The position numbers were made by a program, and so were the translations under genes. Positions 1 through 64,000 of a DNA stretch of 64,000 nt are shown in pieces (within the stretch, counting starts at the first letter, position 1; each line of letters opens with the position of its first letter). Location of the stretch: IMG/VR virus record IMGVR_UViG_3300048058_000013. One strand, given 5' to 3'. The notes below the pieces were generated by a model. It had not been told where the DNA came from. It ran no database searches and worked only from the letters and a program-made list of their open reading frames with translations. The DNA is from a virus.

Positions 1-125
1 AATTCAACCCTACAAATCTGGCAAAACAGTTTTTGTATGGAGAAAATCATTATAGAATACCTGGCTCTAAAATATCCCGATCCTACGCGGATACCACATT
101 TTAAGAGAAGCAATAATCTTAAAAT

Positions 126-473
126 TCATTTAAAGAAATCCATTACTTCTTGAGGACTATTCCATATCATCTTGTCATTATCATAATGAGCATATCCTCT
201 ACCTACTACTTCTTCTCTCCAGTTCGATCGCTCAAGAAGGCAGCCACAACCAATACCCAAATAGAAGATAACTGCGATCACTGTTGCCCAAATTAGTGTC
301 TTCCTCGCGACTACATGTTTCATCTCAGTCTCAGGAGTGAAGGCGAGAGCTTTCTCTGCCCTGTCGAACTCCATCTGGACGTTTGCTCTACTTGTCAAGA
401 TACTTCGATTCTTGAACGCCAAGAGACCTTCCAACGCCTCCCTGAGTTTACGGTTTTGGAGAGTAAGATTCAT
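126..473 (-). CDS. hypothetical membrane protein
   Basis: 115-aa ORF in a run of co-oriented overlapping genes; one hydrophobic segment (TLIWATVIAVIFYLGIGCGCLL). Confidence 0.6.
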   Translation of the reverse strand: MNLTLQNRKLREALEGLLAFKNRSILTSRANVQMEFDRAEKALAFTPETEMKHVVARKTLIWATVIAVIFYLGIGCGCLLERSNWREEVVGRGYAHYDNDKMIWNSPQEVMDFFK

Positions 474-748
474 TTCTTATATAACTCTTCCACTGTGTTC
501 ATGATATTTCTTAATTTTTCGAAGAACTGTGGATCAGAGACTTGAAGTTTCTGTGCAGACACATTTGGGCGAGGGGAAATATCGACATGATCATCTCTGA
601 TAATACCAATGAACCCTCCAAACTTATAACCAATGAAATGTATTAGACTCTGATTCCATCCATCAATCTCTCTAACGTCCCACGTGTGATAACTACTGGA
701 GTGGGGAGGTAACCAATCTTTAACAATTTGAGAGAGGGAGGGGATCAT
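470..748 (-). CDS. hypothetical protein
   Basis: 92-aa ORF, 4-bp overlap with the downstream ORF. Confidence 0.6.
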   Translation of the reverse strand: MIPSLSQIVKDWLPPHSSSYHTWDVREIDGWNQSLIHFIGYKFGGFIGIIRDDHVDISPRPNVSAQKLQVSDPQFFEKLRNIMNTVEELYKK

Positions 749-766
749 TCAATATGTAACCTTATT

Positions 767-1045
767 CTATACCACATTAGGTAACTCAATACATGTTTTG
801 CCAGACGGCGTATGCATCCAAAATCCATCTATAGGTTGCCAAAGCCAAAAATCACCTGAGATAGGAACACAACTATTGCCTTTATATTCACCAATACTCG
901 CAGTTAACGTTGGAATCCACTCTGTATCTGTAGGTGGAAGATCTTTGTCTTTCCAATAAGGAGCATGAAGTGTAACACGAACTTCATAACCAAGATCTTC
1001 TACTTCAACCTTCTTTGACTCCAAAGAAGGATCTAATGGGCCCAT
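767..1045 (-). CDS. hypothetical protein
   Basis: 92-aa ORF co-oriented with its neighbours. Confidence 0.55.
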   Translation of the reverse strand: MGPLDPSLESKKVEVEDLGYEVRVTLHAPYWKDKDLPPTDTEWIPTLTASIGEYKGNSCVPISGDFWLWQPIDGFWMHTPSGKTCIELPNVV

Positions 1046-1071
1046 TCAACATAAACAGGGATTCTTATTCA

Positions 1072-1245
1072 TTACATATATCCTCGTTCACCACCCGTTT
1101 CGTTATCCGGATTGGGAATGAACTCCCTGAAGAATCCAAATATTGATTCAAGAAGTCCTTCTTTGCGGGGCTCAGGTCTAGGCTCCGATTCAACACTCTT
1201 TCTCCTAGACTTCCGATTCCGCCTCTTTGATTTCTTTCTAGTCAT
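1072..1245 (-). CDS. small basic hypothetical protein (57 aa, not in ORF track)
   Basis: Manual translation MTRKKSKRRNRKSRRKSVESEPRPEPRKEGLLESIFGFFREF...GYM*; ATGA overlap with the stop of the M23 gene; fills the gap exactly. Confidence 0.55.
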   Translation of the reverse strand: MTRKKSKRRNRKSRRKSVESEPRPEPRKEGLLESIFGFFREFIPNPDNETGGERGYM

Positions 1246-1850
1246 TTCTTCTCCTCGTCATCAAGGTCTATTTCAGAAGTCAAGTGTTCTGAAATTTCGT
1301 AAGCCCCCAGATCCTCGGCTTCCTTAATCGCCTTATCTATAGCTTCCTGTCTCTTATTCCTAAATAGCTTCCTAAGTAAATCTGTTGGATCCTTCAAATT
1401 TTCAGGTTGCGCTTCACTCTTCTTCCACCACGTAGTTTCAGTCGCAGATGAATCATACAATTCGAAATGTAACATCGATCTGGATGGTGCATGATCTTCG
1501 TAATCTTCGGGAAGTACATTCATGATGTGACCAACCACATCGCCTTCCTTTATTTCATCCCCCTCTTTAACATTGGGTTTGACCTCTCCATAGGCGATAA
1601 CCCCACTGTTTCCCTTCACCATTACCACTTGCGTGTAGAGGTAACGATATTTAGAGTCGGGTCCAGAGTCTTCAACTCCTGTGAAGTCTTCGACCGTTAC
1701 TACAGTTCCATCTTCAATAGCATATACTGTCGATCCTTCTGGGATATAAAGATCGACTCCGGTGTGGATATCATGTCTCCGCACTTTTCCAAAGGAGCCT
1801 TCATGAGTTGCTGGGATAGCGAGGTTGTAATCTTTTAGAGGGAACATCAA
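1242..1850 (-). CDS. M23 family metallopeptidase (peptidoglycan hydrolase-like)
   Basis: HTGVDLY (HxxxD) motif, GSTVYAIEDGTVV, YGEV..VKEGDEIKEGDVVG and LHFELY, typical of Peptidase_M23. Confidence 0.85.
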   Translation of the reverse strand: MMFPLKDYNLAIPATHEGSFGKVRRHDIHTGVDLYIPEGSTVYAIEDGTVVTVEDFTGVEDSGPDSKYRYLYTQVVMVKGNSGVIAYGEVKPNVKEGDEIKEGDVVGHIMNVLPEDYEDHAPSRSMLHFELYDSSATETTWWKKSEAQPENLKDPTDLLRKLFRNKRQEAIDKAIKEAEDLGAYEISEHLTSEIDLDDEEKK

Positions 1851-2177
1851 TCACCTTAAATTGACAGCGACTCTCAACGTTTCTTTAGCTTGATCCAACA
1901 ATTCAGCCATGAGAGTCACATGATCAGACTTGGTTGAGCTCATCACTCCCCACGCAGGATAGTCGATTCCAGATTGAGGAGCCTTTAACCCAGTGAATTT
2001 TGGTACGAGGTGGCCACCGCCTGCAGTAGACTCACATGAGAAGGTCCAACATGGCTCCGTCTCACCCTTTAACCAGACTGCCATAGACTTAACGGAGCCG
2101 TGAGTTTTATAATCCTTACACATTCCCACTAACTCTCGAACTTCCCCCACGAATTCCTTTAACATGCTGTTGAACAT
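1851..2177 (-). CDS. hypothetical protein
   Basis: 108-aa ORF abutting the M23 gene. Confidence 0.6.
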   Translation of the reverse strand: MFNSMLKEFVGEVRELVGMCKDYKTHGSVKSMAVWLKGETEPCWTFSCESTAGGGHLVPKFTGLKAPQSGIDYPAWGVMSSTKSDHVTLMAELLDQAKETLRVAVNLR

Positions 2178-2185
2178 AGATCACC

Positions 2186-2326
2186 TCAATAATACGGACC
2201 ACATCGATCATGCTGGTTAATTGAAGAGAATAGGTGCCAAACTACTGCTCCACAACCAATAAGCATTAAAGTAATGACAAATAAAAACTTACCCCAATCT
2301 GGCCATGCTGCTATCCATTCGGTCAT
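2186..2326 (-). CDS. small membrane protein (46 aa, not in ORF track)
   Basis: Manual translation MTEWIAAWPDWGKFLFVITLMLIGCGAVVWHLFSSINQHDRCGPYY*; one TM helix; fills the intergenic gap. Confidence 0.5.
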   Translation of the reverse strand: MTEWIAAWPDWGKFLFVITLMLIGCGAVVWHLFSSINQHDRCGPYY

Positions 2327-2328
2327 AT

Positions 2329-2661
2329 TTAATCCGTTACATATACCAGTTTCCACTTAGTAGCGATCTCTTTGCATCTGCGTGCTGCCAGTTGATCTGG
2401 TGACTCTCGATTACGATTTCTCTCGAAATATTCACCACGGATTTCTTGCAACGCTCCCATATCATTAACGAATTCAGTTTTAAAGCTGTGAGAGAGGTTC
2501 AATAAGTATTTGGAGTAACTCTCGATTACAACTACAGCATGTAGATCTCCGACACTGGCATCAATGTCGACAATCGTGTTATTATGGGAGTCTCTAATGT
2601 AATGGACCATATTCTCTCGCAGCGTTAAGGGCGAAACATAACAGACAGCCATCCTCACCAC
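2329..2661 (-). CDS. hypothetical protein (true start probably 2610, MVHYIRD...)
   Basis: ORF track; the 5' part overlaps the upstream gene. Confidence 0.5.
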   Translation of the reverse strand: MVRMAVCYVSPLTLRENMVHYIRDSHNNTIVDIDASVGDLHAVVVIESYSKYLLNLSHSFKTEFVNDMGALQEIRGEYFERNRNRESPDQLAARRCKEIATKWKLVYVTD

Positions 2662-2980
2662 AATGAGCTGGCTTACCTATCTGTTTGTTCTTGTGTTTTT
2701 CCATCAGTTCCATTAAAGGAGCCACAACTTTCTGGGCCTGGGTGAACGTGAGGGCGAGGGGCTTACATCTTTGGCACGGAGAGCCGTCCTCTACGGTATA
2801 ACAAACGCATTCAAACTCCTCCAACCCCCTCCTGAGTTCGCGGATTTGGAAGGCGAGGGTAGTTGACTGGAGATCTTGTACTCTGGCTTGTTCCTTCCAC
2901 TCTGCCGCTTCCCGCTTCAACTCGTCGCGCTCTATTTCAGCCTTATCTCGTGGGGCCAGCGTATCATCACCAAAACTCAT
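2594..2980 (-). CDS. Cys-rich hypothetical protein with N-terminal coiled coil
   Basis: 128 aa; CxC..CxxC and HC...CxxC clusters; 4-bp overlap with the upstream ORF. Confidence 0.55.
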   Translation of the reverse strand: MSFGDDTLAPRDKAEIERDELKREAAEWKEQARVQDLQSTTLAFQIRELRRGLEEFECVCYTVEDGSPCQRCKPLALTFTQAQKVVAPLMELMEKHKNKQIGKPAHCGEDGCLLCFALNAAREYGPLH

Positions 2981-3246
2981 AGATCCATCCCCGATAATTT
3001 TCTAAGCTTTGTGGGTAAAGCCTTGATTGAAGCAAGACGCTCCTTCGAATCGCATTGACAATTTGGCCCCGTGTCTCTACCATAACCGCACCAGCTAGCA
3101 TGGTTATAGGTGTGGGGAAGCAAGTGTCTTAGAACCCTCTCCATTGCTTTCAGCTCATTAGTGATCGCCTGTACGTGTTTGCAATTACCTACGATTCCCC
3201 GACTGATGACTGCACACTGACTACAAACAACAGGTTTGGAACTCAT
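2977..3246 (-). CDS. Cys/His-rich hypothetical protein
   Basis: 89 aa; CSQC, CKH, WC, CQC; first gene after the capsid terminator. Confidence 0.55.
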   Translation of the reverse strand: MSSKPVVCSQCAVISRGIVGNCKHVQAITNELKAMERVLRHLLPHTYNHASWCGYGRDTGPNCQCDSKERLASIKALPTKLRKLSGMDL

Positions 3247-3256
3247 AGAAGTTAAA

Positions 3257-3275
3257 TACTGCCCGGATATGAAAA
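3257..3275 (-). promoter_or_regulatory. conserved 19-bp motif, copy 1 (TTTTCATATCCGGGCAGTA), putative phage promoter/regulator site
   Basis: Identical to 50054-50072; both copies directly follow a terminator and are followed 2 nt later by TAA(C/G)TT. Confidence 0.55.
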
Positions 3276-3300
3276 AGGCCGGGCCCTTTCGGACCCGGCC
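3271..3300 (-). terminator. Rho-independent terminator after the major capsid gene
   Basis: Minus-strand RNA GGCCGGGUCC-GAAA-GGGCCCGGCC-UUUUU: 10-bp stem, GNRA tetraloop, U-tract. Confidence 0.9.
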
Positions 3301-3331
3301 CCTTTTTAATGCTTAGATCAAGCAGCCTTTA

Positions 3332-4843
3332 TTAGAGGTTGCTTACCGTGACGACACCGTAGTACAGGCCACCGTCTTCGATCAGCTTCTTGCCGTAACG
3401 AGTCATGATGCCCTTGTTCGGCGTGAAACTGTTCGGATCCAACACAGTTGGAGTCGAGAGCAGTGGGATGTATGGCGCGTAGAAGTATCCACTGTCCAGA
3501 ACCGAAGATCCCTTGAAACCCATGAGGATCTTACAATTTGGGAAGAGAGGATCCTTGTAGAGCCTCATCTTACCCTGGATCGTCCCGGCGCTCGTGATGC
3601 CGATGTCGATTCCGTCCTGAGCCAAAGCGTCAGAACCACGGAAATCGTTCAGCTGCTCGAACTTCGAGGCGATATCAGCGGAGGTTACCATCCAGTTGGC
3701 AGGGCCCCGGAGGGTCGTGCGGTGGATGATGTTCGCCACTTCCAATACCTTGTAGAGGAGGGCGATGTTACGATCGGTAAAGTTTACCGATGCGCCTGCG
3801 CCAGTCGCGAAGTTATGCGTGGCGCGGATAGCCGCAGCGATGATAAGGTCATTGATGATTTCTCGATCAATTTCCGCAACCATCTCGTCAGCCATCAGGT
3901 CCGTCAGCGTCGACTCGGCGTCGATGTTGTGGACAGACTTCAGATCCTGCGCGGCCTCGAGGGACCACGAGGTCTTTAACTTACGAGTCGCAGCCGCAAC
4001 GCTATCCGAATCGATCGAAAGCGTTACTTCTGGCTGGAATGGGTTGTTTTCCAGGTCGAACTCGTAATCAGCCCGTACTAGCTTGCCCGTTAGGGAGCCA
4101 GCGGACAGAGTGAGCGTTACAACGCCCGTTGTATGGTTAAAGGAGGTGCTGCCCTCATCAACCGTGCACTCCGTTGGAGTGGCCGTCAGAACGACGTCTG
4201 GGTTGCCGTCAGCGTCGAAGGAGACCTGACACTCTGGTGTCGGCTCTTCGCAGCTATCAGCATCATCAGCAAACACGTTCACGACAACCGTGCCCGCGAG
4301 TACTGGACGATGAGCGAGAGTGCTCGTAGCAGTCGTAGCGCCAGTGACGGTAACGTCCTCGCCCTTAACGACCTGCGAGCTGTAGAACGGATCAAGCGCC
4401 CAACCGTTCTGGCGAGCAAACGCCTGAGCGGTGTTCTGACGCATAATCTGCGTTCCAGCCTGTGTCTGTCCCTTTGACAGAGCGTAGCGATATCTGATAT
4501 AGAAGATCAGGCTCGCTGGCTGACTCATTGGCTGAACGCCAACGAGATTGTCCGCGATTAGTCTTGGATAAGACTTGCGGATTAGAGGCAGAGCAAAGCG
4601 GGTGAAGTCCGCGATGTCGCCTGTGGTCGTAGCATCCTCGAGGATGACCGACCGGTTCTTTGGATCCCACGCATTGTACTGGTTTTCCATCATTGAGGAA
4701 ACCAGATCATACTTACCCGTTGGGATCTCCCTACACTTTTTCAGGACAGGAGCCCATTTCTTCACGAGCGTGTTCTTACGCGCCTTCGCGGTAAGCTGCT
4801 CTTGCTTGAGCTCTTCCGTCATGACTGGTTTATCGGAGTTCAT
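3332..4843 (-). CDS. gp23: major capsid protein (T4 gp23-like)
   Basis: KKWAPVL, LVGVQPMSQPASLIFYIRY, RKLKTSWSLEAAQDLKSVHNIDAE, EIDREII, YAPYIPL, GIMTRYG; predicted maturation site ILE69|D; strong terminator downstream. Confidence 0.97.
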   Translation of the reverse strand: MNSDKPVMTEELKQEQLTAKARKNTLVKKWAPVLKKCREIPTGKYDLVSSMMENQYNAWDPKNRSVILEDATTTGDIADFTRFALPLIRKSYPRLIADNLVGVQPMSQPASLIFYIRYRYALSKGQTQAGTQIMRQNTAQAFARQNGWALDPFYSSQVVKGEDVTVTGATTATSTLAHRPVLAGTVVVNVFADDADSCEEPTPECQVSFDADGNPDVVLTATPTECTVDEGSTSFNHTTGVVTLTLSAGSLTGKLVRADYEFDLENNPFQPEVTLSIDSDSVAAATRKLKTSWSLEAAQDLKSVHNIDAESTLTDLMADEMVAEIDREIINDLIIAAAIRATHNFATGAGASVNFTDRNIALLYKVLEVANIIHRTTLRGPANWMVTSADIASKFEQLNDFRGSDALAQDGIDIGITSAGTIQGKMRLYKDPLFPNCKILMGFKGSSVLDSGYFYAPYIPLLSTPTVLDPNSFTPNKGIMTRYGKKLIEDGGLYYGVVTVSNL

Positions 4844-4857
4844 GTTAATGTTTATCC

Positions 4858-5634
4858 TTATTCGATTGTATCTGCAATCTTGTCGACCTCCGACTGCGGC
4901 CGAACAGCGGCTTTAGCGGAGGTACGAGTCTGAGATTCTGTTAGGGTTCTACGAGTGGACTTGGCCGTGGCCTTCTGGCGACTCTCATCTAGGCGGGCTG
5001 TGGATGGCTTCTTGCCTTCTTCCATCTTTTCCTCACCCTTAGGAGCGTCGTCTTCTGAACCACCACCACACTTTGCACAACTACCACTCTTAGGATATGG
5101 GAGGTGATGTTCCTTACAATATCCCTCAGTGGCGACTTGCTCTTCTAGCGCACGATTACGCGCCAGTGTCTTTGCAGCAATGTCATTGGCAGTGTTAGCC
5201 TTGTTGAGGAGCGAGTTCCGCTCTTCCTTAAGCTGTCCAAACGCCTTCTCGAGCCGCGCAATTTTCTTCTGCGCGTCCTGAAGTTCCTGACTTGTCGCGC
5301 CATTATCTGTCAGTTCTACGCCTTCGGCAATAGCCTTCATTTTGCGTAGTTTGTTGGCGGACTCAGACTCTTCAATTGCTCTCTTGTTGTTTGCAGCCTG
5401 TTCCATGGTCGCTGCCTTGGACTCCATGAAAGTTTTCACACGGCGGGCGAGAGAGGCCTTTTCCTTGTTGACTTCCTCAACACAAACCTGCTTCGCACGC
5501 TCGATCTTAGTCTGGTACTCTTGATCGTACCTAGCCTTGAGCGACGTCGTGTAGCGCCCGAGTTCCTCACATATAGCTCCCGTGAGTTCCTCACTCGCGC
5601 CAATACCTTTGAGTAGCTCTTTCAGCTTATCCAT
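4858..5634 (-). CDS. gp22: prohead scaffold/core protein (gp22-like)
   Basis: Immediately upstream of the capsid gene; long coiled coil; GGAGGT Shine-Dalgarno; CxxH...CxxC motif in the C-terminal half. Confidence 0.65.
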   Translation of the reverse strand: MDKLKELLKGIGASEELTGAICEELGRYTTSLKARYDQEYQTKIERAKQVCVEEVNKEKASLARRVKTFMESKAATMEQAANNKRAIEESESANKLRKMKAIAEGVELTDNGATSQELQDAQKKIARLEKAFGQLKEERNSLLNKANTANDIAAKTLARNRALEEQVATEGYCKEHHLPYPKSGSCAKCGGGSEDDAPKGEEKMEEGKKPSTARLDESRQKATAKSTRRTLTESQTRTSAKAAVRPQSEVDKIADTIE

Positions 5635-5728
5635 CGGGATTCAACCTCCGAAGACATTAAAATTTTGTTCCTTACAAATAACTTTGCACGAAGGATTAAT
5701 TTTTTATTTATGACCATTGAATCTCAGG

Positions 5729-6028
5729 TCAATAATACTTGGGTGGTGGGTACTTACGTGTCTTTAAATTATTCGAACAATCAGGACATATTTCTCGATG
5801 ATGAATTCGACAGCGATCCATTGGCATCGGATCATGCATCCATTCCTTCCCACACTGAGAGCATTCGTGCGGGTGCCGTACACACTTAGCGCATCTTCCG
5901 TCCTGGAGAAAAGCTGGATCAATATAGTGTCCACAATTCACACACTTAATATCATTTTCATGGAGCGATCGTAGATACATATTATAATGGAAGTGTTGAC
6001 TTAAGACCACCCCACATACCACGCCCAC
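5729..6028 (-). CDS. small zinc-finger protein (true start probably 5982, MYLRSLHE...)
   Basis: CxxC, CxxC, CxxC, CxxH and CxxC motifs. Confidence 0.55.
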   Translation of the reverse strand: MGVVCGVVLSQHFHYNMYLRSLHENDIKCVNCGHYIDPAFLQDGRCAKCVRHPHECSQCGKEWMHDPMPMDRCRIHHREICPDCSNNLKTRKYPPPKYY

Positions 6029-6392
6029 TGCGAATTTTAGGTGTTTTGATCACTCTCTGAGTCTTCTCTGGAGTTTCTCTCTCATGCTTGTATCCCCACG
6101 TTGAATGTGGGTCTATTTTAGAATAATCACCCAATTTAATGATCCAACGAACATGAGCTGCGGGGATTGACAGTCCAAGTTTAGGAATCGATTTGGCGAG
6201 TTCTCGTTTGATAGCCCACCAACGCACACCCTCTACATCTCTCCTATTCTGTACTGCTGCGATAAGATCTTTAATAGGGATACCAGAGGTAATCAATTGA
6301 CCAACCGGATGAGTCTTACCTTGAAAATAGCTCTGGATTCTAGCGTGGATATCCTCAGGCGTGTGATTCTCAAAGAGACATTGTAGCCTCAT
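5982..6392 (-). CDS. hypothetical protein, possible head-internal protein
   Basis: N-terminus MRLQCLFE matches MRLRCLFE of ORF 19190..19564; lies in the head operon. Confidence 0.55.
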   Translation of the reverse strand: MRLQCLFENHTPEDIHARIQSYFQGKTHPVGQLITSGIPIKDLIAAVQNRRDVEGVRWWAIKRELAKSIPKLGLSIPAAHVRWIIKLGDYSKIDPHSTWGYKHERETPEKTQRVIKTPKIRSGRGMWGGLKSTLPL

Positions 6393-6400
6393 ATAATATC

Positions 6401-7063
6401 TTAGCGCGAATGGGCTCTAATCACCCAACGCTCCTTACCGGGGGAGGTAATTCCCCCCATATGGAAGATATCACTATCGAAGACTACTAACGTTCCAGCT
6501 TTACCAGTGACTGAGACAGGTTTATCATGCTTAACGTCAGGGTAATCTTCTATGTGATTCTTAATATCCATATAATGCTTGGCCGACGCGACGGCCTTCT
6601 TCCGTAATTCCGCACCCAATTTATGGGTCTTTGGGACGAACATTAGAGGACCGTTCTTGGGGCCGACATCATTAAGATATAAGAAAAATTTTAGAGCACG
6701 GGCGCGATCGAAGTGAAGATGGCCATTAGGGGCTAACCCCTTATCTGTTTGATAATCATGTGTAATGAATATTTCTGAATTGAAGCTCTTTACTCTACCC
6801 AAATAAGCGCTAGCTACTTTGCGCATCCATGGAGTATTAAAGAATTCACGTATATGTTTATGCTTCTTAATATGGTCATTATATATCCTACATGCTTTCC
6901 CAAATTCATAAGGAGGTAATGGAGGGGCATTTTCAAGGGCCGTGCGGGCATCCCTAGCAACCGCAGAGACCTTGGTATAGCGTTCAACCCTTACTATACC
7001 ATATTCTCTTAATTGCCCAGCGATATGTTGTACTACTTTGTCGTTAAGTTTAATGCCGTCCAT
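6401..7063 (-). CDS. 2-oxoglutarate/Fe(II) dioxygenase, phytanoyl-CoA dioxygenase (PhyH) family
   Basis: LHFD (HxD), KFFLYLNDV...NGPLMFVPKTH, GTLVVFDSDIFHMG (distal His), R-W-V. Confidence 0.85.
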   Translation of the reverse strand: MDGIKLNDKVVQHIAGQLREYGIVRVERYTKVSAVARDARTALENAPPLPPYEFGKACRIYNDHIKKHKHIREFFNTPWMRKVASAYLGRVKSFNSEIFITHDYQTDKGLAPNGHLHFDRARALKFFLYLNDVGPKNGPLMFVPKTHKLGAELRKKAVASAKHYMDIKNHIEDYPDVKHDKPVSVTGKAGTLVVFDSDIFHMGGITSPGKERWVIRAHSR

Positions 7064-7088
7064 GCTTTATTTTCTCGTGGAAGGCTGG

Positions 7089-7796
7089 TTAGTACAGGCA
7101 GGGGGTGCCGGGAGTTTCAGGTTCGCTATAATACCTATCTGTGCAACTTTGGCAATATTGTCCACCACCACAAATCGCCGCCAGACATTCCACACATTCC
7201 CCGTGATCTTCAGGCCCCTCACCACATGCATCACAAAGAGCCTGTGGAGCCTGTGGAGCCTGTGGAGCCTGTGGAGCCTGTGGAACTTGAGGCATCATGG
7301 GACCATAATCTTCTGCAAGAGCAGCGATCTCCGCGATTGTATTCTCAGATAGGCGGGGTTTTGGCTTGCATTCAAAGACGAAATCCGGCGACTCTGGTGT
7401 GTGTTCAGCTATAAGCTGAATATCATCATCAGTAGCTTCTCTAGATTCTTTCCCAAGTTGCCTCTTTACTTTATGGACGCAGCGTTCATACTTGGCTTTT
7501 TTCGCGGGTGAAGCATCCTTTTTGCCACCACCAGTTGATGCGCCGCAAATAGCCCAAGGATTGTCCTTCTCTTCCTCTTCATTCAGACCAGCCGATTGAA
7601 CAAAATCAAGTTTAGCGGCCTCGATATCTGCGCCGGATGGATCTACTTCCTCAGCATTGTTAGGATCGAAACTGGCAGGATCGGGAGATTGCGTCTCCCA
7701 CAATTTACCATTAGCGAAATGATATGTAATATGCCGAGCGCTATCTGGTGTCCTGAATAGAAGATATTGATCTTCTTTTAGATCACTCGGCCGCAT
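7089..7796 (-). CDS. hypothetical head-associated protein with PQA repeat and Cys-rich C-terminus
   Basis: NPWAIC...KYERCVHKVK motif; (PQA)5; CxxC x3 plus further Cys; sits between protease and scaffold genes. Confidence 0.6.
   Translation of the reverse strand: MRPSDLKEDQYLLFRTPDSARHITYHFANGKLWETQSPDPASFDPNNAEEVDPSGADIEAAKLDFVQSAGLNEEEEKDNPWAICGASTGGGKKDASPAKKAKYERCVHKVKRQLGKESREATDDDIQLIAEHTPESPDFVFECKPKPRLSENTIAEIAALAEDYGPMMPQVPQAPQAPQAPQAPQALCDACGEGPEDHGECVECLAAICGGGQYCQSCTDRYYSEPETPGTPCLY
7238..7282. repeat. 9-bp tandem repeat (GAGCCTGTG)x5, coding PQA repeat
   Basis: Five perfect copies plus one degenerate copy read directly from the sequence. Confidence 0.95.
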
Positions 7797-7798
7797 CT

Positions 7799-8488
7799 TT
7801 ATCCCTTCAGGTCGTTGAGGAAATTATGAACTTCCTTAACAATATCACGTTCTTTACCATGATATGCTTCGCTCTGCTTCTGAGTCTTCAGAAGACGATT
7901 GCGGGATTCCATAACACTCAAATAGCTGCCTTGGACCGATGGTTCGGCAACGATGTCGAAGGTAACAAATGTAAAACCCGGAAGTACCTTGTAGTATTCC
8001 TTATCCTCAATTACCGCTGATTCCATGTCACCAACACCACGAGAGCTAATGCCAATATTGACACCACTCTCAACTAGACTCTTAAGAATGCCACCACATG
8101 GAGTCTTCTCAAGAATCTCGAGTTCACCAATAACCTCGTTGCCTTCCATCCACAGCTTGGTTAGAAGATGACTTACACGATCAAGGTGAATCTTAGCATC
8201 AGGTGGATGGTCGAATTCGCCAAGAACACGCCGGGAAGCGATATCTTCCTGAATTTCCTTTACGGCATGACGAAGGATCTCATTTTCATAAATCCTGCCG
8301 TTCGAGTTTGGCCGACCAGCGTACTGAAAGCGGCCAGCGAGACGCATAACGGGGACTTTCACCCCATGCACGTCCTCAATCATGACTCTATCTTTCTTGA
8401 CGATCTGTAGAGGTGCAGAATCCTGGAGAAGCTGGTGCGATCCCAACTCCCCAGTACGAGTAACTAGTGACCTAGTAATCATCTGCAT
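7799..8488 (-). CDS. gp21: prohead core protease (T4 gp21-like, S77)
   Basis: NSNGRIYE, LGEFDHP, RVSH (catalytic His), GISSRGVG (catalytic Ser), FDIVAEPS. Confidence 0.95.
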   Translation of the reverse strand: MQMITRSLVTRTGELGSHQLLQDSAPLQIVKKDRVMIEDVHGVKVPVMRLAGRFQYAGRPNSNGRIYENEILRHAVKEIQEDIASRRVLGEFDHPPDAKIHLDRVSHLLTKLWMEGNEVIGELEILEKTPCGGILKSLVESGVNIGISSRGVGDMESAVIEDKEYYKVLPGFTFVTFDIVAEPSVQGSYLSVMESRNRLLKTQKQSEAYHGKERDIVKEVHNFLNDLKG

Positions 8489-8501
8489 TCCAATTTACCT
8501 C

Positions 8502-11500
8502 TTAGCATTCGCAAGGTTCGCACTTACACTTCTTGCACTCGTCCTTCTTAGCCTTGGCCTTTTTACCCTTCTTCTTAGCCTTGGCCTTTTTACCCTTCTT
8601 CTTATCCTTCTTGGCTTCGCTTACAGTTGCGAGGCTCTTATCGAGGTTCTTATCAAAGGATTCCTCTTTGGGTTTTTCTGGACATTCGCAAGGATCGCAC
8701 TTACACTCTGGGCATCCTTCCTCGCCGCCTTCAGCTGGAGCGCCTTCTTCCTCTTCCTCTTCCTCTTCTTCGCCTTCTTCCTCGCCACCAGCTAGTTCTG
8801 GAGGTGGGCCACCGGCCTCTTCACCACCAACTACTTCTGGAGGTGGGCCGCCAGCTTCCTCTTCACCTTCGAGTTCGCCTTCGCCGCCGAGACCTGGAGG
8901 TGGGCCTTCAGGAGCACCTTCGCCACCCATGTCAGGCATATCGCCTACTGGAGCTGGCTCCATCCCGCCCATCTCGCCGCCTGGTGGAGGTGGAACCGGA
9001 GGCATACCCTCGCTACCTTCCTCGTGGCTCCTCATCGCATCCATGACCTTTACGATCACGTCATCCAGACGCTCGTCCGTGGAGAAAGCAACTGCTACAT
9101 CTTCCTTAACTGCTTTCTTCTCACTCTCTTTGCCCTCTTTTACTTCGCGGGGGGCTAGAGCAGACTTCTTGCGACCCCAAGCACGCATCCGAGGACCCTT
9201 TTGCTGATCCTCAGCCGCAGCTGGTTCGCCTTCGCCCTGTGGAGTTTCAGAGACATCAGCCTCTGGAGTCTGCTCAGCTTCGGCCTCTACTGGAGGGGCC
9301 TCTGCCGCTTCAGACTCTGGTTCCGTCACTGGAGTGGAATCATCTTCGATCGCCGCAGCGATCTGATCAATATCTTCCTTAACGTGAGTCTTCTTAGAGG
9401 CACCAAAGTGCTTATCCTGCTGATGTTCATCAGACATATCAGTCTCGCCGTCACCATAGCTCCGGCCGAGCTCGCCCTTAGGCTGCTTCATTGTGCCGCC
9501 CGAAAGGCCACTCTTGCTGACACCAGTCTTCTGATCGGACGAGCCACCCTCGCTACCTGAAGCCTTCTTTGTGTGACCAAAGTGCTTATCCTGCTGATGT
9601 TCGTCGCCCATGCCAGTTTCGCCTTCACCGTAGTTCCGGCCAAACTCGCCCTTGCCACCCTTCATCGAACCACCGCCATCAGCATGGCTTGCGCCAGTCT
9701 GCTTGGAGTAGTCTTCATCCAGTGTGGAAGCGAGTTTATCAATAAAGGACTCACTGACCGAATCAGTCTTGTCCTGAAGTTCATCAGCCATATCAGTCTC
9801 ACCATGACTGTAGCTCCGGCCATATTTGCCCTTGCCACTGCCCTGGGTGTAATCTTCAGCGCCCGAGGCACCACTGCCGTCACGGCCACTGACACTCTTT
9901 GCGGTCTTATCGGCAACACCCTTGGTCTTGCCCTGGAGTTCGTCCGACATCGTGGTGTCGTCACGGCCGTAAGTACGACCATACTTGCCCTTGCCAACGC
10001 TCATCGTTGGGTCATCGTTAGATTGGGCACCGTCACCCTTCCGACCATCAGCACTCTTTGTGCTAGACTTGGCAACACCACCACCACCCTGCAACTCGCT
10101 CGCACCGGAGTTGTCTCCGCCATGCTTGAGCATCTTGCCTGGTGCGGACATGCCACCGATCTCCTCAGCTACATAGTCGTCACGAATCTTTCCACCCGTG
10201 ATAACATCAACCTTACCCTCGTAGGGATCTTCTGGGAGATCCAAGGAAACGTCGTTACCCTGATCGATAACAACGTCGCGGATCCGCTCGAATTCTTCGC
10301 GGAGCTGCTTGCTGTTGACCTTCTGGGAACGATCAATTAGACGGTTAAGCTGATTGAAGCAATCCTCGAAACCATCTTCCTTGAGATAAATGTGGCCATC
10401 CGTGCGCCACTTTTCAAGCTCTTCCTGGAGCTCGATTGTAGACATCTTTTCGACTGGAGCCATCTCGCTCTCGGAGATAGCCGCGCCCCGCTGCTTGGAT
10501 GCCGCTAATGGGGCAGCCGCAGGAGCAGGAGCCGGAGCCGGAGCGCCAGCAGCGCCCGGACCAGCCGGGCCAGCAGGAGCAGCCGAACCGGCTGGACCAG
10601 CGCCCATACCAGCCTCGGCGGCAGGTTCCTTCTCTTCGTCACCTGCCTCAGGCAGTGGGACTGGAGGCTCTTCTTCACCCTCTGGCTTCTTCTCTTCATC
10701 CTCAGCACCAGGCATGCGATCGAAGCTGTCCAGAGCCTGGACACGATCAATGATCTGGTCGCCAATACCGGCCAAGAGTTCCTCAGCCTGGAAGATGACG
10801 TCCGTGGATGGTTCCTCGGATTCGAGCGATGATACGATATTGTCAATATCCTGAGTGAGCTGTTCCTGGCCCTGAATGTGACCCAAGACACTCTTGATGG
10901 TCTTCATCGCAACCAGGTAGGCTTTTGCACGGTTGCTATCAATATCGGTAGCCTCCGTGAAGACGCCCTCTAGGAATACTTCATAGTCAGAAGCGAAATT
11001 CTTGCTCTCACCAAGCGACTTGGCCTTAGTGAGTAGTTCTGGACTCTGGGCCTTCTCAGCCGTCTTCGTCCAGCACTCAATGATCGATGCCTCATTGACC
11101 TTCAAATTGGTCTTGTACATGAGAGTCGCAACATCTTCAATTAGGAATGGATTGAATTCCATCTGTGAGGACAGAGCAGACTCTACTAGCCCAGCCATAC
11201 CCTTCTTATCGAGTAGACAGAATTCCTGTTCTGTGCGAAGGAACTTAGCAGCCATCTCGACTGCCTCAGCGACCTTCTGCTCGCAGACTAGTCCAGCAAT
11301 ACCCTTGACTAGTCCCTGGAAGCTCGGAGAACTGTAAGCGCTCTCAGCGACTCCCCGCATACGACGAGCCACGATCCGACGACGTGTGAACTCATCAACA
11401 GGGATGGTGAAATCTTCACCGGTTTCCGTGAACGTGCCGCTTACAACCTGTCCTTCGGAGACTTCAACCGAGTCGGACACTGCGTTAACGAACGCTTCGA

Positions 11501-12002
11501 TGATCTGAGGAATCCTATCCTCTTCAATAATATCCTTCTCAACATTAACCTGACGAGCTTCCCCGTCACGAGTGGTTACCCAACCACTCTCTGGGATCAC
11601 GCGGCTACGGAACCGCTGCGCGGAAATCTTATCAAAAGCCTTCTCAGCGCCCCTGTAGTTGTTCTCGGAAATAGCATCAACAAGATCTTTACAGTTCTTG
11701 TCGAATAGGTCGGCCTTCTTTTCCTCGACTACCTTAATCCGCTTGATGTTATCAACGGTGTAGCGAGCGCCGTCCTTCTTAATATCACCCGAGTAGTAAG
11801 CCTTGCTATCGACGTCTTCGAAAATAAGGCTCGCTGGATGTAGCGCTGTCAGGCGGAAATTTTTCTTAGCTTCCTGGCCTAGACGAGTTACTACGCTCTC
11901 AAAGAAAAGGACCTTACTCTGCGCAGAGTTGTTGATAGCACGCAGAAAATTCCGGGCGTCCATCGTTGCCGACGCTGGAACATGCTTCTGTTCTGTGCCC
12001 AT
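8502..12002 (-). CDS. giant prohead core/internal protein (1166 aa) with internal repeats
   Basis: Between portal and protease (position of T4 gp67/gp68); four GKG(K/E)(Y/F/L)GRxY...MxDE repeats; Glu/Pro/Gly-rich linkers; Cys clusters and Lys-rich tail; GGAGGT SD. Confidence 0.7.
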   Translation of the reverse strand: MGTEQKHVPASATMDARNFLRAINNSAQSKVLFFESVVTRLGQEAKKNFRLTALHPASLIFEDVDSKAYYSGDIKKDGARYTVDNIKRIKVVEEKKADLFDKNCKDLVDAISENNYRGAEKAFDKISAQRFRSRVIPESGWVTTRDGEARQVNVEKDIIEEDRIPQIIEAFVNAVSDSVEVSEGQVVSGTFTETGEDFTIPVDEFTRRRIVARRMRGVAESAYSSPSFQGLVKGIAGLVCEQKVAEAVEMAAKFLRTEQEFCLLDKKGMAGLVESALSSQMEFNPFLIEDVATLMYKTNLKVNEASIIECWTKTAEKAQSPELLTKAKSLGESKNFASDYEVFLEGVFTEATDIDSNRAKAYLVAMKTIKSVLGHIQGQEQLTQDIDNIVSSLESEEPSTDVIFQAEELLAGIGDQIIDRVQALDSFDRMPGAEDEEKKPEGEEEPPVPLPEAGDEEKEPAAEAGMGAGPAGSAAPAGPAGPGAAGAPAPAPAPAAAPLAASKQRGAAISESEMAPVEKMSTIELQEELEKWRTDGHIYLKEDGFEDCFNQLNRLIDRSQKVNSKQLREEFERIRDVVIDQGNDVSLDLPEDPYEGKVDVITGGKIRDDYVAEEIGGMSAPGKMLKHGGDNSGASELQGGGGVAKSSTKSADGRKGDGAQSNDDPTMSVGKGKYGRTYGRDDTTMSDELQGKTKGVADKTAKSVSGRDGSGASGAEDYTQGSGKGKYGRSYSHGETDMADELQDKTDSVSESFIDKLASTLDEDYSKQTGASHADGGGSMKGGKGEFGRNYGEGETGMGDEHQQDKHFGHTKKASGSEGGSSDQKTGVSKSGLSGGTMKQPKGELGRSYGDGETDMSDEHQQDKHFGASKKTHVKEDIDQIAAAIEDDSTPVTEPESEAAEAPPVEAEAEQTPEADVSETPQGEGEPAAAEDQQKGPRMRAWGRKKSALAPREVKEGKESEKKAVKEDVAVAFSTDERLDDVIVKVMDAMRSHEEGSEGMPPVPPPPGGEMGGMEPAPVGDMPDMGGEGAPEGPPPGLGGEGELEGEEEAGGPPPEVVGGEEAGGPPPELAGGEEEGEEEEEEEEEGAPAEGGEEGCPECKCDPCECPEKPKEESFDKNLDKSLATVSEAKKDKKKGKKAKAKKKGKKAKAKKDECKKCKCEPCEC
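8548..8601. repeat. 27-bp tandem duplication encoding KKGKKAKAK x2
   Basis: TTAGCCTTGGCCTTTTTACCCTTCTTC occurs twice in tandem. Confidence 0.9.
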
Positions 12003-12086
12003 GGTTTCAAAAACCTCCGAAGATATAATAATTTGTCAGAGTTACAATCTATTTTTGTCGAAACTAATGCGCTCGTGGATGGTGAA

Positions 12087-13886
12087 TTATGTTGGAATGT
12101 CTTCCAATGTAATGTCATCATCTAATTCTGTTTGAGTCTTAGCACCTTCAGTCAAAATTTTCTCGGCCTCATTTTTAGCCTTATCCCAATCCTCTTCAGC
12201 GATGACTCGCCCAATCCGAGGTTCAGCTTTCTCAGTTGGACCTGGTAGATTATCCAGCTCATGATTATTGAGAAGATAATCAAATCCACTATTATAGCGC
12301 TTGCCGATTGGGGATTTACCAAGAATCTGACGGCGGTACTCCATAATCACATTCTTAGCTTTATTATAGTTATAACCTTCAATTGGTAATTCTTCTAATT
12401 CTTCCTCAGCTCCACCTGGGCCACCTAGCGGTGGTCCAAGCTCGCCTCCGCCGCCAGGACCACCCTCTCCGGGCATAGTTTCAGCCGTGGCAGCTTCAGC
12501 GGCCGCCCGCTCTTCCATTTTCTTCTCCTGCTCCTCTTGCATTTCTTCGATCTCATCATCAGTCATGTTGCTAAAGCGCTTGAGAATCCACTTGTCCGGG
12601 AATAATTCCGTGCCCTTCAAAGCATCAATAACCTCAGCGCGGGAAGCCCATGTCTCAATCCGATAAAGTTCATCGATTGCACTAGATGCAGTCATGAACA
12701 GCTCGAAGGTACGGATCTCATCGGCACCGAACCCACGCAGGGCTAGGTGGACTATAGCAACTTTCTTAAGACCAGTGACCACTTCTCGCTGGATCCACTG
12801 AATCGCCTTAGCGAATTCCGGGGCAACCTTAGAGAGGGGTTCAGAATCGCCTTCAGAGGGGTCTCCAATTCCTACCCTTGAAAATGGGATCTTGAGGGCC
12901 GATATCATCTTCTTCTTGAAGTATTCGATATCAGCAATCTGATCCAAATTCTCAGCGCCCGGTAGAGTATCAATCTCAGGACCGGAACCGTCTGGCCGCC
13001 TTGGCAACCAGAAATCGTCCTCCTGAATCAGTGGATTCCACCGTTCATTGACATCCCCGCTAGCCGGATCGAAGAACTTCCGCTTCTTGAACTGGCGAGC
13101 AATCAATTCGATATATTGCGGCACTTCCTTAGTTGGGATATTACCGACTGGAATCTTGAAGATACGCTTTTCAGGAGCCCGTGTTAAACGGTAGATTAGC
13201 GCAGCATCCTCCATCAACCTCAACTGTTTGAAGTGTTTTCTGGTCCCATCCAGGATAGAGCGGCCGTATGGGTGGTATATGTTCTCATAACTGGTCAAGC
13301 GTAAATGCATAACCTGCCATGGGTGAAAGAACGTGGGAGCTCCGGCCATCTCATCCTGGTAGAAGAATCCGACCAAATCACCAAACTTAGTCTCAACTCG
13401 TGTAAAGTTGTAGACGTTCATATGGCGAATCGATGCGATCCCATTCCGATTCTGTGTAGGAATGATCTCCGATGGGAAATCACCATATTTGCACAGATAT
13501 CGCACCATTGGTCTAAGAATATTATCAATATTCAGGGTATTATAGAAGAACTCCTCAAGTTCCTTCCTGACCCTGAGTGAACTTGATTTGACCATGAGGC
13601 TGTGATGCACCTCAGGGTCAATCAGGCTGGCTTCGTCAGCATACATATCCAACGCAGCCGTGATTTCACCTACCTGATCTTCTTGATCAAAGTCCTTATA
13701 CCGTTCTAAACGGTTGATTTGTAGATTAGTCTGTTCCAGCAACGAATGCTGGGTGGTGAAGTTCATGAATTCGCCAGCAGCGGAGATTCTGGCGAGGGAT
13801 GATTGATCTTGGAATAGATTTTCACCCCTGTAGATGTTAGTGGCTTTAAAGAAAGCCGAGATCCTATCGAATAATTGCCAACTCAT
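12087..13886 (-). CDS. gp20: portal vertex protein (T4 gp20-like)
   Basis: QLRLMEDAALIYRLTRAPEKRIFKIPVGNIP, EDDFWLPRR...EIDTLPG..NL.QIADIEYFKKK..ALKIP.SR. Confidence 0.96.
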   Translation of the reverse strand: MSWQLFDRISAFFKATNIYRGENLFQDQSSLARISAAGEFMNFTTQHSLLEQTNLQINRLERYKDFDQEDQVGEITAALDMYADEASLIDPEVHHSLMVKSSSLRVRKELEEFFYNTLNIDNILRPMVRYLCKYGDFPSEIIPTQNRNGIASIRHMNVYNFTRVETKFGDLVGFFYQDEMAGAPTFFHPWQVMHLRLTSYENIYHPYGRSILDGTRKHFKQLRLMEDAALIYRLTRAPEKRIFKIPVGNIPTKEVPQYIELIARQFKKRKFFDPASGDVNERWNPLIQEDDFWLPRRPDGSGPEIDTLPGAENLDQIADIEYFKKKMISALKIPFSRVGIGDPSEGDSEPLSKVAPEFAKAIQWIQREVVTGLKKVAIVHLALRGFGADEIRTFELFMTASSAIDELYRIETWASRAEVIDALKGTELFPDKWILKRFSNMTDDEIEEMQEEQEKKMEERAAAEAATAETMPGEGGPGGGGELGPPLGGPGGAEEELEELPIEGYNYNKAKNVIMEYRRQILGKSPIGKRYNSGFDYLLNNHELDNLPGPTEKAEPRIGRVIAEEDWDKAKNEAEKILTEGAKTQTELDDDITLEDIPT

Positions 13887-13927
13887 AGACTATAACCGCT
13901 CTTATATATCTTCTATCCGATAGTGTA

Positions 13928-15814
13928 TCACTTCCGACGATGCTTAATTATGTGCTTCTTAGGATTCACCGGAGCGACACGTCCTCGTACAACTGGCAAT
14001 CCACCGAGTTGGGCTGTAAAACCCTGCAACTCCTGAGCAATAGTTTGAGGTTTCGGTACACTGGTCATAATTGATACGGGCAATAATGCTCCCCGCATTG
14101 CTTCGGATGATAACTGGTCCATACGCTCCTGACGAGATATTCCAGGATCATGCATAGATGGGGATTCTGGAACATGGATCGGGATCAATGAAGTTACGCT
14201 GCGCGTAGCCGCCTGATTAGCTCCAATAAAACACAATCCCGTGGCGATTACTAAATCGTCAGTATTGCCCTTGCCTGGTTCGCAACCAGTCTTATGAGCC
14301 TTCAGATGGACGTAAATTGTGCATTCTTTATGCAAGCGGGGGGACTTGATTACCCAACCACCCTCACCCGTATTATCCACTAAAGTCTTATTAAGAATCG
14401 GCTTAGATGCAGCGCTGGTGTTGAATCCAATATCACTATACTTGATTGGCTTATTATATGGGTTCTTCTTCTGTTTCCGATATAGACTGTGATACATCAA
14501 GATTTCGTACAATTCTTGGCATACTGCTACTCCCATACCAGTTCGCTCAACCGTAGCGAAGGCATCATTATAATATCTGCCTACGTAATCAACCATGCGA
14601 GCGAAGACACGGGGTATGGTCCTAATTTGTAATTCTGCAACCTGTTCTTGAGTAGTAATGTCGAATACCTGGATAGTTGAAAAGTCATTCGAATCACCGC
14701 TCGCAATATCAACCCCCATACAATAACTGTGTGCCGGTTCTCCCAGATCCCCAGTTTTCTCATTGGGCTGTCGCCCATAATTTGGTTTGTCCCATACCCA
14801 CAAGCGATGTTGAAAATTCAATGTTGCGTGTTCTTCAGTATTGGGGTTGACATAATCAACCTCACCGATTGTCTTATAATCCTTACTGATTGTAGATTGA
14901 ATCTGTTGCAATGTCTGCCGACTCAAAACGGTATTACCAGTACCCAAGAAATCGGCTAAAATTTCCTGTCGGAACTTCGAAGAATCACCCTTCTGAGTCA
15001 GTTGTCGATATTGTTCCTCAAGCCATGGGCTCCAATATGGACCATACTTTTCAATTTCTTCCTGACCCACACACTTGCGTATACCGCGCGTTGGAGCGAT
15101 TAAATGATCCTTACCTGATAATTCATCCTTAAACTCAAGCTCCCAATCCATGTCCCACCAATTAATCATGATGGGTTTGAAATCATTATCATCAGCTTCA
15201 GCATCAGTCCACGTCTGCCAATACCAATTACCAATGCCCTTGGTTGTTGAAATGACGATCACTGAACCACCGTGCTGCAATGATGGCTGGCCTGCCGCCC
15301 ACATCTGATCCATATCAGGAACGAAAGCGGCTTCGTCCACAATATTCAAAGATGATGCGTGCGAACGGAGGGTATCTTTAGACGATGTCAAACTAATAAT
15401 GCGTGAGCCATTTGGAAATCCAACCTCGTGTTCATTGTCAATAACACGCGGCCAAATAGCTCTCATCCATTCAGGTAGATTATCATGAATAGTCTTGACG
15501 TTCTTACTCAAGAAATCCATAGCATCTAAGTCTCGCTTGGAAACGATCAAGATGCGTTTCTGGTTGAAGAACATCGCATACCAAAGAGCAAATCCGCCTG
15601 AAACGGTCGAAATCCCGCACTGACGAACCTTCTTAAAAATAGTATAGCGATTCCTAGTAAACTCTCGCAAGCACATTTTTTGGTACTGGAAGAGATTAAA
15701 AGGTATGATTCCTAGCTTAGGATGTTGGATCTTCCCAAACTGATCCAGGAAAAAAGATGGACTTTTCTGGCAGCGTAGGATAACCTGTTTTGTTACTTCA
15801 TCAATCTTTGGCAT
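13928..15814 (-). CDS. gp17: terminase large subunit (T4 gp17-like)
   Basis: KVRQCGIST (Walker A variant), NIVDEAAF (Walker B), ISTTKG, nuclease GVDIA..D..D and DDLV; no intein visible. Confidence 0.95.
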   Translation of the reverse strand: MPKIDEVTKQVILRCQKSPSFFLDQFGKIQHPKLGIIPFNLFQYQKMCLREFTRNRYTIFKKVRQCGISTVSGGFALWYAMFFNQKRILIVSKRDLDAMDFLSKNVKTIHDNLPEWMRAIWPRVIDNEHEVGFPNGSRIISLTSSKDTLRSHASSLNIVDEAAFVPDMDQMWAAGQPSLQHGGSVIVISTTKGIGNWYWQTWTDAEADDNDFKPIMINWWDMDWELEFKDELSGKDHLIAPTRGIRKCVGQEEIEKYGPYWSPWLEEQYRQLTQKGDSSKFRQEILADFLGTGNTVLSRQTLQQIQSTISKDYKTIGEVDYVNPNTEEHATLNFQHRLWVWDKPNYGRQPNEKTGDLGEPAHSYCMGVDIASGDSNDFSTIQVFDITTQEQVAELQIRTIPRVFARMVDYVGRYYNDAFATVERTGMGVAVCQELYEILMYHSLYRKQKKNPYNKPIKYSDIGFNTSAASKPILNKTLVDNTGEGGWVIKSPRLHKECTIYVHLKAHKTGCEPGKGNTDDLVIATGLCFIGANQAATRSVTSLIPIHVPESPSMHDPGISRQERMDQLSSEAMRGALLPVSIMTSVPKPQTIAQELQGFTAQLGGLPVVRGRVAPVNPKKHIIKHRRK

Positions 15815-16307
15815 CTTTTGTCTCGTCCGGATAAGGAGCAGCTTTCAAGAGAGCTGCTAACTCCTTAGCATTTACACCAATCTCTTGCTGCACGAATAAT
15901 TGTGTCCCCTTACCAGCCGACAACAGCTTCGCGAATGAATCCAGTAACTTAACGGCATTAGCGTTTGTATCAACTTTAGCTCTTAATGCAGAGACTAACA
16001 TTTCAACATAGACTCGCTGCGCATTCCCTGCTTTTACTGTATCGTCTAAGAATTTGATTGTCTCTTGAAGCTGCGTACGATCACTATTATGATCATTAAG
16101 AATCGACGCAGCCACCGACATGAATTTCTGGAATACCCTATTAACTGCATCCTCTTCGGAGGTCGGTATTACATCCACATCAGGCTTCTCTGGAACTACA
16201 ACCTGCTTCTTCTTCCCAAGTGGATCTTCGGCATCCTTGAGGACAGCTTTTAAGATCTCGTCTTCGGACACAGGTTCACTGGTTGTTGGCTTGTCGTCAC
16301 TAGACAT
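15801..16307 (-). CDS. probable terminase small subunit (gp16-like)
   Basis: Overlaps the terminase large gene; helical core (RVYVEMLVSAL..TNANAVKLLD); start reassigned to 16307 by TAATG coupling with the upstream gene. Confidence 0.55.
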   Translation of the reverse strand: MSSDDKPTTSEPVSEDEILKAVLKDAEDPLGKKKQVVVPEKPDVDVIPTSEEDAVNRVFQKFMSVAASILNDHNSDRTQLQETIKFLDDTVKAGNAQRVYVEMLVSALRAKVDTNANAVKLLDSFAKLLSAGKGTQLFVQQEIGVNAKELAALLKAAPYPDETKDAKD

Positions 16308-16870
16308 TACTGGCCTTTCTGTAGAAGCTGACGCACCGAATAAAGCCAATCCCAATTTAGTTGGACTGGGGAATTCTTGTAGTGGAGTTGCCCATCCTTC
16401 AAGGATAATTCCTCTCCCTCAAGAATATATGAATTGTTAGTTACTCCCTGCTCTGATTCCTCCCACCCACCAAAAGCCATGTTAGCTAGTGCATCAACTG
16501 CGTGTGTGAGAAGACTACGATCAGAAATAGCCTTCAAATCATCTTCAGTCAACGATTTACCCCAATTCTTGATTAAAAAATTGGCAGCTTCATCGATTTC
16601 AGGCTTCGGTTGGTGCCGAGAGGCCCGGCGTGTTCTCATTTGAATCTTTTTCATTGGATCTGGTCTCCTGTAACGATCACTCCCACTCATATGCTTCTTC
16701 GAGCGCGGAGTCCGATGCTTGCGTACAGCTCGTTGTATAGAACTGTCATGAGACAGTGGGGCTACACCCTCAACAAAGTCCTTGAGTTTCTCATCAAGGT
16801 TTTCTGGAGTACTTGCATCAAGAATTTTTTGCAATTCCTCCTTAGCCTTGATAAGATCATTCGTCATCAT
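16307..16870 (-). CDS. hypothetical protein
   Basis: 187-aa ORF coupled to both neighbours; basic central segment. Confidence 0.6.
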   Translation of the reverse strand: MMTNDLIKAKEELQKILDASTPENLDEKLKDFVEGVAPLSHDSSIQRAVRKHRTPRSKKHMSGSDRYRRPDPMKKIQMRTRRASRHQPKPEIDEAANFLIKNWGKSLTEDDLKAISDRSLLTHAVDALANMAFGGWEESEQGVTNNSYILEGEELSLKDGQLHYKNSPVQLNWDWLYSVRQLLQKGQ

Positions 16871-17723
16871 CGTCTCCGTCGAAATCCTTTTTCGAGCTGC
16901 GAGAGAGTTTCTGATGATCCTGATTCAGAGGCGAGTCAGTAAATTCAAACTGCCGAAGTCGTAACTGCTTTAAAAAGCTCGTTACCCTCTGTCGGGATAA
17001 TCCACTCTCCCTCACCAGCTTCCCGATGAGGCCGTCGTAGGGCTTCTCATCCTTCTCATATAAATTTTCCAGAGCACCCACTATAGCGAGACCCCCATTG
17101 TCATACTTGGCCATCTCCTTGGCCTCGTTGATGAATCTCTCAAATAGAGCAGCACCTGGTCGATGGCGGTTTATGAGATGCCCCTTATAAGTACCATAAT
17201 TCTTCTTGTCACGCATCTCACGCTTAATATGTGCCAAGATTACTGTCTTAGCAATTTGGCTCCACATATTGAAAACCTTAGTGTGTCCAGGCTCATAATT
17301 GAATTTATATAATGTCTTCTCAATCTGTGTCCATCCGACTTGGAATAAATCACCAAAACTAGCTGCATCATGACCTGGATAGATGTTGTGGAAATTATGC
17401 GTTCTGATTATTTGACGCAGTAATTCCATAGCATGACTCATAATCTCATTGCGTAACTCTACAGCTGTACAACCGCCTTTAACATATTCAGTGAGTAATT
17501 TTTCTACTTTGTGATTATCAAAATAGTAACCCTTAACCCTAGCCTCATCCTCTGGTCGAATTACGACTACAGGCTTCGGTGCAGGTTTAGTTTCTGTCTT
17601 CACAGGCATAGGATCCCCCGGTTTAGATGATTTAGGATTAAGAGGCTTAGATTTGGATTTAGGGATAGTCTTCTTACGCTTTTTTTGGCTTGCGGAAGCG
17701 CGAGCGGACGAATTGTTCCCCAT
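16857..17723 (-). CDS. RNA polymerase sigma factor-like protein (gp55-type late sigma candidate)
   Basis: YYFDN..VEKLL.EY...RNEIM, FGDLFQVGWTQIEKTLYKF, KVFNMWSQIAKTVILAHIKRE resembles sigma region 2; C-terminal HTH-like segment. Confidence 0.7.
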   Translation of the reverse strand: MGNNSSARASASQKKRKKTIPKSKSKPLNPKSSKPGDPMPVKTETKPAPKPVVVIRPEDEARVKGYYFDNHKVEKLLTEYVKGGCTAVELRNEIMSHAMELLRQIIRTHNFHNIYPGHDAASFGDLFQVGWTQIEKTLYKFNYEPGHTKVFNMWSQIAKTVILAHIKREMRDKKNYGTYKGHLINRHRPGAALFERFINEAKEMAKYDNGGLAIVGALENLYEKDEKPYDGLIGKLVRESGLSRQRVTSFLKQLRLRQFEFTDSPLNQDHQKLSRSSKKDFDGDDDDE

Positions 17724-19179
17724 CGATGGTTATATCTTTGAAAATTACTTTAGTCTTATACCCCATTTCAACAATGGCCTTGAGCTGGCTCCGACCATGT
17801 TTGTAGAGGTAATAATTATTAAGGAATAAGAAGGCGAATACACGGGCCCACTTCCGTTCATTGACCCTGAGCGCTCTACCGACTTTCTGCTCATAATCAC
17901 TCCAAAGTTGGCCCCCGCCACAGATAATCAAATTATCCACCCCACCTTTAATATCCAATCCCCGCTTAAGGATCTTGCCGCCTATTAAGCAGCGAAGCTT
18001 ACGTTCCTCGAACATTTTTAAGTACTTCTGACGAATACCCTTTGATGTCTTACCATATATGAAATGAGATCCGGGTATTACTTTCTCAAGATTCTGTCCC
18101 AATTCTTCAACATTAAGAGTGTCTACCAGAACTAGAGTGTTGTCATTTGGGAATCCTGCCACAATCTGCGCAATTCTATTATGGAAATCAGCATTCTCAA
18201 TCATTTGCTCGCGCTCAGCGATATCAAATGCGGTCTTATCATCCTTATGCCCATCCTCTCCCATAACCATCATATGGAACCTAATAGGGATAATCCGTCC
18301 TAATTCCTCGAGATCCCGGCGATTGGTTTGAAAAATAACTGATCCCAAATGTTCTTTCAGGATCAAGTTCTCAACTGGACGGCGCTGATCGAATGGTGTG
18401 GCACTAAAGCCGTACTTGCGGCGACCATTGAAAAAGTGTCTAAATAAAGAGCGATATTGTGTGTTGGTTGCTTTATCACATTCGTCCACTAACAGCATGT
18501 CAGCACGCTTGACAATCTCCTGAAATTGTCTGGCATGTTTAAGTCGCTTCTTATATTCTGCTGGTCTCTTCCTCTTATAGGAAATTGGAGGAGTGCTAAG
18601 TGATTGGATAGATCCGACGATAATTTTCTGACCGTCAGGCGTTTCTCCACCATAGAATAGACCAACATCGAAGATGTCACGTAAATGGAGTCGTGCCCTA
18701 ATCTGTTCGATAACAATTCGCTGTTCAGCAATAATAACGGTTGTGCATTTAAAGAGTTTAACAATACCAATCATTAACTCAGTTTTTCCACCACCAGTCT
18801 GAACAGAAAAAATTCCAACTTCTTCATTAATTGGTGTTTTAATGGCATCGACCTGAAATTGATCTAGAGTAATGCCCGAAATCCAATCTGCCCCAACAAC
18901 AGTAGCATCAGGTACACTAATTGGGTCACGGAGATCTTCCACATCTAGTGGAATGTCATTAGCGGCACAAAACGCTTCTAATTCGTGTAAAAACGGTCGG
19001 GCTATTCGTTGTTTTCGGGAATCGTACTTGCGGTACCAGCCATCCCAATCTTGTTGACGTGTATCGATAAAATGTGCGCGAGGATGTTTAGCACTAAAAT
19101 GTTCTGTTAATTTAGGATCAAGCCCCAAAGTAACTTGATCCAAATAGATCCAATCATTGTCTACAATCTGCGCAAGCAC
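17674..19179 (-). CDS. uvsW: SF2 DNA helicase (UvsW-like)
   Basis: TGGGKT (Walker A), VDECD, GFSATP, RGLD, QKVGRALR. Confidence 0.9.
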   Translation of the reverse strand: MLAQIVDNDWIYLDQVTLGLDPKLTEHFSAKHPRAHFIDTRQQDWDGWYRKYDSRKQRIARPFLHELEAFCAANDIPLDVEDLRDPISVPDATVVGADWISGITLDQFQVDAIKTPINEEVGIFSVQTGGGKTELMIGIVKLFKCTTVIIAEQRIVIEQIRARLHLRDIFDVGLFYGGETPDGQKIIVGSIQSLSTPPISYKRKRPAEYKKRLKHARQFQEIVKRADMLLVDECDKATNTQYRSLFRHFFNGRRKYGFSATPFDQRRPVENLILKEHLGSVIFQTNRRDLEELGRIIPIRFHMMVMGEDGHKDDKTAFDIAEREQMIENADFHNRIAQIVAGFPNDNTLVLVDTLNVEELGQNLEKVIPGSHFIYGKTSKGIRQKYLKMFEERKLRCLIGGKILKRGLDIKGGVDNLIICGGGQLWSDYEQKVGRALRVNERKWARVFAFLFLNNYYLYKHGRSQLKAIVEMGYKTKVIFKDITIDGEQFVRSRFRKPKKA

Positions 19180-19189
19180 ACTCTATATA

Positions 19190-19564
19190 CTAACCTATAA
19201 CGTAGAGTTGAGTTACTTGATCGCGGATTCCAAAATTGTCAATAAACGCATCGAAAATTTGTTCCGGTGGATCCACAAGACGACGGTTGGGCGTTTCCAT
19301 TTGGTATAGAACTAGTGCACCCTTCTCTGGAAACCAATATGCTCTAGCTACGTTATCTGGATTTTCTACGCCCTTGTTCCCCAACCGCCAAATCAAGTTT
19401 GAATGTGACGCACTAGCGGTAGGACTCTTGAGGAATGTTCCTGTGGCTGTATGATAAACTCCAAGCATAGCACCTGGTCTATAAAGAAGCGCATAAACAT
19501 CATCTCCATCCGCGCGTTTAACTTCTAAACCGCCGCCATACTCAAACAGGCATCGTAGGCGCAT
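19190..19564 (-). CDS. hypothetical protein, possible head-internal protein
   Basis: N-terminus MRLRCLFE shared with ORF 5982..6392. Confidence 0.55.
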   Translation of the reverse strand: MRLRCLFEYGGGLEVKRADGDDVYALLYRPGAMLGVYHTATGTFLKSPTASASHSNLIWRLGNKGVENPDNVARAYWFPEKGALVLYQMETPNRRLVDPPEQIFDAFIDNFGIRDQVTQLYVIG

Positions 19565-19573
19565 AACCTATTT

Positions 19574-22500
19574 TTATGGTGAGCAGCCCCCGAGCGAATG
19601 TCCGCAGGTGTTGCATGTCTCGCACGGGAAACGGGTGATATCAAATGAACCACAGACGCTGCAACCTCTTCCTTTAGCGGTAGTAATCATACTACGTTGC
19701 GCCAGGATGGGTTCTGAGCTGTGGTACTTGCCATTGCTATTGCCACCATTTCCGTTGCCGTTTGTACGTGAAGCAAGAATACCACGTCTGACTTCGTGCT
19801 GAGCTGGCGTCCGGCGGCAATAAGTTGTATCACCTTCATATTCTAGCATCGCCAGTTTAGCGACTAGATCCGGAATGCTGTAGCAATAAGTGATATATGG
19901 GTGGCTCGTGCGACCGCAAGGGCCGCCCTCTTCATTAATAAAGCTTTCAGCAATCTCTCTAAGAGGCTGACCATATTGTAGGGCATTGGACATTGCGCGA
20001 GAGGTCCACTTCATTGCGAGGTAGAAATCAGGATTCTCCTTAGAGACATCGATCCAGACTTCACAGAGTTGACCATCTTCGTATTCACCAAATTTAATGA
20101 TCACTTTGTGCTGACGCTCGCGCCCGTGAATGGTAACTTCGTGTGCCACCAATTCACGCTTCTTCGGTGGACGCCGCCGATCACCTCGGAAGTACGCCTT
20201 ATCTTCAATTTCACTCTGAGTCCACCAATCCATTTCAGTGGGATTATTAAGTGGTTGGGACTCTTTACATCCATCTCTATACAATGCAAAACACTTAATT
20301 CCACCTGGACAATAATTTTTCGAATGGCGACCATCAAATGCCGCCAAATAGACAGCTTCGACGTCCTTCTCAGTAGCGTCTTTAGGCATATTAAATGTCT
20401 TAGAGATCGCACCACTAATGAATGGTGAAACAGCCGAGCAAGCACGGACGTGAGCTTCCCAACGAATATAGCGATCACCATAACCACTACGATTCGCACA
20501 ATCGAATATTTGGAGGTGCTCAGGCTTCAGATGTGGAGCGCCTTCCAAAGTACCATATCCACAAATCCATTTGTTAGCCTCAATATATTGGTCAGGTGTG
20601 AATCCCATCTTACTAAAAAGATTAGAATTCGCATCCTTCTTTCGATCTAATCCAATAGCATGTATAGATTCATCAGTGAATTTATGGAGCCCAACTGCAT
20701 AACGCAATTGAGTGACACTTGGTAAACTAGCTTCAATTTCATCTATATCACGCTCACTGACTCCACGCTCAAGTAGACTCTGTCTATTAATATGAGGACT
20801 ACCTTCTAGACTATTATTACCCAGAACATGGACCATAATGTCATCAATTTCTGATTCATTATAACCAAGTTTCCGAAGGGCGGTCTCAACCGACTCATTA
20901 ACAATTTTCATACTACCGCCACCAGAGAGTCGCTTGTGCTTTACAATACCAAAATCAGGTTCAATGGCAGTAGTGTCGCAACCAAGTAACAAGCCGACAG
21001 TCCCACTAGGCTGGATCAAGGTTGTGAATGCATTACGGTATCCGTTCCGACGTCCGAGAGAGATCGCTGACTTCCACGTCGCACGGATCGCTGTACTCAT
21101 TTCTTGAGAGATCTGACTGTGATCAACTTCCCATGGTTTAACTGTCAGCTTCTCATAATCGCCAGTCTTATACTTTCCTAGGGCTGCCCGACAATGATTG
21201 CGGAGTACGCGGGCCATCGATTTCTTATTGTCTCCGTAGCGCGGGAACGTACCCAGCGTCCGGGCCATCTGTGCACTAGCGATATAGCTTTCTCCGAGCA
21301 TCAAAGCAGTCACACCCGCCATCATGTGGCAGGCCTTGTCACTATCATAGGGGATACCGAGACGCATGAGAACAGCGCCAATTCCCGAATGACCCAATCC
21401 CGTCGTGCGATATTTAACGGTTCCTTCGGCTAGCTTCTTCGTTGGAAGCTGCGCCGCATTGATTGAAATATCCAACACCATCATCAGATGACGGCAAGTA
21501 TAACGGAAGTCATCCACATGGAGCTTCCCCTTGTCATCAAAGAATCGTTGCAGGTTGATTGTAGCCAAATTACAGGAAGTATCATCTAAGAAAACGTATT
21601 CGCTGCATGGATTGGTCGCTTTGATCCGTCCATCGTTAGGACAGGTGCTCCAATCCTGAATAGTATCCTCATACTGGACTCCTGGATCACCCGACGCCCA
21701 TGCGGATTTTACAAGTCCATTCCACAGGTCGCGTGCATTCATCGTCCGCACAGTCTCACCGCTTGTGCGAGAGGTCATAGCCCAATCAACATTACCCACG
21801 ACTGCATTGATGAAGGTTAGAGGAATCCTAATAGAGTTATTGGAATTCTGACCAGAAACAGTCTGATAGGCTTCCCCTTCCCAACCAGCGTTAAATCCTC
21901 CATGTTTCAAAGCTTGGACTTTGCGTTCTTCAACTTCTTTCCATTCAATATATTCCGGGATCTCTGGATGATCCATGTCGACAATTACCATCTTCGCAGC
22001 CCGACGCTGGCTTGATCCCGATTTGACCACTCCAGCAGAGCGATCGAAGATCTTTAAGAAACTCATCAGGCCGGTGGCCTCGTTGCCACTACTAAGTTTT
22101 TCGTACTTCGAGCGAATGGCCGAAAAATTGCTCCCTACTCCTCCCCCGGTCACAAATGCACGAGCCTCATCAGGGATGTTACGATAGATTCCGGATTCTT
22201 CGAAAAGAGTGTCTTCTACAGACAGAATATGGCACGCATGCAGGCCGGGATGTTGATATGCATTGTCAGTCTGTTTAGCAACAAGTGTCTTAGGATCAGC
22301 CCGCCAAAAACCCTTCTTCTTGCCAGCGAGACCATAAGCCCAGTAAACGCCAGAATTGTACCACTGTGGTGTATTCGGAGCAGTGAGTTGATTCTCTAAT
22401 AGGTAAACTGATTCATCATAAAATGATCTAGCATCGATCTCAGTATCAAAATACCCATACCACCATCCCCAATAAGTCCAAAAACCAGCCAGACGATGAA

Positions 22501-22822
22501 AGACTTGCTTGGCGCTTGTCTCTCCACCATAAGTACAACCTTCCGCTGGAACAGATCGCCGTAGCCACATTGGGATATTGCGACCATCATCTGTCTTCTC
22601 ATCCACGCGTTCAGTCTTAGATGGAACGTTGGTGAGTCTAAGATATTTCGAAAGGATGATGTCCTGCGAGATCTGTGTAAAGTGAGCAGGGACTTCCGCG
22701 TTTTCTACTTTATAAACGATTTCGCCAGTCGATTCATTCTTCAGAACAGTGCTTGTTTCTCGCCATTCAACGTAACTGTAGGGGTCAACTCCCGCCTTGG
22801 TAAAATGCCGTCCGATCTTCAT
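19574..22822 (-). CDS. nrdJ: class II (adenosylcobalamin-dependent) ribonucleotide reductase
   Basis: PNTPQWYNSG, HACHILSVED, RRAAKM, TNPCSEY (catalytic Cys/Glu), TSCNL, QPSGT; C-terminal TSCPD-like domain and CxxC...CxxC tail. Confidence 0.93.
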   Translation of the reverse strand: MKIGRHFTKAGVDPYSYVEWRETSTVLKNESTGEIVYKVENAEVPAHFTQISQDIILSKYLRLTNVPSKTERVDEKTDDGRNIPMWLRRSVPAEGCTYGGETSAKQVFHRLAGFWTYWGWWYGYFDTEIDARSFYDESVYLLENQLTAPNTPQWYNSGVYWAYGLAGKKKGFWRADPKTLVAKQTDNAYQHPGLHACHILSVEDTLFEESGIYRNIPDEARAFVTGGGVGSNFSAIRSKYEKLSSGNEATGLMSFLKIFDRSAGVVKSGSSQRRAAKMVIVDMDHPEIPEYIEWKEVEERKVQALKHGGFNAGWEGEAYQTVSGQNSNNSIRIPLTFINAVVGNVDWAMTSRTSGETVRTMNARDLWNGLVKSAWASGDPGVQYEDTIQDWSTCPNDGRIKATNPCSEYVFLDDTSCNLATINLQRFFDDKGKLHVDDFRYTCRHLMMVLDISINAAQLPTKKLAEGTVKYRTTGLGHSGIGAVLMRLGIPYDSDKACHMMAGVTALMLGESYIASAQMARTLGTFPRYGDNKKSMARVLRNHCRAALGKYKTGDYEKLTVKPWEVDHSQISQEMSTAIRATWKSAISLGRRNGYRNAFTTLIQPSGTVGLLLGCDTTAIEPDFGIVKHKRLSGGGSMKIVNESVETALRKLGYNESEIDDIMVHVLGNNSLEGSPHINRQSLLERGVSERDIDEIEASLPSVTQLRYAVGLHKFTDESIHAIGLDRKKDANSNLFSKMGFTPDQYIEANKWICGYGTLEGAPHLKPEHLQIFDCANRSGYGDRYIRWEAHVRACSAVSPFISGAISKTFNMPKDATEKDVEAVYLAAFDGRHSKNYCPGGIKCFALYRDGCKESQPLNNPTEMDWWTQSEIEDKAYFRGDRRRPPKKRELVAHEVTIHGRERQHKVIIKFGEYEDGQLCEVWIDVSKENPDFYLAMKWTSRAMSNALQYGQPLREIAESFINEEGGPCGRTSHPYITYCYSIPDLVAKLAMLEYEGDTTYCRRTPAQHEVRRGILASRTNGNGNGGNSNGKYHSSEPILAQRSMITTAKGRGCSVCGSFDITRFPCETCNTCGHSLGGCSP

Positions 22823-23478
22823 CTCATATGCTCCGCTGGTGTACCTGCAACTAACAGGTCATTCTTCAAAATTTTTTTAATCTCATCTCGAACGGTAAGA
22901 TTCTGTAAGATCTTGATTCTACCACGAAGTAGGATCAGATCCGCTGGAAATTCTCGCCGCTCATCGAGCGGTAATAGGTTAAGAGCACGACGACAACCAG
23001 TAGAAATCGTTACAAATCCGAGTGCTAAATCACCAGATCTGTACCACTGGGTCAGATTAGTGTAACCTCTCCGATTTTCCTTATGGAGTAAGGTAGTTGT
23101 CAGGTCGCCTCGACCTACCTGCTTATCAATAAATTTCTTAGAACGCTCGACATCAGTAATTAACAATTCCGTCTTAGTAATTTCGCCGCGCAAATAATTG
23201 AAGCAAATATCTAGTACCGATCTCATATTCAAGAGAGCGGTTCCCTTATTTAACAATCCATTGCGCTTACCATATTGAACAACTTCTTTTACTAATGCAC
23301 GAGTTTCGTTATTATCTAGCTTCCAAGTTTGAGTTTGTCTGAGGAACTTCCGTATTGCTCGATAAGCATACGTTTTTGAGGCGTCCGTATGCGGGGGGAG
23401 TTGAGTCCTTCTACCGACACCGGCCATTGCACGGCGATAACAATCGTAGATAGAAGTAACTGCGTCTTGGTCGACCAT
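22819..23478 (-). CDS. hypothetical protein
   Basis: 219-aa ORF, ATGA overlap with nrdJ. Confidence 0.65.
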   Translation of the reverse strand: MVDQDAVTSIYDCYRRAMAGVGRRTQLPPHTDASKTYAYRAIRKFLRQTQTWKLDNNETRALVKEVVQYGKRNGLLNKGTALLNMRSVLDICFNYLRGEITKTELLITDVERSKKFIDKQVGRGDLTTTLLHKENRRGYTNLTQWYRSGDLALGFVTISTGCRRALNLLPLDERREFPADLILLRGRIKILQNLTVRDEIKKILKNDLLVAGTPAEHMR

Positions 23479-23509
23479 TGAAACGCCAATATTTTTAATA
23501 CTTAAAGTT

Positions 23510-23803
23510 ATGAGTGAAAAGAAAAAAGAAAAGGGTTCTCAGGGCCAGACGGGGCCAGAGAAAGCCACGGAAAACATGCCAGTTGAAAAGCCATTGGACA
23601 AGAAGTTTGCAGATCAAATTGGCCCAACAATTGGACCGCTCTTAGATACACACAAAATAGAAAACGTTATAGTAATTGCAGAAGTACCAGGAAATAAAGA
23701 TGACGTGGCGATTTTTTATAGAGGCCACTTCTATGATGTGACGAAACTAGTGTCTGATGTATACGGACGCTTCAAAGAAGTGATCGCCAAAGAATTGGTT
23801 TAA
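23510..23803 (+). CDS. hypothetical protein (one of four plus-strand genes)
   Basis: 97-aa ORF filling the gap between nrdJ operon and baseplate genes; 4-bp convergent overlap with gp6. Confidence 0.6.
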   Translation: MSEKKKEKGSQGQTGPEKATENMPVEKPLDKKFADQIGPTIGPLLDTHKIENVIVIAEVPGNKDDVAIFYRGHFYDVTKLVSDVYGRFKEVIAKELV

Positions 23804-25482
23804 GTTAGTTGCTGAGCCGCGCCCTTCTCAAAGAAGAATTGTAGATTCTTCTCACCTAGCGTAAGCAATTCATTGAAGCCGATCCCTGCCGATCCTTCTT
23901 CGGCAAGCTCGCCTGTTGATAGAATATCATCTACAGGATCGAAGATCGTAACGAATTTCACACCAGGAACATTTTGAATTGCTGAGTATAAAGTACTAAG
24001 ATTGAATCCCTGACCCATATCGAATTTATCTAGAGCAAAGAAATCATCAATAACTGTATTAACAGATTCTCTGATGGTTCCAGCATCAGCAGTCCTGCTG
24101 ATAATGATACTAGCTTCAACGTCAACAGCCTTAATTTCACCATCAAGAGCACGCACTTCATCGGTTAGAACTGCGAGGTCTCTGAAGAATGTTTCTAACC
24201 CCTGTTTCAAGCCCGTGCTAGGCTTTACTGGAATACCATCAGGACCCTCGGCTAGAACATAGAGTTCTACGATATTGCGATTAATAAAATTCGCATCAAG
24301 TAAAGCAGCTGCTGCTTCTACAGTAGGAGCATCCCTAACGGCAGTAGCTAGAGTTTCAAGATCGCCCTCTACGCCAGTCCTTAATACCGCTACAGACTTC
24401 AGAACGGATCCAAAATGTGGGTGCGTAAAGGACTTCGACAATTGAGCATAATCTTCACCAGTTGTAGCAGAGTTTAGTGTCGCCGCATCCTTAGGAGCGC
24501 GTGCCTTTGCTGCCTCTAAAGTTTCCTCATCGGTACCACCAGAGCTGGGTTGCGGATTACGGAAAAGAACTTCAATTGGTGCACTAACTGGTGGATCTGG
24601 ACTTACAGCCCGCGCTTCATTGATAATGCTAGAACCAATGCGTCCACGGATGCCGCCGCCGATACGGTAACGTACAGTGATTATCTGACCCGGCAGAGGA
24701 GCCTTACCAGTGACGTCGTCCCCAAAAACTACTCGAGCCCGATCTTCTTGAAAACGGACTTCAAATACCGAATCGTTTGGCCCAAAACGCTCAATAGCTT
24801 CGACCCGTGTGAATATTTCTACATCCTCATCGGTTGCAACCTCTACAATGATAGGTTCATCGATGACATTTTGGTCCAAAATCTCTATAACCTGATCCGT
24901 ACCTCCAGCTGATTCAACAATGATAGGATCTGCAAATCGTCCTTCAATACCAAACCCAATGACACCTCGCCTGCCGCGAGGTATTGTAACACTGCTTGTA
25001 AAATCACTTGGGGCACGGAAGAGTTCATATGTCAACGGGCGGCCATCCGCTCCAGCAAGCGAAAATCTCAACCCTGCTGGGATATTAACATCCGACGATG
25101 AAGGCGACCCAATTGTAGCTTCAAGATCAACGATTGCAGGAGTTGCTCTCTGAATTTCCTGGTTGATAAGACGCAGATGATTAATAACGGCTTCTTTGGT
25201 CTGCGCTGTTGGTAAGAATGATTCATCTACCAGAATGTCACTACGTTCCGACAGAATATTGCCTACAGCAGCCACCAACTCGGTGAACATGATTACACCG
25301 TTGCTGGCTACGAAGTCATTAAAATCTTCTGGGAAGTATGTCTTGATATATTCAACTAACGCTCGCCGTAAAGTTACGAAATCTAAGGCGCTGAAATTGA
25401 TACGCCGAAGCTCTGCCGGAGTAAGAACAACGCCGAACTCCTGCGGTTGCGTTGGGACTAAAAAGACTGTTTCTTCCGCCAT
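23800..25482 (-). CDS. gp6: baseplate wedge subunit (gp6/baseplate J-like)
   Basis: SALDFVTLRRALVEYIK.YFPEDFNDF...GVIMFTEL, ESFLPTAQ, GDDVTGK.P, YRIGGG..G, GGTDEETLE..K.RAP, TGEDY. Confidence 0.92.
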   Translation of the reverse strand: MAEETVFLVPTQPQEFGVVLTPAELRRINFSALDFVTLRRALVEYIKTYFPEDFNDFVASNGVIMFTELVAAVGNILSERSDILVDESFLPTAQTKEAVINHLRLINQEIQRATPAIVDLEATIGSPSSSDVNIPAGLRFSLAGADGRPLTYELFRAPSDFTSSVTIPRGRRGVIGFGIEGRFADPIIVESAGGTDQVIEILDQNVIDEPIIVEVATDEDVEIFTRVEAIERFGPNDSVFEVRFQEDRARVVFGDDVTGKAPLPGQIITVRYRIGGGIRGRIGSSIINEARAVSPDPPVSAPIEVLFRNPQPSSGGTDEETLEAAKARAPKDAATLNSATTGEDYAQLSKSFTHPHFGSVLKSVAVLRTGVEGDLETLATAVRDAPTVEAAAALLDANFINRNIVELYVLAEGPDGIPVKPSTGLKQGLETFFRDLAVLTDEVRALDGEIKAVDVEASIIISRTADAGTIRESVNTVIDDFFALDKFDMGQGFNLSTLYSAIQNVPGVKFVTIFDPVDDILSTGELAEEGSAGIGFNELLTLGEKNLQFFFEKGAAQQLT

Positions 25483-25901
25483 TATGTTGCTACCTGATTA
25501 GGTGGTGCGGGGGTAACTGGAGTACCAACTGGAACTCTCAGTTCTAGCACAAATTGTATACTCGGATCGTTAATTATAAATGACCTAATCTTAACTTCTA
25601 ATTGCGTATCATCTAAGACCCGCTCAATTAATAACTCAGTTACTTGAACCCTAGGTTCAAAAGTTCTGATAGCTTCCAATATTCCTCGTCTTAATGTATC
25701 TATCGTAAGACGATCTTGTGGTTCAAAAGTTGTTCTACGTAATTCGGTCCCGAAATCAGGTCTGAATGCACGTTCACCAGGTACTGTTAAGAGTAACTGG
25801 AGGAGATCATTTTTAACTAAACGTTCATCAGTTTGGACGGGCATTACTGGGCCGCCCTCGCGGAAGAACGGTGGATTAAAACCAAAGAATATACTTGCCA
25901 T
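25482..25901 (-). CDS. gp25: baseplate wedge subunit gp25-like
   Basis: LLLTVPGERAFRPDFGT.L...FEP, I..FEPRV. Confidence 0.93.
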   Translation of the reverse strand: MASIFFGFNPPFFREGGPVMPVQTDERLVKNDLLQLLLTVPGERAFRPDFGTELRRTTFEPQDRLTIDTLRRGILEAIRTFEPRVQVTELLIERVLDDTQLEVKIRSFIINDPSIQFVLELRVPVGTPVTPAPPNQVAT

Positions 25902-26617
25902 TATTTCACCAACTCCGATACCTTCACGAGAGAATCAACTGTGGTTGAAAGCAACGTATTAGTCTCATTAAACTGTGAGATCAGTGAATCTCGACTTTCA
26001 ACCAATTCTTCTTCACGCGTCTCCAACTTTGCAACTACTGTACTATTAGGATCAACCTCAGAGGCCGCGTTTATTATTTTTCGAGTCTCATTGAGTCGCT
26101 TTTGGTTTTCAGCAATTGCGACTTCTAGATCCGCTAGTAATGCCTGCAGAGAAGTAACCTCTGCCTGCAGCTGTTTCTTTCGTGCAGTGGATGCTAGAGA
26201 CAATCCTACAATCTCATCCTCCGTCAGACCAGCGTCCTCCAGATCTAGGACATTTGTATTATGTTGTAGATCAATTTGTTTGGGGACACTCTTCGTATCC
26301 GGTAAATCAATTTCCTCATCTGTAAAATCTAGTAGTTCACCGACCGCAAACGTTTTTCGATTAGTGCCTGTCTCATTACGATTAGCTTCCACAAGTGTGA
26401 ATACCAATTCCCCGAACGCAGTTCGTCTTACCAAGTCACTATAAATCAACGGATCGCGCTTCCTAAGCTCCTCCGCAACTGGAAGCTGCAATGTTAGGGC
26501 TGTAGAACGACTTGGATCATCATTGGATATTACGAAAGTTACGTTGCCAGAGTCGTCCGGATCAACCGGAAGTTGGCCTGCATCTTGATATAGACCTGTT
26601 GGAAAACGAATAATCAT
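25901..26617 (-). CDS. hypothetical baseplate-region protein with C-terminal coiled coil
   Basis: 238 aa, coupled to gp25 by a 1-bp overlap. Confidence 0.6.
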   Translation of the reverse strand: MIIRFPTGLYQDAGQLPVDPDDSGNVTFVISNDDPSRSTALTLQLPVAEELRKRDPLIYSDLVRRTAFGELVFTLVEANRNETGTNRKTFAVGELLDFTDEEIDLPDTKSVPKQIDLQHNTNVLDLEDAGLTEDEIVGLSLASTARKKQLQAEVTSLQALLADLEVAIAENQKRLNETRKIINAASEVDPNSTVVAKLETREEELVESRDSLISQFNETNTLLSTTVDSLVKVSELVK

Positions 26618-26636
26618 GATAAGCTATAGTATATTT

Positions 26637-29162
26637 TTATGGCTCCGGCTCTTCGTCAAAGAATTCGATTCCTTCTATTGGGATATCTCCCTCATATTCA
26701 GCAATCAATTCATCAGTCTTATAGGTCAGTAAACTGGCATCTGGGACACCCGTCACGCGCAAGATCAATGCCCGACCACCATGGAGCTTCTTAGACTCCT
26801 CAGCAGCATCCGCTGCCAGGAATGTATTGAAGAATAGTATAATCTTAGTCGCATCAGTATTTGGTGGTATATTTTCATTATTAGCGAATGAATCCAACCG
26901 GAGACCAAATTCTGTAACCTCATCCTTGAAAACAGTCGATAATCCATAGAACAACGCGCCACCAGACGGCTCCAAAGGATCTTCCGGAGTCGGCGTTGGA
27001 TTGACAATAATATCCGGCGGAGTATCGACATTACTGCCTGGACTACGAGGTGGTGGTTCACCCGGAGAACCGCCGCCGCCTCCGCCTCCGCCTCCGCCGA
27101 ATCCGCCTCCACCACCCGAGAACGTTTCTGGTGGAATTGGAGTGGCTTCTGGCTTATTCGGAGCGCAATTATATCCCTGGTTAAATGGCTTTGGCTTACG
27201 TGGTTCAATCTTTTCTTCTATTGGGACAGCTACGTCACAATCAGTATTAACTCCCACTGGAGCTGGGCCAGCCGGATGCTGTGGAATATCAATATCCTCG
27301 TGTAAGCCTTTCATTGTTATGCAGGTGATACGGCCAGCTCGAAGTTGGTCATTAGTTCCAACATGGCCTGCCCTGACAGTCCATTTTGTACCACCAGCAG
27401 CTTCCATACAAATGCTTCCACCGGCTTTCATATTAATGTTCTTGGCAGCCCTCATATTGATATCCTTCTTGGAGATGACCTCTACATTGCCATCTGCAAA
27501 AATTTGGATCTTATCTAATTCATTACGAATCAATATCAGCTGCTGACGATCATCAAGACCGATATACATCTTATTTAACTTATCACGCCAAACAGCAAGG
27601 TCGAATGTTCTCGACATAAAGAATCCACGTTCTTCTGGGCCAGTAGCTTCTGTAAAGCTTTCACAAGGGGCCTCTGCATCACGCATCTCCATCCCCTGAC
27701 CTTCAGGGGTTTTCATGCTGACAGAGCGATTCTTTTTATCAAGTTTCAAATGATAGGTATTGCGCTCAAAGTCATGGGTTAATGCTACTGTTGTAGAAAA
27801 TTCATTACCTTTCTTACCCTTAAAATCCTCTACTATTTTATCAGATGTATCTGTGGCCATCGCCATGTAATCGAATCGATCATTGATCTCGAACACTTTC
27901 GATTTTGGCGATACGACCATCAACCGATTGGCAGGATCTTTATCATTAGCGTCGACAGTGAACCCACGACGAGTCCGTACTAAGAAACCATTACCACGTG
28001 GCTCTTCCTTGCCCTCCGCATCAATCTTGTCAGATCCACGATCATCAAGAGTCATCTTAACGCCATGACGCGTTACGAAGCGGATCTGACGAGCGTCTTC
28101 CTTGAAGTCTTCTTCATCTTCCCCGTCGAGATCGGCACCTTTATCAGTTTGCAAAAGTTCTTTAACGAATTTGTCCTTCTCAGGATCACAGCCTTTATCG
28201 ATAGACTGGATGAGATGGCCAGCTTTAGTACGGAATTTAACCCACCGCTCATCTCGGTCGCTTTCTTTGGAGATTTCTACTTGGCTTTCAAACTCGCCAG
28301 GGCGATTCTTTTTGAAACCAACATCGCGCATTTCAAATTTATGCCCATAGCGCGTGCGAAGCTCAACTCGACGTTGGTCATGTTCCTTGGGTTCCTGTTC
28401 ATTAAAAAATTTCTGCAGATACTTGTGTCGAGCGATTTCAAAGCTCTCATCTTCATCGAACTTACCTTCGAATTCTTTCTTCCAGTCATATCCAACGTCA
28501 TTCAAAATCATCGTATGGCCATACTTCGTATGAAGTACAGCCAACTTAACGTCAGGTTCATTCTCCTTAGGAGGTTTCTGTGATGCTTTAAACTCGCTCT
28601 TAGCTATGGCATCCGTACCCGCAGCGGCTGGTTTTTCTGCATGTTCATCCGGGAAGAACCCAACAGAACTGAGCATGAAAAATGTGCCGTAGCGATCACG
28701 AACGCCGACACTCAGCGGGCGTTCATCCTTAGGGAGATATTCCTCTTGGAAATCACTTGGAGTATCGGCTGGTTCTCCCTTATCATTCACTGATAAGGGT
28801 GTCTTACCATGAATCGACTGGAGAGGATAGAACTTACGACGAGTAGGATCAGCAGCGCCGGTTACAATTGGAGAGTAAGGATGATTTTTTTCGAACTGGA
28901 CCCAGACAATATCGCCTATTGTAAGACTATTCCACCACCCACTACCTTTACCACCAAGCGACTCAGATCTAGTAGCCCATGGCAATTCATCAACCTTGAT
29001 ATCATTATTGTGTAATTCCGGGATGCGAATACGAAGACGACCAATCCGTAGCGGATCATTAGTTTCCGCGACTACGGCACGATACATCCCATCAAAGCGG
29101 TCAAAGAGATTCTCTGTCCGTTCTTTGAAGAATTTATTAAAAACCCGATTAAGGTTATCCAT
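26637..29162 (-). CDS. gp5: baseplate hub/spike protein (gp5/VgrG-like OB-fold) with C-terminal extension
   Basis: YRAVV..TNDPLRIGRLRIRIP, LPWA, GDIVWVQFE..P.SPIV.G (Gp5 OB-fold); repeated T.YGH.. beta units; Gly/Pro linker then extra domain. Confidence 0.8.
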   Translation of the reverse strand: MDNLNRVFNKFFKERTENLFDRFDGMYRAVVAETNDPLRIGRLRIRIPELHNNDIKVDELPWATRSESLGGKGSGWWNSLTIGDIVWVQFEKNHPYSPIVTGAADPTRRKFYPLQSIHGKTPLSVNDKGEPADTPSDFQEEYLPKDERPLSVGVRDRYGTFFMLSSVGFFPDEHAEKPAAAGTDAIAKSEFKASQKPPKENEPDVKLAVLHTKYGHTMILNDVGYDWKKEFEGKFDEDESFEIARHKYLQKFFNEQEPKEHDQRRVELRTRYGHKFEMRDVGFKKNRPGEFESQVEISKESDRDERWVKFRTKAGHLIQSIDKGCDPEKDKFVKELLQTDKGADLDGEDEEDFKEDARQIRFVTRHGVKMTLDDRGSDKIDAEGKEEPRGNGFLVRTRRGFTVDANDKDPANRLMVVSPKSKVFEINDRFDYMAMATDTSDKIVEDFKGKKGNEFSTTVALTHDFERNTYHLKLDKKNRSVSMKTPEGQGMEMRDAEAPCESFTEATGPEERGFFMSRTFDLAVWRDKLNKMYIGLDDRQQLILIRNELDKIQIFADGNVEVISKKDINMRAAKNINMKAGGSICMEAAGGTKWTVRAGHVGTNDQLRAGRITCITMKGLHEDIDIPQHPAGPAPVGVNTDCDVAVPIEEKIEPRKPKPFNQGYNCAPNKPEATPIPPETFSGGGGGFGGGGGGGGGGSPGEPPPRSPGSNVDTPPDIIVNPTPTPEDPLEPSGGALFYGLSTVFKDEVTEFGLRLDSFANNENIPPNTDATKIILFFNTFLAADAAEESKKLHGGRALILRVTGVPDASLLTYKTDELIAEYEGDIPIEGIEFFDEEPEP

Positions 29163-29489
29163 TTACACGTTAGGTAAGACCGTCTCAGCGGTCGGTAATT
29201 TAATTACTGCTCCGACCGGAGGCCAATTAACTGGGTTCAAAGGCTTGTTGAATAATACCACTACCCAGTCCAAGACAGGAGAATTATATATATCATCAGC
29301 AATAACCCACGGCCGTCCAGCTTGGGCATGCGAAACAGTTACGCGTTCTATTTGTTCTATCCTAAGATTAGCCTCATCTAGAAAAAAGTGTTTCTTCATG
29401 AGACCAAAAGTCTCAATGTCGTCACGAAGTATAGATTGTGTAAGCTTAAAACGAGACTGTGGGTCTTTGGCCAATGTCATTAGTACCAC
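29163..29489 (-). CDS. gp53: baseplate wedge gp53/LysM-like protein
   Basis: GRPWVIADDIYNSPVLDWVVVLFN resembles the gp53 RP..IA..Y....W.....N pattern. Confidence 0.7.
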   Translation of the reverse strand: MVLMTLAKDPQSRFKLTQSILRDDIETFGLMKKHFFLDEANLRIEQIERVTVSHAQAGRPWVIADDIYNSPVLDWVVVLFNKPLNPVNWPPVGAVIKLPTAETVLPNV

Positions 29490-30058
29490 TCCTGCCTAGG
29501 GAATGTATCAAGCTGAGGAATCTTCTGCTTAGGCTGCTGGCCCTTACCACCAATATTAGTAACAAGATAAGCGCCAACTTTAATCGTCGTAAGAAGAGGC
29601 CACACTTCACTACCCTGCTTAATTAGCGTATCTCCATGTGTTATGTTGACATCCGTCAATCTGAATGATGCCTGGCCGATACCAACTTGATTGTAAAATT
29701 TCACAACAACACGTGGTAAAGCTTTGACATTCTCCATATTCCGGTAGAAGTAAGCTTTAAACGTTCTAGCAATATCTTGAATCTCAAAAACACCAAATTT
29801 CCCACCCGCAACAATATATTGGAATTGCATCGTAATCTTACGGGCCGAAGCACCCATCCAAATGGCTTGTGGTTCGTAAGACTTAACGTCAATTTCTTTC
29901 CAATTAGCAGTCTTAGTATCGTCCGTTATACGCGGTGGAAACTGTAATGGTATTGTCGTGGCTCCAGGGAAACCAGCGACAGGCGCTGGCTCTGGATCAA
30001 ATTCAATAGAAACTTGTTCAATCACATCTCGATCAATACCCTGTAATGCAAAAGTCAT
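29480..30058 (-). CDS. tail tube initiator / gp48-gp54-like baseplate protein
   Basis: Between tape measure and gp53; LQFPP.I.D.K.ANW.E...R.ITMQF pattern of contractile-tail tube initiators. Confidence 0.55.
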   Translation of the reverse strand: MTFALQGIDRDVIEQVSIEFDPEPAPVAGFPGATTIPLQFPPRITDDTKTANWKEIDVKSYEPQAIWMGASARKITMQFQYIVAGGKFGVFEIQDIARTFKAYFYRNMENVKALPRVVVKFYNQVGIGQASFRLTDVNITHGDTLIKQGSEVWPLLTTIKVGAYLVTNIGGKGQQPKQKIPQLDTFPRQEWY

Positions 30059-30073
30059 AATTAACTTATTCCT

Positions 30074-33000
30074 TTATAACCATTGATTTGCTAAACTGGA
30101 GAGCTGACCAGAGTCCTGTTGACCCTTAGCTATCTTTGGCAGCCACTCTCTCAAGAGAGCGATTAAGTCACCTACATCAAGTTCTCCAACTTTGGTTCCT
30201 ACCTTCTTCATTTCATCTCTCATCTCCTCAGTACCCCGTACTAAGAGGGCCTGATTACGCTCTTCACGAATCTTCCTGGCCGTATCCTCTGTGATGAGTG
30301 GCTTCCGTGTTGGCTCAGCCTTGAGAGTAATTGGAGCGAATGGGAATCCAGGTCCGATGTCGATTCGTTCCCTCGCATGCTCGACACGCTCAGCCAGCTC
30401 CTCGAGAATAGCCGCAGATTCCATGAGTTCGTCTTTACGCCCTAAGATTCCATCAATGAATGGGCCAAAGACGTCACCAATACGACCCATATTTGTAAGA
30501 GCACCAGCCAACTTAGTAGCTGGTTCTGCAACTTCCTTAATAGCCTGAGCAATTTCTTCTGCCTGCTCAATAGGACTCTTCACACCGAAGATGCTTGCAA
30601 GACCACCAATAGCACCAGCAGCGGCTATGCCCATAAGAGCACCCATAAAGGCCACGATACCTCCCGCTAGACCCAGAAGTGCAGCACCAGCTCCCGCCGG
30701 AATGACAGCCGCAGCTGTTGCGATTTTTGTGAGAGCAGTGCCAACTTTTCCAAGCACCGGTGCTATGAACAGACCCATCACAGCAGCAACCATAAGAGCT
30801 CCAAAGCCCAACAATATCGCTGGGCCTGCTAATAGCATAGCACCCCCAAGCAACATCACACCGGCCGCAAGCAACGGCATCATCAGTGCCATTGTGGTTA
30901 TTACTGCTATAAATGCCGCAGCATTTTCTAGAACAACTTCAAAAAATGCCGTAAATGCGTCAACTATCAACTTAACTCCGACACCAGCCAACAGAGCCGC
31001 AACGCCAATCGCTAGTATAACGAGAGCCAGAACAGCCAATCCGGGAGCCGCAGATAATGCGGCTGCACCCATTATGTTAATACCAATTGCGAAGACGAGG
31101 AATGCCACGGAGACAGCGAGCATTGCTCCTGCAGCAACCGCCATATCTGCCATACTTAGACCCAACTCCTTCATGGCGGCCGCGAGCGCGAGTATAACCG
31201 CACCCGATATTACCATTAATAGACCAAGGACCAAAACACCCTTAAGAACTGCGGGGGTGCCCATTGCCTTTAAACCTGAAGCCAACCCCTGGAAGAACCC
31301 TTTAATAGATGCACCAGCCCCAGGGCCAACTTTAGCTGATTGCATGGCTGCGTCACTGGCCTTTTTGGTTGTATCTGCAACCTTACCCATCGTTCCTGCT
31401 AGCTTACTACCAGATTCTCTAAGTCCTCTAAACCAGTTTATCGTCCCTTTAATTCCAGAGATAATACCAGTTACAGCATCTTTCAAACTCGTGAATGTAC
31501 CCCTAAGAAGTTTAAGAGCCCCTACAGCCTTCAAGGCCGCTGTGACTAACACGACACCAAGAAGGATGTTAAGAGGTTTAGCGACTATAGGATACTTCTG
31601 TATCCATGCCATAAGCTCGCCAAACTTGGTAATAAGCCACGAAATTGGTTCTAGTATCGATGTAAGCGCTGGAACCAGAGTTTCAGCTAGTGATGCAGAC
31701 ATCGCCATAATCGGGCCTAATATCTTTTGGATTTGCCTTGTAAGAGTCTGCATCGATAACTGGAAGTCTGCCGCAACATCAGCAGCCTTCTGTTCATCAT
31801 TGATAAATTGCTCAATAGACTTACCAGCTTCTTCCGCTCGCAAGCCCAATAATCTGAAACTCTTTGCTGATTCCATTGGGATACCAACACTCTTCATGAC
31901 TTCAACAGACAACGATCCATAGCGCTCTCTCAAATCATCAAGTGCTGGACCCATCCTTGCGAATATTGCTTCTGCCTTCTTGCCTGGTGTATCCAATTCA
32001 TCTAATTGAACATTGAGAAATGCCCATGCAGCAGCATTGTCATATTGTTCAGTAGTCATTCGGGCCATATCAGCAGCAAATGCTCCAGCATTACCACCTG
32101 CGCGAGAAATACCCGCAGCCCATGGTTTAATAGCCGCTTCCCAATCTCTAACTTGATTAGCATCAAATTCTAGAAGCATGGTACCAGTCGCGTCAGCCAA
32201 TGTGTTCATGAAGCCCGCAGCCTCAGCGGCACTCATACCAGACTGCTTAATCATTGCTGACATCTCACTAAGGGCCCGTTTAGCTTCCTCAGCACTACCA
32301 GTAAGAACAAAGATTGCACGCTGGTATTTGGCTGTATCCTTCTGAGATATGTTGGTTGCTATACTAAATTCAGTATTCGCTTTAGCAAGATCGCGGATGG
32401 CATCTTGTGCACCAAAACCAGCTTCAGATAAAGCCGCCATTGTCGCGATAGCTTCGTCGGTTGTTACACCAAGCTCCATTCGCAATGCATTGGTCGAACG
32501 TATCATCTCCTCTTGACCACCAATAAGCTGGAATGTCATTGTGCGGAACTTATCCTGCATCTGAACAACATCCGCAATACCCTTAGCCAAAAATGCCAAA
32601 GCTGCAATTAGAGGACCATAGGCTAACCCTAATTTACTAATTATACTCCATGCCTCAGATGCAGCAGGAGATAACTTAAGAAGACTCTGGGTTACACCTA
32701 GAAATGCAGCTCGTGCAGAATTATTAGCTTCTACATTCTTACCAACAATATCGTGGCCTTTCTTCCAATGCCTATTAATAAAATCAATTTCTGTTTTTTG
32801 CTCTTTAAGAGCAGGCATAAGCTCTTTATTTTGATCAAGCCATTCTTTCTCTTTTTTATTGACCTCCTCCATCTCGTCGTCTAACTTCTTCATTGATTCA
32901 AGTAACTTCTTTTGCGCCTTCTCTGAAAGCGCCGACGAGTCATTTAACTGTTTCGAGACATCCAAATATTCATTATAGATGCGAATCTTGTCATCAATTA

Positions 33001-33208
33001 TTGCATTAGCTTCTATTGATGCAGCTGTGAATTGTTCAGTTACATCAACCAATTGTGAAGTTTCGGCTCCAGCTAAAGCACTAGCGGCTTGCTGCATCTT
33101 CTCTTGAAGGTGTTCTGTGGCTTCCGTGAGTTGATCAATCGCATCTAGGGCAGGCTCTACCTGTAGTTGAAGTTCCAAACCCAGAGCATATGCATTTACG
33201 TCAGCCAT
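30074..33208 (-). CDS. tail tape measure protein
   Basis: 1044 aa, alpha-helical Ala-rich with long hydrophobic Ala/Gly/Leu stretch; position in tail module. Confidence 0.85.
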   Translation of the reverse strand: MADVNAYALGLELQLQVEPALDAIDQLTEATEHLQEKMQQAASALAGAETSQLVDVTEQFTAASIEANAIIDDKIRIYNEYLDVSKQLNDSSALSEKAQKKLLESMKKLDDEMEEVNKKEKEWLDQNKELMPALKEQKTEIDFINRHWKKGHDIVGKNVEANNSARAAFLGVTQSLLKLSPAASEAWSIISKLGLAYGPLIAALAFLAKGIADVVQMQDKFRTMTFQLIGGQEEMIRSTNALRMELGVTTDEAIATMAALSEAGFGAQDAIRDLAKANTEFSIATNISQKDTAKYQRAIFVLTGSAEEAKRALSEMSAMIKQSGMSAAEAAGFMNTLADATGTMLLEFDANQVRDWEAAIKPWAAGISRAGGNAGAFAADMARMTTEQYDNAAAWAFLNVQLDELDTPGKKAEAIFARMGPALDDLRERYGSLSVEVMKSVGIPMESAKSFRLLGLRAEEAGKSIEQFINDEQKAADVAADFQLSMQTLTRQIQKILGPIMAMSASLAETLVPALTSILEPISWLITKFGELMAWIQKYPIVAKPLNILLGVVLVTAALKAVGALKLLRGTFTSLKDAVTGIISGIKGTINWFRGLRESGSKLAGTMGKVADTTKKASDAAMQSAKVGPGAGASIKGFFQGLASGLKAMGTPAVLKGVLVLGLLMVISGAVILALAAAMKELGLSMADMAVAAGAMLAVSVAFLVFAIGINIMGAAALSAAPGLAVLALVILAIGVAALLAGVGVKLIVDAFTAFFEVVLENAAAFIAVITTMALMMPLLAAGVMLLGGAMLLAGPAILLGFGALMVAAVMGLFIAPVLGKVGTALTKIATAAAVIPAGAGAALLGLAGGIVAFMGALMGIAAAGAIGGLASIFGVKSPIEQAEEIAQAIKEVAEPATKLAGALTNMGRIGDVFGPFIDGILGRKDELMESAAILEELAERVEHARERIDIGPGFPFAPITLKAEPTRKPLITEDTARKIREERNQALLVRGTEEMRDEMKKVGTKVGELDVGDLIALLREWLPKIAKGQQDSGQLSSLANQWL

Positions 33209-34440
33209 TATACCTTCTGTGCAGAAGCGTCATGATCAAGTCGCGCTATATAAATGTCCGTGAACCATGCTTCAGGAGAAGCGCTGTGATGAAAACCATA
33301 AACCAACCAATTCCCGCTCAAGAAGTATGGCTCCCCATCAATATCTTTCCAGCTAATATTACACTTAGCAACCCCAAGCTTACTACTATCATCCAATAGT
33401 CGCTCGCCTTGAACGCGTATCTTCATACGCATGACGAGGTTTAACATATTCAAGAACAATCCACGTGCTCTGCCGTCGATATACTTGCTATAAGTGATCC
33501 CAATATCCCCGGCGTTATGTTCAGGAATAGCCATTACACTCGTGGCCCATTCTTTGGTGGGTTTCTTAAATCCTTGTGACTGATTAATATCAACATTCTT
33601 TTTGTCTGATGTGTTCTCGTCCTTGACAAACACTTTTTCCTCACCTGAATCAGTGATCTTATCAAGGAACTCACCAGAAACAGCAGAAATACCAGATGTT
33701 ATCAACTTAGTCTGGAGAGGACTAATGAAATTATCAGCTAACATGTTGTAATTAAGAATGTCCTGACCACCGCCCTTTCTATTGAAATGATAAACACCCA
33801 GATCGAATGGTTCTAAATCAGCCTGTTCCTTAATGACGATCTTATCATCAGTACTAGCAACAATCCAATGAGTTTTCTTAGCTGTAGTGCTGGCGGACCA
33901 ATCTAGTAGCGATCTAATGAATGTCTTAGGATCTTGCCGCATCATATACCAAATATTCTCTTTGTTGTCCTCAGTGTCCGACACTTCAACCGTAATGGCG
34001 GGTGCAAATTCCTGAACCACCTGTTGTATTACAGAACTGACATTGCCTTTATATGCCTTACCTTCAGCAGTCCCCTGGTTTAGAAAGAAACTTGGAGGAT
34101 CTACTGCGATGAATTCCAATTCGCCATGCTCTCCTTCTCCTACTGCGTTCAATGTAGTCATGAATCCTTCACGCTCTTCAGTCTGAAGATCATCACTGCC
34201 ATCGCCCCATTTAATTCTGAACTTAACAGGCGTTTCTTTTTGGCGGCCCTCTTTCAAATAACCCTTTGTGGCGAAATCTTTTAACAAGTTGAAATTAGGG
34301 TCCGAGATGCGCCCACGCATGATGTAACCGCCATTAATAAAACTGGCCCACTCGAATTTTAAGAACTTGTCGCCAATGTTGTCACCACCGGCGATCTTAA
34401 TTTCGCAGGTAACACTTCCAGTAGTCTGTGGTTCACCCAT
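33208..34440 (-). CDS. baseplate hub protein (gp27/late control D-like)
   Basis: 410 aa directly upstream of tape measure; KAYKGNVSSVIQQV, ...SGNWLVYGFHH typical hub C-terminus. Confidence 0.6.
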   Translation of the reverse strand: MGEPQTTGSVTCEIKIAGGDNIGDKFLKFEWASFINGGYIMRGRISDPNFNLLKDFATKGYLKEGRQKETPVKFRIKWGDGSDDLQTEEREGFMTTLNAVGEGEHGELEFIAVDPPSFFLNQGTAEGKAYKGNVSSVIQQVVQEFAPAITVEVSDTEDNKENIWYMMRQDPKTFIRSLLDWSASTTAKKTHWIVASTDDKIVIKEQADLEPFDLGVYHFNRKGGGQDILNYNMLADNFISPLQTKLITSGISAVSGEFLDKITDSGEEKVFVKDENTSDKKNVDINQSQGFKKPTKEWATSVMAIPEHNAGDIGITYSKYIDGRARGLFLNMLNLVMRMKIRVQGERLLDDSSKLGVAKCNISWKDIDGEPYFLSGNWLVYGFHHSASPEAWFTDIYIARLDHDASAQKV

Positions 34441-34724
34441 TACATCTTCCCTAGATCAAATTTCTTATCGATGTGTAATTTAGATCTCTTTAATTCGCGA
34501 TAAGCTTTATTATAATTAGCAATATTCCTCTTGAACCATGTAATCTTATCGCTTATCTCCATCTTCTTTAGGATTTCTTGATTCTTACGAATCTTATCAG
34601 CCTCATCTTTACTAATACTATTAGTCAATAACCCAACCAACCTGTCCTCAAGTTCCAAGAGTATCAAGAGCAGGTAATATTGAGATTTGAGGCCCTTTTG
34701 ATATTGTATCCAAGCTAATTGCAT
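34440..34724 (-). CDS. hypothetical protein
   Basis: 94 aa, 1-bp overlap with hub gene. Confidence 0.55.
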   Translation of the reverse strand: MQLAWIQYQKGLKSQYYLLLILLELEDRLVGLLTNSISKDEADKIRKNQEILKKMEISDKITWFKRNIANYNKAYRELKRSKLHIDKKFDLGKM

Positions 34725-34748
34725 GACTGGCCTTATGTATATTTGGGG

Positions 34749-35738
34749 CTAGAAGGATTTGAGAAGCTGGTTGATATGATACAAAGTGACCGACTGTAGA
34801 TTATTCTCGGCATATTGCCGAGGCTTACTATCCCTCATTTCGTTCCAGTCTTTGTATGGTTCGGGTGGGATTACAAACTTAACTTCTGTATCCTGTACAG
34901 ATTCCAACAACTCTGCGTTCTTCTGGATCGACATTATCCCCTCATAATCCCGATCAGGGGCCAGGACGATTACGCTAGGGCCAATAGCCCGTACCTTCCG
35001 ACATTGGACCTTCTGCATACTAGCGCCGCCAGTGGCAACTGTCCCATCTCCAAGAGTGATGGCATCAATAATGGATTCCACAATGAAGACAGGCTGACTG
35101 GGCTCGCATGTGTCAAATCCGTATAGATAATTCTCCTTCCCAACTCCTCCAGTCTTCTCTAGAGCAGGGAAATCGAACATTTTGGTATGGATTAGCCGTG
35201 CTTGCCAATATACCTGAACCCCATATTCATAATATGGAAAGTAGATGCGATCAACGCCATAATGAAGATCGTATTTTGCTGCAGTCTCCGAATTAATTCC
35301 ACGTGAATTCAGGTATGTAAGAGCAATTTGTTTAAGCTTAGATTCTCCCGGATCTCGGAACGATTTAGCTTCTTCTGGTAAAGAAACGTCTGGTTCAATC
35401 TGTACTTCTTCCTCTTCTTTGATATCCTTTAATTTGGGTTGAAGAATAGATCGGAGATCAACTCCCTGACCACAGACATCCTGGAGAGCTTCATAAAATG
35501 TAATATTCTTCCACTTCTGTACGAATCGTAGAAAGGGACCATCAAAACGCTGGTGCCCCGGTCGCCAATCATGGCACACACCTTTGAGGGTATTAATGTT
35601 GAATTTGTAATTCGTATCACCATCAAAAGGATTGCAAATTTTAAGTTCTTGACCACCCTTTCGCCGACGATATTCAAAGTGGCGAGCTACCCAAGACTCA
35701 ATCTGCTGAGGATCAAGCTTTATTCTTCGATGATCCAT
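34749..35738 (-). CDS. DNA primase (gp61/DnaG-like)
   Basis: N-terminal Zn-binding remnant (CNPF...CHDW), YL.SRGI, RIYFPY, TOPRIM VESIIDA and APDRD..G, KDWNE; start reassigned to 35738 (MDHRRIKL). Confidence 0.85.
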   Translation of the reverse strand: MDHRRIKLDPQQIESWVARHFEYRRRKGGQELKICNPFDGDTNYKFNINTLKGVCHDWRPGHQRFDGPFLRFVQKWKNITFYEALQDVCGQGVDLRSILQPKLKDIKEEEEVQIEPDVSLPEEAKSFRDPGESKLKQIALTYLNSRGINSETAAKYDLHYGVDRIYFPYYEYGVQVYWQARLIHTKMFDFPALEKTGGVGKENYLYGFDTCEPSQPVFIVESIIDAITLGDGTVATGGASMQKVQCRKVRAIGPSVIVLAPDRDYEGIMSIQKNAELLESVQDTEVKFVIPPEPYKDWNEMRDSKPRQYAENNLQSVTLYHINQLLKSF

Positions 35739-35753
35739 AGTTATTTCTAATAG

Positions 35754-35782
35754 TTGACAGCATTGGTTGAAATACTTATAAT
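35754..35782 (+). promoter_or_regulatory. perfect sigma70 promoter TTGACA-N17-TATAAT
   Basis: TTGACA 35754-35759, 17-nt spacer, TATAAT 35777-35782, ATG at 35789. Confidence 0.85.
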
Positions 35783-35788
35783 ATCCAC

Positions 35789-36343
35789 ATGAGACGACGC
35801 TACGATTTCGACCGGTTTGGCTACGATGGAACAATCTACGAGACTCGAAAGGGTCTGCTTGTGCTCTTTATGGGGGATGTTGATCGCTGGAAAGGGCCTT
35901 ACCCTGGAAAATCTTGGGAAGAGTATATTGACAGTGACATGATTAAGCTTCGTGCACCCTCGCCCGATGCGTATAAAATCCCCACTTTCTGGATTGGCCC
36001 CGACACTGGTTACTGCCGAGGCCCGCTGATCGGCGGACGAGCTGGAGAACATCACTTTTTAATTATGAATAGTCGCTACGAAGAGGCCAATAAACTGGTT
36101 ATTTCCCCGCGCTGTCGTCACAATTTGTTCGATTACAAACATTGTTCTAAAAAGTGTTGGTATATCGCTGAGACCATTACTCGTCTTAATGAAATTCGAA
36201 AGCTTGAGGGAGATGTCAACGATAGCGGCCCCGAGCATGCTAAGATGCTTCGTACAGCCCACCTTGAATTGGTGCGCTTCAAGCACTTATTTGGAAATAC
36301 CGAAGATAAATGGAAAAATTACCGCGAGAAGTGGAGCGCTTAG
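35789..36343 (+). CDS. hypothetical early protein (probably leaderless mRNA)
   Basis: 184 aa; ATG 6 nt after the consensus -10 box; 4-bp convergent overlap with the next gene. Confidence 0.7.
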   Translation: MRRRYDFDRFGYDGTIYETRKGLLVLFMGDVDRWKGPYPGKSWEEYIDSDMIKLRAPSPDAYKIPTFWIGPDTGYCRGPLIGGRAGEHHFLIMNSRYEEANKLVISPRCRHNLFDYKHCSKKCWYIAETITRLNEIRKLEGDVNDSGPEHAKMLRTAHLELVRFKHLFGNTEDKWKNYREKWSA

Positions 36344-37137
36344 ATAATCTGAATCCGGAAGTCGCCCGATACCCGCGTCTCTCCATTGGGTAACTGCAAC
36401 GTTACGCGATAGATGTAGGTTCCAACCAAGAAATCCGCAGTATTGATTTGGCACTGAATCACAAATGGATTCGCACGGAAACTCCCCTGCCTAATCCCAA
36501 GCGTGCATTCTTGGTTATCGAGTAGAACTTCACAATTCTCGGTCTGAATTGTAATAAACGCTCGAGACTGCGGGATGAGTGGCGCAAACCGGTTGAAGTC
36601 GAAGTCATAAAGCGGCAACGGCATAATGCCGATTTCTAGATTTCTTACTTCAGGCTTCTTGAACGTCTTATCCAGAGCTTCGAAACCAATTCGTGGAGTT
36701 ACCAGGCCATCGTCTGCAAAGAACCCCTCAGAGAATACAAAGAACTTATTACACTGCTGGCTCCAGATAGATTCATCAGTCAGATCTACAGCCGTCCCAC
36801 CGGTGCCAGCTGGATCAGTTCCAATAAAATTCCAAACATCAATGTACGCTGCAGGTGCATTGAAATCACGGGGAATATCAAACACGAGCAAGAACTGGCC
36901 TGGAAGTGGCGATCCTGTGGCATCAGTTACTTTGATTAGTGGATCTGGATATCCCGTTGCATCTGGTTCCACAACTGGGACCTGTGCAACCAAATTCTCT
37001 GGCTTCTCTACTTCCTCAAAGATGTCAACACGTCGAATTGCAAACGGATCAGTGGGAATTCCATTGAGATAGAAAGTCACATTAAGAGCAACTGACTGAC
37101 CTGTAACGGCCGATATCCTTGGAAATGGTTCTGGCAT
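36340..37137 (-). CDS. hypothetical virion structural protein (beta-rich)
   Basis: 265 aa, acidic and beta-strand rich, in tail module. Confidence 0.6.
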   Translation of the reverse strand: MPEPFPRISAVTGQSVALNVTFYLNGIPTDPFAIRRVDIFEEVEKPENLVAQVPVVEPDATGYPDPLIKVTDATGSPLPGQFLLVFDIPRDFNAPAAYIDVWNFIGTDPAGTGGTAVDLTDESIWSQQCNKFFVFSEGFFADDGLVTPRIGFEALDKTFKKPEVRNLEIGIMPLPLYDFDFNRFAPLIPQSRAFITIQTENCEVLLDNQECTLGIRQGSFRANPFVIQCQINTADFLVGTYIYRVTLQLPNGETRVSGDFRIQII

Positions 37138-37155
37138 CTTAATCTATCTTTGATA

Positions 37156-37344
37156 TTATACCGGCGGTTGACCAGGGGTAGCAGGAACACTACTAGTAGA
37201 TTGAGATTTCTTAGCTTCCTTCTGGGCCTTACGGTTCTCTTCGTCCAACCTCTCCAAATACCAACGACGTTCTTCAGCCGTCATATTATTCTGTTCGGGA
37301 ATACTAAGATAGCCGTAGTGCTTGAGCAGGAACGTCTGCTCCAT
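37156..37344 (-). CDS. gp51: gp51-like baseplate/tail assembly chaperone C-terminal partner
   Basis: FLLKHYGYLSIPEQNNMTAEERRWYLERL resembles gp51/GT-type F.L..H..S..E...M...ER..Y...L; the frame stays open upstream to the slippery site. Confidence 0.65.
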   Translation of the reverse strand: MEQTFLLKHYGYLSIPEQNNMTAEERRWYLERLDEENRKAQKEAKKSQSTSSVPATPGQPPV

Positions 37345-37363
37345 TAAGTGTTTCCACTCTTCC

Positions 37364-38284
37364 TCAAGACTTTCGGGCTGCCGTTGGACGAAAAAAGGAT
37401 TCCGTGATCGGAAGCTCCATTCTCATCTCTTGACTGCAATTTGGGCAATTGATCAAGATGGTCGTATCAATTCCCGGTGAATTCACCCTGAGGAATTCAC
37501 GAATTGAAGCAGTATCCTTAGCATGCAAACGAGAGACAATCTGCCGGATCTTGCCCTTATCCTTAGAATCCCCGGCTTCTACTACGAGCATATTAAGGTT
37601 ATCTTCGAGGGTCTCGTCAACGCTATCCATCATACGAGCTCCCTTACCAACACCTTGTGCTCTTCTATTAACCCGCCGATTCGTCAACATGGCATTCATA
37701 TCATAACCACGTAGGAATCGCACCTTAACCGAAAATTCCTCTTTCAGGACTTCTGATAAATGGGGAAGTCTTACTTTGAAGGGTTCTTCACCCATACCCA
37801 CTTCTGGTTTGGTAATAGTAGAAGACAAACCGTTTAGATCATATTCATGAGTACTAGCAGTCTGGCAAGCTTCATTGCTACAATTTACAACGAACTCATA
37901 CATGTTACCATGAGTGATACCACGCAGGTAGTAAAGTAAGAAGATACGGTCACCTGCGAGCAAGTTGATTGGATCGAACTTCTCATTGGGAAAGCGTACA
38001 CATTTCCGGAACAACCAGTCAATCGACTTTCCACTCTGAGCGAGTCGCTGGGTAGCCAGGACCTTTTCGGCTGCTAGACCCATCGGCTTGACTTCGATGC
38101 GTCCACCGGGGACTTCCCCATCATAGAAGGCTCCCTGACTAGGAAGGGTCACTTCCTCCCATGGCATTACATCTTCGTCAGAAAGTTTTAGAGCACGATC
38201 AAGAACGCTCTCCGCCTTAACCTTGGCTTTTTGTTCTTCCTTGGGCTGTGGTTTTTCTTCAGACATATTATGCTCCATATTCAA
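37364..38284 (-). CDS. gp26: gp26-like baseplate hub assembly/tail chaperone
   Basis: VTLPSQG.FY, ..KPM...EK.L, GDR.FLL..LR.I..G..Y.F..NC...C, CPNC and terminal ESFF. Confidence 0.75.
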   Translation of the reverse strand: MNMEHNMSEEKPQPKEEQKAKVKAESVLDRALKLSDEDVMPWEEVTLPSQGAFYDGEVPGGRIEVKPMGLAAEKVLATQRLAQSGKSIDWLFRKCVRFPNEKFDPINLLAGDRIFLLYYLRGITHGNMYEFVVNCSNEACQTASTHEYDLNGLSSTITKPEVGMGEEPFKVRLPHLSEVLKEEFSVKVRFLRGYDMNAMLTNRRVNRRAQGVGKGARMMDSVDETLEDNLNMLVVEAGDSKDKGKIRQIVSRLHAKDTASIREFLRVNSPGIDTTILINCPNCSQEMRMELPITESFFRPTAARKS

Positions 38285-38336
38285 ACTATTTATTTACAAG
38301 ATATGAGAAACAATGAGACCTAGACTACTGTTCGGA

Positions 38337-38861
38337 TTAGGTGGTTGTACCAATCTCAGCCCAGTCATATGATAGGGTTAGATTGACTAATTTAAACTCA
38401 CTATTATCGTAACTTAATGCGCTATGTGTAACACTCTTAGGCCAACTATTGAAAAGGGTAAAGGCAGGGCCAACTATATCCCCCTGACCATTCGTCAGGA
38501 CAAAAGAGCACTTTTTCTTATAATCATTGGCGTCTCGGATACCCCTACCACTTGTGTATACTTCCCTTTCCCATTCTAATAGATCATTGATCAGATTGGG
38601 GTCCGCTACATCATAGAAAGATATTGTTACATCTTCCCAATTGACAATCTTGGCGAACTTATATTTTACAGCTGCCCCATTAATAATTTCTTCTTCTATA
38701 GAGTATCCAGGAAGCTGTAAACTCTTAGCATATACCTTAGTGGCACGAGCGATCTGACCATCCCCTAGACTTTCTATGCGCCAACGGTGAGCTCGATTAG
38801 GCTCAACCGTGATTGAAGGTTCACGGAAACCACCGCCTGCACCTATGTTAAAACCTGGCAT
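38337..38861 (-). CDS. gp19: tail tube protein paralog 2 (gp19-like)
   Basis: SLQLPG..IEE....G..KYK.AK...WEDVTISFYD, L.N.WP..V....LSYD.S.....LTLSYD. Confidence 0.85.
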   Translation of the reverse strand: MPGFNIGAGGGFREPSITVEPNRAHRWRIESLGDGQIARATKVYAKSLQLPGYSIEEEIINGAAVKYKFAKIVNWEDVTISFYDVADPNLINDLLEWEREVYTSGRGIRDANDYKKKCSFVLTNGQGDIVGPAFTLFNSWPKSVTHSALSYDNSEFKLVNLTLSYDWAEIGTTT

Positions 38862-38898
38862 GAATTATCCGTGGGATCTTAAGACCCAAAATGAATAA

Positions 38899-39429
38899 TT
38901 ACTGTACCTTGACGGCACGGTCGTACCGCATTGTGACTTCGATCAACTGAATTTCAGAATTCGTATAATCGAGATCACCCCAATTAGACTGCTGTGGCCA
39001 GCAACCCTTGAGTTCCCACCGCTCAGTAGGCTGACCAGCACCATCGGTCATGGTCAATTCTGCCTGAGTTTTGTAAGCATTAGGTGGTGCAACCGTAATC
39101 TGAGCCGGTGGCCCCAAGCCGCCCGTCGTTACCGTCTTGACCCAATTCATCATTTCATCGGCAACATCCGGGTCCTGCTCGGCGTCATACCAAGTCAGAG
39201 TAATAGGTTCCCACGACTGCTTACCAGCGAAGTAAGCCTGTTCCTGATCGTGGTGCATGATGGCTTCTTCATACTTGAAGTTCGGTCTAGAAGCCTTCTG
39301 CAAGAACAGACGCACATTCTGCTGCAGTGGTGGTAGGGTTTCGAACAACCACCTGTGCTTACGGCGAGTCTCGGCAACGTTACTAGGTTCGTTCGCGCCG
39401 CCGCCGCCACCAATGTTAAATCCTGGCAT
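38899..39429 (-). CDS. gp19: tail tube protein paralog 1 (gp19-like)
   Basis: ASRPNF..EE.......YFAGK.SWEPITLTWYD, YKTQA.L.M.DG.G...E.W.LKGCWP....GDLDY, EVTMRYD; directly follows sheath. Confidence 0.9.
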   Translation of the reverse strand: MPGFNIGGGGGANEPSNVAETRRKHRWLFETLPPLQQNVRLFLQKASRPNFKYEEAIMHHDQEQAYFAGKQSWEPITLTWYDAEQDPDVADEMMNWVKTVTTGGLGPPAQITVAPPNAYKTQAELTMTDGAGQPTERWELKGCWPQQSNWGDLDYTNSEIQLIEVTMRYDRAVKVQ

Positions 39430-39444
39430 TTCTGTTCCTCTTTA

Positions 39445-42306
39445 TTATAGTGTCGATACCGCCTGTACCACTCCGGCCGCAGCCAGGACTTCCTCAGCAG
39501 CGAAGCTCGTCTCCGTGCGAAGAATGACCAAGTTCAATACGATGAACTCGACTGCGCGAGTTGGCTTCAGCAGGATCGAAACATGCAGTTCGTTCCTGTC
39601 AATCCGTTCTGGCGTATTATTGGTCTCGTCAACGATAACCTTAAACGCCTGCAAACCTCTGCGCGCCATGACGTCCTCAAGGAACGGCGTAATTGCCGCG
39701 CGGACTTCCGCGAAGAGAATCCGATCGATTGGCTCGAAGAGGAAGAACCTCAGGAGCCTGATCAAATTCTTCTTGAGGAAGATCAATAGCATTCGGACGT
39801 TGACCCTATCAAGAGCCGTCGCCCGACGCTGCAAGGTCCGCTGACCAAAGACCGTGATACCATCCTGTGGGAAGTTTACGATCGGATTAACCGCATTTCC
39901 ACTGCCGTACAGGAGATCGCGCTCACCCATCGTGGCATTGAATTCGACATCCAGCGCTGTCAAAAGATGACCGCGCTGCAAGCCTGCCGGGGCGAACCAC
40001 TGCTCGCGCTCGCGAGCTGTACGCGAGAAGACCGACGCGACATAACCCGAAGGTGGCACGAAGATCTCTTCGCCGCTAAACTGATTGAAAATCTTCAAGA
40101 ATGGCCAGTACAGAGCACCATAGCTCGAGTTGATGGCCGCACTCAGGTCGCTGAAGAGCATACCATTATGCCAATCGACAACCTGCTGTGGCCTCAGGCC
40201 GAATGGAGGATCCACAATGAAGAGAACATCTCCACGACCCTCAACCATCTGTAGGCCCTGTCCGATGACCGCACCGGAGCTGCTTCCTGGGATCAAGAGG
40301 AGGTTGATATCAAACACCTCAGGATTCTGGTAAGCAAAGATGCCTGTCGAATCGGCTGGGTTTCCAATGATGGCCCGATCCAATTCAGAGCTAAATACTG
40401 GGTCCGTTGGAATACCATTAGCCTGTCCAAGATACGAGCGGCTATTAAATAGAGCAGGCTGACGAACCTCGAACGTATCCGTATCATTTGGATCGTTTCC
40501 GAGGAAATCTGGCCTGGACTCCCACTCGACAAACTGATTGCCGTTAACACCACCGAAGGAGCTTCCGGCATTCAATACGTTAGCAATGTACCGATCCTCG
40601 CGTGGATCGAAACTCAAGTTATCTTCACGGGTGAGCTCAATACCGTTCGTATCGAAGATCCTCAACGTGAAGAGGGTTCCCTGATCATTAAAGTGTTCCA
40701 GAGTTGTCCGTAGAGGGTCAACCCAAGTACCTGCCGATTTTGCGACTAACCAGCCAACAATGTTAGCGAAATAATCCGAGTCAGCATCGCACTCCGAGCT
40801 GCTTGGATCATCCTCGCAACTTAGAGGAACCGCAGCCGTGATCTCACCTGGAGCTGGCAGCTCGACCCGTGGGTCGAAGAAGCTGCGGAAATTCCGGGTG
40901 AACGGGAAGAGGATTACCAACTCCTCAGCGAACCTTAGGGTCTCTTCGTTCGAGAAGTTAGCCTGCATCTTGACCGTCGATTCTTGATGGGCAACAACCG
41001 TAACAACAACGACACGCTTCTCATCCTCCGCAACCGTAAGCGCGAAGCTTTCGTAGAAACGCTCGCCCGCCACGATACCACCGAGGTCCAGCGCGGCCGC
41101 TACTTCGTCCGCATCTAGCGTTCCGTTTGGAATCGAAACCTCAGTCTCGGTTGTAGCATTTGGGCCAATTACATCAATCCGTACCCGATCCCTCGAGCTG
41201 TTAATATTGTAAGGTCCAGGATCGTTGCTGATTAGGCAACTTCTTGGAATATCATGAACGTAAAGCGAAATCCCCACTTCCAGGGCCCAAGCCTCTGTAG
41301 AATCAACCTGAACAGCCTCACCCTCCGTCTTAGAGACGATCTGTGGGACTCCACCGACGTTCTGGAAGATGTAGTCAGGCGCAGCTCCGATTAGCGCATT
41401 AGCTGCGCCAACGAATGCATCCGTGTCACTAAATGAGGTACCATCCGTGAAAGTGAATGTGCTAGCACCAGTACCAGCCGCGAGTTCATCATCGACTAGG
41501 ACCGAGAAGCTCTTGTTGTCCGGCGCAACCTTGAACCGGAACGTATCATTCGTTTCGAGTGGGCTCGAGCCAGTAATTACGATATCAAAACTCAAGCCAT
41601 TGTCATTGTCGCCGGTGCCGACCGCAATCGTTTCCGACGTGCCGAGAGACGTGCTCTCAACAATCGTTCCGCTATTGGTTACTACACCATCACTGTTTCG
41701 AGTAATAGTAAACGTCGCACCATCCATTACTGAGCCACCAGTTACTGTTGGTGGATTCGTAATCAAGACAGTGAAGCTATCATCGATAGGATCCGTGTAG
41801 ACGCTCGCACCGAAATCAAGAGTTCCTACCGTAGGTCCATCCGAAGCGCTCACATCAATATCATTGAAGTCAATATCGAAGACCGAGGCATCATGGAATT
41901 CATAAGGAAGATCTGTGGTCGGTTCACGTAGAGTGATACGACCATTATCGATACCAGAGAATAGTGCTATACGTCCCCAACCCTGACCCTTAGCACCGCT
42001 TGTATCGATACAAATGTCTGCCAGTTCCTCTGCCTGGCCATCTTCACACTCTACTCCGACACGCTGAATGAAAGCCTGGTTGCCCTCTTCAAAGTAATTA
42101 AGGGCGGCGAATCCCATTGCGGACTCATTGATTGGCTCACCAAAGATGTCGATGTACTGCTGAGAATTCGATACAAAGGTCGGGATGTTCATCGGACCCT
42201 TTTTAGCAGTACCGATAAACGCTGGCCTTAGCGGTCCTACCGCAGTTGGTATCGCGCTAAGATCTATTTCGCGGGGGAAGACCCCGGGCGACAGGAACAC
42301 GGCCAT
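39445..42306 (-). CDS. gp18: tail sheath protein (gp18-like) with inserted domains
   Basis: LSPGVFPREIDLS, FIGTAKKGP, WFAPAGLQRG, NPIVNFP..GITVFGQRTL, LDRVNVRMLL, DETNNTPE.ID.N, LKPTRAVEFI. Confidence 0.97.
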   Translation of the reverse strand: MAVFLSPGVFPREIDLSAIPTAVGPLRPAFIGTAKKGPMNIPTFVSNSQQYIDIFGEPINESAMGFAALNYFEEGNQAFIQRVGVECEDGQAEELADICIDTSGAKGQGWGRIALFSGIDNGRITLREPTTDLPYEFHDASVFDIDFNDIDVSASDGPTVGTLDFGASVYTDPIDDSFTVLITNPPTVTGGSVMDGATFTITRNSDGVVTNSGTIVESTSLGTSETIAVGTGDNDNGLSFDIVITGSSPLETNDTFRFKVAPDNKSFSVLVDDELAAGTGASTFTFTDGTSFSDTDAFVGAANALIGAAPDYIFQNVGGVPQIVSKTEGEAVQVDSTEAWALEVGISLYVHDIPRSCLISNDPGPYNINSSRDRVRIDVIGPNATTETEVSIPNGTLDADEVAAALDLGGIVAGERFYESFALTVAEDEKRVVVVTVVAHQESTVKMQANFSNEETLRFAEELVILFPFTRNFRSFFDPRVELPAPGEITAAVPLSCEDDPSSSECDADSDYFANIVGWLVAKSAGTWVDPLRTTLEHFNDQGTLFTLRIFDTNGIELTREDNLSFDPREDRYIANVLNAGSSFGGVNGNQFVEWESRPDFLGNDPNDTDTFEVRQPALFNSRSYLGQANGIPTDPVFSSELDRAIIGNPADSTGIFAYQNPEVFDINLLLIPGSSSGAVIGQGLQMVEGRGDVLFIVDPPFGLRPQQVVDWHNGMLFSDLSAAINSSYGALYWPFLKIFNQFSGEEIFVPPSGYVASVFSRTAREREQWFAPAGLQRGHLLTALDVEFNATMGERDLLYGSGNAVNPIVNFPQDGITVFGQRTLQRRATALDRVNVRMLLIFLKKNLIRLLRFFLFEPIDRILFAEVRAAITPFLEDVMARRGLQAFKVIVDETNNTPERIDRNELHVSILLKPTRAVEFIVLNLVILRTETSFAAEEVLAAAGVVQAVSTL

Positions 42307-42371
42307 ATTTTTAGTCCTCGCTTACTATTAAGAGCGCTCAATATTTCAGAATATTTTTGACAATAGATTTA

Positions 42372-42671
42372 TTATTTTGCTTTGTCTAAACTTCCGTGAA
42401 GCACTCTGATCCTACCAGCTTTCTGGTGGTTGATAATCTGGTGCTTATATAGGCGATGTACCGGGAATTTAGCAACTTTTCCAGCCATCAATTGAATAGT
42501 CTGCTCTCCAACATAAAAATCAACACCCTTGGGTGCTCTAAGCTGGATAGAGACTGGCTGATTCTTCAACCGGTTATGAATAGTTACATAACCCTCTAGA
42601 CTCTTCTTCTCCTGAGAGAGCTCCCTCTGCGTCCGTGGCCGTGGTTTCTTCTTCATCGCGTTCATCATCAC
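42372..42671 (-). CDS. hypothetical protein
   Basis: 99-aa basic ORF in neck/tail region. Confidence 0.55.
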   Translation of the reverse strand: MMMNAMKKKPRPRTQRELSQEKKSLEGYVTIHNRLKNQPVSIQLRAPKGVDFYVGEQTIQLMAGKVAKFPVHRLYKHQIINHQKAGRIRVLHGSLDKAK

Positions 42672-42674
42672 TCC

Positions 42675-43532
42675 TTATGATCTTGGTGACTGGAAAAATT
42701 CACTTACTGTATTCGGCTTAATAGGTTCCAAAAAGGTCCCATCAATCTCATGCAGCGTCATGACCCTTCCAAGCGCCGCTGGAAGTATCTTTTCCGGCAA
42801 TGGTAACCAGCCTTCCATCGTCACAGTCAGATCGTAACGCACCTTGGCTAATTCTTCAGCCCCAATATCTATATCAGAATTATCCGTGGCATCCCCAAAC
42901 CGTAATTGGACATTACCACGCAATCCTGCATCATCATCAATTCTGAATTCAGCAAGAGGGTTGAATCTCGGCTGGATCTGATGAATTACATATTCCATAT
43001 CCCGCTTACGTTCCGTCCAAACCGATAGGGTATAATCTATTAACGCTGGCCATGGACGGTAAACTAGCTTGACTCGGGACCCATCATTATGAGCAAACTT
43101 CCGCGTCATGTATAGATGAGGCGGACTGAATTTCTCAACATTGAAACGCCACCCTGTACGATTAATAGACATTACTGGCAGTTTAACTCGACCAGCCCTC
43201 AGATCTTGTATCCATTGCAAGAAGGTCTTATCGCCACCCGCTATACGAACTGTCATAGGGGTAGACCTAATATCATCTCCAGTGGGGACTCTTATATCTG
43301 AGAAATATGCCTTGATTCCCCTATCCATCGCCTTAAACCCCTCAACCAATACTGATCTAACATCTTCGGGTTGGTTGAGATTAAGATCACTATTAACTAG
43401 ATCATCTTTCTCAACAAGATCTGGCTGATCAGGAAGTTGTGGAGTTATAATAGGAGCGCGTTCAACAGTGACTCCACTGGTTTTACCACTGTTAACTGGT
43501 GCTGTAGTAAAATGGAAATTATGAATGGCCAT
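42675..43532 (-). CDS. gp15: tail terminator/sheath stabiliser (gp15-like)
   Basis: RVKLPVMSINR.G..F..E.F, P.P..I.YTLS.WT....M....QI.P.FNP. Confidence 0.65.
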   Translation of the reverse strand: MAIHNFHFTTAPVNSGKTSGVTVERAPIITPQLPDQPDLVEKDDLVNSDLNLNQPEDVRSVLVEGFKAMDRGIKAYFSDIRVPTGDDIRSTPMTVRIAGGDKTFLQWIQDLRAGRVKLPVMSINRTGWRFNVEKFSPPHLYMTRKFAHNDGSRVKLVYRPWPALIDYTLSVWTERKRDMEYVIHQIQPRFNPLAEFRIDDDAGLRGNVQLRFGDATDNSDIDIGAEELAKVRYDLTVTMEGWLPLPEKILPAALGRVMTLHEIDGTFLEPIKPNTVSEFFQSPRS

Positions 43533-43948
43533 TAGATCTTAGGTATAGCCTTGAGCCCCTCAAGACCCTGTTGAGAAAGTATTCTATTAACGTAATCAAG
43601 ATTTTGCATATTAGTTCTAATCTTCTGCCATGGCTTACCACCATATAATTCTTGCATACGGCCAGACTTGTCCGCCTCAGTCTTCTGCGGCACGTATACG
43701 ATAGCCTTCTCTACCATAACTGTCTTAGTAACAAATTTGGCAATATCCTTAGGAGGCATACTATCCATTTCTTTCTTAGTCATAGGATTCCGCAATGGAT
43801 AATGATTCTGTTGTACACGCTTTGTATAATCAGAAACCACCGCATCTTTTATATGCGCAGCTAAACCTCCTAGGGCAGCCTTGGAAATCTTCTTGATTTC
43901 ATTTCGAAATCCAGCGACTACTTCTTTCATACTATTGGTTTTAATCAT
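43532..43948 (-). CDS. hypothetical neck-region protein
   Basis: 138 aa, coupled to both neighbours. Confidence 0.55.
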   Translation of the reverse strand: MIKTNSMKEVVAGFRNEIKKISKAALGGLAAHIKDAVVSDYTKRVQQNHYPLRNPMTKKEMDSMPPKDIAKFVTKTVMVEKAIVYVPQKTEADKSGRMQELYGGKPWQKIRTNMQNLDYVNRILSQQGLEGLKAIPKI

Positions 43949-44559
43949 CTAGGCGGTGCCTTTCTATTGTCAGTCTTAACCTGCAGCGCCTCGTCACCCG
44001 TGACCAGCTCACAAGTGCACTTGAGGTACAACCAACGATAATGGAAGAATCCCTCCTGAGCTGCGTTTAAAACCCTGAAGCGCTTAGGTCCCACATCCTG
44101 CCGGGCAGCAGTTGGAAGGTTATAAGGGGCCTCAACCACATCACCTGGCAAAAGCAACCGAGTGCTTATAGTCTTGTCTATCATCAGGCCAGCACGGGAG
44201 AATACCATTGTGACCCGCAACGGGACGTCTACACCCCACTTGGTCAATTCAACCAAGTTAGGTTCCGGCTTGAAGTATGCCTTCATCTTCTTACCAGAGC
44301 GATAGAGAGGATCTGCATCCTCATCCCAAACTTCAATCTCTTCCGCGTCTTGCTTAGGTTCCTTTAAGAATACTGTCACCCAAGCACCAGAGATATTAAC
44401 TATCTCCTCAGCCAACCGCTCAGCGTAAGCAATATCTGGTTTTGTATGGTTATAAATAGAAAGCGGCGTGAGTTGCTTTTCAAGATCTGTACGGAAATCT
44501 GGTATACTATCTATAGTAACCAATTGCTCCCGCTGCGCGTCAAATTGATATATAGCCAT
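43945..44559 (-). CDS. gp14: head completion/neck protein (gp14-like)
   Basis: WDEDADP.Y......AYF....L.KWG.D......F, L.PGDV...PY, resembling gp14-type adaptors. Confidence 0.65.
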   Translation of the reverse strand: MAIYQFDAQREQLVTIDSIPDFRTDLEKQLTPLSIYNHTKPDIAYAERLAEEIVNISGAWVTVFLKEPKQDAEEIEVWDEDADPLYRSGKKMKAYFKPEPNLVELTKWGVDVPLRVTMVFSRAGLMIDKTISTRLLLPGDVVEAPYNLPTAARQDVGPKRFRVLNAAQEGFFHYRWLYLKCTCELVTGDEALQVKTDNRKAPPR

Positions 44560-44588
44560 TCTGCTATATATTTAAATTGATGAGGTGA

Positions 44589-45764
44589 TTACTTCCACCC
44601 GTTTCCAACGATACGTGTTATCGTTCGCTTGACTGATTCGGTAAATGGAGCAATATCTCCCCATGTCATCTTTCGAGCAAGAGTGACTGCTCTAGCTAGC
44701 TGTTGGAAAGACAATAGCTCAGGTTCGAAAGGTTCCTCGAAGCCTTTCTGAGTCATAAAATCACTCAGAGCAACCTGAATAACATAAGGCTCAGTTCCTC
44801 CCTCATCCGCAAGCCTTTTAACTTCCCGATTCCATAGCTGAAGCGCCGATTCTGTGCCCTTAGGTTTAGCTTTCTTAGTAATGAGAGGAGGTATACGCTT
44901 AGTCTCCACTGCGAATTGAACTAAATTTTCCAAACTGAGTCTACTAACGGCCTGTAAAGTGTTATTGAACTCCTCTTGAGTCATGATATCAATATGGAAA
45001 GGACGCTTGTATCCTTCTCGCTCAATTAGATAAGAAACTACGAGTGGAGCTAGCTGAGCTGGATTAGTCCGTCCACCAGACAATTGTTTAATGGCGTTCT
45101 TCCACTTTTCTCTGTTCTCACGCCTATAGGCGAGAATATCCTCAGAACGTTTCTCCCATCCTTCAACATCCTGGACATCCTCGATATTTGCGATAGCATG
45201 GAAATAATTACCACGAGAATCTGGAGTAATATAAAACCAATCGGGAATAGTGGCCGTCTTTAATAATTCATTAAAATTTTTCGCAACCTCATCTTGAGTC
45301 TCGCCGATAGGTTCAATAGCCAGGTCAAGATCCTTCTTGACATCATACTCGCCCCGAGTCTCTATACCATACTTGCGCTGACGCTTACCGGCGACACTAA
45401 GTCTTGCATATTTCTGAGACAGATCTCCAAACCCTGTGACTGGAGTCGGATTAAGATTCTTTCCCCGTAGGAACTCCCACAACCAATCCATGAATAGAAT
45501 CCATGGTGAAGGGAGGGCTCTACCTGTTACTGTGCGCTGTGGTAATCCAACCCATTTGAAAGAACCACGCTCTGGATCTTCTTCTGGCCCATAGCCTCCC
45601 TTTTCACGAGATGCAGAACGATCGTAACCGATTAACTGTACGCGCGTCTCGAGTCGAGGATTCTGACCAGGCGTGATCACTAAAGTAGCAAAAGCTTGCG
45701 ATACAACCCCCTCTGATAAGAAGGTGCGTAATGCAAGACGAATATCTATAATATCCATTAGCAT
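44589..45764 (-). CDS. hypothetical protein (start may be 45758)
   Basis: 391-aa ORF in neck module; N-terminal ..FLSE segment may be a protease-processed leader. Confidence 0.6.
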   Translation of the reverse strand: MLMDIIDIRLALRTFLSEGVVSQAFATLVITPGQNPRLETRVQLIGYDRSASREKGGYGPEEDPERGSFKWVGLPQRTVTGRALPSPWILFMDWLWEFLRGKNLNPTPVTGFGDLSQKYARLSVAGKRQRKYGIETRGEYDVKKDLDLAIEPIGETQDEVAKNFNELLKTATIPDWFYITPDSRGNYFHAIANIEDVQDVEGWEKRSEDILAYRRENREKWKNAIKQLSGGRTNPAQLAPLVVSYLIEREGYKRPFHIDIMTQEEFNNTLQAVSRLSLENLVQFAVETKRIPPLITKKAKPKGTESALQLWNREVKRLADEGGTEPYVIQVALSDFMTQKGFEEPFEPELLSFQQLARAVTLARKMTWGDIAPFTESVKRTITRIVGNGWK

Positions 45765-46129
45765 CTCTTGAGCGGGAACGCATCACATGGGCCAGGACGT
45801 GCCGACGGGAGCGGTGACGAAATCGGCTGATCATCTGGCACAATATCACGTAGACGCTGATAAAAATCTTCTACTGATGTCGTATTCTCGCAGCCGAATC
45901 TATTAGGTGGCCCCTCAGGTAGAACCAGATATAAACGCATTGGATTAAACTGTCTCTCAATGGTTGCACCTGGAATAGCTTCTAGAGCTTCCTGCAGCGT
46001 TACTACACTAGCATTACATTTCTGATTTACACCCAATGTGACGGATGTAAATGAAGAAGTAGGTTCACATCCAGGAACTCTAACAACATTTCCCGGCAGA
46101 ACTTCCAATTTGTTAGCGATTGTAATCAT
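45758..46129 (-). CDS. hypothetical protein
   Basis: 123 aa, coupled to gp13. Confidence 0.55.
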   Translation of the reverse strand: MITIANKLEVLPGNVVRVPGCEPTSSFTSVTLGVNQKCNASVVTLQEALEAIPGATIERQFNPMRLYLVLPEGPPNRFGCENTTSVEDFYQRLRDIVPDDQPISSPLPSARPGPCDAFPLKRC

Positions 46130-46872
46130 TACCAGATAAAAAGTGGAAGAGGCTCCCCTAGCAATATTGCGTCATTAACAGCCTCTTTATATTCTTCACG
46201 GCCCTCAGTAACCAATTGCTCGCCATCGAAAGTAATGGCACTACCATCAGGACCCGGAATATTACCAAACTTACGCCGGGCATGTCCTAGGGCAATCTTC
46301 ATCTGTGCCAAAAATGCCCTATATGTCACTTCACGAGCCTGAGGTGATTTAAATTCAGTAGGAGGTGGCAAGAACTCAACGATGACTGGAAAAGAGCCAC
46401 GCGGCACTGGAAACAACCTAATAGAATTGGCTTCAACCTTGAATTCCCACTGACCTTCGTTACCTAAAATCCTCTGACTAAACTTCCGATAAGATTGTAA
46501 CAAATGAAAATCGGTCAATAGGTTTTGGATACCAGAAATGTTACCAATATTGAATAGGAAACTCTCCGCGCCGAATATATCATCAATACGAGTAGTAGCA
46601 GGATCCCATCTTACGTTTCGAATCCAATAAGCTTCCTCTGGTAGGGGATATTCAGCCTGCAATGGCTGCGTCATGAAGAACGCATAGCGCTCCTCGAGCG
46701 GAAAGTATTGTGCGATCCAGTCACCAGTAGAGCGAAGAACCTGCTCCATCTGCTGTTCCATCAACTCAACTAGGACAACAGGATGTCCCAATTGACTAAT
46801 AGCATGGAACTTCAGGGGATTACTATCCACCTTAAGAACGAGCGGCAGATCTGCGGGTCCCAAAATAGCCAT
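46129..46872 (-). CDS. gp13: neck protein (gp13-like head-tail adaptor)
   Basis: LG.PVV.VEL...Q, A..K..LG..R.KF..IPGP.G..I..DG..L..EG.EE. Confidence 0.85.
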   Translation of the reverse strand: MAILGPADLPLVLKVDSNPLKFHAISQLGHPVVLVELMEQQMEQVLRSTGDWIAQYFPLEERYAFFMTQPLQAEYPLPEEAYWIRNVRWDPATTRIDDIFGAESFLFNIGNISGIQNLLTDFHLLQSYRKFSQRILGNEGQWEFKVEANSIRLFPVPRGSFPVIVEFLPPPTEFKSPQAREVTYRAFLAQMKIALGHARRKFGNIPGPDGSAITFDGEQLVTEGREEYKEAVNDAILLGEPLPLFIW

Positions 46873-46964
46873 AGAGAGTCTCCAAAGTAAATTTGTATAA
46901 CATATCAGTAGATGTTAAGTTGCCGAAATAGTCTATCTCACCAATCATTCGCTAGAAGGATTGA

Positions 46965-47519
46965 TTAACCTGGGAAGGAGAAGAAGCCCTTCCTGTTTGG
47001 TTGCTGGCCGTACTTCACACCCTTATATTCGATGTAGAAGATTTCCAGACCAGTAGACGCAGCTTCAAGGGCCGCCTTCAGTTCCATGACGTCCGTCATG
47101 TTACCAGAAGTCGGATCATCACCCCAGCCCTGTTCACCCTGCGGAGGTGTTTTTAGCTCTGTCTTTTCTCCGATGACAGTGCCACTGTGGATGACACCCT
47201 GAGTTGGAATCACTGGAGCGACGTTGCCTACTTCACCAACAGATCCCACACCAACCTCAACAAAACCGACGATCGTCAAGCGAGCAGGAACCTGTTGGAA
47301 TGGATGTGTAAATGCAACTGGCAACGCGATGTTAAAACCAGCATCATTCAGATCATCTTCAACAATTTGAGCCTTCTTTTCTAAGTCACGGATCATCTCA
47401 AACCGACGACCGAATCCGCGAGTAGGAACTACACGCGCAAACACAGTGAATGGTTCGTGCTTAGGCTCAGCTGGGCCGCTGAGAGAAGGACGCCTCGTTG
47501 AATGTGAGAGTAGTGTCAT
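46965..47519 (-). CDS. hypothetical virion protein (start reassigned to 47519)
   Basis: MTLLSHSTRR...; AAATATATAG motif just upstream; the longer ORF-track version overlaps the preceding gene out of frame. Confidence 0.6.
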   Translation of the reverse strand: MTLLSHSTRRPSLSGPAEPKHEPFTVFARVVPTRGFGRRFEMIRDLEKKAQIVEDDLNDAGFNIALPVAFTHPFQQVPARLTIVGFVEVGVGSVGEVGNVAPVIPTQGVIHSGTVIGEKTELKTPPQGEQGWGDDPTSGNMTDVMELKAALEAASTGLEIFYIEYKGVKYGQQPNRKGFFSFPG

Positions 47520-47529
47520 ACTATATATT

Positions 47530-48129
47530 TTACTGATCGCCCTTTGGTATGCGCATAGAGGGTGGCAGAACGTAAAAATGAGGCTCCTGCTCTTGACTAA
47601 AGCCAGCACCTTTACCTGTACCGTCCTTGTCACCCCCTTCACCTTGGCCTTTACCTTGATTATTACCTTGGCCGTCTCCTTCACCCTCACCTCTAAGAGC
47701 CTTTCCTCCCATAACAGGAATCCCCCGACGCAAAGCTCCCATTACTCCATTTAGTCTTTCATGAACTATCCGACTATACTTGATACGATGGACACGAACT
47801 TCCCCCGGTTTAGCATCATAAGTAAGAGTTTCGAAGACGGTTTTAGAATCTCCCTCAAAATGAGAAATCCATAGATAGATGGCCCCCTCTGTGCCAGCCT
47901 TCTTATCGGGCTCTTCAATAATTACCGCCCGTAAGAAGAATTTTTCCGGTAAATCTGCTATTGTAGGATATCCCATATACGACCCAAGGGAGACCCAAAC
48001 TGCAATACAGTAATAGCAACAACCAACTACGGTTAAAAGTTTAATCCACAATTTTCCCTTAGCGCCTATCAGGAGCCATAATACAAGAACAACAACAAGC
48101 AAGAAACCTAATGGAATAGCTAGGCTCAT
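47530..48129 (-). CDS. membrane protein, third gene of the MotA/ExbD-like triad
   Basis: Two N-terminal TM helices, soluble domain, Gly-rich flexible tail; 1-bp overlap with the upstream gene. Confidence 0.65.
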   Translation of the reverse strand: MSLAIPLGFLLVVVLVLWLLIGAKGKLWIKLLTVVGCCYYCIAVWVSLGSYMGYPTIADLPEKFFLRAVIIEEPDKKAGTEGAIYLWISHFEGDSKTVFETLTYDAKPGEVRVHRIKYSRIVHERLNGVMGALRRGIPVMGGKALRGEGEGDGQGNNQGKGQGEGGDKDGTGKGAGFSQEQEPHFYVLPPSMRIPKGDQ

Positions 48130-48740
48130 TATGACCCTTCCTGGTTTTGTGGACCAGTAAATCTCTTCTCAAGACGATTAAACCCAACCACATCGCCGTC
48201 CTTGTTGAGTATAAACCTGAAAGCTGTCACTTCATCTCCATTAAATTGTAAAGTGACCTCTTGTGTCTTTAAAGTGGAGTAAGTTGGATTAATTTTATCA
48301 AGTTTGATAGTAACAGGTACAGGGTCAGTATCATTACGATGATACATATGGACATTGACAATATATTCCCCAGGAACAATACCACGAACTATTACTATCT
48401 CTTGATTTGCGTCGTACTTGACATTGCCATCTGGTGTATTAGTAACATCATTACGATGCCCCAAATCATCACGATCAAGATGTAATAGACCATTCTCTCG
48501 GCGACTGAAATAAACAAAATTTCCTACTGGATCAGAGACATAAGTGTCGACATCATCATTAAACTTAGCTGGCCACGTTACAACGATGAAAAATTCAGCT
48601 TTTGGTTTTGGTGCATCATGAGATTCAACCTTTGCCGGATTTATTTGGATTACAGCCAAAATGAATAATACAACGAAACCCAATCCCATCAGCAACAGGA
48701 TATCAAACCAACCCTGATTTGTGTGATAACGATACTTCAC
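48129..48740 (-). CDS. MotB/ExbD-like single-TM protein with extracytoplasmic YfaP/DUF2135-like domain
   Basis: N-terminal GWFDILLLMGLGFVVLFILAVI (TM with the conserved Asp); DDVDTYVSDP.GN.VYF...LHLDRDD.G...E.....PGEY.VNVHMY. Confidence 0.6.
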   Translation of the reverse strand: MKYRYHTNQGWFDILLLMGLGFVVLFILAVIQINPAKVESHDAPKPKAEFFIVVTWPAKFNDDVDTYVSDPVGNFVYFSRRENGLLHLDRDDLGHRNDVTNTPDGNVKYDANQEIVIVRGIVPGEYIVNVHMYHRNDTDPVPVTIKLDKINPTYSTLKTQEVTLQFNGDEVTAFRFILNKDGDVVGFNRLEKRFTGPQNQEGS

Positions 48741-49249
48741 TTCTTCTTTCTAGGTAATGGTGCCTTAGGCATCGGATTGGATTTGGCATGTACTTGTTCT
48801 TCTTGCTTAGCATCTAATGCATTCGTAAGATTAAACAATTGGAGTTTCAATAATGCAGAACTAACTAAGCCCATCAATGTTGTATACAACGCCGTACCAA
48901 GACCATCACCGATCTTATTCATCAACTCCTTAGCATTATTGGCATCGTAATTATTAAAACCACTTCCTAAGATCATAATGAAGCCAACGACGGTGCCAAT
49001 CATACCGATTGTCAGAACTTGATCACTGACGAGCCAACCGAAATTTAGACCCGTTTTGTCCATCTTATAGGTGAGACGACCAATCCACATGGTCATCGCA
49101 GCCAATATGGCCATGATCACGAATCCAAGGTAGGACTTATCCGCATTCTGGAGTTCATGAAAGAAGCCATATTGATGTGCGAAGAATACACCCACTGAAG
49201 CTGGAACAACGACGAGCCACCACCGTAGAAATGGTGCATGATTTCTCAT
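48737..49249 (-). CDS. MotA/TolQ/ExbB proton-channel family protein
   Basis: LTIGMIGTVVGFIMIL...IGDGLGTALYTTLMGL signature; 4 hydrophobic segments; start reassigned to 49249 (MRNHAPFL). Confidence 0.8.
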   Translation of the reverse strand: MRNHAPFLRWWLVVVPASVGVFFAHQYGFFHELQNADKSYLGFVIMAILAAMTMWIGRLTYKMDKTGLNFGWLVSDQVLTIGMIGTVVGFIMILGSGFNNYDANNAKELMNKIGDGLGTALYTTLMGLVSSALLKLQLFNLTNALDAKQEEQVHAKSNPMPKAPLPRKKK

Positions 49250-49251
49250 AC

Positions 49252-50022
49252 TTATACCTTTGAATACTTGGGGGCCCATTCCCCAGCACCATTCTGCACG
49301 AAGTCGGCGAAAATATTTGGCCACTTCTGCTTTGCAATACGTGCTACCTTATCAAATACTAAATGGATCTCCGACTCGGCCCCCGCCGCTGTACGCATTT
49401 CAATGATATGACGAAGAGATCTAAAATTGAATGAGGCACCGATACATGTGGATAATCCTATAGGTGCTGCACGCCTCATGGCAGATGTGATAATTTTCTT
49501 GAAATGAAAATTCTTAGTATTATCAAGATCGTAAACTTTAGCTAGATGCAATTGTAGTTGTTCAAGATCTTCGAATGTCTTTTCAAATAGAGCAGTAATC
49601 TTAGGATCATTAATCTCTTCGGGTAACCATAATCCAAGATCAGTTAACCTGACATATCGGAGAGATTCCTGACTGTAGGCGGCCCCAGCCCGATGCCGAA
49701 CGAGTTCGTGTGTGAAAACTCGGCTTACATCAGCGAAGATCCAATTCGTGACAGCATGCTCAGTAACCGAACCGTGTTTACTTTTAAGAATGTTATTAAG
49801 GTAGACATCATTGCCCTCACGAACCTTAGTGACATTAGCGTTCATTCCAGGAAACCATGAACGATAACACATCCGCCCGTACGCTTCCGTTAATTTTTCA
49901 CCGCCAGATGGTGCGTCTGTCTTCCACCCCTCTGCACCTGCGTGTTTTAGATAAGCTTGAAAACCTTCTTCATCAACTTGGGTTTGACCTACTAAGAAAA
50001 CCTGGGGCTCTGTCCTATGCAT
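49252..50022 (-). CDS. thyX: flavin-dependent thymidylate synthase
   Basis: H.SV.EH, SRVFTHELVRHR.G.AYSQESLRYV (RHRx7SxR), NFRSLRH.IEMR....E.EI. Confidence 0.96.
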   Translation of the reverse strand: MHRTEPQVFLVGQTQVDEEGFQAYLKHAGAEGWKTDAPSGGEKLTEAYGRMCYRSWFPGMNANVTKVREGNDVYLNNILKSKHGSVTEHAVTNWIFADVSRVFTHELVRHRAGAAYSQESLRYVRLTDLGLWLPEEINDPKITALFEKTFEDLEQLQLHLAKVYDLDNTKNFHFKKIITSAMRRAAPIGLSTCIGASFNFRSLRHIIEMRTAAGAESEIHLVFDKVARIAKQKWPNIFADFVQNGAGEWAPKYSKV

Positions 50023-50053
50023 CTAGACCTCTCACAATAGCACTAAACTTAGC

Positions 50054-50072
50054 TACTGCCCGGATATGAAAA
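50054..50072 (-). promoter_or_regulatory. conserved 19-bp motif, copy 2 (TTTTCATATCCGGGCAGTA)
   Basis: Identical to 3257-3275; upstream of thyX. Confidence 0.55.
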
Positions 50073-50098
50073 GAGCCAGGAGTGTTACCTCCTGGCTC
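50069..50098 (-). terminator. Rho-independent terminator after ORF 50122..50523
   Basis: Minus-strand GAGCCAGGAG-GUAACA-CUCCUGGCUC-UUUU, perfect 10-bp stem. Confidence 0.88.
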
Positions 50099-50121
50099 TC
50101 TGTTGTTGTTAACCGTTAAGG

Positions 50122-50523
50122 TTAGACGTCGCGGAGCTCCTGATGGAGGTCGTCCGTCAGGTTGCCCGAGGTCTTCCTCAAGAAAGCATCGCGTCCGATG
50201 CGGATTGGGAACTGGAGATCCGACATTCCCTCTGCCGCGTCCTCGAACGTTGTTACGGTCTTCAGGAACCTAACTACTGGGAGACCGGTCTTCTGCTCGT
50301 CCACCGAAGTGGTTACGAGAGTCGAACCGTCACGCGTTGCGTCGATCAGAGTCTCATCAACACGTGCATCCGAGCTGTCCTGTCCGCCTGGGATGGACAT
50401 GACGAGTGGACGTAGACCTGGGAATCCGACTAGAGACAGAACTGCCTCATGCCGTAGATCCTGGCGATACGCACGCACTTCACGCTCAACAGCGATCGTA
50501 GTGTTTGCTGGCTGACTGGCCAT
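50122..50523 (-). CDS. hypothetical protein, probably highly expressed (possible virion/decoration protein)
   Basis: Strong SD (AAGGGGGTG), structured leader, own terminator; codon usage visibly resembles the capsid gene. Confidence 0.6.
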   Translation of the reverse strand: MASQPANTTIAVEREVRAYRQDLRHEAVLSLVGFPGLRPLVMSIPGGQDSSDARVDETLIDATRDGSTLVTTSVDEQKTGLPVVRFLKTVTTFEDAAEGMSDLQFPIRIGRDAFLRKTSGNLTDDLHQELRDV

Positions 50524-50627
50524 TAGTGAACACCCCCTTATGGGCCGAAAAAGGCCTTGTTAAACTTCGTGCTGCCTTCTTGAACCGCAGTTCAATGCCC
50601 ACAACAGGTGAGCAGAGGCAACATCTC

Positions 50628-51092
50628 TTACGTAGTAAATTTGCCTACATAATAGTAGAATGTAGGTATGAATATAATATTCAATTCCTCAGCGATTGAT
50701 ATTCGATGATTGCCATTCTGAAGCTTAGGAAGGCCTTTTTCAGAAATACGAACAATTGCTGGAAATTGGATTGACCAACCTTTGGCTTTTATAGACGCGT
50801 GTAGTGCATCCCATTTTGATATACCATCCAACCAGTCTTCTTGCTTCTGTTCAGCCCATAACTTCATCTCAGCATAGCCGCTCAATGATCTGCCTCGCCG
50901 ACGGCGGCGGCCTTTACGATATTTCTTAAGATCGTTAATTGGAGTTAAATAGATGAAATTAGTATCAATTACGATTTGGTGTTCTTTCCAGTCGCGATCA
51001 AGGTCGATTATTAGTTTAGGGATTTGTTTTGTTCTTAAAGGACCTGGATATTCCTTTAAAAAATTCTCAAATCTCTCAACGCCCCTACCCAT
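50628..51092 (-). CDS. ParB/sulfiredoxin-like domain protein
   Basis: LHASIKAKGW...PAIVR.......LQNGNHRISIAEELN...IP. Confidence 0.7.
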   Translation of the reverse strand: MGRGVERFENFLKEYPGPLRTKQIPKLIIDLDRDWKEHQIVIDTNFIYLTPINDLKKYRKGRRRRRGRSLSGYAEMKLWAEQKQEDWLDGISKWDALHASIKAKGWSIQFPAIVRISEKGLPKLQNGNHRISIAEELNIIFIPTFYYYVGKFTT

Positions 51093-51624
51093 TCTTCTTA
51101 TAGATTCTTGCTAACCTATCTTGTTCTTTAAAAACAAGATTATAAGACGAATAAACATCAGTATCCTCAAATGGATGTTGATATCCTGAGATTACAAGGC
51201 CCCCTCCATTTTTAACCATATCCGAAAGAGCAGTAATTTGTTGATTGAATAACTTAAACGGATAAAGTTTATCGCGATTCTTATCATTCATCCTCAACAC
51301 GTTTAGTGCGAATACAATGTCGAATGGACCATAATTTGGGAGCGTATCATGTCGTGAAATGATGAATTCAATTTGATGATCTTTATTCTCTTGACGAGCT
51401 ACTGCTATTGCTTTTTCATTGATATCAGCACCCAAAATACGACAATCAGGATGATATTTTCTCAGACTGTGACATTCATCCCCAAAACTACAACCAAAGC
51501 AGAGAATATAAGGATTATCCCATATCTCAGCAGTCTTCTTAAACATCTCTGGATATCGATCGGGACGTCTACCGGAACGTTCGCGTATTTTGATATCGAG
51601 AGGTTTATTGCCATTTGTCGGCAT
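51085..51624 (-). CDS. class I SAM-dependent methyltransferase
   Basis: ILCFGCSFGDE (motif I), ILGADIN, FDIVFALNVL, GGLVI. Confidence 0.8.
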   Translation of the reverse strand: MPTNGNKPLDIKIRERSGRRPDRYPEMFKKTAEIWDNPYILCFGCSFGDECHSLRKYHPDCRILGADINEKAIAVARQENKDHQIEFIISRHDTLPNYGPFDIVFALNVLRMNDKNRDKLYPFKLFNQQITALSDMVKNGGGLVISGYQHPFEDTDVYSSYNLVFKEQDRLARIYKKNG

Positions 51625-52279
51625 AATTTTTGAGGTCCGTTTGTATTAATTCCCTCTTCTTACGAAAAGGCGTTCCAAGATAGTGACAGAAAAGAGCATC
51701 ACGCATTCCTTCATGGCGATAACGCTTAGGACAATAGTTGTATTTCCTATCATCTAGATATTTCACGACAATCCCAGATTCAACAATCAGGTAATTCATA
51801 TAAGCCTGTTCATAATCAGGTCCGCTAAACGGTGTCCTACGACCATGAAGCCATAATAACGCCTGAATGTCCTTATTCCGTAGACTCATTAGACCATCAT
51901 TAAAGTAAACATCAGATGGCCATGTTATACCAGTCTGCTTTTCAATCACTCGAATGCATTTCTCCCTATAGCGCTGATTTTGTTTACTCCCCTGCCATCT
52001 AAAATTAGAAAGCGATGTCATCCCACTCAAATCTGGAGCATGCTTATCAACTAGAATGTCAATGTCAATATAAATGATGTTCTCAAATTTCTTCTCGATA
52101 GCATCTTCGAAAATCTTAAATTTCAAAAAATGGACAGATGGAAAGGGAGAGTAATTAGGATCATTATACTCCACAAATTGTAAATTATGTCTATCGGCAT
52201 AAGCCCGGATTAGAGGGATGGTTAGATTACCTATAGCCTGACTTTCTTCACCAACATTTAATACATAAACAGCGTTCAT
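51605..52279 (-). CDS. GT-A fold glycosyltransferase-like protein
   Basis: FLKFKIF, IIYIDIDILV (DxD), YFNDGLM, EQAYMNYL, FCHYLG. Confidence 0.75.
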   Translation of the reverse strand: MNAVYVLNVGEESQAIGNLTIPLIRAYADRHNLQFVEYNDPNYSPFPSVHFLKFKIFEDAIEKKFENIIYIDIDILVDKHAPDLSGMTSLSNFRWQGSKQNQRYREKCIRVIEKQTGITWPSDVYFNDGLMSLRNKDIQALLWLHGRRTPFSGPDYEQAYMNYLIVESGIVVKYLDDRKYNYCPKRYRHEGMRDALFCHYLGTPFRKKRELIQTDLKNYADKWQ

Positions 52280-53220
52280 TGCTTCCTCGCCCTTGTTCTT
52301 TTTTCTTGTCTTGCTTTCCGTCTCTTCTCTAAACGATTCTTCTTCCAGTTAAGACCTTCACATGGGATAATAGTGTTAGCATAAGTCTTGTCACACCATT
52401 GTTTATATTGCTCTTCATACATGATACTACGAAGATAGGTATCATTACCCAAACCCATAAAATTCTTCTTTATGGCTTCTTCAGCTGCTTGCCACCATAT
52501 GGCGTAATCAGGATGAGAATGCCACATAATAACAGCATCAAATTGTTCTTGAGTTAAACGCCAATAGGATCTAACCCTTCTCATAACAGGATTTTTAAAA
52601 GTCGCGACGTGAGCTTTTCTCCCATTTTTCATTAAGACATAGCTCATTGCTCGTTGATCATCTTTAACAAGTGTACAAAGATTAGCTACTGCTGCACAAT
52701 AAGGCCATCTATTTCTCCAACCCAATAAACCAAATTCAATATAATATGGAGTTATATTAACATCGAACTTAGGATCTACTTTACGATAATCCTCTACATG
52801 GATCTTCCACTGATTCAAATCACTACGGGTATTGAGACCAATAACTGATTCACCATCAACTACACTATGGAATGTGGTCATCCATCCTGGTGTCTTGTGA
52901 ATAGCATCAAATAGTTTGTCTATTTTGTTAACAAAAACTGTATCACAATCAGGATGTAAGACTCTAGTATAATTAATTTGTCCCATACCTGCCCAACGAG
53001 AACGCCAATGTTGTCGGAGCCTGTGATCTTTTCCACTACCAGGGACTATTTTAATAGTGGCAATCTTGCTATTAATGAATTCATTAAGATATGGAACAGA
53101 AGTTTTACCTAGACAAACAACGATTTCACCATCATAAAACCTTCTGAGGGTGTAAATCGATACAAGTAATTCTATAAGTGGCTTCTTACCACCACAATAG
53201 TAGACAACTGCATCGCTCAT
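52276..53220 (-). CDS. GT-A fold glycosyltransferase-like protein
   Basis: LLVSIYTLRRFY, LHPDCDTVF (DxD), EFG..G, DDQRAM, WH. Confidence 0.6.
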   Translation of the reverse strand: MSDAVVYYCGGKKPLIELLVSIYTLRRFYDGEIVVCLGKTSVPYLNEFINSKIATIKIVPGSGKDHRLRQHWRSRWAGMGQINYTRVLHPDCDTVFVNKIDKLFDAIHKTPGWMTTFHSVVDGESVIGLNTRSDLNQWKIHVEDYRKVDPKFDVNITPYYIEFGLLGWRNRWPYCAAVANLCTLVKDDQRAMSYVLMKNGRKAHVATFKNPVMRRVRSYWRLTQEQFDAVIMWHSHPDYAIWWQAAEEAIKKNFMGLGNDTYLRSIMYEEQYKQWCDKTYANTIIPCEGLNWKKNRLEKRRKARQEKRTRARKQ

Positions 53221-53223
53221 TTC

Positions 53224-53436
53224 TCATCCTAGAATTACTCGGTTCGTAGCTTGACGAATGATATCTTCGGCGGCCTTTTTCTGTAAGCCTTCTACGATAC
53301 CAATCCACTTACCAGATTCTCTGATTTCTATCCGCTGTAATCCCGTCAGGGGACTCTGGCCAGACATCGGGACTACACGAACATTAGAAGATCCAGCAAT
53401 CTTGATCCGCTGAACCGCTTCACTTAAGTTTAACAT
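53224..53436 (-). CDS. hypothetical protein
   Basis: 70 aa, coupled within the operon. Confidence 0.55.
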   Translation of the reverse strand: MLNLSEAVQRIKIAGSSNVRVVPMSGQSPLTGLQRIEIRESGKWIGIVEGLQKKAAEDIIRQATNRVILG

Positions 53437-53828
53437 TTTCTACGCTCTCTAATATGTATTGATTCAACCCATTGTATCTCGCGCACAGTCTCACCACGCC
53501 CCAATTTATTTGGTGTTGCGATAACAACTGCCGCCTCTGGTTCGCTTAATGGAGCTAACAACAATTTAGCCGCAATATCGTCGTCTTTGGTTTCTACTTC
53601 TATAACGAGCTCATCGTTAAAAAGACGAATATCCGTCACATGATGAGTAACAGTATTATCAATAAGTTTATTGTTGCTCAATACGCCCCCAATTAATTTG
53701 CCTTCTTTGATAGATTGTTTAAGTTTAGGATTATTTACTAAACTCTCTAAAACCTCACGGGGGTATATGTTACCATCTAGAGTAGGAAAATCGGCACATA
53801 TTCCTGTGCCTAGCACCATTTGCGTCAT
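53430..53828 (-). CDS. truncated prohead-protease (gp21) paralog, probably inactive
   Basis: TLDGNIYPREVL..GKLIG...VTHHVTDIRL.NDELVIEVE aligns with gp21 NSNGRIYENEIL..RRVLG...VSHLLTKLW.EGNEVIGELE; no SSRG. Confidence 0.55.
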   Translation of the reverse strand: MTQMVLGTGICADFPTLDGNIYPREVLESLVNNPKLKQSIKEGKLIGGVLSNNKLIDNTVTHHVTDIRLFNDELVIEVETKDDDIAAKLLLAPLSEPEAAVVIATPNKLGRGETVREIQWVESIHIRERRKC

Positions 53829-55072
53829 AGACTAGAAATATCTTTCCTGTCGAGGAAGACACTATCATCTATAGTCTTCCATGTCCCAATAAAGATTCCA
53901 CTCAGATTGATATTATGAAGAGCACAGAATTCCTTAACATCATCTGCTAGAATATAGTCCTTCAGCCAAGCTATGACACGCGGTGTCAATACTTCGTCTT
54001 TGGTGCGCTTTCCTTTTACACTACTATCGACATAATTCATGAAGTTGACGCTGATATAAACATCATCTCCAGTATTGTTAAATCTCAATGCCTCCTTCAT
54101 GTTTTGTTTACTGAAAGTGAAGATCCGTCGCGGAAGCTTAGTAAGACTTGTACACTCGAAGATAGGCTCCCCGGCATAATCAGAGATTTCTTCCCAAGTC
54201 AACTCACGCTGATCATCATAAAATCCACCAGAATCACCGCGTATTATATGACGATCGGAGGGCGGAGTGGTATTGAATTCATCCCAAGTTAGAATCTTGC
54301 GATCTGATTTACGGACATATTTGTTGTTATTAACTCGTATCGGAAATGTCCGGAAATTGATCACTACCGGGCCCACAACTGACGGAGGCAACAGTGCGTC
54401 ATCCAAAAAAGCGGAAACCGTGCAGTTGCGGCTAGTAGTCTTAGGCCAGAATTTGGTGAACAGCCCTAGCTGATAGCCTTGTGCTATTTCACCGAGTCCG
54501 CACTCCCCAGAATCAAGTCGACTCATTATCTCAATATTCGTATCGCAAAGGAATGGCCGAAGCGCATCTACATCTCGAGCCAATCGAGCGTCTGGGCGAC
54601 GAAGAACACGTCTAGCTCTTGCGGCACCTACACCATGTAGAGTAGAGCCAATATTTAAATTAGAACTACCGAGCTCCTCCTTGGGACGCCCCTCAAAATC
54701 AACACGACCACATTCGTAATCTAAATCAGTCTGTGTCACAATTGCTGCATTAGGATGGATAGCCAATTTAGAGGGGCCAACCTTAAATTGTGTAATCTCA
54801 CCTAGGATCTCTCTTTCAGAAAAAGCGCAGCCTGGGCTAATGTATTGCTTCTGATAATCATCTAAAGTCGTAATACTAGAAAGACATTGGTGCACGTATT
54901 CACGCCCATCGCCATGGGTAATAGTATGCGCAGCATTACTCATGAACGTATTCACAGCAAATGTTGCTTCGCCGCGCATATACTTCCAAATATGGGCCCC
55001 TCGAAGCCCCTTAGCGCTGCTACCAGCGCCGCCATCCATAACTATAGTGACCTTCCCCGGCTTAAAGATCAT
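53825..55072 (-). CDS. purZ: N6-succino-2-amino-2'-deoxyadenylate synthase (PurZ-type adenylosuccinate synthetase homolog)
   Basis: GAGSSAKG (Ser in place of PurA Asp13), NAAHT, GSTLHGVG, EIAQG, RTFPIRV.N, TKLPRRIFTFS, NFMNY (NxxN in place of the PurA GTP-binding KxD). Confidence 0.85.
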   Translation of the reverse strand: MIFKPGKVTIVMDGGAGSSAKGLRGAHIWKYMRGEATFAVNTFMSNAAHTITHGDGREYVHQCLSSITTLDDYQKQYISPGCAFSEREILGEITQFKVGPSKLAIHPNAAIVTQTDLDYECGRVDFEGRPKEELGSSNLNIGSTLHGVGAARARRVLRRPDARLARDVDALRPFLCDTNIEIMSRLDSGECGLGEIAQGYQLGLFTKFWPKTTSRNCTVSAFLDDALLPPSVVGPVVINFRTFPIRVNNNKYVRKSDRKILTWDEFNTTPPSDRHIIRGDSGGFYDDQRELTWEEISDYAGEPIFECTSLTKLPRRIFTFSKQNMKEALRFNNTGDDVYISVNFMNYVDSSVKGKRTKDEVLTPRVIAWLKDYILADDVKEFCALHNINLSGIFIGTWKTIDDSVFLDRKDISSL

Positions 55073-55087
55073 AGGTTCCCTCGCTTT

Positions 55088-55837
55088 TTAAGTTATCAAT
55101 GTATGAGTTGCCTGCCATCCCGGTGTGATAGTGGCAAGTCTCATGTACTTTTCTAATTGTGATTCTGGAACACCGTTTCGTAGCCATTTCGCACCATCCC
55201 ATCTGAAGCTAGCCTGCTTAAGGGCCTCTTTATGACGCTGGAAGCCCGGATTCTGGAAATCAGGACGCCCTTCGTGCCATGCTTGAATGAGATACTTCGG
55301 CTCATTTATCACTTTCATTAGCTCTAGTAAATCGTGTTTTGCGGCCATCTCACAACATAGTAAAGCATCAAACAAAGCTCGATGCGCTTTGGAGGTGGTA
55401 TTTGGCGTTAGCCCATAATCAAGCGCCAAGTGTTGGAGCCGAGTAGATCCAACCTTACGAACAAACTTGCCATGAGGGAGATCTTTATCAGTACACAGCC
55501 ATGATAATTTGGCGAATTCAGGCCAACGCTTAGTTACAAAACCCTTATCATATTCGGCATTATGGGCCACTATTAACTCAGGCTTGTAACTCTTGACTAA
55601 GGACCAAGGATTGAATTGATTATCATAGCCAAGTTGTGAGGCTTCGCGTGTGATTTGATGCACACTCTGGGCTTCATCTGACCATTTCTCTGTCTGATAT
55701 AGATCAGAATGAAGGGCTAGTAACTGCTGATGAGGTGGATCATATACCGCCTCATAAACGACACACCCTAATTCCACTATTTCATCAGTCTCAACATCGA
55801 GACCCGTAGTTTCAACATCAATTCCCAAGATAATCAT
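55088..55837 (-). CDS. DEDDh 3'-5' exonuclease (DnaQ/PolIII-epsilon-like)
   Basis: IDVETTG, VAHNAEYD, HRALFDA; start reassigned to 55837 (ATGA overlap). Confidence 0.9.
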   Translation of the reverse strand: MIILGIDVETTGLDVETDEIVELGCVVYEAVYDPPHQQLLALHSDLYQTEKWSDEAQSVHQITREASQLGYDNQFNPWSLVKSYKPELIVAHNAEYDKGFVTKRWPEFAKLSWLCTDKDLPHGKFVRKVGSTRLQHLALDYGLTPNTTSKAHRALFDALLCCEMAAKHDLLELMKVINEPKYLIQAWHEGRPDFQNPGFQRHKEALKQASFRWDGAKWLRNGVPESQLEKYMRLATITPGWQATHTLIT

Positions 55838-56211
55838 TCTAACATTTCCTTCGGAATAGGTTCCACCCAGTGTTGAGGGACCCACAAGTGCATTCCATCA
55901 TGAAACTTGATTTTATAATGCTTATGATCACGCTTTGCAACCACTCCAGGTTCTAAATGTTTCTTATGTTCTTTATTAATTACAAAGACGGGGGTACCTT
56001 CGGGTAATTCTGGAATTTGTGTTTTAAAAACTGGAACATGACTGACTACAATGACTTCACGTTCTAGATTCAATTTAGTCCAAAAGATCGAAGCGCACTG
56101 AGTGCAAATAATTGGGATGTATCCTACCTTCTCCCAAGATGACACACCAGATGTATTGGCTGTGCCACAATACGGACACTTAAAATTGTCAGAAACTGAA
56201 TCATTCGACAT
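55834..56211 (-). CDS. Zn-ribbon + SH3/KOW-like small protein
   Basis: CPYC...CTQC followed by G.PVFVI......GVV..RD..HYKIKF.DG..LWVP. Confidence 0.55.
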   Translation of the reverse strand: MSNDSVSDNFKCPYCGTANTSGVSSWEKVGYIPIICTQCASIFWTKLNLEREVIVVSHVPVFKTQIPELPEGTPVFVINKEHKKHLEPGVVAKRDHKHYKIKFHDGMHLWVPQHWVEPIPKEMLE

Positions 56212-56914
56212 CTTGACCCACCTGCCCTATGACCTTCACATCATCGACCGGTGGTTGATCCTCGTCCTTCTTCTCTTCTTGTTTAGGCTGAGCCGGACGT
56301 AAAAGCTTATTCGCTTGGTCTAGTGTAACGTCGAATCTACTTTCCCGTTCGCGCTCTAAGATACCCTGAGCTATAATGAACTCAATTACACCAGAAAACT
56401 TGATTGGAGTTGGTGTATACTTTCGAATACTAGTAATCAACTCAATAAATGACTCGATATCCGATCCCCATGGAGTAGTACGAATCATATTACAAGGATA
56501 ATCCTTAATAACTTCCAGAAGGCTCTTATAATTATCGAAATTAGACTTGGGGCCGATCGACCACCGAATCTCTGCCAACGGATTAACAGACCTAATGAAT
56601 TCTGTTAAAGCTTTCACTTCATCACGAGCACGAGCTTTAGTTAAGCCTAACGAAGCCGTGATATCGAAACCATCGGCAGAAGCTACATCCTGTCCGATAT
56701 CGCGTAGCTTCAGTAAACCAAAGTCAGTGCCACCAAGAGAAGCTATAATCTTATACTTGCTCTTTTTGAGAGTCCGATCAGTGACAAATGGTGCCAATAG
56801 ATCGGATGGAATAATAATTGCTGGACAATTGTTCCTTACGACGAACAAACTAGCAAAAGCTGGATTTGTACGCCGATCTACATTGAGTTCCATACGGGTA
56901 GTAACGTCGAACAT
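56201..56914 (-). CDS. divergent DeoC (deoxyribose-phosphate aldolase)-like TIM-barrel protein
   Basis: Ordered segments AIIIP / KIIASLG / ADGFDI / IRWSI / CNMIRTT / PIKFSG / RFDVT parallel DeoC AVCV.P / VCTVIG / ADEIDMV / KVILE / ADFVKTS / VKASGG / RIGTS. Confidence 0.45.
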   Translation of the reverse strand: MFDVTTRMELNVDRRTNPAFASLFVVRNNCPAIIIPSDLLAPFVTDRTLKKSKYKIIASLGGTDFGLLKLRDIGQDVASADGFDITASLGLTKARARDEVKALTEFIRSVNPLAEIRWSIGPKSNFDNYKSLLEVIKDYPCNMIRTTPWGSDIESFIELITSIRKYTPTPIKFSGVIEFIIAQGILERERESRFDVTLDQANKLLRPAQPKQEEKKDEDQPPVDDVKVIGQVGQDVE

Positions 56915-56923
56915 AATATTCCT

Positions 56924-57475
56924 CTATCGCTTATAAAATAATGGTAACCATTTAATACGATCAACTTCGACTTCACCAGCGTTCAGCTTCCTTAGAAAGA
57001 TAAACATCTCTTCCCATGTATAAAAGAATGTTTGTTCTAGACTAGCTGGCGTGGAAAAGACTGCTGGTGTCCAGGTTGATTGAAGACCATCAGGAATGCA
57101 GAGTAATACTGGTTTATTTTGCTGACCAGCCAGATAAATCTCTTCCCAAGTGCCGCTAGTCCATTTCTTAGGATGATAACAAATGACGAAATCAGCTGCG
57201 GTTACTGATCGGAGACAGAGATCCCGTAGAATCGTGTTGGCTTTGAAGATATCTTCCTTAGTGTATTCAGTTGAGTCACCACGTAGAACTGGTAGATATG
57301 AGCTTGGCTTTGCTCTACAGACTTCAGGGATCCAATCAGGCTTAACTAAAGGATCATATACGAAAATGTCGTATCTCTTGAGGTGTTCAGTTACCCGTTC
57401 CCGCCATCCTCTAGCACCTGGGTCTTGTTCGACTGGTCCAGCGAGGTAAACACGTTTATTCTTTAACAAATCCAT
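56924..57475 (-). CDS. nucleoside 2-deoxyribosyltransferase / N-glycosidase family protein
   Basis: VYLAGP....WR, YDP, D...V..ADFVI, SGTWEE...A....KPV. Confidence 0.8.
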   Translation of the reverse strand: MDLLKNKRVYLAGPVEQDPGARGWRERVTEHLKRYDIFVYDPLVKPDWIPEVCRAKPSSYLPVLRGDSTEYTKEDIFKANTILRDLCLRSVTAADFVICYHPKKWTSGTWEEIYLAGQQNKPVLLCIPDGLQSTWTPAVFSTPASLEQTFFYTWEEMFIFLRKLNAGEVEVDRIKWLPLFYKR

Positions 57476-57506
57476 ACGGCTTTATATACACAAGCCGTAA
57501 GTCTTG

Positions 57507-57692
57507 TTAAGACAACTTCTGCTTATTCTCAGTGGATGGGCCGGGCTTTGGCTTCTGCTTGAATCCTTGTCCAAACCCAAAATTTGGGTACTTCGATTCA
57601 TGCTGATGATACTTAATACCGCCACCATGCGCACCCTTAGCAGTCTTCTTCTGAGGGCCAACGTTGGGCTTCTTTGGTCCGTCCTTAGCCAT
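57507..57692 (-). CDS. small basic low-complexity protein
   Basis: 61 aa, Lys/Gly/Pro-rich; fills gap with short spacers. Confidence 0.45.
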   Translation of the reverse strand: MAKDGPKKPNVGPQKKTAKGAHGGGIKYHQHESKYPNFGFGQGFKQKPKPGPSTENKQKLS

Positions 57693-57694
57693 GA

Positions 57695-58696
57695 TTATCC
57701 CTTCTTGTTACCAAAAGCTTCCAATATTATATTCACCGCGTCAGCTTGATGTAAACGCGAAAAACTATCTACAAACTTATATTTATTGTAACTCGAGCAG
57801 ATTACTATCCTCTGTCGGTCAACCGCATTCAAGGTCTTAGCGGCATGATCATAACTCTCAGCTTCCCGACTAAAACGCTTCAAACGATTCTCATCAGAAA
57901 CATCCGGATTCTTGCCATAATAATGGAGTTTTCCACCTACCGATCCCATATCCAAACCAAAGATGTAAATCTTATCATATCCCATCCATACCGCAACCTG
58001 AAGATTGGCATACGTTGATGAACGGCCGATATAATATCCTTTAACGAGGTCCTTTGAAAACCCTTTCGCGGACAAACTCCGGATTAAAACCTGTTTTGGC
58101 CGACGCACTCGTACTGACGACGCATTTACAACAGTCCCATTATAAGAGTTCCAAATATCCTTATTACGAGCATATTGACTCTGATCACAAAATCCCCAGT
58201 ATGTTGATGGCCAGACACGGGGATCTGGCTTATTAATGCACATAATATCAATCTTATTGTGACCTCTTAATTGTTCTAAAGGTGCTTCACTTATAGAGGG
58301 GCCACAAGCTACCATTATTAAAGCTTTCCCACGCCCAATATCCTTTAATTTAGTGATAGCATCCCTATATTGTTCTAATAATTGTCCGTGCCTACGAGAT
58401 GCTGATTGTCTGTTCTCAGCCAACCTATGAGGAGATACCTTGACAACGCGCCTCTCCGGTGGTTTAATAACGACTTGATTTCTCTTCCAAGGAGATGGCT
58501 TGTGGAATTTTGGAACAGCCTTCTTTACATTCGGATTTGGTAGTGGGGATTGAGGCGATTGATGAACCTTACGGGGGTGAACAGCCTTTACCTGCCCTCG
58601 AGGCACAGCCATTGGTGGTCTATGCGCAACAGGCTTGCTTACCTTAATGTGAACTCTTTGAACCTGAGGTTTCTTAACGGATCTGTAATGGACCAC
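57695..58696 (-). CDS. DUF115/Maf/MptE-like (sialyltransferase-fold) protein with basic N-terminal extension
   Basis: VACGPSI, IMCIN, YWGFCD, SSTYANLQVAVWMGYDKIYIFGLDM. Confidence 0.7.
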   Translation of the reverse strand: MVHYRSVKKPQVQRVHIKVSKPVAHRPPMAVPRGQVKAVHPRKVHQSPQSPLPNPNVKKAVPKFHKPSPWKRNQVVIKPPERRVVKVSPHRLAENRQSASRRHGQLLEQYRDAITKLKDIGRGKALIMVACGPSISEAPLEQLRGHNKIDIMCINKPDPRVWPSTYWGFCDQSQYARNKDIWNSYNGTVVNASSVRVRRPKQVLIRSLSAKGFSKDLVKGYYIGRSSTYANLQVAVWMGYDKIYIFGLDMGSVGGKLHYYGKNPDVSDENRLKRFSREAESYDHAAKTLNAVDRQRIVICSSYNKYKFVDSFSRLHQADAVNIILEAFGNKKG

Positions 58697-58739
58697 ACAT
58701 TATCTTTAACAGATAGTTTCCCCCGATGATTGACACACC

Positions 58740-59129
58740 CTATACTATAGGATTTACTATGCCTTCTTGTTCAGTCGCGATCTTTTGCTTGAGGTTGTTC
58801 AGAACAGTTCGCCGTCGCGAATCTTTGTTCATCTTGGAATAGAGATGCCTAAACACAGTTGTGGTAAGCAGGTTGAAGACCGGCGCACGACCAGGAGTGA
58901 AAGTGAGACGGCCATCCTTAATTTTATCAACAGTCAAGATAAAAGCTTCATGAGCCAATTCGTTATGTTCATCCTCGTTCTGTGGATGAAAGTGAATAGC
59001 TACACCATGACAGATTTTGTAAACCCCTTCAAGGAGGTGAGTCCACGCCACAGGATCTTTAGTCTTAATCCAATTAGTCCAGTTGACTTCGAGTTGCTTG
59101 GAGTCGACATAGAATTTCTTACTTGCCAT
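58740..59129 (-). CDS. short sigma-region-2-like protein (gp55-like)
   Basis: FYVDSKQL..., ELAHEAFI...KI...F.PGRAPVFNLLTTTVFRHL..KMNKD.RR. Confidence 0.55.
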   Translation of the reverse strand: MASKKFYVDSKQLEVNWTNWIKTKDPVAWTHLLEGVYKICHGVAIHFHPQNEDEHNELAHEAFILTVDKIKDGRLTFTPGRAPVFNLLTTTVFRHLYSKMNKDSRRRTVLNNLKQKIATEQEGIVNPIV

Positions 59130-59188
59130 AATTTCCTCTCGTCTAGTCTCAGTATTAAGTCTTAAATACGTCCATTAAGGAACGCACG

Positions 59189-60304
59189 ATGGCTAACCAA
59201 CTCGCACGCCTCTTCCTGCGCGGTTCTCTCATGAATGAGACGGCCAAGCTCGTTTCTCCCGAAGATATGAAGAAGGTTGATTCCCTCATGAAGGAAGCAT
59301 GGAATGATCCTGAGCTTCAGGGGCAGAAGCGCGAGTTCTGTATGGCTCTGAGTCGTACTATTGGTAATGAGTATAAGAGTATCGATGCAGGGATGCAGGA
59401 TTGCCAAATCACTTTTTGGAAGGCATCCCTTCTGGTATTGTTCCACGAATCTAAGCAGTGCGTAAATAAAAATTGCAGGGAACATTATACTACTACCCAA
59501 TCCAAACTGGAAAAGTGTGAAAAGTGTGGCGGGGATCTGGTTCTCAAATGGACTCCAAAGCCTCAGATCGCAGAAGATCCTATCAAAAGGCGGAAATTCT
59601 TTAAGGCAGTTATGTTCAACTATCTGCGACAGATCTTCCGCGAGAATAAGCCTCCTACGATGAAAGAGACCCGTATTGAAGGTGGTCTGGCTCCTGATGT
59701 GGCCCAACGTATCGTCAAGGCCATCCTGGAGAAGATCAGAGAATTCAACTACGAAATCGATAAGGTTGATGACGACCACTATACTATCAACTGTGAAACC
59801 GGATTGATCCCCCTCAAGCTCCTGCAACAGATTAACGACGTCCGGACCGATTTCGAACAACACGGCGTTCAGATTACCCTCGACTGGAAGACGATTACTA
59901 TTATCTCGCTGCTCGAGGTTCCCCCTACTATCAGCTGTAAGATCACTGATAAGATCTACGCTAAGTTTACGAGCTTTGATGGTAATAGCGGTGAAGATTC
60001 TGAAGGTGGATTCCGCGATCATTGTGAACACAAAGTACTCACGAGGATGAGCAAGGTCCAGCAAGATCCTATGGAATTCAGTGAGGCCCTTGATGTCATT
60101 CGAAGCCGCCTTCCCGACGACGCTCAAGAACTGTTCGACGTCATCACCAATACTCCTCAGGACTACACTGAGAAGTTTGGAACCGACAGATTCTATCGGT
60201 CTCATTTGGCACAGTATCTTGGCAAGGAGCCTAAAGAAATTGATTCTATGAAGGAAGTGATCAAGATCCATTGCTTGTCGATGCAACTAGGAATTGAAAG
60301 ATAA
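59189..60304 (+). CDS. sigma70-like factor with inserted zinc ribbon
   Basis: GMQDCQITFWKA (region 2.2-like), CVNKNC...CEKC insertion, FFKAVMFNYLRQIFRE, C-terminal L..IR.RLPDDAQELF...LAQYLG (region 4 HTH-like). Confidence 0.55.
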   Translation: MANQLARLFLRGSLMNETAKLVSPEDMKKVDSLMKEAWNDPELQGQKREFCMALSRTIGNEYKSIDAGMQDCQITFWKASLLVLFHESKQCVNKNCREHYTTTQSKLEKCEKCGGDLVLKWTPKPQIAEDPIKRRKFFKAVMFNYLRQIFRENKPPTMKETRIEGGLAPDVAQRIVKAILEKIREFNYEIDKVDDDHYTINCETGLIPLKLLQQINDVRTDFEQHGVQITLDWKTITIISLLEVPPTISCKITDKIYAKFTSFDGNSGEDSEGGFRDHCEHKVLTRMSKVQQDPMEFSEALDVIRSRLPDDAQELFDVITNTPQDYTEKFGTDRFYRSHLAQYLGKEPKEIDSMKEVIKIHCLSMQLGIER

Positions 60305-61140
60305 TGCAACTGGTGCTGGATAACCGGCAACTGCATCATTTCAGTGAGAGTTATCAAGATATTCTAATAAGATCTGGCCTATTCAATATAACCCGAACAC
60401 GGATGCCAGAATTTGACGCTTATCTTGAGTTAAGAGATAAAGTATATCTAAAATACCGTCGTAGAGACGGGGAGATGGCTTTCATTAAAATCAATGGTCA
60501 TCTAATAGTATTAGATTCACAATTCAAAGACGCAAAATCAATGGCCTTTGCGGAATTCGGGTTATTTAATCAATTTAAACCAAGCCTATATATTAAGTAC
60601 GAAAACAACAAACAACTATCCCAAAAAGTTGGATGTCCAGTCACTCCTTGGGTAATGTTTCCAGCTGGGTGGGATCTAGTTCAGAAATTTGAATGGGGTA
60701 AGATTACTCCAATCAGAACTGCTGTTCTAGCAAGTGGGAAGCATAGTCTTAAAATAATGAAAAGAGTTAAATGGTTTGATAAAGCTCGTGAATTAGATTC
60801 ATTTGATACTAAAGTAGCAATACCAACAGACAAATATTGTCGTTACCTAAAAAAGAGTAAATGGGGTGTCATTTTATCAAGAGGTAATGATAAGAACACA
60901 CGAGAATATGAGTTTATATCGAACTTTCTACCATTAGCATTAAATTATCATCCTGAATATAATTTCCCATTTCATCCAAACCAACATTTCTATTATATGC
61001 GGACTCCCGACGACCTAGAGAAATTAACGAAGGTCGATCCACAACCATACCATAAACGTTCTAAAGAATTGTGGAATACTTATTTCAGACCCGATATGGC
61101 AAGTAAAATGCTACTCAGAATGGCAGGAATTAAAGTTTAA
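60304..61140 (+). CDS. glycosyltransferase-like (GT-B/CgeB-like C-terminal domain) protein
   Basis: Y..YLKKSKWGVIL.RGN.KN.RE.E.....LP resembles the GT1/exostosin-type nucleotide-binding domain. Confidence 0.45.
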   Translation: MQLVLDNRQLHHFSESYQDILIRSGLFNITRTRMPEFDAYLELRDKVYLKYRRRDGEMAFIKINGHLIVLDSQFKDAKSMAFAEFGLFNQFKPSLYIKYENNKQLSQKVGCPVTPWVMFPAGWDLVQKFEWGKITPIRTAVLASGKHSLKIMKRVKWFDKARELDSFDTKVAIPTDKYCRYLKKSKWGVILSRGNDKNTREYEFISNFLPLALNYHPEYNFPFHPNQHFYYMRTPDDLEKLTKVDPQPYHKRSKELWNTYFRPDMASKMLLRMAGIKV

Positions 61141-61744
61141 TCACTCCAATCCCACATGAATAAGACTCATTAGAATCAATAATTTCCCAATGTTTGTATT
61201 GCTTCTTAAGTGGTTCCCACACTTCCGTAACTGAAGCATATGGATTGATTATATCATGGAATGCTACATATTTAGAATGATCTTTAACCTTATTAAAGTC
61301 ATTTCGTACTAATTTCATCGAATGTCTTGCATCAACAAAAGCCAAATCAAAATTCTCATTAAGTTGGATTGTTCGCGAATCACTCTGTCTAAATTCACAA
61401 CCAGAAAAACGCGCCTTATACTTCATATAATCAATTAACCGAGCCTTTCGGTCATATCCGACACTTCGGCGAAACCCAGGATTAGTCGCTCGAAGATAAC
61501 TGTCAGTAGTGAATAATGTACCACCATGAGCTACACCAATTTCTATGTAACTATTAACTTCATGTTCCGCCATAAAAATTAAAAATCGTGCAAACTCACG
61601 TGGGATCTGCCATAGCTGAAGTTTCGGAGGTGGATCTTTCCATCCCATATCGCAATATGGAGATAGAAATTTTGTTAAAAAATCAACCGACTTCAACTTA
61701 CTGCGGTGTTGTAAGAAATAATCATGCAAATCGTAACAACGCAT
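61130..61744 (-). CDS. class I SAM-dependent methyltransferase (Methyltransf_24-like)
   Basis: YIEIGVAHGGT, FDLAFVDARHS...V.NDF, VAFHDI. Confidence 0.85.
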   Translation of the reverse strand: MRCYDLHDYFLQHRSKLKSVDFLTKFLSPYCDMGWKDPPPKLQLWQIPREFARFLIFMAEHEVNSYIEIGVAHGGTLFTTDSYLRATNPGFRRSVGYDRKARLIDYMKYKARFSGCEFRQSDSRTIQLNENFDLAFVDARHSMKLVRNDFNKVKDHSKYVAFHDIINPYASVTEVWEPLKKQYKHWEIIDSNESYSCGIGVIKL

Positions 61745-61746
61745 GT

Positions 61747-62286
61747 TTATCCAGCAGGTTTGTTGCCTTCATAATATCCGCCCGACATCGTTGGACCCAT
61801 CTTAGGTCGATTTATGATAGCACGTGGTGACGGCTGTAGTGGCATTTGTGGTTGTGGACGAATTTGACCACTTTTGCTAGCCGCCAAAACTTTCAACACA
61901 AAATCAACGATCTCTTTAGGGTTCTTTGAATCGTTTGCTACGCTATTCGGAGTTGGGCCAGCAATAGCGCGCTGAAATTCAGACATGTTATTGTGTGAAG
62001 TGTCCCCCAGATACATTCTGTTCGTGCCCAATACGTAGAGATTCCAACCCATAACAGTCTGACCAGTAGCAGGATTGATCTCTTTAACGAATGGTACGAT
62101 TTCGATCTTATTAAGTAATTCAGGAATTCTGTAAGGCAGATCCTGTAGCATTGGAGCATACACTCGGCGCTGGAAATTATCAAACCCCTTCTCTGCAAAA
62201 TACTTGTTAAGCATCCTCTTAACCAATTCGGTGTTCAAACTTTGTTTAACCCGATTTAAGAGTATGTTGTCCTCTGCGATGGCCAT
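61747..62286 (-). CDS. hypothetical protein
   Basis: 179 aa; CAAAAATATTCT motif directly upstream. Confidence 0.6.
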   Translation of the reverse strand: MAIAEDNILLNRVKQSLNTELVKRMLNKYFAEKGFDNFQRRVYAPMLQDLPYRIPELLNKIEIVPFVKEINPATGQTVMGWNLYVLGTNRMYLGDTSHNNMSEFQRAIAGPTPNSVANDSKNPKEIVDFVLKVLAASKSGQIRPQPQMPLQPSPRAIINRPKMGPTMSGGYYEGNKPAG

Positions 62287-62300
62287 AGAATATTTTTGAG

Positions 62301-64000
62301 TTACGACTTTTCTATCCGAGAATATCCTGTAGGATCCATTGAGACCAAGACGTGGTTTGGAAACTGGTCGACCATTTCATTCTTGTGACTGATGATTAGG
62401 ATAGTATCCGGCTTATCTGGACGGTCTCCCGAAAAATCATTGTGGATGATATCAACGAACATGCGGACTCCATGAGGGTCCAAGCTTCCATCAACCTCAT
62501 CAAGGACCATGACGTTACACTGCTGCCCATACATCGAGATATACAGATCATAAAGAGCGAACATGATAGCCAGGTCTATACGCTTCTGCTGCCCACCCGA
62601 GTGAAAGTCGTATCCCCAACGAGATGTTTCCACCGACAAAGTCGATGTGAACGTCAACTTCAAGTCGCATTCGAATGCATTCAGATAATACTCAATTCTC
62701 TGGTTAAGATAGGGAACTAGATCCGAAAGAATAAACATCTTAATCTTGTTCCGGTCGTGATAACTGCGTCTGATGTATTCATATTCTTTAATACCAATAT
62801 CAAGTTTCGATATCTTGAGAAGGTGACCACTTAGATCCTCCTGCACTTGTTCAAGTTGAGTCTTAAGCGTGTCAATTACTTCTTGGTATGGGTTTATGCG
62901 TTCCTTCTCTTCTGAAGTTTTAGTCTTTAGATCAACGATACGATCTACAAGCTTGTCATGTTGATTATGAATTTCCTTAGCTAAATTTAAACGAGATTCC
63001 ACATCTTCAGAGACTTTAGCCTGCATCAATTCGATCGCAGTACGCGTCTTGCCTAATAGAGGTTCAAGCTTCTGGCGTTGATCCAGACGCTGTTTGGCAC
63101 GCTTAGCTAGATCAAGCAGTTGCGCCTTAACTTTAACAGCTTCCTCAAGATTCTGTTCTGCCATGTTAATAGACGTTTCTGGCCGATCTATTACGATAGA
63201 CTCGATTTCACGCTTCAATAATCCACATTTAGCACCTAGCTCATCTATCATGTCAGCCAATTCATTACCACGCTCAAAATATGGCTTACATAGTGATATT
63301 GTATGCTCTTTGGTTACATTCTGTTTACAAGCAGGACATTTAGTACCCGATTTGTCTTTCCATTCTTTAACAACTGCAACAACATTCTCCTCATCCTGCT
63401 TCAGCTTACGGTATTCAAGTTCTTCTTTCTCCAAATCCAATTGGAGGCTACTACGACGACTCTCACCTTCGTTGGCCTTAGTATGACGAGTGCGCAAATC
63501 GTCTATATCAATCTTAGATAGAACCTTAAAGCGGTCCTGTTGCTGAATGATAAATGGTTTAAGTTGATCAATCTCAAAATCCAACTGTGATAGGGTCATC
63601 TCTCCCTGAGTTAGACTACTACGCAACTCTGCTAATTTTTTGAGATTGAGTTGTTGGGCATCATACTCTTTCTGAACAGCATCGAGGTCCGGAAGCTTAA
63701 TATTAGCTTCCTTTTCTAATTTTCCAATCTCCAAATCCAACTGCTTAACACGTTCATCACGCTCTCTAATAAAAACTAACAACTTCTGCTCAGTCTGTGT
63801 AGTTTGTTCTCTTATACGTTCAATATCGCCATCTCGAGTTCCAGCTACAGCTCTCACTTTTTGTTGTTCTATTTCAGCAGCAACCTTACGTTCTTTCGCA
63901 ACATCTCCCCAAACATTCAAACGATCTAAGCCAAGCATGCGTTCCAAAGCAGCCTTGCGCTTCATATCACTCATAGACAAGAACGATTCGGTTCGCTGGC
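62301..64000 (-). CDS. gp46: SMC-like recombination nuclease ATPase subunit (gp46/SbcC/Rad50), 5'-truncated by the window edge
   Basis: CPAC zinc hook, long coiled coils, SGGQQKR signature, VLDE Walker B, ISH; frame open to base 64000 (…QRTESFLSM…). Confidence 0.92.
   Translation of the reverse strand, partial: QRTESFLSMSDMKRKAALERMLGLDRLNVWGDVAKERKVAAEIEQQKVRAVAGTRDGDIERIREQTTQTEQKLLVFIRERDERVKQLDLEIGKLEKEANIKLPDLDAVQKEYDAQQLNLKKLAELRSSLTQGEMTLSQLDFEIDQLKPFIIQQQDRFKVLSKIDIDDLRTRHTKANEGESRRSSLQLDLEKEELEYRKLKQDEENVVAVVKEWKDKSGTKCPACKQNVTKEHTISLCKPYFERGNELADMIDELGAKCGLLKREIESIVIDRPETSINMAEQNLEEAVKVKAQLLDLAKRAKQRLDQRQKLEPLLGKTRTAIELMQAKVSEDVESRLNLAKEIHNQHDKLVDRIVDLKTKTSEEKERINPYQEVIDTLKTQLEQVQEDLSGHLLKISKLDIGIKEYEYIRRSYHDRNKIKMFILSDLVPYLNQRIEYYLNAFECDLKLTFTSTLSVETSRWGYDFHSGGQQKRIDLAIMFALYDLYISMYGQQCNVMVLDEVDGSLDPHGVRMFVDIIHNDFSGDRPDKPDTILIISHKNEMVDQFPNHVLVSMDPTGYSRIEKS

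Follow-up and report, generated by a model that had tools for sequence, protein, structure and literature searches.

Based on the gene content and conservation of a purZ locus in an uncultured T4-like phage, we lean slightly towards a model in which a variant Z pathway would deplete dA in the form of dAMP, a parallel to the DmtZ route of PurZ0 phages. PurZ starts the synthesis of 2-aminoadenine (Z), the substitute for adenine in DNA. The functional core would then be three genes, encoding PurZ, an NDT-superfamily protein and a DERA-fold TIM barrel, and not the whole array of eleven in which they lie; the glycosyltransferase (GT), methyltransferase (MT) and ParB-like genes at the end of the array would form a separate, recently inserted accessory cassette. 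A previous sequence-only reading had envisaged a Z pathway with other dA-depleting enzymes together with extra base modification. The linkage of the NDT and barrel genes speaks for the first part of that proposal, and the second part is unsupported.

Genomic setting of the array

The window, that is the whole stretch of 64,000 nucleotides analysed here (IMG/VR record IMGVR_UViG_3300048058_000013), comes from an uncultured T4-like jumbo phage and is probably part of a genome of >300 kb. It carries genes of T4-like type (gp23, S77 prohead protease, gp15, gp19 and sheath), and the contigs that carry relatives are likewise those of T4-like jumbo phages, with two complete genomes among them (320 and 341 kb). 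The replicase of the jumbo phage is a split Pol III alpha. The region from 49 to 59 kb is a nucleotide-metabolism island (Table 1). In locus L003 ThyX takes the equivalent relative position, right after the homologue of a 133-aa gene, and dCMP deaminase, a dCTP-deaminase-like gene, thymidylate kinase, dUTPase and ThyX occur in or beside the same slot in relatives.

The eleven co-oriented genes reported earlier at 50628-57475, with short overlaps or gaps of <=15 bp, were all found as minus-strand ORFs at their coordinates. With an ATG start at 55837 for the exonuclease, the ten junctions measure +9, -11, -4, +15, -4, -7, +3, -4, -20 and -8 bp. Such packing is common throughout the window, where 41 of the 69 junctions on the minus strand do not exceed 15 bp (median 10), so that a run of ten is only somewhat tighter than average (~0.59^10) and not exceptional. 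Upstream of the eleven genes the array goes on with a 61-aa ORF (31-bp gap) and then the 305-aa gene (2-bp gap); at the other end a 104-bp gap precedes 50523. That the eleven genes act as one functional operon is not established, and the exonuclease slot varies among relatives.

Most of the gene names first given to the array survive. The DEDDh exonuclease is confirmed by RNase_T, NCBIfam and phrog_192 (DNA polymerase exonuclease subunit, 7.8e-24), and is probably the proofreader for the split Pol III alpha replicase of the phage. It occupies the same slot only in L003, L027 and L033; other relatives have a dCMP deaminase, a dCTP-deaminase-like gene or a homing endonuclease there. The gp21-like name is supported by hhalign, which aligns the protein with the N-terminal half (residues 55-141) of the S77 prohead protease that the window itself encodes at 7799-8488 (probability 92.8%, E 3.9e-7), and the gene comes after purZ in ~10 relatives. 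For the protein named Zn-ribbon/SH3, the Zn-ribbon part agrees with the cysteine motif and the weak Elf1-type match; about 8-10 relatives have its gene in the interval from the barrel gene to purZ. The small ORF has no family match in Pfam or PHROG. The MptE-like protein also matches TIGR04437 WaaZ (2.9e-6), and PF01973 is found again in 9 of 13 relatives.

Table 1. Features of the array and its neighbours
Feature	Coordinates	Strand	Basis
Conserved upstream neighbour, 129 aa	58740..59129	-	homologues adjoin MptE-like gene in ~15 relatives
MptE-like/WaaZ-like upstream neighbour, 305 aa from ATG (333 aa from upstream GTG at 58696)	57695..58612	-	PF01973 E 1e-5
NDT-superfamily protein, 183 aa	56924..57475	-	PF15891 E 9e-8; AF2 pLDDT 92.8; Foldseek
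DERA-fold TIM barrel, 237 aa	56201..56914	-	AF2 pLDDT 83.6; closest solved fold DERA
Zn-ribbon protein, 125 aa	55834..56211	-	CxxC...CxxC motif; Zn_ribbon_Elf1 E 0.0013 (weak)
DEDDh (DnaQ/epsilon-like) 3'-5' exonuclease	55088..55837	-	RNase_T 8.5e-12; NCBIfam 3'-5' exonuclease and epsilon matches
Divergent PurZ, succino-amino-deoxyadenylate synthase type, 415 aa	53825..55072	-	PDB, NCBIfam, residues, tree
Truncated paralogue of T4 gp21-type prohead protease, 132 aa	53430..53828	-	hhalign to window S77 protease
Small conserved ORF, 70 aa	53224..53436	-	homologues after gp21-like gene in 7 relatives
GT-A-fold glycosyltransferase-like, 314 aa, basic C-terminal tail	52276..53220	-	Atlas, GT8 structure
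GT8-like glycosyltransferase, 224 aa	51605..52279	-	Glyco_transf_8 E 2.4e-4 (below cut-off); phrog_28746
Class I SAM methyltransferase, small-molecule type, 179 aa	51085..51624	-	Methyltransf_31, _25, _12, _11, E 3e-10 to 3e-7
Possible ParB_N/Srx-like protein, 154 aa, Arg-rich patch	50628..51092	-	Atlas: ParB_N-carrying clusters 0.94, TM 0.53
ThyX thymidylate synthase (context gene of the island)	49252..50022	-	Thy1 E 6.9e-36

The NDT-barrel pair and a proposed removal of dA

The AF2 model of the 183-aa protein matches NDTs, YtoQ, MilB and DNPH1 in Foldseek, which together with PF15891 upholds the NDT part of its original NDT/N-glycosidase name; the fold alone cannot tell nucleoside transferases from nucleotide hydrolases. 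Across 14 relatives Y10, E16, D95, T106, G108 and E112 are unchanging, and the triad Y10, D95 and E112 is without exception. In the alignment Thr106 lies six residues ahead of the nucleophile, a position occupied by Ser in DNPH1 and Wayne DmtZ and by Asp in nucleoside NDTs; the residue roles follow those established for Rcl and NDT enzymes. Glu16 (Tyr+6) matches in position DmtZ Asp12, which is proposed to read the 6-amino group (PMC12884076). The protein is a candidate for a dAMP N-glycosidase of DmtZ type or for a deoxyribose-5-phosphate transferase.

The barrel had been called DeoC-like, a name that stands for its fold and fails at the level of sequence. The top 47 PDB entries retrieved with the model consist of DERA structures and of designs derived from DERA (Z 19.6, rmsd 2.5 A over 192 aa for DERA), and no sequence match was found in Pfam, NCBIfam, PHROG or PDB, nor any to DeoC. 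Within a family of 231 clusters K69 is invariant, and R117, R145 and K172 co-vary. Acidic residues are conserved at the positions of D16 and D102 in DERA, as is the K201-equivalent Lys, followed by an S-G loop. Where DERA has its Schiff-base lysine (K167), 94% of the family have Arg, which makes aldolase activity doubtful. The barrel is the founding member of a distinct new family and a candidate enzyme for the processing of deoxyribose 5-phosphate.

The earlier reading had asked whether gene order is conserved with purZ, and we compared 24 PurZ-anchored and 18 NDT-anchored loci. The NDT and barrel genes are kept among distant relatives, and the GT, GT, MT and ParB-like genes are not. Of the 24 loci anchored on PurZ, 14-16 have the NDT and barrel genes upstream of purZ at a distance of no more than ~3.6 kb, and such loci reach down to a PurZ identity of 42%; the two genes are not within 10 kb in five PurZ-clade loci (contig fragments), and a sixth, the truncated L030, is uninformative. 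The barrel gene is immediately downstream of the NDT gene in all 13 close NDT relatives, with purZ within ~3 kb in 12 and 27 kb off in one (the complete 320-kb genome). Across these loci the conserved core is an NDT protein immediately followed by a DERA-fold barrel, with purZ close by or, in one genome, at a separate site.

What might these three proteins do together? PurZ would condense dGMP with aspartate at the expense of ATP, and host PurB and kinases would turn the product into dZTP. The NDT-like enzyme, acting as DmtZ does, would split dAMP into adenine and deoxyribose 5-phosphate, and may also move the sugar phosphate onto free Z base. The barrel protein would consume or bind deoxyribose 5-phosphate and so pull the NDT reaction forward. 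Adenine deoxynucleotides would be drained as monophosphates, replacing the DatZ dATPase, with dNMPs possibly supplied by the MazG, Dut or dCTP-deaminase-like genes of relatives, nearby or elsewhere. The persistence of the NDT-like and DeoC-like genes with purZ in distant relatives fits such a variant dA-depleting route.

Is a dedicated system needed at all? It is unlikely, yet worth weighing, that the locus is simply a dense nucleotide-metabolism and accessory stretch in which PurZ uses host enzymes plus phage MazG or Dut, which some relatives encode elsewhere in the genome, and that the NDT-barrel pair serves dNMP housekeeping (DNPH1-like removal of damaged or unwanted nucleotides) or a salvage unrelated to Z. 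The ordinary tightness of the junctions agrees with this, and much of the co-occurrence is confined to one syntenic phage lineage, in which synteny reaches SbcCD upstream and further, so that conserved order by itself is weak evidence. In the complete genome behind L041 the pair stays beside the MptE-like gene and purZ has moved away, and more distant NDT relatives have no purZ within 8 kb. Against it, all 13 close NDT-barrel pairs share a contig with the same PurZ clade, the acidic Tyr+6 residue parallels dAMP-specific DmtZ, and an NDT-family enzyme is proven in the Z metabolism of other phages (PMC12884076).

PurZ, its usual partners and the inserted block

The PurZ name is borne out: the gene encodes, by sequence criteria, a deep-branching PurZ-type enzyme. 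Its closest PDB matches are phiVC8 PurZ (8e-28) and S-2L PurZ, and its top NCBIfam family is PurZ, with the profile covered end to end at 143.8 bits, under the curated cut-off of 300 bits. In the tree its clade and phage MaF61 are sister to canonical PurZ (97/93), with PurZ0 and PurA outside. Residues S14, P233, Y244, W252, T262, S273, F295 and Y298 (phiVC8 numbering) discriminate PurZ from PurA (bioRxiv 10.1101/2025.10.22.683976); among the 44 clade members either Thr or Ser occupies the positions of T262 and S273, and the other six are 98-100% conserved. It is improbable, in our estimate, that this enzyme makes no Z-DNA and instead serves auxiliary purine synthesis or another substrate, yielding for example more adenylate or a non-genomic nucleotide. 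Its sub-threshold score, an insertion of ~29 residues and a longer C-terminus relative to characterised PurZ, the change of Phe12 (the 2-amino group contact in phiVC8 PurZ) to Ala in 40 of 44 members, and a Pol III alpha replicase with no DatZ, DpoZ-type PolA or PrimPol would all suit that explanation. It is opposed by the replacement of the catalytic Asp of PurA by Ser in 44/44 members (S18 at the Asp13 position in the window protein), by the conservation of the remaining PurZ-specific residues, the ATP-site Phe and Tyr included, and by phmmer searches of the window, in which PurZ queries reach 5e-34 and E. coli PurA finds no match at E 10.

The statement that the locus lacks a recognisable DatZ or DUF550 is supported by searches of the window and the two complete relatives. 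In the window, neither phmmer with phage seed sequences nor Pfam scans of 60 ORFs detected DatZ, MazZ/DUF550 or DutZ. The HD_3 and YfbR-like models retrieved nothing DatZ-type from the two complete jumbo relatives, which do contain weak generic HD matches, and picked up DatZ-like genes in two small phages with canonical PurZ in the same searches; DUF550 was not found in the complete relatives in a search without a positive control. A DatZ analogue could lie elsewhere in the genome, beyond the window.

The four genes of the GT-GT-MT-ParB-like block behave differently from the NDT-barrel pair. In three close relatives the 133-aa gene comes right after the small ORF, and in the window it comes after the block, which is therefore an insertion, specific to this lineage and placed before thyX. 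No homologue of the four genes is found beside purZ in the 24 related loci, the sole exception being the phage's own 7.75-kb contig, which ends within the second GT gene. Of the names given to these proteins, GT-A is supported for the 314-aa protein (Atlas features 0.97-0.98 to viral nucleotide-diphospho-sugar transferase clusters; TM 0.6-0.7 to GT8) and rests on a weak GT8 match for the 224-aa protein. The SAM methyltransferase is well founded in Pfam, with matches to generic or small-molecule class I families and to no DNA methyltransferase family in Pfam or NCBIfam; ParB-like has weak Atlas support and no match in Pfam or NCBIfam. A weak homologue of the 314-aa GT lies elsewhere in L005, away from purZ. 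The absence of the block beside purZ in relatives and its insertion before thyX leave hypermodification of Z unsupported, and a glycan-related role is more likely than a DNA-related one. The proposal that all eleven genes form one system for DNA hypermodification, with the GTs, MT and ParB-like protein acting on Z or on a different base, is very improbable: translational coupling to the purZ block, the basic tail and Arg-rich patch that could bind nucleic acid, and GT genes near purZ in L005, L007 and L009 (non-homologous to those of the window) favour it, but close relatives are empty at the block site, the MT is not of DNA type, the ParB_N similarity is weak and the window search found no hydroxymethylase or other base-activating enzyme.

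Relation to known systems

The canonical PurZ-DatZ-MazZ/DUF550 clusters (cyanophage S-2L, vibriophage phiVC8, Salmonella phage PMBT28, Acinetobacter phage SH-Ab 15497) share with the window an adenylosuccinate-synthetase homologue of PurZ type, with Ser where PurA has Asp13 and with Phe plus Tyr at the ATP site, set among nucleotide-metabolism genes. In contrast, the window PurZ is only ~27-30% identical to theirs and forms a separate deep clade, and neither HD-type DatZ nor DUF550 accompanies it in the window or in complete relatives. Canonical Z phages are siphoviruses or podoviruses of 40-70 kb with DpoZ or PrimPol, whereas the window belongs to a jumbo myovirus of T4-like type whose replicase is a split Pol III alpha. 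The barrel resembles DERA/DeoC in its TIM-barrel architecture and in the residues aligned to D16, D102 and K201, but differs in lacking a DeoC sequence match, in the Arg at the Lys167 position and in its own invariant Lys69.

The nearest parallel is DmtZ/DutZ of the PurZ0 phages (Gordonia phage Ghobes, Arthrobacter phage Wayne; PMC12884076). In both systems an NDT-superfamily enzyme adjoins a PurZ-type gene and has a Tyr, Asp-or-Asn and Glu triad, an acidic Tyr+6 and, six residues ahead of the nucleophile, a small hydroxyl residue instead of Asp; in some relatives of the window a gene of dCTP-deaminase/dUTPase fold also lies beside the NDT-purZ pair. The window NDT is, however, paired with PurZ rather than PurZ0 and is neither fused nor adjacent to a Dut, and its similarity to Wayne DmtZ is marginal (hhalign probability 16%), so that orthology is not demonstrable. 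A DERA-fold protein has not been reported for PurZ0 phages, whereas the window-type NDT is always followed by one. As DmtZ, an NDT-family enzyme acting on dAMP, was published for PurZ0 phages in 2026 (PMC12884076), NDT-family removal of dAMP in Z phages is no longer new in kind. NDT-family proteins have also been statistically tied to Z phages in dZ contigs from aquatic metagenomes and proposed to deplete dA (bioRxiv 10.1101/2025.10.22.683976). They are nucleoside transferases of family PF05014, found together with DatZ and PolA and not adjacent to purZ, whereas the NDT of the window, where DatZ is missing, matches PF15891 and adjoins purZ.

Locus anatomy and the genes that travel with purZ

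The evidence, which is comparative and structural throughout, confirms the eleven-gene anatomy and supports in part the interpretation that the sequence-only reading gave it, that of a purine-rewiring and DNA-hypermodification operon. All eleven ORFs are found on the minus strand and, with the exonuclease start taken as the ATG at 55837, their ten junctions lie between an overlap of 20 bp and a gap of 15 bp. Of the 69 minus-strand junctions in the window 41 are no longer than 15 bp, and nearly the whole window is a single co-directional packed array. The run extends upstream past 57475, with a 61-aa ORF across a 31-bp gap and then a 305-aa gene across a 2-bp gap, and its downstream end is a 104-bp gap (50523-50628). 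A scan for consensus sigma-70 promoters and terminators gave no enrichment over shuffled sequence (22 versus 20.9; 9 versus 6.4), so that the word ‘operon’ stays an assumption. A perfect 6-bp inverted repeat, CGGCTT-N9-AAGCCG, is located just 5' of the NDT start codon and occupies most of the 31-bp gap before that gene, where no obvious Shine-Dalgarno sequence is seen. This repeat may be a regulatory hairpin.

Which of the eleven genes travel with purZ? Twenty-four PurZ-anchored loci, the phage's own excluded, were scored with iterated HMMs of each window protein. The PurZ-anchored IMG/VR loci came from an alignment-based scan; neither an IMG/VR scan with PurZ as a single protein nor a blastn comparison of the locus with isolate phages turned anything up. 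The NDT-like and TIM-barrel genes stand together upstream of purZ in 14-16 of the 24 loci, down to 42% PurZ identity. The gp21-like gene is found in about 10 loci, the Zn-ribbon gene in about 8 and the 70-aa ORF in 7, and the exonuclease in two close relatives, with a further case (L033) from the NDT-anchored set. Conservation of gene order with purZ therefore holds for the NDT-like and barrel genes, but not for the glycosyltransferases, the methyltransferase and the ParB-like gene, which occur in none of the 24. The reverse search, anchored on the NDT family, yielded 18 loci. The barrel gene is immediately downstream of the NDT gene in all 13 close NDT relatives, and purZ lies within about 3 kb of the pair in 12 of them; in the thirteenth, a complete 320-kb genome, purZ is present 27 kb away. 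Both partners are absent nearby in four more distant NDT relatives. The linkage outlasts inversion and translocation and so goes beyond plain synteny, although most related loci fall in one broadly syntenic lineage.

Two genes upstream of the NDT gene, encoding an MptE-like/WaaZ-like protein of 305 aa and a protein of 129 aa, are found with the NDT-barrel pair in about 15 relatives. They remain next to the pair also in the complete genome with purZ 27 kb off, and may be parts of the same module. PDB profile searches with the MptE-like, gp21-like and NDT alignments found no meaningful sequence match. In the related locus L003 a DAHP_synth_1 (KdsA-like) protein is encoded after thyX, a place taken by membrane-protein genes in the window; this protein and the WaaZ-like gene give a hint of Kdo-type sugar chemistry.

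The exonuclease slot changes among relatives, where it is taken by a dCMP deaminase, a dCTP-deaminase-like gene or a homing endonuclease. The replicase of the relatives is a split Pol III alpha, which fits the DnaQ-like exonuclease of the window. A dCMP deaminase with LAGLIDADG and HTH domains in a single 402-aa ORF (L029) and a ribonucleotide reductase with an intein (L008) were also observed, and homing elements are frequent in the nucleotide-metabolism island of the relatives. The gene that follows purZ encodes a 132-aa protein, a shortened paralogue of the gp21-type protease of this phage; that the 132-aa protein is the prohead protease itself was ruled out, the genuine S77 protease being encoded elsewhere in the window.

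The four-gene cassette has a different history. In three related loci (L003, L005 and L027) a homologue of the 133-aa gene directly follows the small ORF, and in L003 it is followed by thyX, as in the window. Since the 133-aa gene adjoins the small ORF in relatives, we interpret the four-gene block as an insertion in the phage's lineage. The 314-aa protein is GT-A/GT8-like (Nucleotid_trans-like) and the 224-aa protein weakly GT8-like, neither belonging to a recognised DNA glycosyltransferase family. The methyltransferase, a generic class I enzyme, matches Methyltransf_31, _25, _12 and _11 only and shows no signature of DNA methyltransferases, and the last protein of the run is at best ParB_N-like. 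Other glycosyltransferase-like and methyltransferase-like genes are scattered at variable places in the window and its relatives. Two of them, a weak glycosyltransferase-like gene and one of the Methyltransf_24 type, are located upstream of the module. The proposal that the cassette takes part in hypermodification of Z (2-aminoadenine) gains no support from the related loci, where no homologue of the four genes stands beside purZ; nothing ties the cassette to purZ, and a DNA-modification role, though conceivable, is without support.

Positions of the features discussed, in the window unless a related locus is named
Feature	Position	Strand	Size
M23 peptidase-domain protein	1242-1850	-	
gp23 major capsid protein	3332-4843		
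PhyH/2OG-Fe(II) oxygenase-family protein	6401-7063	-	
S77 prohead protease	7799-8488		
MotA/TolQ/ExbB-family protein	48737-49324	-	
thyX	49252-50022		
133-aa gene	50122-50523		133 aa
Four-gene cassette (two glycosyltransferases, methyltransferase, ParB-like)	50628-53220	-	
Small ORF	53224-53436	-	70 aa
PurZ	53825-55072	-	415 aa
Barrel protein	56201-56914	-	237 aa
NDT-like protein	56924-57475	-	183 aa
Inverted repeat	57476-57497	-	
MptE-like/WaaZ-like gene	57695-58612	-	305 aa
129-aa gene	58740-59129	-	129 aa
Weak glycosyltransferase-like gene	60304-61140	+	
Methyltransf_24-type gene	61130-61744	-	
DAHP_synth_1 (KdsA-like) protein	L003:13405-14187		
dCMP deaminase with LAGLIDADG and HTH domains	L029:8737-9945		402 aa
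Ribonucleotide reductase with intein	L008:13716-17834		

The PurZ clade and its nucleotide supply

PurZ is defined as the succino-amino-deoxyadenylate synthase that turns dGMP, Asp and (d)ATP into succino-2-amino-dAMP. The best PDB matches of the window PurZ are the PurZ proteins of phiVC8 (8e-28) and S-2L (2e-17). NCBIfam PurZ is the top family for the protein and its profile is covered end to end (1-292 of 293), with a score for NF038379 (143.8 bits) below the curated 300-bit cut-off. E. coli PurA as phmmer query did not match the window protein at E 10. In an alignment of phiVC8, PMBT28, Wayne PurZ0 and E. coli PurA with 44 clade members, Ser18 occupies the position of the PurA catalytic Asp13 (S14 in phiVC8), and a serine is present there in 44 of 44 clade members. 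A metagenomic association study has described a residue set separating PurZ from PurA (10.1101/2025.10.22.683976), and seven of the eight PurZ-distinguishing residues (F12, T262, P233, Y244, W252, S273, F295 and Y298) are kept in the clade. P233, Y244, W252, F295 and Y298 are all but invariant, the T262 and S273 positions carry Thr or Ser, and the sole exception is the Phe12 position, which is Ala in 40 of 44 members. A maximum-likelihood tree, built with a small reference sampling, places the clade and Flavobacterium phage MaF61 as sister to canonical PurZ, with PurZ0 and PurA outside. We read the window PurZ clade as a third deep PurZ lineage and infer PurZ activity from these sequence features.

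The canonical Z cluster combines PurZ with DatZ and MazZ/DUF550, and neither of the latter two had been recognised in the locus. Phmmer searches with phiVC8 and PMBT28 DatZ, PMBT28 DUF550 and Wayne DmtZ-DutZ found nothing in the window, itself part of a genome, and Pfam scans of 60 window ORFs detected no HD, MazG, DUF550 or dUTPase domain. Because the window is part of a genome, whole related records were searched too. The HD_3 and YfbR-like models found no match in the complete jumbo relatives G004 and G011; as positive controls, two small canonical PurZ phages (G016 and G017) gave clear HD_3 matches, and the one re-searched with the YfbR-like model was also positive. Weak generic HD matches exist in the relatives searched. 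DUF550 was found neither in the window nor in the related genomes searched, in a search that had no positive control. MazG is encoded in G004, G012, G001 and L006, a 72%-identical relative included, and is absent from G011 and the window. The missing DatZ is thus upheld for the window and both complete relatives, whereas on the MazZ side a MazG is present in some relatives but not in the window. The clade is probably without a DatZ orthologue. dUTPase-family genes occur in both complete genomes, and in one of them the NDT and barrel pair is directly followed by a dCTP-deaminase-like gene, a thymidylate kinase and a dUTPase. By analogy with PurZ0 phages, which use DutZ and DmtZ (PMC12884076), the clade may use MazG or Dut-type enzymes to supply dNMPs.

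The NDT-like protein and the barrel protein

The NDT-like protein falls in PF15891. Foldseek matches of its AlphaFold model (pLDDT 92.8) include nucleoside deoxyribosyltransferases, YtoQ, MilB and DNPH1, so the fold by itself cannot tell a transferase from a nucleotide hydrolase. The Tyr / Asp-or-Asn / Glu triad of the superfamily is present as Y10, D95 and E112, invariant across fourteen NDT-family members, as are E16, T106 and G108. At the position six residues ahead of the nucleophile, DNPH1 has a Ser and nucleoside NDTs have an Asp, which binds the 5'-OH; the residue is Thr in the NDT-like protein and Ser in Wayne DmtZ. DmtZ of PurZ0 phages is a dAMP hydrolase and deoxyribose-5-phosphate transferase with the triad Y6, N77 and E103, and its Asp12, at Tyr+6, is essential for activity and the proposed reader of the 6-amino group (PMC12884076). 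The NDT-like protein shares an acidic residue at Tyr+6, although it is Glu (Glu16, invariant in 14 sequences) and not Asp. Glu16 and Thr106 favour a phosphorylated, 6-amino-purine substrate. Comparison with the Wayne DmtZ domain by hhalign gave a probability of 16% and an E of 0.0015, in the D...G...E region only, and given this marginal profile similarity we use the term DmtZ-like for the predicted mechanism of the protein and do not assign it to the DmtZ family. DmtZ adjoins or is fused to DutZ, whereas there is no Dut in this window, and a dCTP-deaminase-like or dUTPase gene stands beside the NDT and barrel pair only in the related loci L009 and L041. The search of the NDT protein against isolate phages gave a weak match to one 595-kb uncultured phage. 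NDT enzymes have been statistically linked to dZ contigs (10.1101/2025.10.22.683976).

The barrel protein has no match in Pfam (a PF01791 search included), PHROGs, NCBIfam or PDB sequences, nor by tblastn against isolate phages, and a word-based homologue search retrieved 4 proteins only. An exhaustive profile search closed at 231 family clusters (50% identity) without reaching canonical DeoC, and hhalign of the family with E. coli DeoC was not significant (probability 0.6%). Its predicted structure (pLDDT 83.6) is a TIM barrel of eight strands, and the best 47 PDB entries for it are all deoxyribose-5-phosphate aldolases (DERA) or designs built on them (VIA Z 19.6 and rmsd 2.5 A for 192 residues, against Z 17 for the next family; Foldseek E 1e-7, TM 0.61-0.68). 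When E. coli DeoC was added to the family alignment using MAFFT and the strand register of the model, DeoC D16, D102 and K201 mapped to E9, D84 and K172, while K167, the Schiff-base lysine on strand 6, mapped to R145. This position is Arg in 134 of 143 family members and Lys in the other 9, so that the canonical Schiff-base lysine is replaced in most of the family. K69 is invariant (143/143), E9 is 94% conserved and position 84 carries an acidic residue throughout. In 130 of 143 members the residues at 117, 145 and 172 are Arg, Arg and Lys; six members have the linked alternative Cys-or-Ile, Lys and hydrophobic, the lysine switching between strands 7 and 6. This triple covariation points to one functional site, at which a lysine is always kept. 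As the arrangement differs from that of canonical DERA, aldolase activity of the modelled protein is plausible rather than established.

The gene order mirrors the metabolic order, a glycosidase gene and then a DERA-like gene, and this is our main reason for proposing that the two are coupled. The NDT-like glycosidase would release deoxyribose 5-phosphate, on which the DERA-like barrel enzyme would act. We dropped the idea of the barrel protein as a substitute for PurB, the lyase acting on the PurZ product: where the genes separate, the barrel gene remains beside the NDT gene rather than purZ.

Genome type and comparison with known Z systems

The T4-type structural set of the window comprises gp23, the S77 protease, two gp19-like tube proteins, gp15 and an SbcC-like protein. 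Relatives of the window PurZ number in the hundreds, on large uncultured contigs; two of those in IMG/VR have terminal repeats and are complete, with lengths of 341 and 320 kb, and fragments of 80-98 kb are rated 22-39% complete. Based on the T4-type proteins, the complete relatives and the fragment ratings, the source is most likely a jumbo T4-like phage. Downstream of its major capsid gene the window also encodes a protein with an M23 peptidase domain (E 4e-12). A member of the PhyH/2OG-Fe(II) oxygenase family (E 9e-14) has its gene in the head group, with the S77 prohead protease on one side and the capsid region on the other, and a MotA/TolQ/ExbB-family protein (Pfam E 2.3e-8) is followed by two predicted membrane proteins of about 200 aa.

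What are the implications for Z-DNA? We tentatively propose, as a possibility that we still hold to be rather doubtful, that this T4-like jumbo clade writes its genome with Z. It would do so with machinery different from that of every characterised Z phage: a third PurZ lineage, an independently recruited NDT-family enzyme removing dAMP, a DERA-fold family with relocated catalytic lysines that breaks down the deoxyribose 5-phosphate set free, and a replicase of the Pol III alpha type copying Z-DNA, with no DatZ. Literature searches brought up no description of a module of NDT, DERA-like and PurZ proteins, nor of PurZ in T4-like or jumbo phages. The analysis also corrects the tempting reading that the neighbouring glycosyl- and methyltransferases decorate Z. 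If the clade makes Z-DNA, two new enzymes would be of interest to biotechnology, one a PurZ whose 2-amino pocket is different, the other a DERA-fold family whose active site is rearranged, and a Pol III-type replicase would tolerate or prefer dZTP. To our knowledge, characterised cases of Z-DNA biosynthesis are limited to small siphoviruses and podoviruses, with PurZ or PurZ0, DatZ/MazZ or DutZ/DmtZ, and PolA or PrimPol. Z-DNA in this clade would extend the trait to the jumbo T4-like phages, an abundant group in metagenomes, and would represent a third, independently assembled way of excluding adenine.

Follow-up and report, generated by a model that had tools for sequence, protein, structure and literature searches.

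A divergent PurZ-type gene with unusual neighbours in a large T4-like phage

We analysed a stretch of 64,000 nucleotides of viral DNA (IMG/VR record IMGVR_UViG_3300048058_000013), referred to here as the window, with a focus on a purZ-like gene and its neighbours (Table 1). The reading frame of the purZ-like gene is open throughout, and each of the motifs quoted for it in an earlier note on this DNA was found in the translation: GAGSSAKG at residues 15-22 (with Ser18), RTFPIRVNNN at 241-250, TKLPRRIFTFS at 311-321 and NFMNY at 343-347. Public gene callers start the gene at Met12, giving a protein of 404 aa (P0002). Because residues 2-11, among them F3, K4 and G6, are nearly invariant across relatives, we consider the long form starting at 55072 to be correct. 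The protein has an enlarged insertion of about 30 aa after V247 (residues 249-277) and a C-terminal extension. Some homologues carry inteins within the GST and TSR motifs, a placement that fits a gene under strong selection.

Table 1. Features at the purZ-like locus (positions refer to the window)
Feature	Coordinates	Strand	Description
purZ-like gene (P0001)	53825..55072	minus	415 aa; PurZ-like N6-succino-2-amino-2'-deoxyadenylate synthase homologue
Small ORF downstream of purZ	53224..53436	minus	70 aa; homologues beside purZ in L018, L026, L031
DnaQ/RNase T-type DEDD 3'-5' exonuclease	55088..55885	minus	265 aa; PF00929 8.5e-12; phrog_192 'DNA polymerase exonuclease subunit'
Zinc-ribbon protein	55834..56211	minus	125 aa; weak Zn_ribbon_Elf1 match
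DERA-like (DeoC fold) TIM-barrel protein	56201..56914	minus	237 aa; AF2 pLDDT 85
NDT-superfamily (nucleoside 2-deoxyribosyltransferase) protein	56924..57475	minus	183 aa; PF15891/PF05014
MptE/WaaZ-like (glycosyltransferase-like) protein	57695..58696	minus	333 aa; weak PF01973, TIGR04437

The window encodes a gp23-like major head protein, a gp21-like protease, a portal protein, a large terminase, and sheath and tube proteins, together with gp25/gp6/gp5-like baseplate proteins, a helicase, a primase, RNR and ThyX. The earlier note had placed the gene in a large T4-like myovirus, and these head, tail, baseplate, terminase and replication genes bear that out. CheckV figures for relatives imply that the full genome is well over 200 kb, of which the window covers 64 kb.

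The purZ-like protein is truly related to PurZ, the enzyme with which small phages put 2-aminoadenine (Z) in place of adenine in their DNA, although it has diverged from it. It matched the Pfam family Adenylsucc_synt (PF00709) above the cut-off (1.2e-10) and phrog_1211, '2-aminooxy adenylosuccinate synthetase' (2.5e-35). The top family model was that of PurZ (NF038379), at 143.8 bits, which is less than half the curated NCBI cut-off of 300; the archaeal-type PurA model scored 106 bits. Identity to characterised PurZ proteins was 27-30%, and the best solved relatives by sequence were the PurZ proteins of phiVC8 (7.8e-28) and S-2L (2e-17), with a PurZ0 PDB match at 2.9e-5. When an AF2 model of the protein (pLDDT 79) was searched with Foldseek, the top matches were phiVC8 PurZ structures (E 4e-22, TM 0.78), archaeal-type PurA was the second-best structural match and PurZ0 ranked 17 by fold.

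The earlier note had suggested a phylogeny and an active-site alignment as checks, and in both the clade went with PurZ, apart from canonical PurA. In the tree, which was taken without an archaeal PurA outgroup and in which the group was named after inspection, the protein fell into a clade of 21 rows (support 100/99) nested in the PurZ side (96/87), PurZ0 stood separate and outside that side (100/100), and E. coli PurA lay outside all Ser-type proteins. A basal placement of the purZ-like clade was rejected (p-AU 0.025). The clade numbers hundreds of proteins from metagenomes; they come from many samples, on contigs of 80-384 kb. A cultured T4-like phage, Flavobacterium phage MaF61, also belongs to it. 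A gene identical to the window's occurs in JGI sample 3300048497. The clade's IMG/VR members were retrieved by an alignment-based scan; a single-protein scan of IMG/VR returned no relatives, and none of the purZ-like protein was found among 185,579 species genomes. A protein search seeded with PurZ0 listed PurZ0-type proteins alone.

PurA enzymes keep a catalytic aspartate and use IMP and GTP. When the purZ-like protein was aligned with E. coli PurA, Ser18 fell on this aspartate (Asp13), N343 fell on Asp333 and the equivalent of R303 was Leu313. Ser18 was invariant in the alignment of family members (117/117), and serine occupied the Asp13 position in all 269 homologues collected. Catalytic residues K21, N46, H49, T144, R158, Q198, T213, T311 and R315 are retained, and the dGMP pocket of S-2L PurZ (G22, S23, N49, A50, T132, Q190, V241, G130, S131, R146, T205 and R240; roles from PMC8342488) is matched throughout. 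The adenine pocket N343/F344/N346/Y347 corresponds to phiVC8 N294/F295/N297/Y298 and is kept in 113-117 of the 117 members; the same positions read T/S, M, D and Q/S in PurZ0 and D, V, D and G in PurA. The insertion of 30 aa follows V247 directly, in the place where PurZ has its own specific insertion, which is said to enforce 2'-deoxy selectivity (PMC8342488, section 8). Also conserved are the six PurZ marker residues (P233, Y244, W252, T262, F295 and Y298 in phiVC8 numbering) defined by a metagenomic dZ-enrichment study (bioRxiv 10.1101/2025.10.22.683976). Judged by its residues, the protein carries the catalytic, ATP-type and deoxy-selective features of PurZ. The view that it is of the PurZ rather than the PurA type is upheld by the invariant serine, the ATP-type adenine pocket, the lost R303 equivalent, the tree position and the best fold match.

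Several positions depart from classical PurZ. Ahead of Gly-Ser, the aromatic residue has given way to Ala16 (Ala in 109/117 members); in S-2L that residue is reported to contact the base by its backbone alone (PMC8342488). In addition, S-2L Y203 is replaced by Lys211 and phiVC8 G256 by Ser/Thr, and there is a new invariant residue, His146. With these changes, the nucleotide pocket could differ from that of classical PurZ.

Among known systems, the PurZ (DgsS) enzymes of Vibrio phage phiVC8 (6FM1/6FKO/6TNH) and cyanophage S-2L (7ODX) have the fold and the serine for Asp13 in common with the purZ-like protein. They also share its catalytic, dGMP-pocket, aspartate-loop and adenine-pocket residues, the lack of an R303 equivalent and, following the conserved valine, an insertion. 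The purZ-like protein differs in being 50-70 aa longer, at positions 16, 146 and 211 and in its host, a large T4-like myovirus as against sipho- or podoviruses of 38-67 kb; no datZ, mazZ or dpoZ adjoins the window's purZ. Closer in setting is ORF141 of MaF61 (PQ858689), a cultured myovirus of 167.8 kb, which belongs to the same clade, shares the GSS(G/A)KG P-loop and has its insertion where the window's protein has one. It has only 33% identity to the purZ-like protein, however, and keeps Phe before Gly-Ser. MaF61 encodes its own adenylosuccinate lyase (PurB), guanylate kinase, HD_3 hydrolase, MazG and Pol B and, unlike the window, has no NDT-like or DERA-like gene. PurZ0 (Arthrobacter phage Wayne / Gordonia phage Ghobes type, 7VF6, occurring with DmtZ and DutZ) is likewise of the Ser type, but forms its separate clade and has pocket residues T/S, M/F, D and Q/S against N, F, N and Y. 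The PurA of Pyrococcus horikoshii (2D7U/5K7X) shares the compact form of the fold, whereas the purZ-like protein has the serine, an ATP-type pocket and a higher score with the PurZ model than with that of archaeal-type PurA.

The NDT-like and DERA-like genes form a pair beside purZ in 12-13 of the 18 loci of the window's subclade. A search from the NDT side found the pair beside purZ in 11/11 loci, two of them with a PurZ of other lineages. Many relatives also keep the zinc-ribbon gene, located between purZ and the DERA-like gene (homologues L018, L019 and L024-L027). The MptE/WaaZ-like gene is kept upstream in most relatives, and its membership of the module is uncertain. The exonuclease is a candidate proofreading subunit on its family matches; it occurs at this position only in the window and its closest relative and therefore does not count among the module's core genes. 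A block of glycosyltransferase and methyltransferase genes (50628-53220) was also considered and set aside, as it is not conserved beside purZ in relatives.

In the NDT-like protein, residues Y10, E16, D95 and E112 vary little or not at all in the alignment. The family's Tyr, Asp(Asn) and Glu are present, as is an acidic residue six positions on from the Tyr, and they align with Y6, D12 and the Glu nucleophile of the Wayne protein (roles of the DmtZ residues from PMC12884076). The profile match to the DmtZ-DutZ protein of Wayne was weak (hhalign E 0.0078, probability 5%) and, unlike that protein, the window's protein has no dUTPase fusion; there was no significant match to a candidate from Frizzle whose identity as DmtZ was guessed. 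DmtZ is an established enzyme of the Z pathway, an NDT-family dAMP hydrolase that takes the place of DatZ in PurZ0 phages (PMC12884076), and a statistical association of NDT domains with dZ-resistant contigs has been reported (bioRxiv 10.1101/2025.10.22.683976). We regard the NDT-like protein as a candidate DmtZ-like dNMP N-glycosidase.

The DERA-like protein matched no sequence family, Pfam DeoC included, and tblastn found no match in deposited phages. With its AF2 model, nearly all of the top 50 PDB matches in Foldseek were DERA (E about 1e-6, TM 0.6-0.7), and structural look-alikes were also found in the Atlas. The Schiff-base Lys on strand 6 is missing, with Arg145 in the window's protein, and this position is Arg in 8 and Lys in 3 of the 11 DERA-like sequences; a strand-7 Lys (K173) is present in 9/11. 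The gene always adjoins the NDT-like gene, and its profile varied too much to scan a collection with.

Taken together, we infer that the purZ-like protein is a functional PurZ-type enzyme in a Z pathway in which the NDT-like/DERA-fold pair replaces the usual helpers, a reading to which we assign a probability of roughly 0.6. The enzyme, as a dimer, would phosphorylate the O6 of dGMP with ATP (or dATP), after which aspartate would replace the phosphate to give N6-succino-2-amino-2'-deoxyadenylate. Adenylosuccinate lyase, guanylate kinase and NDP kinase, supplied by the host or by the phage from outside the window, would then yield dZTP for phage DNA, in which Z would stand for A in full or in part. 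The roles of the dATPase DatZ, of MazZ and of DpoZ would in the subclade fall to the tightly linked pair. By analogy with DmtZ in PurZ0 phages, the NDT-like protein may split dAMP into adenine and deoxyribose-5-phosphate and the DERA-fold protein may use up or otherwise handle the latter, so that the two could act as an alternative dAMP purge. The PurB, guanylate kinase, HD_3 hydrolase and MazG of MaF61 support a Z route in the clade. Guanylate kinase or PurB genes also occur near purZ in five further loci of the purZ-like clade, and a MazG gene lies 55 kb from purZ in the closest relative.

Several observations weigh against the preferred reading: the score under the PurZ cut-off, the low identity to characterised PurZ, the altered pocket positions, the weak DmtZ match, the Arg at the Schiff-base position, a tree with no archaeal PurA outgroup and the missing usual helpers. 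Most classical PurZ loci carry datZ, mazZ and dpoZ, whereas the 64-kb window has no datZ, mazZ/DUF550, dpoZ, dUTPase-type or HD gene, and no DatZ, DutZ, DUF5664, MazZ/DUF550 or DpoZ was found within 10 kb of purZ at the 18 subclade loci. Searches with phmmer using DatZ, MazZ and DpoZ of phiVC8, S-2L and PMBT28, and using the HD, MazG, PurB, Gmk and PolB proteins of MaF61, gave no match in the window or in five related contigs. A search with PF04447 (DUF550) gave no match in any genome, controls included, and was uninformative. A 389-aa dUTPase frame in a 247-kb relative had been considered as a DmtZ-DutZ fusion, and proved to be an ordinary dUTPase with read-through from an upstream HNH-like stretch. 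Removal of dATP has been called essential for excluding A where the polymerase is non-selective (PMC8342488), and without such exclusion A need not be replaced. The phage might then use an active PurZ for partial incorporation of Z, or mainly to reshape the dGMP/dAMP pools, for instance so as to starve the host or escape nucleotide-sensing defences, and the lack of a dATPase or Z-selective polymerase, both within the window and next to purZ across the subclade, favours this view. However, missing functions may lie elsewhere in the genome, as with the distant MazG gene; the NDT-like/DERA-like pair offers a route for destroying dAMP; and S-2L PurZ itself consumes dATP (PMC8342488). We consider an active PurZ without wholesale replacement of A unlikely.

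A little less probable still is that the enzyme descends from PurZ but now has a different substrate or product, involving for instance another purine deoxynucleotide, or some amine in place of aspartate, and builds with the NDT-like and DERA-fold proteins a purine modification beyond plain 2-aminoadenine. In its favour, Ala16, Lys211 and the invariant His146 are clade changes that line the pocket, next to V247 there is an insertion of 30-60 aa, the score lies under the PurZ cut-off and the helper set is wholly unlike known Z clusters. The glycosyltransferase and methyltransferase genes directly downstream of purZ would also suit such a modification, but they are specific to the window. Moreover, the residues reported for the dGMP base, the tip of the aspartate loop (T308, T311, R315 and R316) and the ATP adenine are all conserved, the replaced aromatic residue acts in S-2L through its backbone only, and MaF61-type relatives have the PurB and guanylate kinase that a plain Z route needs. 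The remaining alternative, an ordinary adenylosuccinate synthetase serving as an auxiliary metabolic gene that raises AMP from IMP during infection, has the PF00709 match and the 'adenylosuccinate synthase' labels of database relatives on its side, but we regard it as highly improbable given the serine and asparagine at Asp13 and Asp333, the leucine at R303, the TIGR00184 score of 41.5 bits against a cut-off of 395 and the position of E. coli PurA outside all Ser-type proteins.

The earlier note had presumed a family-B replisome, and this found no support: the window has no polymerase gene, and relatives in its subclade carry Pol III alpha (family C), which is present in 6/13 related records and, on a 370-kb contig, lies 0.5 kb from purZ. 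Pol B was found only in the more distant MaF61-like subclade. The Z-DNA phages described in three PurZ studies (PMC12884076, PMC8342488, bioRxiv 10.1101/2025.10.22.683976) have genomes of about 38-83 kb and use family-A DpoZ or PrimPol. Text searches of the literature turned up no paper in which jumbo phages or myoviruses are connected with PurZ or aminoadenine. The earlier note knew of no characterised example in this setting, and the PurZ literature searched does not describe a large T4-like myovirus.

Since the module is conserved and has two unusual helper genes, large phages may make Z-DNA by a different supporting route. We would give slightly worse than even odds to a wider picture, in which widespread and almost wholly uncultured T4-like and jumbo myoviruses, many with Pol III alpha, replace A by Z or a derivative of it and exclude A by a hitherto undescribed route: instead of DatZ, MazZ and DpoZ, an NDT-family dAMP N-glycosidase would be coupled to a DERA-fold enzyme that clears the deoxyribose-5-phosphate set free. 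If the clade is functional, Z chemistry would reach phages of the T4-like and jumbo kinds, which have other replisomes. The pair would add to DatZ/MazZ and DutZ/DmtZ a third set of helpers against adenine, one put together independently, and would show more fully how functions have converged around PurZ. Replication proteins of the family-C or T4 type able to accept Z would be of interest for DNA engineering.

The PurZ-like ORF (hereafter the query) is intact and contains all of the motifs on which the earlier note based its assignment. Public gene calls start the protein at Met12; because residues 2-11 are conserved among relatives, we consider the long start correct. The query matched Adenylsucc_synt in Pfam (PF00709, 1.2e-10, above cut-off) and phrog_1211 among phage families ('2-aminooxy adenylosuccinate synthetase', 2.5e-35). 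By sequence, the best match among solved structures was phiVC8 PurZ (7.8e-28), followed by S-2L PurZ (2e-17) and Pyrococcus horikoshii PurA (2.6e-16), with a much weaker match to the PurZ0 chain 7VF6 (2.9e-5). The NCBIfam PurZ model scored best (143.8 bits, far under its cut-off of 300), ahead of PurA models of the archaeal (106 bits) and bacterial (20-41 bits) types. An AlphaFold model (pLDDT 79) retrieved phiVC8 PurZ as the top fold match (E 4e-22, TM 0.78), then P. horikoshii PurA and S-2L PurZ; PurZ0 ranked 17.

Features of the window around purZ
Feature	Position	Strand	Context	Family match
Glycosyltransferase/methyltransferase block	50628-53220		downstream of purZ cluster, not conserved there	
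PurZ-like ORF	53825-55072	-	intact, 415 aa	
DnaQ-like exonuclease	55088-55885		not conserved beside purZ	
Small zinc-ribbon gene	55834-56211		frequent member of purZ cluster	
DERA-fold protein	56201-56914		just upstream of purZ	none by sequence
NDT-superfamily protein	56924-57475		just upstream of purZ	PF15891, PF05014

The active-site alignment that the earlier note had proposed covered 117 full-length relatives, the PurZ proteins of phiVC8, S-2L, PMBT28, DMU1, ZP6 and BpsS-140, four PurZ0 proteins, E. coli PurA and the PurZ-like protein of MaF61, a cultured T4-like Flavobacterium phage. It placed Ser18 of the query on PurA Asp13 and revealed an ATP-type adenine pocket, as the note had read them. 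Serine occupies the Asp13 position in 117/117 aligned relatives and 269/269 collected homologues. The catalytic set is intact (K21, N46, H49, T144, R158, Q198, T213, T311 and R315, with R158 the arginine supplied by the other subunit). Residues of the S-2L dGMP pocket (G22, S23, N49, A50, T132, Q190, V241, G130, S131, R146, T205 and R240 (PMC8342488)) are all matched in the query, with the exception of Tyr203, which is Lys211. The adenine pocket, N343-F344-x-N346-Y347, corresponds to N294, F295, N297 and Y298 of the ATP-using phiVC8 PurZ, whereas these positions are T/S, M/F, D and Q/S in PurZ0 and D, V, D and G in PurA. In PurA, R303 makes contact with the 2'-OH of IMP (PMC8342488); the equivalent residue is Leu in the query (Leu313), as it is in S-2L and PMBT28. 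A PurZ-specific insertion is reported to press a conserved valine against C2' (PMC8342488); the query carries an insertion at exactly this site, directly after V247, that is ~30 aa longer, and that of MaF61 is longer still. Residues P233, Y244, W252, T262, F295 and Y298, markers in a dZ (2-aminoadenine deoxynucleoside) enrichment study (bioRxiv 10.1101/2025.10.22.683976), are conserved in the query family. The family differs from known PurZ in that Phe/Tyr/Trp is replaced by Ala16 (Ala in 109/117 relatives), phiVC8 G256 is Ser/Thr, and an invariant His146 is new.

The family is large: a word-indexed search (E <= 1e-5) recovered 767 proteins, encoded on contigs of up to 384 kb, and an exhaustive search gave 78 half-identity clusters at E <= 1e-30. 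In a careful maximum-likelihood tree of 59 rows, with E. coli PurA as root and no archaeal PurA outgroup, PurZ0 (100/100) split from all remaining Ser-type proteins (96/87). The query fell on the PurZ side, as the earlier note had anticipated, and grouped with MaF61 in a clade of 21 rows (100/99) that is nested in a 98/98 group; classical PurZ formed its own clade (99/100). Forcing the 21-row clade to be basal was 40 log-likelihood units worse (p-AU 0.025), for a group that was defined after the first tree had been seen.

Several homologues (P0122, P0126, P0139, P0129, P0130, P0174 and P0214) bear inteins, which bring some clade members to 750-824 aa. The inteins have Hint/Intein_splicing domains, and one also carries a LAGLIDADG endonuclease; they lie in the catalytic GST motif (query ~130-143) or just ahead of the TSR motif (query ~212). 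Another homologue, P0011 (70% identical), comes from a 119,972-bp contig that stands in NCBI under the label Candidatus Nitrosocaldus sp. and is assigned to an archaeal MAG. Because all relatives sit in phage context, mis-binning of a phage contig is the probable explanation, with an archaeal host conceivable.

The T4-like myovirus setting proposed for the window was borne out by its gp23-like capsid protein, gp21-like protease, portal, terminase, sheath, tube and gp5/gp6/gp25-like baseplate genes, with which helicase, primase, ribonucleotide reductase and ThyX genes are interleaved. A 1166-aa ORF with no family match (8502-12002) lies between the prohead protease and portal, placed like a 1404-aa 'prohead scaffold' gene of MaF61. 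The window also encodes odd cargo for a T4-like phage, namely a MotA/ExbB-family membrane protein (48737-49324) and a PhyH-type 2-oxoglutarate/Fe(II) oxygenase (6401-7063).

The presumed family-B polymerase did not hold up, as no polymerase gene was found among scanned window ORFs of at least 55 aa and relatives carry DNA Pol III alpha. L143, a 370-kb ENA contig with a PurZ 67% identical to the query, encodes DNA Pol III alpha (family C; 11766-14216) 0.5 kb downstream of purZ and dCMP deaminase directly upstream. PF07733 was detected in 6/13 related records, often interrupted by inserts; DNA Pol III alpha is found in G002, G005-G008 and G010. This gene is broken across separate frames in several related records, suggesting that inteins or homing endonucleases have been inserted. 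Several relatives encoding Pol III alpha also have short Pol A-like ORFs (370-400 aa), and Pol B was restricted among related records to MaF61 and two further, more distant ones. A family-C polymerase would be in keeping with the DnaQ-like exonuclease beside purZ. For the nearest relatives, CheckV figures point to genomes of several hundred kb.

A search of the 64-kb window for datZ and mazZ/DUF550, also raised by the earlier note, retrieved neither; the scanned ORFs of at least 55 aa held no HD/DatZ, MazG/DUF550 or dUTPase. Comparing 80 loci from IMG/VR together with a 370-kb contig, we found a sharp split. Where the P-loop has the classical form Q[FYW]GSTGKG, DatZ, MazZ and DpoZ are almost always <= 10 kb away; in the query's subclade, whose P-loop reads [GSQ]AGSS[GA]KG, they never occur within 10 kb. 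In 12-13/18 loci of this subclade, the stretch just upstream of purZ instead has homologues of two genes in the window. In the more distant MaF61-like subclade, guanylate kinase (five loci), PurB (two) and Pol B (one) are found near purZ. Directly downstream of the purZ cluster, the window has a block made up of two glycosyltransferase-like genes and one SAM methyltransferase gene; relatives do not have it at that position, so the block resembles a phage-specific insertion.

MaF61 is a myovirus of 167.8 kb (PMC13269007) that encodes PurB (Lyase_1 and ASL_C), guanylate kinase, an HD_3 hydrolase and MazG; DatZ is reported to belong to the Pfam family HD_3 (bioRxiv 10.1101/2025.10.22.683976). These predicted genes would supply the later steps of the known pathway and its pool clearing, and they lend independent support to a Z-type (2-aminoadenine) pathway served by the clade.

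The NDT-like protein has conserved Tyr10, Glu16, Asp95 and Glu112, which in an alignment with the DmtZ domain of Wayne fall on its Tyr6, Asp12 and Glu nucleophile; over their whole length the profiles of the two are weakly similar (E 0.0078). The neighbouring protein was modeled as a TIM barrel (pLDDT 85) whose best 50 PDB matches were nearly all deoxyribose-5-phosphate aldolases (DERA), and an Atlas structure search agreed. Aldolase chemistry is possible but not assured, because the strand-6 position of the Schiff-base Lys of DERA is Arg in 8/11 sequences, yet the strand-7 Lys and strand-4 Asp are kept in most. In a search that started from the NDT-like gene, all 11 loci recovered had a DERA-like gene directly downstream and a Ser-type PurZ 1-3 kb away; in two, the PurZ is from other lineages and shares 28-30% identity with the query. 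L091 and L094 are IMG/VR contigs of 274,625 and 75,320 bp; the 274-kb contig has a classical-type PurZ (P-loop QFGSTGKG) with a DERA-fold gene within 10 kb and no DatZ, MazZ or DpoZ within 10 kb of purZ. Neither helper was found in any cultured phage, and the only deposited phage record with an NDT-like relative (28% identity) is that of an uncultured 595-kb phage (LR756511.1:559035-559505).

On the best reading of its residues, modeled fold and tree position, PurZ would act on dGMP to form the succinylated dZMP precursor. By gene linkage and analogy, a lyase and kinases, host-encoded or phage-encoded elsewhere, would complete dZTP, and the NDT-like/DERA-fold pair may destroy or recycle dAMP, making adenine-nucleotide removal irreversible. 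This reading of the pair draws on DmtZ, an NDT-family enzyme of PurZ0 phages that converts dAMP to adenine and deoxyribose-5-phosphate and can also transfer deoxyribose-5-phosphate to the Z base (PMC12884076), and on the association of dZ-resistant contigs with NDT domains (bioRxiv 10.1101/2025.10.22.683976). One NDT enzyme from that study prefers dA.

In the PurZ papers examined (PMC12884076, PMC8342488, bioRxiv 10.1101/2025.10.22.683976), the phage genomes are ~38-83 kb and fall into seven gene-sharing groups. These papers make no mention of jumbo, T4-like or myovirus hosts, and text searches for PurZ or aminoadenine with jumbo or myovirus returned no relevant publication. What is new here is a PurZ subclade with an NDT-like/DERA-fold helper pair and a family-C polymerase context.
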